Positions 1 to 39,462 of a stretch of 39,462 nucleotides of DNA are shown in pieces; position 1 is the first letter of the stretch; each line of letters starts with the position of its first letter. The translations under genes were made by a program, and so were the position numbers. The stretch lies in contig KZ538939.1 in NCBI GenBank assembly GCA_000934665.2, positions 1 through 39,462 on the forward strand. The letters are read 5' to 3'. Under the pieces are notes generated by a model. That model searched no databases. It was not told the DNA's origin and saw nothing but the letters and a program-made list of their open reading frames with translations. Source of the DNA: Catajapyx aquilonaris (lineage: Eukaryota).

Positions 1-32
<32 letters not shown>
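1..32. repeat. (CT)n microsatellite, truncated by window edge
   Basis: 16 perfect CT units at the window start. Confidence 0.95.
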
Positions 33-35
<3 letters not shown>

Positions 36-186
36 CTGACACGGATCTGCATTATTGTGGACTTACTACTAGGACATCTCTGTAGGGGAAACTAAAATAA
101 TATTCTGCTGGAGGCAGTGCGATATTCTCATGTCCCTACGTTTTTATGTCCATGGAAAACATATACAGTACTTGTATAATACTTAC

Positions 187-195
187 CTTTCATAT
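187..195 (-). other. Candidate 9-nt microexon (ATATGAAAG) of a minus-strand gene running off the left edge
   Basis: Minus strand reads tttctttttgttcatttttatag|ATATGAAAG|gtaagt: polypyrimidine tract, TAG acceptor and consensus donor. Confidence 0.5.
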
Positions 196-1008
196 CTATA
201 AAAATGAACAAAAAGAAATGTTCTGTAATGAAAGAGTCACTAATGACCTGTTTTCGATGAACTATGCATAGAAAATATTACAAGGTCCTTTTCGTCTCAA
301 AACCGGGCTCTGTGAAAAACTTCCCACTGTCATTATCATTACTATACACCAGTGCAGTGGGCAGTGGCGTGTCCTTCCCAAGAAGACCTATATTCCATCT
401 AGTCAAATGAGGTCCATGGCTTCTGGCCCTATCATTTTAATTTCTTTTTCTCACGCCCTGTCCCTGATATCTCTGGACGATTACAGATAGCTGAATTAGA
501 GTAAAAGCATGCACTTTTCTTACGTGACAGCTATGACGAAAAGGATCAAATATATTGAGTGCTTCTACTTTGACTCTTCTGTTCAATGAATCAATTAATG
601 TAATGACGGAGGGCAAGTATTCATATAAATAGATTAGGTTGGTTTCAAGATACGTCAGAAGATGGGAGGGGTGCATAGGCTTGTGCGCTAATATTGTAGA
701 AGGTCGTCGACGACGGCGCGGATCAATTCTGGAGGACGCATGGATATATAATGGTCGAGAGAGGGAGGGAGGTGGTAGAGGCATTCTGGCAGTGGGCCAA
801 AGAGGGTTGGGACGCCAATGACGCCTGCTGACACTCCGACAGAGGGCTCCGACGCCGACGCCGAAGACAGGCCTGGAACTATCAACAATGACTCCGACGA
901 TTAACCTCTCTTAGTCGACAACAAACACTCTGGAACCACTCCTGCTAAACGACTTCTGTCAATACTTAAAGGAAGACTGGCAGGTGGTAGTCAGTCCATG
1001 TTGCATAC

Positions 1009-1550
1009 CTGAGTGCCGGTTTGCATTGCCAAGTGCGAGTTATTTCAAAGAGTGGCGGGAATGGCGTCGGGAGCGTCGAGGCGTCGTCCTGAGAGGCTTC
1101 GCTGGGAAGTTGACGGCGTCGACCCCGTGACAGTCGTCATGGCGTGAGGTCCTCCCGAGGGTGGTCGCCTGGTGCGAGGGCCGTGACAGAAGGGTTCCAT
1201 TGAGGAAGACGGTGGAAGGATAAGCCCAAAGCAAGTTGAGGAGGATGCCAGGGCCCGCTGCCAACCTCCTCAGAGACCTTGACCTCGGGGCAGTGACGTC
1301 AGCTGGTTGGGAAGACCAAGAGGACACGGGAAGACGACCCAGACCAGGTGCGTCGTTCAAATGACGATTTTGTCGTCTTCCACGTTGGTGTTGTTGCCAT
1401 TTTTTGTGCTGTTCTTAGTGACCGTAGTCCTACTACTTTATGCCATATAGTCAAATTATAGTAGTGGTGATGGTGGGTGACGATGACCGCAGCGTTGTTG
1501 GAACTGTATCAGGGACTGGACACACAGCAGTGATTCAGTGACTGCTGCTG
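1009..1550 (-). other. GC/CpG-rich putative non-coding 5' exon or promoter region; upstream boundary approximate
   Basis: CpG-rich island ~640-1550 without a convincing ORF; good minus-strand donor cag|gtatgc at 1009/1008. Confidence 0.3.
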
Positions 1551-3876
1551 TAATTGAAATGTGCTGGTGTTTTAATATGGTTTCAGTTTTAAAACGATTA
1601 GTGTTTCATAGTTTTTGTCGTACTAAAAATTTTGCTAACCAACTACAATAAAAATATGTTGTCAGTGTGTTGTGGTTAGAATTGCCAGCATGTCTTGTTT
1701 TCTTGGAACACTGCCACTTGCACTTATGACAGAGATCCAAATAGGAACCGCCGAAAAGTGCCCGTTGTGGCTAAATGTATATACTCATTTAACACTATTA
1801 TGAAGCAGAGTGTTGTCCTTGTGACCCTGCTAAGCAAGTTTACATTGTTGTGGAAGCCTATTGATCACTAACTTATATCATACTACTATAGTAGACTATT
1901 GTTATACTAATACGCGACCACCAGAAGTATACTTTAACGTACGTTAATATATTACAGTTAACAGTATATTAATAACTCTCCTTGACTAATTTTGGACCGA
2001 AACTGTTTGAGGAACTTTGGAACAATTTTTACTAAACTTAGTTAGGAGGAATGTCTACATGGGGATAACGTCTCAACACTGTCATTTGGAAATCTGCCCC
2101 GACGAAAAACGTATTGAAAATTTAAACCCATAATTAAGGTTCACCACAAAAAATTGGTCATGTTTGTGGAAATACGGGCATGTAAGTTACGGGTTAGTGA
2201 ACTGAAATAGTATACGGATCTCTCGGACGCAGTAATAGGCTACCTTCTCTAGTTTTTTTTACAGTATACTATTTGCCTGCTCATAGTACAGTAGCTATAT
2301 TAAATAGTATATTATGCATTTGGGTTGCACTACTCATATGTGTATGTCGTAGAACTGCATTATAACTTCATGTTTGTCGTAATGTAATGTATAATATTTC
2401 CAGGCGTAACGTATCTTGTGACAATCATCTTTGTGTAGGCCCTACTATAAATGAGATCTTTCAAGTCCATAAACTACCCGCCATTTCAAATTTTAGACGT
2501 TCAGTGACGTCATATGACCCCAGATCACTAGTGGTTGACATTAGCGACCCAGAAACCCCTTAAAACCATATCTCACTTCAGTCACTTGCCACATTTCCGG
2601 TGGAAATTCGCTAATGCATCGTAATTCTGGGAAATGCCGTAACCTTGGGCGCCATATTGGTTTTAGGTCAACAAGGACTAAAAATCCAGAGTTCTAACCT
2701 CGAATTTCGAAATCAGCGGGGTCTTAGTCTAAAGAGGCTTGATTTAAACTTGCGGTTTCCAATTCTGCTTCCAACATGAACGATATGTTAGATTTGGGAC
2801 AGGTCTAATTTGGGCGCACATGCGCTCCTTCAATTACTACCTAAATATTTTTTTCTATGTTAAAGAAAGGGCATCAGCTACAACATATTTAAAAATCACA
2901 TTTTTAAACTTGTAGTAACATTTTTTTAATTAAAATATTTTTCAAAGTGGAAGAAAATTGTCAAAAAAGTCACAATTCATATGTTAATGATTTACGCATA
3001 TTGGTCTCTCGAATCCCTTTAAAACGAGTGGTCTAAGATGTCTGTAGCCCAATTGGTTCACGAGATATGAGCGATTTCTGAAACGCTATTTTCCAAAAAG
3101 GCACGAAAAGGCGCGAAATTTCGGGTGGGCGTATCTCCGGAACGAGGGTGCTAATCGCAAAACTGCTCAAATGGTATTCTCGTGGGACATAACTAAACCG
3201 ATGTGTCATGTGTAGGTTTTCGTCATGATCTGACAACCTAAGGGTTCGGAGGCTTGTTGAGTTGACATGGAATGATCCACATGGCATTATGCTCGTATAG
3301 TGAAACCGAAAGCGACCTAATAAATAGAAGTAATTTCGTCGTTGATATTCGGAAGGAACTTTAGTCAGTAAATTCACACCATATCCATCGCCCATACGGG
3401 GTGTTTTGTAATAATAATTAATGCAAACTTGTAGCATTGCATTCCCAGGCCATTGAGGATCATTTTTATGTGGATGTGTCATTTGATCTGCTCAGGCGCA
3501 ATACTGAGAAATTACATTTATTTTAAAAATTGCGGCGCAGTTCTTTTTGTTTCTTACACTGCGACTGCGAATTACCCGCAATGACAGCATAGATCACATT
3601 AACATTAGACAGTAACTGCCGTACAGTATTTTATATTGCAAAGTTGTGCGGAGAGATGCATATAAGATACCTGTGATGATACATTGCGACTTTTATCCCA
3701 TTATCACACCAAATGACACCTCTACATAAAATGATCTGGAAGGTTTATCATAATCATAATGCAAAACACTATGTATGAACCGAACCTTTTTGGTGGTACA
3801 AGACAAAGTTTAGCGTTTGCGTGAGCTCTGTTTATGGCACTTACTAATAACCTTATTTAAATTTTTTTCAGGAGGA

Positions 3877-4521
3877 ATGGCTCCTCCTCCGACAAATCAG
3901 GGGCTGCTAGCGCTTGTAGTAATGCTAATAGTACTGGGCTTCATCATTGCCTATTGCTGCTGGGGTGCCTGTTGCCGTCTTCTGGGCCGACGAGGAGGCC
4001 TAGACGCAACTTCGACCTTCCCAGACCCTCCTCCGCTCGGGTTCAGTCAACCCGCCATAGTTCTTTTGCCATACGGCCGCATGCTGATGGTAGACGGACA
4101 GCTTCTGGACCAGCTATCCGAAGCTGACCTCCTAGCGCTCCTGGATCCTGCAAACGCTCCTCTCAGGCCCGATGGAGATGGCCGTTGGACTCGACGGCCC
4201 TCTTTCGCTTCTTCTGCTGCTGCTTTGAGCAAAGAAGACTCCGAGTCATCCGTGGGTCGCCTGGTACCCCCACCCTCCTACCAGGCTCTGTTTGGTGGTC
4301 CTCCACCATCCTACGAAGAGAGCCTGGCTCTGAGAAGAATGGGTGGTACCACTCCTCAGCTGACTAGTCTGGCGACAACACAACCTGCTAGAACAGCTGT
4401 CTTGCTGCTGACTCCAGCAGCTCCTGGACCTGTCATTCAAGGGGACATGCCGGGGAATAGGGTATTAAGCGCTAGTGCACCGGATCTGTGTCCGCAGAAT
4501 CTTCACGAGAGTATAGTGTAA
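3877..4521 (+). CDS. Single-pass membrane protein (~214 aa) with juxtamembrane Cys cluster, two PPxY motifs and C-terminal PDZ-binding motif (commissureless/WBP1/VOPP1-like architecture)
   Basis: Acceptor tttttttcag at 3871, ATG at 3877 (an upstream coding exon is possible); TM LLALVVMLIVLGFIIAY then CCWGACCR; PPPSYQ and PPPSYEE; ends HESIV*. Confidence 0.8.
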   Translation: MAPPPTNQGLLALVVMLIVLGFIIAYCCWGACCRLLGRRGGLDATSTFPDPPPLGFSQPAIVLLPYGRMLMVDGQLLDQLSEADLLALLDPANAPLRPDGDGRWTRRPSFASSAAALSKEDSESSVGRLVPPPSYQALFGGPPPSYEESLALRRMGGTTPQLTSLATTQPARTAVLLLTPAAPGPVIQGDMPGNRVLSASAPDLCPQNLHESIV

Positions 4522-6246
4522 AGTGGGTGGGGGACCTTGCCGGCCCAATGCCTGCACTTCTCACTGAATGTTCAAGGAAACACGGTTTTTTCAGTTCCAA
4601 TTTATTGTTTCCCCTCAGGGAGTCTCCACTTGAGTTGTATGTGATGCCTACAAGAGTAGGGAGTTAATGTCCGGAGACGTTTTTTCACTTCAAGGTTGTC
4701 CTATAAGCTGTGCAAAAATGGGGGTGCCGAGTAATTTAACAGGGTTGTTGCTGGGTATTGGATAATATGCAGGGTGTAGATTTCTGAATTTGTCTGAATT
4801 TTTGGAATCTAGATTACTTGGCATCCTTAAATGTATACCAATGACATATTCTGAATGGACACCAATCCGTGATAGTCTTAGAAAGTATCTATTTTACTGC
4901 ACAAGAAACGTCCATAAGTATCATCCGTGATGCCCTTTTATGTGCCAGTATTTATCAAATGTTTGCCTAAACGAACAAACCAAATCTTCCAGGGACAGCC
5001 TCATTTTGTGCACAACCAGTATAGTAACTATCCTATAGTACTGAGATGCCATGATGATGCAATAGTTTTTTTATGGAGGCAAATATGTCAGCTAAAATTC
5101 ACACGAAGTACGCGATTATCTGGTATGTAGGGCAGAGTCATTTTCATTCACGGTTTGAATTGTCACATCACGAATATTATCGCCGACTTTTGTAACAATG
5201 ACTGTAAGTCACTCTGTTGTTCTCATGCCCTTCTGTCATTTTTTATGTCACGCGCAGAGCACGCGCTCATTATAGCATCGCCTATATACACCACATGTCA
5301 CGTACGTTTGGCTCGAAGTGACGTCAGGCTAGAAACCAATAGATATTTTCAGAACGGATTTTATTTCCCTGTTGAGACGAGGCCATTTCCACATGTTACT
5401 TGCGCTCTAGTGGCACAAGAATTTGATTATGGGAATAGCGACCTGTGGTCTGAACCAAATATGATTTAGTTTTGCTCAAAGAAGTCTACGATGAAGCCTC
5501 ATGGCTCCACGAAGAAGATAATGGATGTTGAGTACAAACGAAACAGCGGGGATAAACGACAGAAATGTAGCCGACTTAGACATAATGATACGTACAGTCG
5601 AGAAAAGTACATGTAGAGCATAACTGATAGTCTAGGCACTAATTATGTTAGTATATTAGAACCAGCTGTATATGGAGGCTGAATACAAGCCATCCTATTC
5701 CCTCAACGCAATTTTACGTGCCTTTTATAATGAGGCGTCCATGCAGCCAGCCAGCCAGCCAGCCAGCCAGTCATTCAATAACGAGGGGGACTTGTTCATG
5801 ATTTCTGCCTTGAACCTTTTCTTCTCCCATTATTAAACACCTATTGCCCCATTCGCCCTGGGAGCTTGAATGCAACACAAGACATTGCTAAGTGCCTGCT
5901 GCTGCTGCTCTCCTCTGCTGATGCCCACTGGTCAAGTGGCCATCGTGCCTCTTGTGCGTACGTTCCTCTTCCTTTACTCTCATGTGATCCACACGCACAA
6001 CAAAGGAACTTGTCAGCAGCCTCCTACTGTCCCCCTCTCTCACCCACCTTTTCGGTTGCCGCCTATAATAATAATAATGATACCAAAGTGCTGTCAAACG
6101 GAACCATGCTAGGAAGATATGCAACGAACTCTTGTTTCATTCTTTATTGTTCCATGCTGATTGTTGTTGGGCCTGTCAGGCCCTTCTCCGAGGACAATTA
6201 AAATTTCCCATATCTACGAAGCTTAGTGTTGTTATTATTGAAATCC

Positions 6247-6598
6247 TTAAGCAAAAAATGACGTGTGCTGAGAGTCTGGGCGCGACTCGTACACAACCCA
6301 GAGGACTTTTCTAGGGGTTTCCGGACACACAGAATGCTTCGTTGTCTTGTGGTGTGTGTGTTGAAAGGACTGGTAAGTCTGGTCCCTCCCTCCTAGTGTG
6401 TCCAAATCGAGTCCCAGATTGAGCAATGAGGAATCTTCGCCTCCCAGTCCATCCAGCAATCCTCCTTGACCCACCTGTCATTACAAAAAAAATAATAGTT
6501 CAGTGACCACCATTCGAATCGAGTTGACTGATGGTAATAATATTATTTACCTGTATGCAGGCCAGGGAAGCAAAGAGCACGAGCGAAATCCAGGCCAT
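6247..6598 (-). CDS. Small secreted protein A, 91 aa, two exons (6598-6551, 6474-6247)
   Basis: MAWISLVLFASLACIQ|VGQG signal peptide; 76-bp phase-0 intron gtaaat...gacag; mature part GLLDGLGGEDSSLLNLGLDLD...HTSFFA*; minus-strand AATAAA at 6148-6143. Confidence 0.75.
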
Positions 6599-6910
6599 TC
6601 CTTCCTCCTATAGAGATGCACCCAATATGTGTAATGAGCTGTCACTCGTGCGTACTCTATTAATGCATGGTACTATTTCGACACGAAACTAGTAGGTGCC
6701 TTATCTACCACTGAGCTGACAATGTCGAAATAGATACGCCCCCATTGGGTCACAATGTTTGCACAAGAGTTCATCCCCATAAGGCAGGGAATGTGATGTG
6801 GAAGCTTGGAACTTGCAATGTCAGCACATTCCTGTCCTTTGCTTAGAACCTGTGCTGCTGTCGGCTTAATAAACCGTGCTCCTGTTGCTGCTTCTTGACA
6901 AGATCACACT
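6599..6910. promoter_or_regulatory. Putative compact bidirectional promoter between secreted proteins A and B
   Basis: 312 bp between divergent ATGs; AT-rich TATA-like ttaataaa (~6866-6873, +) and attaatag (~6664-6657, -) followed by an Inr-like tcatt. Confidence 0.45.
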
Positions 6911-7254
6911 ATGAAGCTGCTGACCATGGCTCTAGTGCTTCTCTGGATGTTGGTCCTTAGTGTTCAGGTAAGCAGTTTTTCTTCCAGTTGGGAACTATTG
7001 TTCTGAGAGTTGCGTTGCAGGGGATGTCTTTGGGAGGTGAACGGGAGAAGAGGCAGTTCGGAGGTCTACCTCTAGATGGGTTGGCTTCTGCTGCTGGAGG
7101 AGGGGGTGGTTTCCAGCACCAGCTTCAGCGCTTGTTGGCCACTCATTTTGACATCATCATGCTGGGATCTGCTCAGAAGAAACCAGGTGCAGACAAAGGT
7201 GTTGGTGACAATCAGGACGGGTCGCTTCCCTTACCTCCGGGAATACCATTTTGA
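6911..7254 (+). CDS. Small secreted prepropeptide B, 96 aa, two exons (6911-6967, 7021-7254)
   Basis: MKLLTMALVLLWMLVLSVQ|G signal peptide; 53-bp phase-0 intron gtaagc...ttgcag; propeptide ends in REKR followed by QFGGLPLDGL...PPGIPF*; AATAAA at 7310 and 7330. Confidence 0.82.
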
Positions 7255-8347
7255 TGTGCCAAAAAGTTGCCGCATAATATGTAATCGCATCCCATACCCG
7301 GACTTATGCAATAAATCATGTTATACGCCAATAAAAAAGTTGTGCGATCGTAATGTGGAATCATCCTTAATGACATATAGGGTGATAAAAAATGTAGGCT
7401 AGACAGAAAATTTCAAAATAATAATAATTGCAATATGCGTCGTCAGCTCTTGGCGTCGTAGACCATGACGGAGGATGGACAAACAGTGATAATCTGGAAT
7501 GGGCATATATGACTGTTTCATGCTGAACAAGGAAACGTCAAATCCTGTGCTGAAAGTGACCAAGTCGTGCTCCGCCAGTGCCAGGCATATCCGCACGTGT
7601 CAATGCAGGTTGTTGATGCTCCATATCATGCTGGTGCGCCTCTTACGTCAGCATACCCTTGTCACTTTGTGGCCGGTTATACTGCACGGTGCACCGTATC
7701 TTTGTTTGTGAGAGGTTTTCTTTCAAAGTTTCAACTGTAGAGGGTTTGTTACAGAAGACTCGGCGTTTCTTAAAAGGGCGACAACTCCAGAAACAAAATC
7801 AGGAATGAGATCGTAGTGCCTTGCCAAAGATATTGGAAATAACCTTGTTTTTAAAAACTCATAAAATTTCTTGGAATTACAGTAGCTAAACCATTGCGTG
7901 TAACATTTTTTTTCATTTTAATTGTGTCGCTTTTCTGTACCATACCATATATATTATGAACCGACAGTGAATCGATAGTGCAGTAAGTTCGCAAAAAATA
8001 AACTCCTCGCAACATGACTGTGTAGAATTATGTAGCCTACTGTATTACAACCGGGGCAATTATGTTTAGCAATCTGTGGTCTTAAGAAGTAGTATACAGC
8101 AGCGATGCCACGCAGACACACGCATAGGAAATGAAGGCCATTATCATCATCACCAGCAGCATCAGCATCAGCATCGCCCGCACGATCTACAGCCGCATAT
8201 TTGGTAAAACAACTAAAGGAAACAGGGAAAAAAGAATGCATTTTCTTTCTTATGTTGTATTCAAGAGCTGCAGTAGAACAGATTTAGTCAGCCACATCAA
8301 TAATTCCAGGCATAGTCATCATCATTATCGGATTCAGGCATTCTTAA

Positions 8348-9100
8348 CCCTTAACTAGTGTTATGGGGTCTTTTTTGACCCTAAGCTTACGAGAATTAAC
8401 CGTGTCAAGTAACTAATTATTAATCAAAAGCCAAATGCTATGTGTATTCCTCAAACACATCTTTGCCAAAGAGTTAATTTTTTTAATTGAGAGAAAAAAT
8501 TCAAGGCTCTCAAAAAGCAGATTCAATGAAGGTGGGGTGCATCAGCTGTACAATAGAGTACTATGGTGCTCAAATGGTTTTGGCCACTTTATCCTGGTCT
8601 TGAATCAACCCTTCACACACACACCTGCTCAACGTGAGGCATGTGCGAAGGGTTGCTTCTAGACCAGGATGAAGTGGCCAAAACAATTTGAGCTCCATAG
8701 TACATTTTTTAGGTGGGCCTAAGATACCTATACTTTTATCTACACTTTCGAAAATATTAATTGTAGATAATTTTATGTAGAAGTCATATGCTCATCATTT
8801 GCGACGTTCTACATAGAAAGCATATTTGGAAGTTCTTAGTGTTGTAGGTTGCTGCTGTGCTATCTATAATTATCGGATAATTTTACACATTCCAGTGTAT
8901 TGCAGTTTTTAATACTCAATCACTTTTCATATAAGTCTGTTTCATTATTTACACATTAAAAATCATGTTAGCTTCATTTACATGTCATTAAAAAGTTATC
9001 ACATGAATTGGAGATTAAATATAATTAAATTACCACCTGGGGTCAAAAAAGACCCCCTGACACTAGTTACGTTGCTCAGATCCATGACACTACTTGAAGG
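8348..9100. mobile_element. piggyBac-like non-autonomous element (MITE) flanked by TTAA
   Basis: TTAA at 8344-8347 and 9101-9104; left end cccttaactagtgttatggggtcttttttgaccc; right end has an internal inverted copy (9040-9069) plus terminal atgacactacttgaagg, the asymmetric end layout typical of piggyBac. Confidence 0.8.
8561..8700. mobile_element. Small TA-flanked MITE nested in the piggyBac-like element
   Basis: ~40-bp TIRs ctatggtgctcaaatggttttggccacttt / gaagtggccaaaacaatttgagctccatag, with TA on both sides. Confidence 0.75.
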
Positions 9101-10336
9101 TTAAAAACGCTGCAGAAGGTGCTCGAGGTGGTAGGGTCTTGACCCTCCTAGGTTTTGGAGTTGTTGGTTTTGGAGTCGTTGGTTCTGGTGTCGTTGGTTC
9201 TGGAGTAGTTGGTTCTGGAGTAGTTGGTTCTGGAGTAGTTGGTTCTGGAGTCGTTGGTTCTGGAGTCGTTGGTTCTGGAGTCGTTGGTTCTGGAGTCGTT
9301 GGTTCTGGAGTCGTTGGTTCTGGAGTCGTAGGTTCTGGAGTCGTTGGTTCTGGAGTCGTAGGTTCTGGAGTCGTTGGTTCTGGAGTCGTTGGTTCTGGTG
9401 TCGTTGGTTCTGGTGTCGTTGGTTCTGGTGTCGTTGGTTCTGGAGTCGTTGGTTCTGGAGTCGTTGGTTCTGGAGTCGTTGGTTCTGGAGTAGTTGGTTC
9501 TGGAGTCGTAGGTTCTGGTGTTGTTGGTTCTGGGGAAGTAGGAGGTCCCAACGGGCGAGGATGTTTTCTGCTGCTGTACCAACATCCTTCCGTCTGAAAG
9601 AGTAAATTCAGGAGTATTATATGAACATACTGCGTGTAAGTACCGGACAATATAATATTATGATAGTCTATGGTAGCCTATATACAGTATATTGGACAGT
9701 TGTATACATAATTTTTGCAATTTAGACTAATATTGTTGATCAATCTCTGACAAAGGGAGTACATTTTTACCCCTCCCCCTATTTTGTAATAATAGCTAAT
9801 TTAAGGGGGGGCAACAAAACTCATAGTGCCGTCAAAGTTAAATCAATGCATCTCAATATAATTATTTTGAAAATGGGTACGTCCTCAACTCATACAATAA
9901 TCTAGTGACCGCTACTGTGACGACCTTCCTCACACTATAGGCGACGGTAAGACTCGGCCCCGCCTTTCTCATTGTAATACCTCTTTGTGTACCGTACCTT
10001 TACTTTATAGTTGCTATTTTTGCCTGTTATTTTTCTACTTGCATTGCATTGGTTATTTTAAAAATGATGGGATCATAAAATGCACTTCCAGCCATTTACG
10101 TATGGCAATGTTTTCTGTTTATATACTACTAGACCATGTTACAAGTCATAAAGAAGCCCAATTTGGAGTATTGAAATGCATTAATCTACAATACGTATTT
10201 TGATATTACCATGAAATTTAAAGATAATAATTATAATAAAGGACATAATAATATATGGAGAGACACTTACCCGTGGCACAAATACGACTGCAATCAATAC
10301 GAGGATGAACCCCAGAAAGAAGTTGAACTGCTTCAT
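9090..10336 (-). CDS. Secreted mucin-like PEPTT-repeat protein, 189 aa, two exons (10336-10271, 9593-9090)
   Basis: MKQFNFFLGFILVLIAVVFVPR|TEG signal peptide; phase-0 intron gtaagt...ctttcag; ~24 PEPTT plus PKPTT repeats; variation between units is almost all at third codon positions of this frame. Confidence 0.85.
9151..9540. repeat. 15-bp coding minisatellite, ~26 units (ggttctggagtcgtt)
   Basis: Direct inspection; period 15. Confidence 0.95.
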
Positions 10337-11206
10337 GTCTGCCTCCTGTGTTGGTGCATCACACCTTGAAACCTACCTATTTATTCACTTACCAGCACCC
10401 TTACTTCACGCATTGGTACAATATTTGCTTACTAAATATGACTCTTTCAAAACAATGATATCAAGAGAAGGGAATGTCAAATCAGAACATTGATTTTTAT
10501 TTCATCACTGACCATTGCAGACGTGTAGGCTACGCGGTAGGACGTAAACGTATTACGAAAGAGGTTATTACCTCTTCCTATTACATTCACCCGCAAAACG
10601 CCACAGATGGTTGCAACTGTACTGGTTAGTTCACTGTGCTATATCATCACATCCTTACTGTTAAGTCTGAAACCAGCACGACGACTTTTTGCCTTGTTTC
10701 CGTAGAGCCTATAAAAAGCAATCGAACTGCTATAGTTAATGAGCTTTTCCTTGCAGATCTTATCCACGGAAGTTTGTATTCGGAAGTATGTATGATATAA
10801 TTACGAGTATGATGACTATAAAGTGTCAATTAGGGTAGGAAAAACTTTATATTATCTCTACTTTTTTTGTGCTTTTGACTTTTCGTTTACCTTCTATCAC
10901 AGCGAACTTGCTTACACCCAAATTAAGTATTCTAAGTGTCCAAAGCACTTATAAAAATCGTCACTTTGCTACCGAAAAAACGAATCTGTCTCCCTGAAAA
11001 TAAATAATTGAAAAGAACTTTAATGACAATCACTAAAGAACGGGCAATTAAGTTCCATGGCATTGTGTTACTGGTAACGTACATAAAATGTTAGAAATAA
11101 ACAACAAATGGTTAAGTCATCCGATGATACGGTGGAATTTTGGTGCTCAAGAAATACCGTGTAGTACTTTGACGGCAGTGGTGGAGCGGGGGGGGAGGGG
11201 GGGGGG

Positions 11207-11467
11207 NNNNNNNNNNNNNNNNNNNNNNNNNNNNNNNNNNNNNNNNNNNNNNNNNNNNNNNNNNNNNNNNNNNNNNNNNNNNNNNNNNNNNNNNNNNNNN
11301 NNNNNNNNNNNNNNNNNNNNNNNNNNNNNNNNNNNNNNNNNNNNNNNNNNNNNNNNNNNNNNNNNNNNNNNNNNNNNNNNNNNNNNNNNNNNNNNNNNNN
11401 NNNNNNNNNNNNNNNNNNNNNNNNNNNNNNNNNNNNNNNNNNNNNNNNNNNNNNNNNNNNNNNNNNN
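11207..11467. other. Assembly gap (N run) next to a poly-G tract, probably hiding part of the Hairless 5' end
   Basis: N characters. Confidence 0.95.
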
Positions 11468-11510
11468 CCTTCTTTTTTTTTTCTTTCTTTTTTTTAATAA
11501 TCCGGAATAG

Positions 11511-11691
11511 AAATGGCAGCCAAGTTGATGACGACGAGGGCAGAGCATCGGGATTCGGGGACGAAGATGCGACGGGACCGCCGTTGAACCTCGTTCATCT
11601 CGTCCCGTCCCATCAGCCTGCCCGCTGCTGCAAGACCTACGATTCCTCCCGACTGCAGATCCAGCATCGGCCCCCGGGGCTACCAACTCAC
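11511..11691 (+). other. Putative 5' exon of Hairless (likely UTR)
   Basis: T-rich tract and aatag acceptor-like site at 11510, GC-rich body, donor c|gtaagc at 11692; next acceptor ttttag at 17137. Confidence 0.45.
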
Positions 11692-13145
11692 GTAAGCATT
11701 TCCTCCCTCCCCGATGAAATGACCCCTATCCCTAGTCCTCCGGATTTCTTTATGGCCACGTTAGTTGGCTCAGTTGTCGTAGTAGGTTCCGGTGCTTCTG
11801 GTGCACGTGATTTTTCAGAAGTATCAGAATATTTCGTGGCTGTTTTTAGAAAGGGGGTCATTGCACCTGCTGTGGTGTGGAGAAGAAAAAATAAGGGTGA
11901 AGGAATTTTTCCGAATCAGGACATTACTGAAGGCGCAGATAAAAGCAGGGCAAGTGTCAGGCACCTACTATTTAGCGGGATGGATGGATGTCAATAGTTA
12001 AAAATGTAACTGTGTCAAGGTAGAGCAGTGCGTTTAAGGTAGTGAAATGTGGGTGGGTTGTGACAATTTGTGATGAGAAATGTCGATAATGTGTCGTTAT
12101 TTAAAATGAAGAGTGCTAGGGGTACTGTTAATATAAAGTTAAATAGGGCAGCCTGATAGCTGAGGGTACGTGCATGTTCAGATTATGCTAATGGAATTTT
12201 AAAAGATTTCAAAGATCTTGATTGTAATTTAGGATGCTAAATGAACCAGTTAATTGTGGTCGTTATGCTGTGATTTTTAGAAGCCTAGGCAAATTGTCAT
12301 TGTTAATTACTATTGTTGTTTTTAATTCGTTAATTATGATAACAATGTTGATGTCACCTTTGGAAATTTGAGAAGCAGAGGCTGTTCATGCTGAAATAAA
12401 GAATCATATCTCAAAAGATCTGTTGTTGAATAGATAAGTGGCCAGTAAATATCCTTAATGCAGTGAAATGCAGGCATAAGAAGTGATTGCAGATAGTGAT
12501 GACAAACACTTACAGGAGTATGTCATAAGCCACTCATTTGATGCTGCATGATTAATAACTATATTAGCCCATCCACCTAAAGTGACACTTGATTCCCAAG
12601 GTGACAGGTGACATATGTGCATACATTTGCAGTACAGATCACATGTGTAGATATTGAATGAAACAAATTGTGGAAATGAACATATTGAGGTAGCCAGAAG
12701 GATAATGCAATTGTCTTCATCCTAAAACAACAAGTAATAAGCCTCCCACTGCCAACAATTCTGGCCTATTTATTGAGAGCCATGAGAAAATGTGGCTGGT
12801 GTTAGTTTAGTACTCACAGAATGCAGAATACTGAATACAACAGTATTCATGTCTACCTAAAAGGGATATGGAGAAGATGATATACATATGTATATTGTGT
12901 CTTCACAACTTAAAACACTTTTTTTACATGGACAATTTCTGAGTTTCGTAATCCTAGAGGCCATTAACTGGAAATGTACAAATACACATTGGTACGGTAT
13001 TCTGCCTTCATAATGTGTCACACTTGCCTGGTTACATAGGAAACTGACCTTTCAGGTACTATTAGACAGACCCCAGGATATAGAATGATTTCTACCATGT
13101 GTTATTGATGTATATGATGCTGATCTGCAGTTTGTCATGAGATGT

Positions 13146-13514
13146 TTTTTTCTTCTTTTTTCTTTCCCCCGTGATCGAGGACAGAGCTGGGGGGGTGGGG
13201 GGGGGGGGGGTGTGTGTGTGTGGAGCACCACCATTTTTCAATTTTTCTTATATATTTTTCTTCAAACTTCGTGCAAGGCAGAAAGGACATGAGGTAGAGA
13301 TGGGAATTTTTGGGGAGGAGACACAGGTGCAGGTTCAATGTCTGAAAATGGGTCATGTGCAGTCTCCCTGGAGGCTAGGTTGCCAGACACCTCCAAGGCG
13401 CAGGTCAGAGACCCTCCAACGAAATGGAACTCCCTGGTCGGGATCGAACCCAGGACCTTTCACTGAGCAAGCCGAGTCGTTACCAACTCGGCCAATACGG
13501 CCAACACGCCTCCC
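13146..13514 (-). mobile_element. tRNA-derived SINE (family 1)
   Basis: Minus-strand A box tggccgagttgg and B box ggttcgatcc; A-rich tail; TSD tgtcatgagatgt at 13133-13145 and 13517-13529; homologous to 33334-33684. Confidence 0.85.
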
Positions 13515-15214
13515 TGTGTCATGAGATGTAACATACACTAATGGTTTATACCATTGTCAATATGTTAGCAGTTCTGCTACCATTTGTATACATAGATTGT
13601 AAAATTACATAATGTTGTGGTGTCTGCACCAAGAACAAATCCAAGTGATTACTTTTAAAATGAGTGGGAATATGCCATGAAATTTTCTACCCTGCCATTA
13701 ATATTTAAGTAATGTGGTGCTAATCATAATAATTAGCATATTTACAGAAGTTGCCAAGTTGCTTGGGATTCATGCAAATCAATTTTTGGCATACATTTTG
13801 CATCATCAAATATCAAGAGCAGTTTATTACTTTGCAACAAAAATTTAAAGAAAGAAACAACCACATACCGTATATGATATCTTATTATGCAAGAGAATGC
13901 TACATTTACACACTATATGTGCATGTCTGGTGACATGTTAGCCATCTTATGTAAATTTATGATGTCATTGAATTTATTGCTTGCAATATTTATCATCATG
14001 TTTGTTAAGGGGAGTAGTTGTTTTTATGGATAAGCAGTTGCCAAGAGCAGAAGGCTGTCTACATAATTATATCTGGTTAGGTAATTATGTGGGATTCTTT
14101 GTGCAGTTTTGGGAATTGGGATGAGAGTGAGCAGTTTCTTTTAGCAGAAGGCTCTTTACTTTTAAAGAACATTCAAGATATGTAGAATGCCACCCAAGGA
14201 GGGTTATGTGAGCCACAGAACGCATGTGATAGGTTGTGACAATTGCAGATTTTATTATATACCGTTTTCTAAGCGGTTTGTTTTAAAATTTATCGTTTTA
14301 TTGCAATGAATGTGTGTCATTTTTAGCTCTCTAATTGCAGTGAACTAGCCACCCTTTCACTACTTCCTACCCCTTGTTGTGATGAATGATAATGCTAATT
14401 GTTTTTCCATCCTGGTGGGAGCCAAATGGATTGGTGTTTGATATGTGCTAACATTCTTGAGAAGGGAATCTGAACATTCATGCAGATGTAGCTTGCTGTT
14501 TTTCATATAATGTAGGCCTACTGATAATGTGAAAATACTGCCATCGGACTTGATGAACTTTAGTATGACACATATTTTGTACAAGAGCTTGCAATTGTTT
14601 TGGCCAGTTATCATTTGTTATTAGAAAGTTGTCAAGGGAGGTTCTGTACTAGGCTAGAGTGTAAGAACGCTGCACTGTCCAATTACGTTTAGTTTTAGTT
14701 GCAGATTTTTAAATAAAGACCTTAGTGCTTTATTGGGAAGTCTACCTTGATCCATTTTATTTACATGGTGTACATATTTTAAGTGACTGGGTGATGATTG
14801 ATATCTTAAGCAGCATGCAACCCTTACCCAGTCTCAGGAAGTAATATATTGGCTGGAATTTTTCCGGTGACTAACAATTTTTCGGTAAATATGGTTTGGA
14901 CTGTTTCAAGGTCTTCTAAATAGTCTAATTCCCATACTCGTGCCACATAAGTGGCTATTGTGACTATGACTGCATCATCACAAAATCTATATGATGACAT
15001 GATTGACAGCAGTTTAGGTATTGAGAGAGTGCCAATTGCTTTCTGTACTCTTTCAGTTGCCAATTTTTTGAATACTTGAGGTGAAGAAAACATATTTGGA
15101 TTACATAAAATAAGCAACAGCAGTGTCAGTGGAAGTCATAGTAGGGGTTTTTTCCAGAAGTCATACATATTTTGCAGTGGTGTGGGACTGTAGTTACACT
15201 GGCTCCAACATTAC

Positions 15215-15463
15215 TAGGCAGATCCTACCCGTCTGAATACCACACACTTGGCACAATCCAACACAACAACTGAGGGTTATAAGAAGCACAGCAAGATGCA
15301 GAGTTGTAATATGTCATGTGTTTGATATAAGGTACCTTGAAAATTATCATATGCAAGGCATGATAATTCTGTGTCTTGCTGAGCTTCATATCACCCTCAT
15401 TTATTGTTTTGGGTTGTCTGGAGTGGGTTGCATTCAGATACAGCAGTGGGTGGGATCTGCCTA
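15215..15463. mobile_element. Degenerate palindromic MITE
   Basis: taggcagatcctaccc... / ...gggtgggatctgccta with imperfect ~100-bp arms. Confidence 0.6.
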
Positions 15464-16121
15464 ACAGAAGATGAAGTATAGGCCTATATCTTCTGTAAAT
15501 GTTTTATTAGGAACATGTCTGAAAAGGGCAGTGTTTTGCCATGTACCACAATAATTTTTTTTGAAAGTTGCAAGTTAAAAAAATTAATGGTACTCAGTCT
15601 TTCCTTGCCAATTCTGGAACTGTGAGAATCTTAATTTGAAACGTTTTTCAATAAAAAAGGGTTGACTCAGAGTCAAACTCTGCCCTGCAGTGCAAAGTTG
15701 AATGCTATTATGCATACAAACAGTGGGTTAACATCCCTTTCAATAACAAAATTCATTACGTGTATGGATCTACTGTAAGTCCGGAAATCTGGAACTCTTG
15801 CATAATTAAGCCAGATATCTTATTTTTACCAGCTTTTCTTGCCTGATATCTTTCAAGGACATGGCTACATTAGTTGATAGGCCCATTCATTGCTAATCTC
15901 TCAAATTCTCTAACTACTCATCTCTTGCAATGCACTAATTGCCTTTTCATACTTTAGTTGTATGGATGAATTGATATGACTGATAGAGTCTTCATACTTT
16001 TCATTGTTCTCTATTTGTCCTGGGATGTTCTTCTAAAAGTAATTTTTGGCAGCGGGAAAAGTTGTTATTCTTCAGACTGCACCCGATATGCACTTAGCCA
16101 ACTAATCTCATCCACTTGATG

Positions 16122-16825
16122 CGAGGGCTGTCTGGAAAGTAAGGTAAAACATTTTTTCCCTTGGGAAGTTTTAATAACAGAATAATACAAGTTACACAAA
16201 TGAGAAGATATAGTGAATGTCATTTCTCAATGTAATCCCTGAGTAAGTTCAAACACTTGTCCCAACATTTCAGCGAGAGTTCTATCCCCCCCTCATAAAA
16301 TTCTGGGTCACTTGAAAGTAGGCAGGTGATAATCTCTTCCTTCACCTCCTCATCACTAGGCAAACTGTCTTTCCAACAAGTGACCTTTCAGAGGGCGGAG
16401 AAGGGTGTGAGACGGGTGATCCCAGATTTCTCGCCTGTGGTACATCATGTCACGATAGAGACCAAGATGGACTCAGTGGGTTGGAACTTGGAAGAATCCT
16501 TCCTTTCACTCAAAAAATTTCAATTCTGCGAAGAAAGTCATGGCAATATAAGTCTTGACTTGGCCCCTTCTGACTTCTTTTTTTTCCCCCTCGGGAAAAC
16601 AGTTTGCCAGTGACAAAGATGTGTCTACTTTTGCAGGACCCGGAATTCTATGAGAGAGGGGATAGAACTCTTGCTGAAATGTTGGGACAAGTGTTTGAAC
16701 CAACTTGGAGAGTACATTGAGAAATGACATTCACTATATCCTTTCATATGTGTAACTTTCGTGCTTCTGTTGTTAAACCTTTCCAAAGTAAAAAATGTTT
16801 TACCTTACTTACCGGACACCCCTCA
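16122..16825. mobile_element. Mariner-derived non-autonomous element with long inverted arms
   Basis: TIR cgagggctgtctggaaagtaaggtaaaacatttt; relic SLDLAPSDFFFF (mariner YSPDLAPSD motif) near 16550-16590; C-terminal WDKCLN..G.YIEK* relic in both arms. Confidence 0.85.
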
Positions 16826-17327
16826 TATTCTGCTTACTAGGAAGCTGATAAATAAGCAATTTACAATGGGCCATTCCTAATTGGAAATTCTTTGCAGTTC
16901 AGAATTTGAAGGGATGATTCAGTTTGGTATAATATTAGTAGCTAATAATTTTGGTAACTTATAAGCAACTAGGCAAAAATAACATACAAAATAAGCAGCT
17001 TAATACCCACAAATTGCCATATTAGTTGGAAAAGTATTTTGGGTCTCCCTGTACAAATGATAAGAACTTTGGAAAAGTATACCAATTTTTTGTCAGCGTT
17101 TCTTGAGTCAAATATTGATTGTAATTTTTATTTTTAGGGCTGCAAGGTTCACGTAAGCCACAGCTTGGTGCAAAGAGAGGGTGGCGCTGGATGTGGGCAG
17201 GCTGCATCGGTGTGGAGGAGGAGGAGGAGGAGGGGGAAGGAGTGAAGCAGGAGGAAATGATGGGAAACTTGACGGCACTGCCCCTCTGGAAGCAACGGAG
17301 GAGCCTTCATACTCACAGGCTATCCCA

Positions 17328-20300
17328 ATGAGCCTCTTCCCTCCCCACCAGGGAGCAGGAGGAGGTGGAGGTGGGCTGCCATCCTTGCCTGCCCCTTCTC
17401 TCCCTAACCCACCTGAGGATTCCTCCCCATCATCCTCATCTCCATCATCTTCCCCCACATCTTCTGCATCCCCATCTTCTCCCATCTCACATGACAGCAA
17501 AGGAGGGCGGAAGTTGGTTTTAAATGGCAGCCACACGCCGCCGCCTGCAACCTCACAGCAGTTTCTTCCTCCTCCACCAGTTACCCATGCTCACTCCAGT
17601 TCAGAGGTGACAAAAAGTGCCACCGTTTCTACCTCCAAGGGATCAGGTGGACGCCTCAAGTTCTTCATGGGTCAGTATACTCTTTCTAAGAGAGGCTTAT
17701 AAAAGGTGGATGTGAACATGTGGAAAATTTGATCATTGGAGCAGCAGGAAGAGAGAGCACAGTAGTAATGTGGTAGTGGTGGGGGTTGTAAATTGGGCAT
17801 GCATTCTGTGTAAGCTGTGACTGTCTGTGTAGCATTAAGGCGGCTACACACAGGCAGTTGCAGCCGCAGTTGGAGTCGGAGTTGGACTCCAACTGCAGTT
17901 GCAACCTGCCCGTGTGAAGCCACCTTTATGAATGGACTCCAAACTGAAGGTGAGTAATGCCTGTGTTCAACAGACATCAAATATAGCCTACACCAATTGG
18001 ACCTGACGAACTGATCATAGATTCCAGGAAGATACGCCCAAGAAATTGTCACTGTAAGAGTCACACATCAGATCCATAGCTGCATCAGTTTTCATCTCAT
18101 TACCAGTGTGACACCAGAGAAAGATGTTACAGAACAATGCCCTTGAGTGTGACATTTGACTGCAACCTGTTTCTTCAGTCCTAAGCTGCTGATAGGGAAG
18201 AATTCAATGCAGAGATGTGTCAGACTCCTGTGGTGACAATTCCTTGGGCCTCCTTTGCTGGGGTATGGAAATCAGTTAGCTGCAATTGGTGTTACTTTGA
18301 TGTATGTTAGACACAGGCATTCAGTTTGGGGTCAGTTTCATGTAAGTGAGGTGCACTTCTCCCAGTGAGGTGCACTTCTCCCAGTGAGGTGCACTTCTCC
18401 CAGTGAGACAACCTAATATGAGAGAAGTTTGTGCCATTTTGTAAACCTCATTTGGCTGTATTTTTGCAATAATTTGCACTTTGTTCAGCATCATTCTGCA
18501 TACACATTGTTTACACTTCTTTCACATCATTACACCAAAAGGACCAGTTATTACCTGTCACAATGCAGGGGAACCCTGCCAACCAATGACTTACACATCT
18601 GAAGCACATACATGAAACTCCCAATTGGAGGGACACTGGTGGTCAAGATGAAGGTGGAAGGTTAATTGTGTCACCTGCTGCACTTCACCACCCCACCCTT
18701 GATGGTGCCACATCATATGAAAATTATTTATGTCATAGGACAGCTTGGAAATACCTGGTCTTAAACTTTTATGCTGACACCGAGGTGTTCCTCAGTTCCT
18801 TCTGCAGAACACAAGAGTGCTACCGCATTTGCATTTGTGTCAACCTGCAGGGGGAGAGTAATGTAATTCAGAGTTTTGAGTTGGCATTGTCATAAGTAAA
18901 GATTTTTCAGTCTTCTATCAGGGAAAATGCCAGAAATATGTAGCTGTCTTAAAATTTTATGCAGTAAGGGAGATTGGGGTATTGTTGTAACAGGGTACGT
19001 TTGTAACATCGCCAATAATAAATATGTTTGGAAGGCCCTGAAGCTGAAACTCACACAGTACATGTGTCACTAGGATCTCTAAGCCAAGCAAAACTTCGGA
19101 TACTCCTTTTTTGTTTTTTGATTTTTTATATGAAAAAAAACCAAAATCAAAGTATGTTCCCAACTTTTTTGGGTGGCAGTATTTAAGTGATTTTGCAGGG
19201 GGGTAGAAGCGCTATTTAATTGCCCTTGGTATCACGAGAAAGGTTCCTTTAGTGGGGTCACAGCGACGGTATAGATGACCAAATCATGTGTACAGTAAAA
19301 AAGTAGTAAGCATATCTACAAGGCAACACACAATGGCGCTGGTTGTAACAACTTCCTTGGGGTCAGTTGTAACATGGTAAAATCATGAGAGAAAGGTCAA
19401 GTCTGTGTACAGATGTTACAGCTACATATCTCACAGGATATTGAGAGTAGAAATAGCTATTATTTTGTTCAATGAAGCCTCTTATAACCAGTTTGTTGAA
19501 AATTTATATGAATAAAAAATCAATTATCTTGTAATACATATATGCTGAGTAAATTCCAGTGTATCAAGAGGGCTGATTCATGGCGCGTATTTTTAAATTA
19601 AAAAAAGGTAACACATACAGAGATGACCTTTGCTGAATTTTGAAGATCCGGCGATTACAATTTTATCTGGCATATAGATGACGCCCATATAAAATAACCA
19701 TTGCACATTCGGAATCAGGATTTTTTTCCCGATTTTTGGGGGCCAACTTGTATTTTAAGTGGAGTATCCCTTTAACTACGAAACGGAGCCAAAAGCTAAT
19801 TGCACATCCCTATATTAGTTTTGCGAGTACTATCCATCTATCTGGTGATTATACGTGAGTTTCCCTTCACCCTGTATAGTGACCTTAGCCTTTCATGTCA
19901 TACACCCTCCAGACTTCATTGCATCATTGATTATCTCCTGTTGGAGAGAGGTTTATACTAATAATGTTATAATTGCTATTTGACAAGCAACTGTTGATAG
20001 GTGTCAAGGAATCAAAACGATGTAATGAATCGCTTAATTTTGTTTATTAAAATTTTTCCTTAGTGTGGGTGAAAATAGATTTATGCCACACAAAATTTGT
20101 ATATATTTTTGTGATACTCAGAATATGAACTGTGTTACAATAAATTTTTAAATTCCAGATGGTAAGATCATCCTGGAGCTTTCCCACAATCGTCAAGGAG
20201 AAAGAGCTGGCTGGGTCCCAGTGAGCAGCAAGAAGTATTGGATGTCCCACAAGGACACTCACTCACCTTCATCTCGAGGAAAAGGGGGTGGAAGTAGTGG

Positions 20301-21377
20301 GGGAGTAGTGGTAGTGGGTGCTCCTCTTGCTGATCCCCTTCTGGTAGGACTTCCCCAAATTCACTTGGAGAGGACTGGTAGTGGAGGAAGTGGCCCTGGC
20401 ACTGTGGTCAAGCAGGAGAGCTCATCCCATTCAGGTTTAGCAGCCAGATAATTGTAGCATAATATTGGTCTGTCTGGCATAATCTTGACTTTTACAGTAC
20501 CCTAAATTAATGGCTTTGCACAGACATCGCCACCTGGCGGGATTGATGAGCGGAACTAGGTGTTGGTGGGCTGTGTCCAAAATACTTTGATAACCAAGGC
20601 TGCTCGCGAGACCGCTCTAGACTGCTCAAGATATCGTGGTGGAATAACAGACATTCGCGTGGTCCGTGTAATAACTGGTTCACAACCTCAACACATTGAT
20701 AGGAATCGCAATGACCTTATAATTCATCCCACAGATATATCTGTGATCCACTGTGATCCATCTTTGTAGCAAGAGTTTGAATCCACCACGATATCGTGAG
20801 CTGTCCAAGTATTTTGGACGTAGCCCACCGACGCCTAATTCCGCTCGTTCTTGGACAGGTGGCAATGTCTGTATATAGCCATTAATGCAGGGTACTGTAC
20901 CAGTATGGTGTTATAGCCACGAGATGTGCATTTTTCTCAAGTCTGATCACCTTTGATTTTACCGGCATGCTGCAGTATGCACAATAATGCAGTAATTAGG
21001 AAAAGGTCGTGTGATATTGCATCGTACTAGGACATCACCAACCAATGTTAAGAAATGAAAGGGCTATTTATGCTGTTATTTTTCAGAGACTCTAATTAAG
21101 CCCTTTTCACATATGACCAGATGTCATGGTTTGAAAGAGCCTGTGCACATGTCCCTCTAAAAGACAAGTTTTTCAATGCCATCCTTGCGGGAGGCCTTTT
21201 ACTGGCACATTGAGATACGACTACTACTTTGCACTTGCACATTGCACCTCCCTTCTCATTCACCCTACTTGTGGTCCTGGGCACGTAGCAAATTTTTTTT
21301 AAATACTACTACAGTGTATGTGAATAAGAAAGGTCTATGCAACATACCCCACAGGGGTCAATTCACTACCCAGATTA

Positions 21378-21446
<69 letters not shown>

Positions 21447-24400
21447 AGGGGTATTACATAATGCTTGGGAATGAAAGCCAAGTAAAGAGCCTTCTGGGAA
21501 AAGGGAAAACATTGCAGGAAGGCTAGGTGTGTGCTTCCACCTTATAGTGGACTGCCTGGAACAGCAATGGAAATGCACCTTCCTGTCAACCACATCCATA
21601 CACTGTATCTGCCCTCCTCATTCTTCTTCTCCTTTCTATATATCTGTTTTCTCCCTGCCTGGCTTCCCCTCTGCCTCACATCTCTCCACTTTTCCTAGTT
21701 CTGGATCCTCAGGAACATTAGACGCGCAAAGTAAACAATGAATCATATTAATATCCTAATGATAATACAGCACTTGAGTAACAACACTGTGAGAGAAGTA
21801 TAACCAATGAACTCCAACAATAGCCACACCTGCAATTTTTGGAAATGTATTTTTGCAGTCTTGACTTTGCTGAGTCTCGGTATGTGATTTTTACAGATGA
21901 TTCTTCTGTGAGGTCATCTCCATGGCAGCGTGAGCGAAGGTGGAAGCAGCAGACTCCCAGGCATGGCATGGGCCACAAGATGGCATTCTCACTCAGGCTT
22001 CCACCACATAGACGAGGAGTCACCACATGCAGCACCATCAGCTGGCAACGTCAGGCCAGGCGGAAGCGACGGAGACCTTTCTCAAGCTCTCCCCCTGCCG
22101 AAAGTATGTGCAGCATTGGAAAGAGCAGGGTAAATGGAAGAAGAGGTTGCTTGGAGGAAGTGGTCCAAAGACTTCGGAGGACGGCCACCACTGGAAAGAG
22201 TGGAAGCACTAGCCTAGCCGCATTCCTCTCACCCCGGAAGCGCATCCTGAGAGAGCTGGAGTTGAGTCGGGCTGCTTCTCCAACCTCCCACTCCATACAC
22301 ACCCTTCTAGGGTCAGGAGGAGGAGGAGCATCTCAAAATGCTTCCCACCCACATAGGCACTACCCACCAAACTCTCCATCGCCTTTCCTGCGTGCTCTGC
22401 TCAAACCCCAGGTGTCACCGCCACCACCTCCACCTCCTCCGCCCCCACCCCCACCTCCAACTGCACCACTTCCACAGCAGTTCCTGCCATTCTTATCTCC
22501 CTTTGGAATCTTCCCACCTCCCCCCTCTCTCCCACCTCCATCCCTCACGTCCCAAGGTTCTAATGGACCTGTGTGGCTGCCGTATCCTTTCCCAGCATCC
22601 TTCCCTCCAACTCACCATCACCACCACCATCACCTTCCCATTCCACTTCCTCTCATTCCTCCTTCCTTTTGGAGACTGTCCCCTCCCTCTCCCACCAATT
22701 CTGCCCCCCTTACTGCCACCACTTCAGAAGTGCCACCCCACCAGCTCCGGTTGCCACCTGCCAGTGCGCACAAGGTTGCTAAGCCTCAGATGCCTTGCAC
22801 TCATGTCAGCGACTCAGGTAGGTTGCCTTGCCAACATATTTGTAATAGACCATCAAACGATTTCCATGCTGTATTACAGAAATTAACCTGCATTTTGCAA
22901 TAAAACATCACTTAGTTTATATGTATCAGTACAAGTAGATAGCAGCATGTGATGGGAGTGTTCACTCTGGCAGTTAGGTTAGTGTTTGTGTGGCTCTAGT
23001 GATGTCAGTATTAGGACAGGTTATCAGGAGGAAATCTCCCATTTTGTCAGATTACGCATTATGAATGCAGAATCAGAGAAAATCCCTAATTTGTTTTCAT
23101 ACTAAGCAATAAAAGCATGCTAAAATCATTACTCAGTAAGTAGGAGCATGGTACAGTGTTGGACATTAATCGAGTCATACTGCTAGCGACATATTCCGAA
23201 GCAGCAGAAGAATGAATCTTGCTGGCACGGCTTGCACTATTCGTATCTTCAATTCGTTCTTCTGCTAGCTTGTCGCTAGCAGTATGACTCGATTAATGCC
23301 CAACACTGTACCTAGGCAGCAGGTATTTCAATAGAAATGGGTGAAAGATTATGTGTTTATCCGCAATTGTAGCCTTGGTGTAACACTGTGCGCAAACTGC
23401 ATTTGCTTATTCCAGTGCAGGAGTAGCATGGAGCATGGCTTACCTACTATGTATTCATTTAGCCAATTTGTTATACAAGTGCAGCCCTGGTTGCATGCTC
23501 ATAATCAAGTGTGCAGAGCTGGTGTAAGGCTTGCTTACACTGTGATATCACTTGAACTACCCCTTAACTACACTGGTCGATAAATGAATACAGTAAAACC
23601 TCACTATAACGCTCTTCAAGGGACTGCCCAAAAGTAGAGTTATAAGCGGGATAGCGTTATATGTGGGAAAATTACCTTATGGAAATTATCAAGGGACCGG
23701 AAAAAGGAGGCGTTAAAAGCGGGAAAGCGGGAGCATTATATCGAGGTTTTACTGTATACCTCCTGAGAGTGCTGACCTTGGATTTTGTAAATGACACTTA
23801 AATATCAACATGGCATATCTACATCATGTCAATGTGTGTCCTGAAGGAACTGTTTCGATACTGGTATGCCAATTGCACAATTGCAGCTTGGCTTTGGCTA
23901 ATTACCATATCATTAGCCAACCTCCTACTGCTTGAACTTACAGTATAGTCATGTTTCAATACTCAAGCAAAGTTGATTACACTGACAGATCATTGATCCT
24001 ATGGCATACTCGCAACATTTGTTAGCCTCAGTATGGAGGTCCAATGTCATAGATCCTGTCACACCTGGCTGACCCTTGTAGATACCATTTTCAACACTTT
24101 TTAGGGATAGCAGGTAGAGGGCCACCAAGATGAAACCTAAGATGTAGGGCTGAAACTCCTTTTTTTGGAATTTTGGAAGTGTACTCGCTACCTTCCTGAA
24201 TTTTCAAAATATCATACAAGAACAGTAGTTTGAATGGAACAATACATATTTACCAGGTGGCATTCATGTTGAGTAGTTCATAATCGTGCTTCCGGACTGT
24301 ATGCATCGGGGACATGTCTTATGGGCCCCTTTACATTAAACCACTGCCAGCAAAATGTAAGTGCTGCCTGTCAATGAACGTGGAGATTGTCCATCAGCTA

Positions 24401-25822
24401 CAGCATGCAAGAAGTGACACGATGGTGACAAGTCTCCATACTGTTTGACAGGACGTGCGTATGTTTTACTAGCAGCAGCCTTGTGTAAATTGGACTTTAG
24501 ACTTGAACACCACCACCCCCAGCAGTTTATTTTTTTGCTAACCCCTCCGAAAATTCATCCCATCCAAATACAGCGTGATTCTCCCGAATGGAAACCCAAA
24601 CATTCCTCAATAACTTTTTCACTATGGAATGGTTCCTGATGATAATCGACATGTACTTACCTTGTATCATGCCAAACAAGGTCTGACTACAGAATATACC
24701 AAAAGTGGCCCCCTCCAGCATCCAAGAATTTTTTAATGCGAGTCTGCATATTGCCAAAGACTCCTACAGATGAGGCAGCGGGGATGGCATCAATCTCCCG
24801 CCCGCCGCCTGGCGTCAGGCATCTTTGAGAGCATCAATTGTTCGAGGGTTATTTTTGTGTTCACAGCCCTTCAACAAACTCATGAGAAAAAAAAAAAAAA
24901 CTCCCTTCATACCCCAAAACAAATTGGACTGTTCCCATGGCCTTGATGCTCTCAAAGACGTGATACGGCGGGAGATTGATGCCATCCCCGCCACCACATT
25001 AGCAGGAGTCTTAGGCAATATGCAGACTCGCATTTTAAAAAAAATAAAAATAAATGAATCTTGGATGCTGGAGGGGACCACTTTTGGTATATTCTTTAGT
25101 CAGACCTTGTTTGGCATGATACAAGGTAAGTACATGTCACTTTTCATCTGGAACCATATCATAGTTAAAAAGTTATTGAGGAATGTTTGGGTTTCCATTC
25201 ACCCTGTATAATACTATTAAAGTGTACAGTATTTCAGCATGTTGTTGTTCTAAATGCCACCAGGTCAATTTTCATGCAATGTTTTCATTACCTACACATT
25301 GATTGCACAGAAGCGAGTGTAGAATGACATACGAGTCTTGTTGAACTAGTTAATCCCTCACTTCTATTGTACATGATAATATCCCATGATATGGCCTTAT
25401 CGAGTTATCCATTTTTGTATGATCTATCTTTATTTAATGACTGCCCTGTTGACATATTTTGATTGTGGGAGGAAATGGGAGAACCACAAGACAACCCATA
25501 TGGACACACACAGAACCCAATGAAACTCTTTCCACATGAGGAATTCCTCTGTCCAACCCAGGGATCAAAGGGCTGGTTGCATGATTGATGGTAAACCTAG
25601 AACAAGTGGTTGTGCTATGGTATTCACGTAAGGTTAATCACTTGTTCGGGATGTACTATCAGTCATGCAACCAGCCCAGTTTACCTTTGTCCTCACAAGA
25701 AAATAAGAAATAAGTTATTGCAATTTCCTTGTGGCATAACTTTCCATCTATTTTGCATCTTTCCAGAAGAAGTTCCACTGAATCTGTCCAAGAATGGGAG
25801 TAGAAGAGAAGACTCATTATAG
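17328..25822 (+). CDS. H: Hairless, Notch-pathway Su(H)/CSL co-repressor adaptor, ~531 aa; exons 17328-17670, 20159-20434, 21897-22817, 25767-25822
   Basis: Spliced frame gives the Su(H)-binding domain GGRLKFFMDGKIILELSHNRQGERAGWVPV, conserved DDSSVRSSPWQRERRWKQ, Groucho-binding HSIHTLLG and CtBP-binding PLNLSK; all three introns GT-AG and phase 1; start codon uncertain. Confidence 0.95.
17836..17928. mobile_element. Short PIF/Harbinger-like palindromic MITE
   Basis: taaggcggctacacacaggcagttgc / gcaacctgcccgtgtgaagccaccttta with TAA/TTA flanks. Confidence 0.6.
18346..18407. repeat. 19-bp tandem repeat x3.3 (gtgaggtgcacttctccca)
   Basis: Three identical copies plus a partial. Confidence 0.9.
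20495..20897. mobile_element. Tc1/mariner-pogo type MITE, TA TSD
   Basis: TA-cagtaccctaaattaatggct...agccattaatgcagggtactg-TA. Confidence 0.8.
21378..21444. repeat. (ATT)n microsatellite, ~22 units
   Basis: Direct inspection. Confidence 0.95.
23154..23308. mobile_element. TA-flanked MITE with ~37-bp TIRs
   Basis: cagtgttggacattaatcgagtcatactgctagcgaca / tgtcgctagcagtatgactcgattaatgcccaacactg. Confidence 0.85.
23591..23754. mobile_element. pogo/Tigger-like MITE, TA TSD
   Basis: TA-cagtaaaacctc...gaggttttactg-TA. Confidence 0.85.
24571..25206. mobile_element. Tc1/mariner-superfamily fold-back element with ~250-bp inverted arms
   Basis: TA-cagcgtg...caccctg-TA; both arms carry a transposase C-terminal relic (PRTIDALKD.IRREIDAIP..TLAGVLGNMQTR). 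Confidence 0.85.
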
Positions 25823-26295
25823 GGGAATTGCAAGGCGGATGTCACGGTGACAAGTGACTCATCAACAAGTGACAAGTGTGGACTGAGTGGGAATTTCACC
25901 AGTACCACATAATCTTCTCAAGTGCCAAGTGTTATTTTTTTCCCCCACCCTCTATCTGGGCAAGTGCTGGATATACAGACAATACGCTCACCCTTACAGG
26001 CTTTGCATTTCCTTTACATATGCATGTGTATCAGTGAGGATTTTTTAATATACCAAGAGAAGGGGAGTGGAGATCTGCGGAAAAAAAAAGAAAGTATGTA
26101 ATGAACTCGGTGGCCCACCTATTTAATTATGTATATCCTCTCTTTATTCAGTGATGGATTTAAAGGAGAGAAAAAAGAAAAAAAATAAGAGTGGGACATC
26201 CACCCCTCTTAAAACTATTTCTAGTTTGATAAAAATCCAGAGTTTTCATAAATCCCTGTCTCCTTTATTTCATACCCTGATGTCTCATTTGACTT

Positions 26296-29200
26296 TTACT
26301 TAAGTCCACCATGGGGGTGAAAACCACGTCGCTGTCTCGCCTTTGGTCGCCACCAGGTGCCTTTCTTGACGACCTTAACTTCAAGAGTATCCTCATCAAA
26401 GTACTGATTGCAGCGCTTCCAATCACGCCGGAGTTTTGGATCTTTTTTGCTGGTGTCAGGTGTGAGGTTCATCATGAGGCCTGCCTTCTGGGCCATGGCA
26501 ACCATTCTCTGCACACGTTTTTGCTGGCGCCTGCAAAGGCCAGTGATGCGGCGAGGAAGCATGCACCCATCCGTCCGCACAAATTGACTCAGGATCAGAA
26601 CATCCTGGAAAGTGAAAGAAAGTATATACTGTATTACCTCACTTAAAGCTGCAATAACCGAGGTAGATTTCCATAATCTTTTCCTTGTTAAATATTTTAG
26701 AATGTATTTCTTAGGTCGTATTAAAATAATGTTATGGTGACTAATGGACGAGTACAGGGCTGTGAGAATATGCAAGCTCCTCTGTTGCACAGTGCATCGA
26801 GTGTGACCAATCCCATATTCAGCCTGCTCCGAGATGGGAACCCTCCTACTCCATCACAAAGAATCAAGGCAAACTCCTTAAGTCCTTCATTTTGCTCAAT
26901 ACCTGGTCGCAGTTTTCACTGGTTCAATACTTCAGGCACTCTGGTATAGGCAGTTAATACGAATTACATTGTAATTATATTACTAATACTAATAAAGGGT
27001 TAATTAAGTGAAAACCTCGCCTCACACCAGCATACCTCACTTACACCAGCATGCCGGTCTAGCCACCAGATCATGCATTTCTAAAAACTGGTCGACCTCG
27101 ACTATACCGGCATGCACCTTCAAGTCAGGTAATATTCAAGATTATAATTATATTCATCCTACTTGAGGACCTATTTTACATTCTACAGCATGTTCCAGTA
27201 GAACTGTAGGTTAAGAAATATCACTTGTCATTATAACACTAATAAGACGCTGCATGGTAGGCCAGTGGCCTCGCAAGGGATTGACATGCAGTACTTGATC
27301 CAAAACAAGTCGAAAATGTAGAGGGAAGACATGTCAAGGGACCAACCGGTGATGAATTAGATGGCCAGAAACATGGCCTGACCATCAACACATGGAGCAA
27401 TACATCTGACGCCTCTTTGTAGGGAGATCCCCTGGCAGATGGACTTGCACGCCTTACAGTGGTTGCCTAGGGAGCAGGATATGGACATGATAATCACGTC
27501 TGCGAAAGAGGTGATCTCACTACAAAGAGGCATCGTATGTGTTGCTGCATGTGTCGAAGGTCAGGCCAATGACTCGGGTCATCTAACTCGTCACAAGTTG
27601 GTCCCTCGACATTTCTCCCCCCTACATTTTTGACTTGTTTGGGTCAACAAGTACGCTGACTGCCAGTTGACCTTCTAGTAAGATGCACCATACACTGCTG
27701 TATTGTTAATCTCTGACCTCCCCGAAGTATACAACTGCTGTTACACTACTTGTTCTGCAATTCTTGACAATGATAGGAAAGGAACCCTCAGAACCTGATT
27801 ACCCTCAACCTGTAACCTCCCATTAAGCGTGTGTTAAATGTTTCAAATTCTCACAATCAGCATTAAAAACAGCAATATTATTACTGTCTGTGGGAAATTT
27901 TTGAAACATTTGGAACCCTTCTCATTCGAACTTCTTACATTTCACTTTTGTCTCCTTTTACATTGGTTCACATTACGTCGCTGTGTTGCTGGAACCAATT
28001 ACCAGCGTAAAATGGGTGCTTCTTGTAACTGCATTTTTAAAAATATATCTCTGGATAAATCCCACTTCAGGTACCTATTTTGCAATTCTATCTTTCACAT
28101 TTCCAAGTCATTCAATAACACAACTTGTCCACCAAAAATCTTGATTGCAAAGTAATACACTCTTCTGGCATGCTTCTTACCTACAAAGTAGTATCAGATC
28201 AGAATTCACTGATTACTTGGCTACCTTGGAAGTAATGAGATGCGCTTGTAGGTGTAACAGCACACAATCCTAATGGGTTTGTTTGCCAAGTGGCATTGTC
28301 CTGTGTACATCAGAACTTGTATCACATTCAATTCTGTAACATGCATTAGGTCTTTTTGGCTATCCTGTGATGCTGACAAAAGCAAGCACTGTGGATGGAT
28401 CACAGGTGATAATAGTTAGCCGGCCTTGGTGGACTAGTGGTTAGCGCGCTCGCCTCTGGTCCCAAGGTTGTGGGTTCGAACCCGGCCAAGGTCGGTGACT
28501 TTTCTCCGGGTGGTAGAAAAGTGAGAGTGCGCCTTCCTTCGGAGGGGAAGTAAAGCTGTCGGTCCCGTGTGCTTGTGACATTGCGCGAGTGCACGTTAAA
28601 GATCCCCAGAGTGGCCAAATTTGCAGGAGGAGGACCACCCCCTGGCGTCGGTGTTGAGCCTTAGAGGCAGAAATAGGCCGACGTTAAGCCCCACTGAACA
28701 CAGGTGATAATAGTTGGTTTTTCCACTGTGAAAATTGCTGTGACAACTTTCATCACTATTATGAAATTTTTTACGGTTACTCAAAGCTCTTGGACACATC
28801 GAGGTGCCACCATTTCTGGTTGGGTGTCAGGAGCCACGGTGCATGTTCACTTATGCACCACCATTTTGCGATCACCAAGAAAACGTAACAGGTGTTCACA
28901 AAATTGCGTGGGATACACATTCAGACATACCCAGGACGATACCACTTGGCAAACTGACTCATTAGGATTGTGTGCAGTTACACCTACACGCATGGCTCGG
29001 TACTTCTCAAGGTAGCCAAGTAATCGGTGCGTTCCAAGAACTTGTTGATCCAAGGGGTATCTTATTTGACAGTACTACTCTTTGTTTCGAAAATCCAATT
29101 TAAAATTAAAATTCACTTGTGGCAAGGGCAGCTCACTGCATGGCCTCATACATACCACATTTTAGTGCAGATACACAGATAATTGCAATGGGTGCAGAGG

Positions 29201-29608
29201 TATTTAACCCACTTGCCCAGAAGTATTGTGAACATTTGGATTTATCTCTAGCTAAAATAACTAGTAGCCAATCTTCCCTGCACTAAATTACCGTATGTTT
29301 CACATCCAGGTTTAGCCGGCAGAGAGGGCAGGCACCATCATCGTGTGCAGTCTTAACCATGAACTCCTCTCGTGGAGATGACACCATCAGGCCCTTCACT
29401 TGGATGGCATCCCCATCTTCCTTGATCACAACTGTAACAAACACACAATTACAACAACCCAAAACAATTACCAACTCTGACAATACCCACTCTCTTTGAG
29501 GCGTTGGGTGGCCGAGAGGCTCAGTAGGCCTACCGGAGGCTGTCGCCAAACCTGCGCCAAAGTAGCCAGCGGCCTTCCTGACTGCCACAATTTCCTCACC
29601 ACTTGCAT
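26296..29608 (-). CDS. mRpS18A: Mitochondrial ribosomal protein S18A (mL66), 188 aa; exons 29608-29491, 29431-29292, 26604-26296
   Basis: Arg-rich, acid-free targeting peptide MQVVRKLWQSGRPLATLAQVWRQ; CPLCRLNLDVKHT|DVLILSQFVRTDGCMLPRRITGLCRRQQKR..MAQKAGL S18 domain; phase-compatible GT-AG introns; minus-strand AATAAA at 26269-26264. Confidence 0.95.
27291..27655. mobile_element. Palindromic MITE, same family as 38358-38714
   Basis: Inverted arms aaaatgtagagggaagacatgtcaagggaccaac / gttggtccctcgacatttctcccccctacatttt; shared core gtggttgcctagggagcaggatatg. Confidence 0.7.
28418..28698 (+). mobile_element. tRNA-derived SINE (family 3) with Deu/Nin-like central domain, in mRpS18A intron
   Basis: A box tggactagtgg, B box gttcgaaccc; perfect 17-bp TSD cacaggtgataatagtt at 28401-28417 and 28699-28715. 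Confidence 0.9.
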
Positions 29609-31370
29609 ACTTCGATTCTGGACAACCTAGGAGCGGCTGGATGTGGGCTGGATATTCCAGCTTCCATTCATACGGGCACAGCCACGCGTGAGAGTAGGAA
29701 CCGTGGTACAGTAACCGTGGTCTGAAAAATTTAGTAGATAGTGTAACTTTCCCCCGCCGCTGTTTACAGCACCACAGGTATTCTTAATATATTTTAAATA
29801 TTATCTATTGTTAAATATATCATGGACTGTCGCGGGCTGTTGTAAGTACATTTACTTAGCATTCTACAAAAAAAACATCGTTATCCTTTATTAATAGAGG
29901 GCGCCGAGGATGCTACACCTAATCGGACCCAATGACCGTGGACCCAATGAACGATGGCAGGAGGGAATTAAAATTTCTGAGCGGGAGATTCAGCGGACCT
30001 AGCGAAAACCATGCCCTGACGCAGGGCCGGATTTATAGGGGGGCATAGGGGGCAAGTGCCCTATGGCAAAAAGTTTAATATGCTTTATTTTATTATTTAA
30101 AATAAAAAATTTACTGACGAACCTCCAGCTCCAGGCTGAAATGCTTCATCGTAATAAGCAATTCCTCATCGACAAAGGGAGTCAATTATTAAAGTGTCGG
30201 GAGCACCCGCTTTCCCATGGTCGTGAATGATCCTTAGTGGCGAAATGTTTGAAATAGCCGGAAATAGCATTAAAAATTAGAAGCTCTTGGTACATTAAAT
30301 AGAAGTTTAAAGAGAGCAGCCTGGCATTGCTAAACACCCTCTCCCCTTATCAGGGTGCTAAACCGTCTTAAGACATCATGTACGTACTTAACCATAAGGG
30401 CACAAGCATACCTAAGTCAACATGTCAACCGCATTGCAACGCGGGGTCCCAAATTCTGTGAATGCAAATATGTCTCAAAGTAATACTGACCAGTAGGTGA
30501 AAAAGAAAAGGGAGACAGAGGGGGTCTGAGGGACCCCCTGGGTCAAAAGAAAATGCCAGAGAAGAAAACGGTTAAAAGAAAACACAAGACGACCACAACA
30601 AAACAAGCAGTCGGTGTCGTAAACGACCCAACCTGAGAGGCCACGGCCCCCAGGGAGACCAAGCAGGCGCAGGGCGCGGCCCACAAGGAACCCCGGGGGC
30701 GGCACCCAAACTAAAAGGATAAAAACTCTAAAACCTAATCCTCCACACTCCGTGCCCCGGGCCTCCACACTCACTTCAACTAATTCAGCAGCCTGTGGAA
30801 GGTGGTGTCTAAAGGCTGGCAAAGGGACCCAGTTTTCTGAAATCATCACAGTTGTAAAAGGTGGCATATTGTTCCCTACCTGGAAACACTATTAAATAGA
30901 TTTCCATATTTATTTGGCCACTTCAAGAGTAGGCATTTACAGATTATACATCAACTCCCATTTGCCTGTTAATGACACACCAGCCCCTGGAACTTGAATT
31001 GCTCACAACTCCCAAACTAAGGCTCATTTTAATATACTGTGGTTAGTTGGAACTTTTCTCATGAATAACAATATTTCCTATTGAATGAAACAGGCCTTTA
31101 TAAATCAGGCTCAAGCAGTGCACACCCTTCCCTTGTAGGGGTTAAGACTGTCAGTTACATAGTTTGACCCATTGGCCCCTGAGGTCAATGAAGTTCCTTT
31201 TTTGCCAACTAGATTCAAAGTTTTTGTTAAAAAGATGTTGCTATTCTACCAAGTAATATTGGCTGGTAGATTTTTAATCCTTATTTTTTGGCAATGCACG
31301 GATAATCCGCACCCGTATAATCCAGAGTACAGTGTATAATATGATGTTTCTTGGACATGAGGAGATGATA

Positions 31371-31376
<6 letters not shown>

Positions 31377-31431
<55 letters not shown>

Positions 31432-31750
31432 TTGCATTACCCCATTGGGAGTTACATTTCCTTTAGGGGGGTGGAAATACCACCATTTGGGTGGAACCGG
31501 TATACTAAGATAGTATTTAGTGTGTTCCAAGGGTAGGTAGGAGGGGATGTGCAAAGTGCGTGTGCAATGTCGTTGATGTGCCGTTTTGTGAACTCCCCCG
31601 GGTGGCATATGTGAAAGGATCGCCACCCGAAACGAAGCCAGAGACGGTCTCACTCTGCACGAAAGAAGGTGGGAACCCCGGGTGGGGATTGAACCCGGGA
31701 CCTTAACTTCCGTGGGCGCACGCGTTACCGCGGCGCCACTCCGTCTCCCT
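31377..31750 (-). mobile_element. tRNA-derived SINE (family 2) with (TA)n tail
   Basis: Minus-strand A box tggcgccgcgg and B box ggttcaatcc; (AT)n at ~31373-31427; TSD gatgatatgatat at 31364-31376 and 31751-31763. Confidence 0.85.
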
Positions 31751-32404
31751 GATGATATGATATTAGTCCTATCTACCCATGCTGTGATTTGGGATAATAA
31801 CTCAGATTATCGGGTCAGGTTTCTTGCTCCAATGGATGTGACCATGTAGTCCTGCAGGGTGGGTAGAACTAAATGTAAGTACTGCAAGTGAATCAATGTG
31901 CATGGTTAAATGTTCATGCAGAAGAATATAACATGTGATATCCAGAACCACCTATCTACTATCAAATTCACCATTTCTTGGGTTTCAAAACAGGTGGCAA
32001 GTTCACATTTTGAAGATTCTATGCTTCTAGTAAGGTTTGGTCCATCCCCTATGGATAGGACATATTAGAAGGAGTGGCCAAGTTGTCCCATGTGGATGGC
32101 GATGGCCAGGTTCACCCATTCCAATATTTTCCTGCCAAGAGCAATGCATATGTAATGGGAAAATTAGATAGCCAAGTCCACCCCAACTAGTGGGGTGGAC
32201 TTGGCCGTGACATCATAAATTTTCCTACACAGCATTGTGCACAGAAAGAAGTTATTTATACATGCCCTTTTGGCCTAATTAAAAATTTCACAGTTGTGGG
32301 TTAATATCTTCACACTTATATCTTCGTAAAACAGAAATTTTGGACCAAGTTCACCGGTTTAACAGTAATGAATAAACTATCAGCTCTATGCTGGTAAGGG
32401 CAAT

Positions 32405-32760
32405 TTTATTTAGCTGAATTGGTACTTCATTATTAATGCACATGATATAAAGAAAAGAATTTTACAGAAATAAATACACAAAAAAGTATCTTCATATACA
32501 TGATTTTTGTTTCTCCCTTCCCTCTTGATGCTAATAATTTTCTTCACAAAGAATGAACTTCTCTAATGTTTACACTGCCAGTTGGACATACAACTGATCA
32601 GCCATCTTCCTGAAGCTCTCTTCATTGTCCTTAGTCTTCGTTTGCTTCTTTTTCTTAACGTTTTGTCTTTTATGGGCCCTCTTCTTTCTCAATGCTCAAC
32701 TTGCTCAAACACGACCTTTATTCTTGACCCTCTTGGCCTTACATGTGGGTGTCTGGCAGG
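32405..32760 (-). pseudogene. Decayed tandem duplicate of the Sororin-like last exon and proximal 3' UTR
   Basis: Aligns with ~32785-33165; reads PARHPHVRP...KKKKQTKTKDNEESFRKMADQLYVQLAV*TLEKFILCEENY* with frameshifts and stops; no AG acceptor. Confidence 0.85.
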
Positions 32761-32907
32761 TCATCAAACTTGTAAGGCACTTATATTTAATTGAACTGGT
32801 ACATCATTTAATGCTCATGGTATGAAGAAGACAAGGATGTTATAGAAAAAATAAACAAAAAAATCTCGGCATATACATGATTTTTGTTTGGCTCTTCCCT
32901 CCTAATG

Positions 32908-35900
32908 TTACCCCTTTTCTTCACATAGCTTGAACTTCTCGAATGTTTCCACTTCAAGCTGGGTGTACAACTGATCAGCCATTTTCTTGAAGGCTGCGTC
33001 TTCATCTTCCTTAGCCTTGGCTGGCTTCTTTTTCTTAGCCTTTTTCTTAGGTGGAGCCTCCTCCTTCTCTACATCAGATTCCCACTCTTCACCACACTCA
33101 ACTTGGTCAAACACAACCTTCTTCCTGACCCTCTTACTTGGCCTTTCATATGAGCGTCTGGCAGGCTGGAAAAATATCAGGCGGCATGTAAAAAATTATT
33201 GGAATTGAGGTGTTTTTCACCTGTCATTACAAATGCCATTTCAGTGCACTAGGCATGATTCTCTTCAATAATTCTACTGAGATATACATTTTGGCATATT
33301 CAGTCTTTTTTTTTTTTTGGCTGAACTCACTTTTTTTTTTTTTTACGTTACCCCTTGCTAGGGCCATGGGTCCTTATAGGGGGGTGGGATACCACCATTT
33401 TCTTCAATTTTCTATTTTTTTTTTCTTCTTCACTCCCGGTGCAAGGATGAAAGGACATGGGGAAGGGATAGGGGATTTTTGGGGAGGGAACATGAGTGCA
33501 AGGTGCACGTCTGAAAACGGGTCATGTGCTGTCCCCCAGGAGGTTAGGTTGCCAGACACCTCCTTGGTGCAGGTCAGAGACCCTCCCGACGCAGGTGAAA
33601 GGAAAGTTCCCCAGGCGGGGATCGAACCTGGGGCCTTTCACACAGCAAGCCGTGACGTTACCATCACGGCCACCACACCTCCCCGGCTGAACTCACTTTA
33701 AAAGTACTAGTGTTTTTTATACTGAGGGTGGCGGGAGAAGGACTAGCTCTGTGGGACCGGAAAATATGTACCCCCGCGAGCATAAAGATGGAGACGGCAG
33801 GCCCTTTTTTGACCTTTTTTTATCCGACTCAAATTAATGAACTCTTTTTGGACCGAGTTAGCTGCTTCAGGCGTGTGTTCGTGTACTTATGTCAGTATAT
33901 TTGATACCGTAATAGCTGAGACTGGCAGAGCAGCCTGCCGAAGGTGAAGGCTTGCCGTCTCCATCTTTATGCTCGCGGGGGTACATATTTTTATATTGGG
34001 GTGTACCCATGGATGGAATGTCTGGGCTCGATCTCAAGAGCCATCTCTGGCTTTGCCTCATGTGCAACTTCTGCTAGACTACCCACCCAGGGGATTGCAT
34101 AATATGACTGAGGCCCACACTGTACTTGCACCTTGNNNNNNNNNNNCCCCCCCCGCAACCTACCTTGCCCATCTAAAAGGGGGTTCAAGATCCGTGTGAT
34201 ACTTGCATGAGGTCTGCACTACTCAAAATATTATAATACTGATGGTAGGGATTTTAAAATGCTTTAGGTTTTCTTCTAGTCAAACACAGCCTAGCTCGGC
34301 CAGACAGTTAGGCATGTTCCTGTCCCCGTGGAATAAAATTCCATCACCACTTTGTCAATCTCATTCCCTGCTTCACATACCCAGTGTGGGTAGGTACAGC
34401 TTACAATTGATGGTCTGACTCTGCAATTTGGAATAATCCACTTCTTGCTTACTATACCACAACTATGTAGATGTCTTGTTAAATTGCATGTCATATTATA
34501 TTATTTCCACCTGTACATGTACAGGAGGTTGCACTTGAGGAGCAGGGGGTGAATACAATAACAGGTGCAAATAAGATGCATGGTGCAAGTTGCTGATAGC
34601 AATGATAATAAAGGACATGGGACGAATCTTATGGAAAAAGTTGAGCCAGTTAGATTCGGCTGAAACTTGGTCAGTTGATACATCTTGACCTCAGGGTCAA
34701 TTGTCTGAAGGCTGAAGAAAATCTACCGTGCCGTTTGCTCGCTAGAGGCGCGCAAAGTCGTAATTTCAGTTGTCTCCTATCGGGCTCATTTTTATGTATG
34801 TTGTAGAGGTTCATGAGCTGAGTCGAATGAGCTATGTGGAGATTTTCTGTGAAAAACCATTTGGCCTCGACACACGCAATCAAGTTCAACGTCGGACATT
34901 ACTTGTAGTCTGTAGTGGGATCATAAGTGGGATTAGAAGTGGCCCTATCATGGGGTAACATTAAAAAAAATAAAAAAAAGTGGGATTATAAGTGCAACAT
35001 AACAATAACTGCCAAATGGTTTGTCACAGAAAATCGCCACATGGCTCATTCGACTCAGCTCATGAAACTCTACAACATACACGAAAATGAGCCCGATAGG
35101 AGACAACTGAAATTACGACTTTGCGCGCCTCTAGCGGGCAAACAGCACAGTAGATTTTCTTCGGCCTTCAGAACAATTGACCCTGAGGTCAAGATGTATG
35201 AACTGACCAAATTTCAGCCAAATCCAACTGGCTCAACTTTTCCCATAAGATTCGTCCCATGTGCTTTCATTCAACTTGTGTTACACATCTTATATGCACC
35301 AGTTACTGATTTCAGCCCCAGCTATTATCACCACTCACTTTACCCAACCAAACTGACCCTGTTTAGTCAATCTTTTATTCTCTTTGTGTGTCAATCTACA
35401 GCTCAGGTGCCTCATGCTGGATTGCAGTGAGAATTCTGACCAACGAGATCAATCCCTCCCGATTTGTCGGCTCAAGACCATGACACAGCGGCAAAAATTT
35501 AGTATAGAAACAGCCCTTCTTTGGAGCTGTGCTGTTTGTTCGCAGCGGTTCTCAAACTTCTTGGGCCGCGGAACCCTATTTACCTCATAATTCTTTCGAG
35601 GAAACCCTGAACACTTATCTTAACTCATAATTTATGCTAGGAATACCTATAAGTATTTTTGTTGTTAAATGGTAGGGCAAGGTTATGTTAAAATTTTTTT
35701 TTTCAAGGCAATGATGCAATTGTTTTTTAGGTACAAAATTTTATTTTTTATATTAATTTTTCCAAATCTTTTGCGGAACCCCTACGCTGGTGTCACGGAA
35801 CCCTAGGGTTCCGCGGAACACAGTTTGAGAACCACTGGTTTAGGGCACAACAGAGGGGAAACGTTGGCATCACTCTGGACAATTTATGGCAAGCATTCTC

Positions 35901-38900
35901 ACTGCTAAGCCAGTTGGCAAGACTCCTCGCCAGCAATTGTCAGGTGAGTGACTTAAGAGTGTGCTCTATGCACTGACCAAAAGTAAACTAATCATAGCTC
36001 CAGAGCAGGCCCTTCTCTACACTATGATAGAATAGCAAAGGCCCTGTCCTGTGGTGGAAATTCACTAAATTTATTGATGGAGCTAGTCTGGACAGCTGAG
36101 GTAACTTACCTATGGGGTAACTGCCACGGTGATAAGTCAAATATATAGTTACCTCACAGATAAATTACAATACCTCCAGTGTCCAGGCTAAGGCCTTAAA
36201 GCCCATTGACAGGGAGAGAGTAGGACTGACTGTGAGTATACGATCCCTTTTTTAAAAATGTCACCTCTGCTAGCAATGAAAAGAAAATCCTTCATATGAG
36301 GAGTAAGTATGAAATCTGAACAAAGATGGTGGCATACAGTCAGAAAGAAAATACACGGGCTCAAACCAATATCCAATCACATCTCCGACTTCGAGTGGGA
36401 GGAAGGGAGATGGAGAGGGAGGAGGGAGGACAGAAACAGGCAAGAGGGGGGCGCAAGCACACCCAAGTCCGTATTACTGTATAAAAGAACTCTCATCTGA
36501 ATTTATCATATTTTGCAGGTTAAAGTGATGTTTCAATCTGTAGATGCAGGCAGCCCCCTGTATCTGAAGATTGAACCAACCATGGATTTAAAAAATTCGG
36601 GGGGAAAAATCAAGAACGTTGATGTCAATATTCCCTAAATCACTTAATTCCCTAATATCACAACTATTTACATGGAACATGAATGAGCACAATTTCCCAT
36701 GATATAAGTGTACAAGTAAAACTTTGACATCCTGTCAGAGGCTCAGTAGAATTTAGCAGAGGTTAAGTATCTACATCATTGGATTCTGCATTTTATTCTC
36801 TTACATGTACACCGAGTTCAAATGCAGGAAGGTGATTAAATATACTTCCCTTGTTAGGCATACCATGGAAACACAACTACTGTAGTACACAGTTATAAGC
36901 TTAGATAGAAAATTTGTGATGTGTTTCACCAGGAAATTCATAATTATGCTAGTCATATAATTAATGCATTTACCTTAGTAAAACTGCAATCTGGGGATGT
37001 CGGGAGCATCATCCTGCCTTTCTTTGCTTCTCCATGACCCGTGACAGGTGATAAAGCTTTCTCCGCCTCTAGTAGAATGGCATCCTTTTTTTCTTTAGTC
37101 CCAGGAATGTGATCCCAGAGAGTAGTCTGAACCATTGTCTTTTTTGGTTTTGCATTGGGTATACGCCAAGGTCTCAGCACCTTCTTTTCCTGGCTCTTGG
37201 CATTAGAGGATGCCTTTGTGAGCGGTGCTGGTGGAGCCTTGCGAATTGGGACTCTGGTGGGGGTATTCTTCACCTGTACAATAGGTGAGATAATCCCCAG
37301 GCTTGTGTCATCCTCTTCAAAACCAAAGCAATTCGCTCGACTGTATTCAGCTTGACGGGCAAAACACAGAGCTTTTGGAACTCCAGAATTCAGAGGAGTG
37401 GATGTCTGTTGTGGTAGTATTGATACCATTGGCTTTGGCTGAGGTGTCTGTGGAACCATCTAGAAGTTGCAAAAGTACAAATGACATCAGTGGTCTATTC
37501 TGCTCGACTAGATGGTAAATCCATAGATATGCATTTCCAGGAATTTCATGCAGATTCAAATATTAGTTCAGACCATTACATGTACTAGGGGAATTCAGAA
37601 AGTAAGGTTCCTATGTAATTACCAAGCTCCTTCTGTATTTACTGAGATGATTCTTAGCTGACATAAAGATCAGACTTTGACCTCTAGATGGCAGTGAGAT
37701 GGCAGCTTCAATGTAGCCATTTTCCTGAACCGGGCAATCTCAAAATCGCAACTGCATTGAGCAAGTGTACAAAAGAGGAGGTTTGCTAGGTTATTTGCTT
37801 TTTTGTGCGGCAAAAGGGTCAGGATCCATTCAAATTCATTGCGAACTTGAAGCTGTTGATGGCCCGAACAATGTGGCAGTGCAAAATGTACAAAAGTGAT
37901 GGAAGAGAGCTGTTCAAAAGACCTGGGATGTCATCCACAGGAGTGTTGTTGCATGACAATGCCCGACCACACACAGCTCATGACACACTGAACCTCTTGG
38001 AAAGCTGACAATGGGAAATTCTTCAACATCCATCCAGCAACCCTGATATAGTGATATGGAACATTCAAATTTTCACATCTGTCCAAAGATGAAAAACCAC
38101 CTTTGTAGCAAGAGATTTCTTCAGATGATATAATTGAAGGGTCGCCCCGAATAATGTTGTAAGTGATAACGGTAACCAATGTCACTTACAACATTATTCA
38201 GGGCGACCTTTCAATTCATGAAGCTAAAAATGACTGCATGAACAATTTCCCACCTTCTACCGGAGGGTTTTAGAATCATGAATCTCCCAGCTAGGCAAAT
38301 GCCTCAACATAGAAAGTGACAATGTTAAAAAATAGCGTAAAAATGTAGTGTTCCTTACTACAGTAGTAAGTCATTCTGCCGGCAGCATATTCCTTGGCCC
38401 AAAACTTGTCTAAAATGTAGGGGGGATAAAATATCAAGGGACCAACTGTTAACGAGGTAGAATAGCAGAAACATTGGCCGGTGGTTGCCTAGGGAGCAGG
38501 ATATGAGCGTGATAATCATGACGTTGGGATTTGGGAGATCGCCTCTTTCACAGAAGTGATTATCATCGCTCATATCCTGCTCCTTAGGCAACCATCAGCC
38601 AATGTTTCTGGTCATCTATATAGTTAATGGTTGGTCCCTTGACATTTTACCACCCTACATCTTCCTCTTGTTTTGGCCCAAGGAATACACTGACTTAGGG
38701 TTGACCTACTAGTAAGAAACACCTGTACATGAGATATTTAAGTACTTCACTACAAATAGGATATTTCAAAAGTAAATGAGTTGGGAACCTCACACTTTCT
38801 GACTTCCCCTCATAGTTCTCCATCATATAATGAGTGTCACATACCAAACGGGGTCAACTTTTGAGCCTGAATGTAATTTTGGAGGCAGTTCTCTCCTACC

Positions 38901-39462
38901 TCCAGTGTGTAATGCAGGTATTTCTTAAAACAATTTTAGCATTACCTCATCTATAGCTGCGTTGATCTTATTGGCCAGTTCTGAATCATCACAGGGATCC
39001 CTCTTTTGATTTCCCGTAACTTCTGATTTCTGTGGTGGGCTGGAGGTCACATCAAATCCAACTGATGTCAGTGGTAGCATCTGAAAAACACAAAAATTAA
39101 GAAAAGTGCATTTCCATGCCCTAAGAAAAAAAATGACCTAGATTCAAACTTGCATCTTGCCTGCTGGACAATGAGCCTAATATCTATAATATTAAAATCC
39201 TTGCGGACTATGTATAAGCCCTCTGATTGGTCCGTCCCCGTATTGTTGCCGCCACCTGTTCCTATTGGCCCCCGTCCATTGTTGCTGCGTAGTATCCATG
39301 ACGCACTGTTACCACGACGCCTCCGATTGGCTCCCGTTCCGAGCATGCGCAATGGGGGTGGAACACGTCCAGTTGCCTACTGACCTCCTTGGGAGAAGGT
39401 CGCTTTTTTTCGTCTGTCCCGCCTCGGTCGTCGTCCCCCTGCCGGACCTTCACCCCTTCCCC
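32908..39462 (-). CDS. Sororin/Dalmatian-like cohesion factor, 5'-partial; exons >39462-39385, 39080-38946, 37459-36974, 33165-32908
   Basis: All phase-0 GT-AG introns give an open frame of 319 codons; FGF motif NCFGFEEDD, many S/T-P sites, PARRSY, polybasic KKKAKKKK, then Sororin-domain-like FKKMADQLYTQLEVETFEKFKLCEE; the first exon is least certain. Confidence 0.8.
33334..33684 (-). mobile_element. tRNA-derived SINE (family 1)
   Basis: B box ggttcgatcc on minus strand; poly(A) tail; TSD ggctgaactcacttt at 33319-33333 and 33685-33699. Confidence 0.9.
33761..33991. mobile_element. MITE with near-perfect ~43-bp inverted ends
   Basis: aaaatatgtacccccgcgagcataaagatggagacggcaggcc / ggcttgccgtctccatctttatgctcgcgggggtacatatttt. 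Confidence 0.8.
34610..35267. mobile_element. Fold-back MITE with ~255-bp inverted arms
   Basis: 34610-34866 is the near reverse complement of 35011-35267; this explains the mirrored ORFs in the track; no clear TSD. Confidence 0.88.
35543..35837. mobile_element. hAT (Charlie-like) MITE
   Basis: cagcggttctcaaact...agtttgagaaccactg with repeated cggaaccc subterminal motifs; 8-bp TSD not preserved. Confidence 0.8.
37583..38340 (+). mobile_element. Degenerate mariner transposon relic
   Basis: GVLLHDNARPHTA motif at ~37939-37980; C-terminal KCLN...VKK* near 38295-38335; TIR-like tactaggggaattcagaaagtaaggttcc. Confidence 0.8.
38132..38216. repeat. Near-perfect 85-bp hairpin inside the mariner relic
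   Basis: aattgaagggtcgccccgaataatgttgtaagtga / tcacttacaacattattcagggcgacctttcaatt. Confidence 0.8.
38358..38714. mobile_element. Palindromic MITE, same family as 27291-27655
   Basis: Arms of ~150 bp including tattccttggcccaaaac / gttttggcccaaggaata and cctagggagcaggatatgagc / gctcatatcctgctccttagg. Confidence 0.8.

Follow-up and report, generated by a model that had tools for sequence, protein, structure and literature searches.

Three small predicted secreted-protein genes with a generic exon layout, two of them spliced in transcript contigs, at an arthropod locus

Three two-exon gene models, here called g1, g2 and g3, were confirmed in the window (the whole stretch of 39,462 nucleotides that was analyzed), each with a single phase-0 GT..AG intron (Table 1). 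A sequence-only reading of this DNA had proposed the three models with their positions and exon sizes. All were found where it had placed them, and two of the three introns, those of g1 and g2, are backed by spliced contigs. As that reading also held, the first exons are signal-peptide-like, with a mean Kyte-Doolittle value of 1.7-1.95 and sites fitting the -3/-1 rule at most 3 residues from each intron. The products would accordingly be of the secreted type, translation and secretion of all three being predictions from the gene models. Of the window's 96 stop-to-stop frames of at least 75 codons, 82 were put through Pfam, which returned Ribosomal_S18 alone; the other 14 coincide in part with the three genes, with the repeat array or with a longer frame already listed. 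A gene for a PPxY membrane protein lies at 3878-4521. Across the whole window Rfam gave no matches and ARAGORN no tRNAs.

Table 1. Coordinates of the genes, contigs and repeats at the locus. A slash marks the splice junction.
Feature	Position	Strand	Description
Gene g1	6247-6598	-	two exons
g1 coding exon 1	6551-6598	-	16 codons, hydrophobic, signal-like, ends CIQ; within X1 contig record 1
g1 intron	6475-6550	-	76 nt, phase 0, GTAAAT..ACAG; precisely skipped by X1 contig
g1 coding exon 2	6247-6474	-	75 codons + TAA, starts VGQG; Gly/Leu/Asp-rich then His-rich, one Cys
Spliced X1 contig carrying g1 (record 1)	5600-6700	-	record of 1927 nt, extends below 5600
Uncovered gap between g1 and g2 contigs	6701-6868		168 bp, presumed bidirectional promoter
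X1 contig carrying g2 (record 2)	6869-7283
Gene g2	6911-7254	+	two exons
g2 coding exon 1	6911-6967	+	19 codons, signal-like, ends SVQ; inside X1 contig record 2; caught by strict scan
g2 intron	6968-7020	+	53 nt, phase 0, GTAAGC..GCAG; precisely skipped by X1 contig
g2 coding exon 2	7021-7254	+	77 codons + TGA, 22% Gly
MITE-like insertion	8352-9069		30-nt terminal inverted repeats; ends about 20 nt 3' of g3 stop
Gene g3	9090-10336	-	two exons
g3 coding exon 2	9090-9593	-	167 codons + TAG, starts TEG
15-bp tandem array encoding PEPTT	9151-9533	-	25.5 copies, 95% matches
g3 predicted intron	9594-10270	-	677 nt, phase 0, GTAAGT..TTCAG
g3 coding exon 1	10271-10336	-	22 codons, 17-residue hydrophobic core, ends VPR; donor CGG/GTAAGT; in strict and relaxed scans

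Contigs of the one public run found to contain the locus (X1) have exactly the g1 and g2 introns removed. The g1 contig joins 6472/6549, skipping 76 nt that read CT..AC on the plus strand, and with the cut at +2 this is the predicted intron exactly. The g2 contig joins 6964/7018, skipping 53 nt with GT..AG ends, and with the cut at +3 it too matches the prediction. We therefore take g1 and g2 to be real spliced transcripts. The run is not on record as RNA and has no recorded tissue; its exact GT..AG skips and patchy cover, limited to the two contig spans in Table 1 with none in the gap between them, suggest that it is RNA-derived. The part of contig record 1 beyond g1 is a long 3' UTR or else stems from merging with the transcript of a convergent neighbor.

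The two transcribed genes lie head to head. With 312 bp between their ATGs and 168 bp between their contigs, it is probable that both use one bidirectional promoter. Small inverted repeats occur in or near the spacer, for example at 6673-6683 / 6723-6733. A bacterial promoter and terminator scan of the spacer, a type of scan unsuited to an animal genome, returned nothing. A TAATAAA at about 6867 was ruled out as a TATA box for g2, as the contig already begins at 6869.

The product of g1 would most likely be a peptide of about 75-78 residues that is disordered for the most part, mildly acidic and contains His. Its better cleavage sites by the -3/-1 rule fall after residue 13 or 14, and an AF2 single-sequence model has no secondary structure (pLDDT 58). 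The proposal that the locus encodes processed peptides did not carry over to this gene. It has no R-x-K/R-R site and no KR or KK pair, and its sole basic pair, R-K at residues 71-72, is not read as a putative processing site.

The proposal fits g2, in which R-E-K-R at precursor residues 27-30 is compatible with proteolytic processing. A second basic site, K-K, lies at residues 72-73, giving the layout of a convertase precursor: a signal-like peptide, then basic sites flanking a peptide. The gene most likely encodes a 96-residue pre-pro-peptide that would lose its signal peptide near residue 17-20 (the better -3/-1 sites are after residue 17 or 20). A furin-type convertase would then cut after R-E-K-R to release a Gly-rich peptide of about 66 residues with an N-terminal Gln, one short helix and a possible second cut at K-K. 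The helix is predicted at exon-2 residues 30-47 (pLDDT 76 for that block, 61 overall, in an AF2 single-sequence model). Neither an amidation signal nor a Cys framework was found in g2, Gln preceding the K-K and the exon-2 product having no Cys.

How far the first exons by themselves support the models was judged from scans for signal-type exons. The strict pattern (ATG, hydrophobic core, GTRAG donor), run over both strands of the whole window, gave three matches that represent two distinct exons, those of g2 and g3, against 1.15 +/- 1.03 in 100 Markov simulations. With a count this near the simulated one, the first exons alone are not beyond chance. Support for the models comes instead from the in-phase junction to an open exon in all three and from the spliced contigs of g1 and g2. 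A relaxed scan of the 39-kb window returned six matches, two being g1 and g3 and the other four unconvincing. Each intron had been described as lying just before the predicted cleavage site. The proximity stands, with suitable sites at most 3 residues away; the exact spot is only approximate, Q or R at -1 being poor under the -3/-1 rule.

The mucin that had been read into this set is g3. Exon 2 encodes a head of 20 residues, one of them Cys, 24 exact PEPTT units along with PKPTT and PKP, and finally a basic tail of 22 residues; there are 54 Thr and 59 Pro in its 167 residues, 70% are Ser, Thr or Pro, and the pI is 4.35. The minus-strand frame of this exon contains no Met ahead of the acceptor, so an upstream exon is needed. 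The signal region there has a -3/-1 site after residue 25, and its core, at 17 residues, has the length to act as a signal anchor. The likeliest product of g3 is a mucin-like rod, (PEPTT)24, that would be secreted and heavily O-glycosylated and would have neither cysteine-rich nor chitin-binding end domains. As a named repeat, PEPTT was not found among the matches listed in a full-text literature search. The neighboring MITE-like insertion carries an inner 62-nt foldback (8558-8619 / 8642-8703).

Might g3 instead be no gene at all, its reading frame being a 15-bp minisatellite that is open in most frames, joined by chance to a signal-like ORF upstream? The array can be read without a stop in five of the six frames, a MITE borders the 3' end, the strict exon pattern arises about once per window by chance, and the g3 model is a prediction from sequence. 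On the other side, the repeat period is a multiple of three, all 24 core units are PEPTT, and all 13 variant bases fall at third positions and are silent in that frame. The variation is equally silent in a plus-strand frame reading GSGVV, so the synonymous pattern alone does not pick the strand. The g3 frame also runs about 20 codons past the array on both sides before ending in a stop, and the donor, the acceptor (both consensus) and the phase all agree. At about 1.15 strict matches per 79 kb simulated, only about 0.015 are expected in the 1 kb upstream of exon 2 on that strand, making a chance signal-like exon so close by unlikely. Over 9051-9145, the part at g3 that was compared with the X1 contigs, there is no cover, which carries no weight either way. 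We consider the non-gene reading unlikely, and regard g3 as a probable mucin gene whose expression and glycosylation are predicted from the gene model.

The sequence-only reading recognized none of the three products, and database searches bore this out. Pfam found no families for g1, g2 or g3 at E values up to 1. No credible relative of g1 or g2 appeared in any search of protein libraries, the ESM Atlas or metagenome contigs: the ESM Atlas gave no usable match for either, and 598 and 588 pattern matches in the metagenome contigs yielded none that was confirmed. For g2, no orthologue was found in any insect proteome of the library searched. A single PDB-sequence match to g2 (E 6.1) is noise. 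The sole match of an exhaustive phmmer search with g2 (P0001, E 4.9e-5) is a protein of 577 residues built of near-identical repeats, with three short matched stretches, and was judged spurious. As a taxon control, the mL66/MRPS18A exon of the window found 261 proteins, and the named ones in the best 120 were all from insects, at 66-79% identity. With the control gene reaching only this level, near kin must be missing from the library, and the lack of relatives is weak evidence.

This bears on another reading, in which a bidirectional promoter gives rise to g1, and perhaps to g2, as a young or functionless transcript (a de novo ORF or lncRNA) whose frame is not under selection as a secreted peptide, at least so far. 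Such an origin would agree with the empty searches and with the disorder predicted for both products. It would also suit the form of the g1 transcript, in which a 91-codon frame, not long for a contig of at least 1.9 kb, sits within the first 500 nt behind a leader containing a two-codon upstream ORF; g1 also lacks a basic n-region. Yet the empty searches count for little in a library from which the species itself and its near relatives are absent. Each frame uses the first substantial ATG as its start, with a purine in position -3, and in both genes a hydrophobic signal-like segment sits exactly on its own exon. Of the 362 nt in its contig, the 96-codon g2 frame takes up 291 (80%), which supports g2 being coding. 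We find an untranslated or unselected status for these transcripts rather improbable.

It is also conceivable that g1 and g2 are diverged paralogues left by an ancient inverted duplication, a two-member family of fast-evolving peptides. They are head to head, similar in size (91 and 96 codons) and share a phase-0 CAG/G boundary after the signal peptide, and a weak ungapped BLASTP match of 30 residues with 12 identities (LGGE ... FQH; E 0.031) at comparable positions could be a remnant of an old duplication. The corresponding Smith-Waterman score of 36, however, was reached by 338 of 5000 composition-preserving shuffles of the mature parts (7%) and by 547 of 5000 of the full precursors (11%). 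No DNA similarity between the two was detected in exons, introns or flanks, and no paralogues occur in the window; in a tblastn search of the window with g1, the g2 match lies amid noise at E 6.7. The CAG/G boundary is itself the splice consensus. Common ancestry of g1 and g2 thus seems quite improbable.

Nor do the data favor a gland-secretion cassette of seminal, accessory, salivary, egg-coat or immune type, possibly under common regulation and combining a mucin with processed peptides, as the sequence-only reading had suggested. Three genes of signal-peptide type do lie inside 4.1 kb, with no other convincing gene of the type in the relaxed scan of the 39-kb window; spliced contigs of g1 and g2 come from the same run, a convertase site is present in g2, and g3 resembles a mucin. 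Against this, there is no significant protein or DNA similarity among the three: the blastn matches were only 8-16 nt long, with E values of at least 0.3, and the non-repeat parts of g3 score at the shuffle mean against g1 and g2. A common promoter would not include g3: the head-to-head arrangement is confined to g1 and g2, and g3 lies tail to tail with g2 across 1.8 kb that includes the MITE, its start being 3.4 kb from the region that g1 and g2 share. Co-expression would be conjecture for a set in which g3 is a predicted gene, and the exon plan is generic (PMC1626468). That the three genes are related or act as a unit is unsupported, and we give the cassette little credence.

We consider it reasonably probable, on balance, that g1, g2 and g3 are lineage-restricted and independent of one another, that they encode small secreted proteins, and that they make up neither one family nor a demonstrated functional unit; the arthropod genome in which they lie looks insect-like. 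Our verdict is of ordinary lineage-restricted secreted-protein genes. Its value is foremost for annotation: two short spliced genes missed by ORF-based tracks, g1 and g2, are real and expressed, and a third, g3, is probable. Arthropod genomes commonly encode small orphan secreted peptides and simple mucins, which often underlie reproduction, immunity or gland secretions; this makes the three genes reasonable candidates for peptidomics. Existing knowledge of such genes is unchanged, the seeming common design being the ordinary layout of a secreted-protein gene.

That layout can be compared with published gene architecture. Animal secreted-protein genes are known, as a general property, to carry an intron next to the signal-peptide cleavage site (Nielsen & Wernersson 2006, PMC1626468), so the shared exon plan loses its force as a sign of kinship. 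The g1 and g2 boundaries are like the proto-splice site CAG/G of that source, whereas the excess it reports, and the commonest phase at such introns, is phase 1, and g1, g2 and g3 are all phase 0. We regard this agreement in phase as a mildly unusual coincidence. Phase 0 and a position within 3 residues of a -3/-1 site are common to all three genes and are not specific to a family. The Q/G look of two boundaries is simply the CAG/G splice consensus. A signal exon followed by a phase-0 intron and a single mature exon is the usual layout of small secreted-protein genes, reflecting that consensus at a Gly-rich cleavage region and not shared descent. The architecture is reportedly also treated by Tordai & Patthy and by Vibranovski et al.

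Orphan and de novo genes can arise at bidirectional promoters. Like these, the g1/g2 pair is arranged head to head around a short common upstream region, with short products predicted to be disordered and no detectable homologues. It is a long shot that the two form an unannotated divergent pair of young genes born at one such promoter, with g2 already having the leader, R-x-K-R and N-terminal Gln of a processed signaling or immune peptide. If true, g2 would represent a new family of arthropod peptides, observed close to the point at which it arose. Precursors of arthropod neuropeptides, hormones and immune peptides are processed by furin/PC-type convertases. Unlike them, g2 has no Gly before the basic pair and hence no amidation signal, no Cys pairs, a peptide that is about neutral and not cationic, no Pfam family and no insect orthologue found; like them, it combines a signal peptide with a short acidic pro-segment and with R-x-K-R followed by a Gln that could cyclise, and it has an internal K-K. 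Mucin-type secreted proteins of insects with Pro/Thr/Ser repeats include the Drosophila Sgs glue proteins and the 'Muc' genes. From these g3 differs in having neither cysteine-rich end domains nor a chitin-binding (peritrophin) domain, its mature part containing one Cys and matching no Pfam family. It resembles them in its hydrophobic N-terminal leader and in its long, perfect Thr/Pro-rich tandem repeat (70% S/T/P), the unit of which is a multiple of 3 nt.

The three two-exon gene models for likely secreted proteins (g1, g2 and g3) proposed by the sequence-only reading were borne out exactly when we read 5800-10800 and located the exon boundaries by script (table). All three introns are GT..AG and in phase 0, with donors CAG/GTAAAT in g1, CAG/GTAAGC in g2 and CGG/GTAAGT in g3, and a purine occupies position -3 of every ATG. 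Contigs from X1, the one public run found to contain this stretch and available as contigs, were placed on 5600-9145, a region containing the g1 and g2 junctions and ending short of the 15-bp array in g3. A 1927-nt contig covers 6700-6549 and 6472-5600, skipping 76 nt (CT..AC on the + strand, cut +2), and a 362-nt contig covers 6869-6964 and 7018-7283, skipping 53 nt (GT..AG, cut +3). Both skips are the predicted introns base for base, so the g1 and g2 introns are real. Because X1 cover is patchy (zero at 6701-6868 and at 7385-8098) and the two GT..AG skips are clean, we infer that the run, whose kind is not on record, is RNA-derived. The g1 contig extends about 900 nt further, below 5600; this part would be a long 3' UTR, or else the transcript of a convergent neighbor joined to it by unstranded merging. 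Convergent with g1, and perhaps overlapping its 3' UTR, is a single open exon following a ttttcag acceptor; its short product has one hydrophobic segment, a Cys cluster and two PPPSY motifs, and no Pfam match.

Coordinates of the genes and other elements
Feature	Position	Strand	Description
g1	exon 1 6551-6598; intron 6475-6550; exon 2 6247-6474	-	16 codons; 76 nt; 75 codons + stop
g2	exon 1 6911-6967; intron 6968-7020; exon 2 7021-7254	+	19 codons; 53 nt; 77 codons + stop
g3	exon 1 10271-10336; predicted intron 9594-10270; exon 2 9090-9593	-	22 codons; 677 nt; 167 codons + stop
15-bp tandem array	9151-9533		25.5 copies
MITE-like element	8352-8381 / 9040-9069		30-nt terminal inverted repeats; between g2 and g3
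Convergent exon	3878-4521	+	
Mitochondrial ribosomal protein exons	26299-26853; 29286-29783	-	mL66 / MRPS18A
Pro-rich open frame	21824-22903	+	359 codons; poly-Pro run, His run
Foldbacks	8558-8703; 17833-17930; 23150-23312; 38132-38216; 27295-27647 and 38388-38687		85-360 bp; last two related to each other
Dispersed repeat	13227-13494; 33391-33672		two copies, ~280 bp, 79% alike
Inverted-repeat pairs	34607-34865 / 35011-35271; 24586-24802 / 24967-25200; 16123-16324 / 16622-16824		closely spaced, 190-260 bp, 84-93% identity
Runs of N	11207-11467; 34136-34146		assembly gaps or masked stretches

The first exons are hydrophobic (mean Kyte-Doolittle 1.7-1.95), and the -3/-1 rule places the likeliest cleavage after residue 13/14 in g1, 17 or 20 in g2 and 25 in g3. 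The introns, said to lie just before the predicted cleavage site, are within 3 residues of it in all three genes, not exactly at it. Furin-type sites follow the consensus R-x-K/R-R. The g2 product, 22% Gly and about neutral, has a fitting R-E-K-R at precursor residues 27-30 with Gln next, K-K at 72-73 and one helix predicted at exon-2 residues 30-47 (single-sequence AF2, pLDDT 61). The g1 product lacks an R-x-K/R-R site; it contains a His-rich stretch, has a mildly acidic pI of 5.9 and is predicted to be unstructured (AF2, pLDDT 58). The g3 product, 70% S/T/P with a pI of 4.35, has a single Cys, lacks a hydrophobic tail and is predicted to be a simple secreted mucin-like rod.

In weighing whether g3 is a gene or an open minisatellite, an open frame across its array is no evidence of coding, since five of the six frames are open there. 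All 24 core units read PEPTT, and the variant bases (13 of 13) are third-position and silent. A caution is that on the + strand the frame reading GSGVV varies just as little, since the two frames share their third positions; it lacks both a Met and a matching leader. The PEPTT frame extends past the array on both sides, by 20 and 22 codons, and closes with a stop. Since it contains no Met ahead of the acceptor, it needs a leader exon. Within the window only g2 and g3 match the strict signal-exon pattern, which arises by chance 1.15 +/- 1.03 times per simulated window, with about 0.015 expected in the 1 kb relevant to g3. As modeled from sequence, g3 is quite probably a real gene.

The products had also been called unrecognized, and this held: none of the three has a Pfam family, and neither g1 nor g2 had a credible library match. 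A word-indexed search of 5.8 billion proteins gave 0 matches for each, the ESM Atlas held nothing usable and metagenome contigs no confirmed match for either, and PDB sequences gave only noise with g2 (E 6.1). The single match of g2 in an exhaustive phmmer search of 1.84 billion representatives, a 577-residue repetitive protein aligned in three short stretches, was judged spurious. As a taxon control we used the first-listed mitochondrial ribosomal protein exon (Pfam Ribosomal_S18, E 9.6e-17), which found 261 proteins; among the best 120 every named one is from an insect, with many orders represented, identities of 66-79% and no value above that. The window therefore belongs to an insect-like arthropod, and the library lacks the proteome of this source and of its close kin. 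The absence of relatives thus implies no more than that nothing can be recognized across the distance between insect orders, as expected for short secreted peptides. The second exon's frame ends in a CPLCR..LDVK motif, which we take to be typical of the N-terminal part of the mL66 / MRPS18A family. The Pro-rich frame has no Pfam match and is possibly a low-complexity coding exon.

Genes g1 and g2 lie head to head with 312 bp between their ATGs. The spacer holds small inverted repeats, 168 bp between the two contigs have no X1 cover, and one bidirectional promoter may plausibly serve both genes. The g3 gene faces g2 tail to tail at a distance of 1.8 kb and has its start 3.4 kb from this spacer, so nothing ties it to the pair. 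The MITE-like element stops about 20 nt past the g3 stop codon. Many palindromic (foldback) elements occur; short X1 contigs on 8581-8705 (90-95% likeness, loose ends on both sides) indicate that the foldback there recurs elsewhere, transcribed within other RNAs. The inverted-repeat pairs are probably ends of transposable elements, and the dispersed repeat has, from its translations, the look of a tRNA-derived SINE. ARAGORN found no tRNA.

Sequence comparison did not establish kinship among the three genes. Between the loci blastn gave matches of 8-16 nt only, and tblastn of the products found no further copies in the window. A relaxed scan for a leader exon plus an in-phase open exon returned six matches (g1, g3 and four unconvincing ones), passing over g2 owing to its pyrimidine-tract filter. 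A very old duplication could conceivably underlie g1 and g2, whose mature parts align by BLASTP over 30 residues with 12 identities (E 0.031), but composition-preserving shuffles also reach their Smith-Waterman score (338 of 5000 for mature parts, 547 of 5000 for full precursors). The proposed co-regulated gland cassette has nothing beyond proximity in its favor. The locus is best read as three secreted-protein genes that are independent and lineage-restricted: g1 and g2, as a bidirectional pair, would encode small peptides, one of them predicted to be convertase-processed, and g3 would be a separate simple mucin. They are fresh examples of well-known gene kinds and not surprising, but they are useful in annotation and make candidates for peptidomics.

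With three genes only, two of which (g1 and g2) end exon 1 in consensus CAG/G, we see no signal in the phase-0 coincidence. Introns at the signal-peptide cleavage region are a general feature of animal secreted-protein genes (PMC1626468). The explanations given there are that Gly-rich cleavage regions match the proto-splice site, or that exons were shuffled, and the excess described is of phase 1 introns. Like those genes, g1, g2 and g3 have their introns in this place, and phase 0 in all three is slightly off that phase-1 norm.
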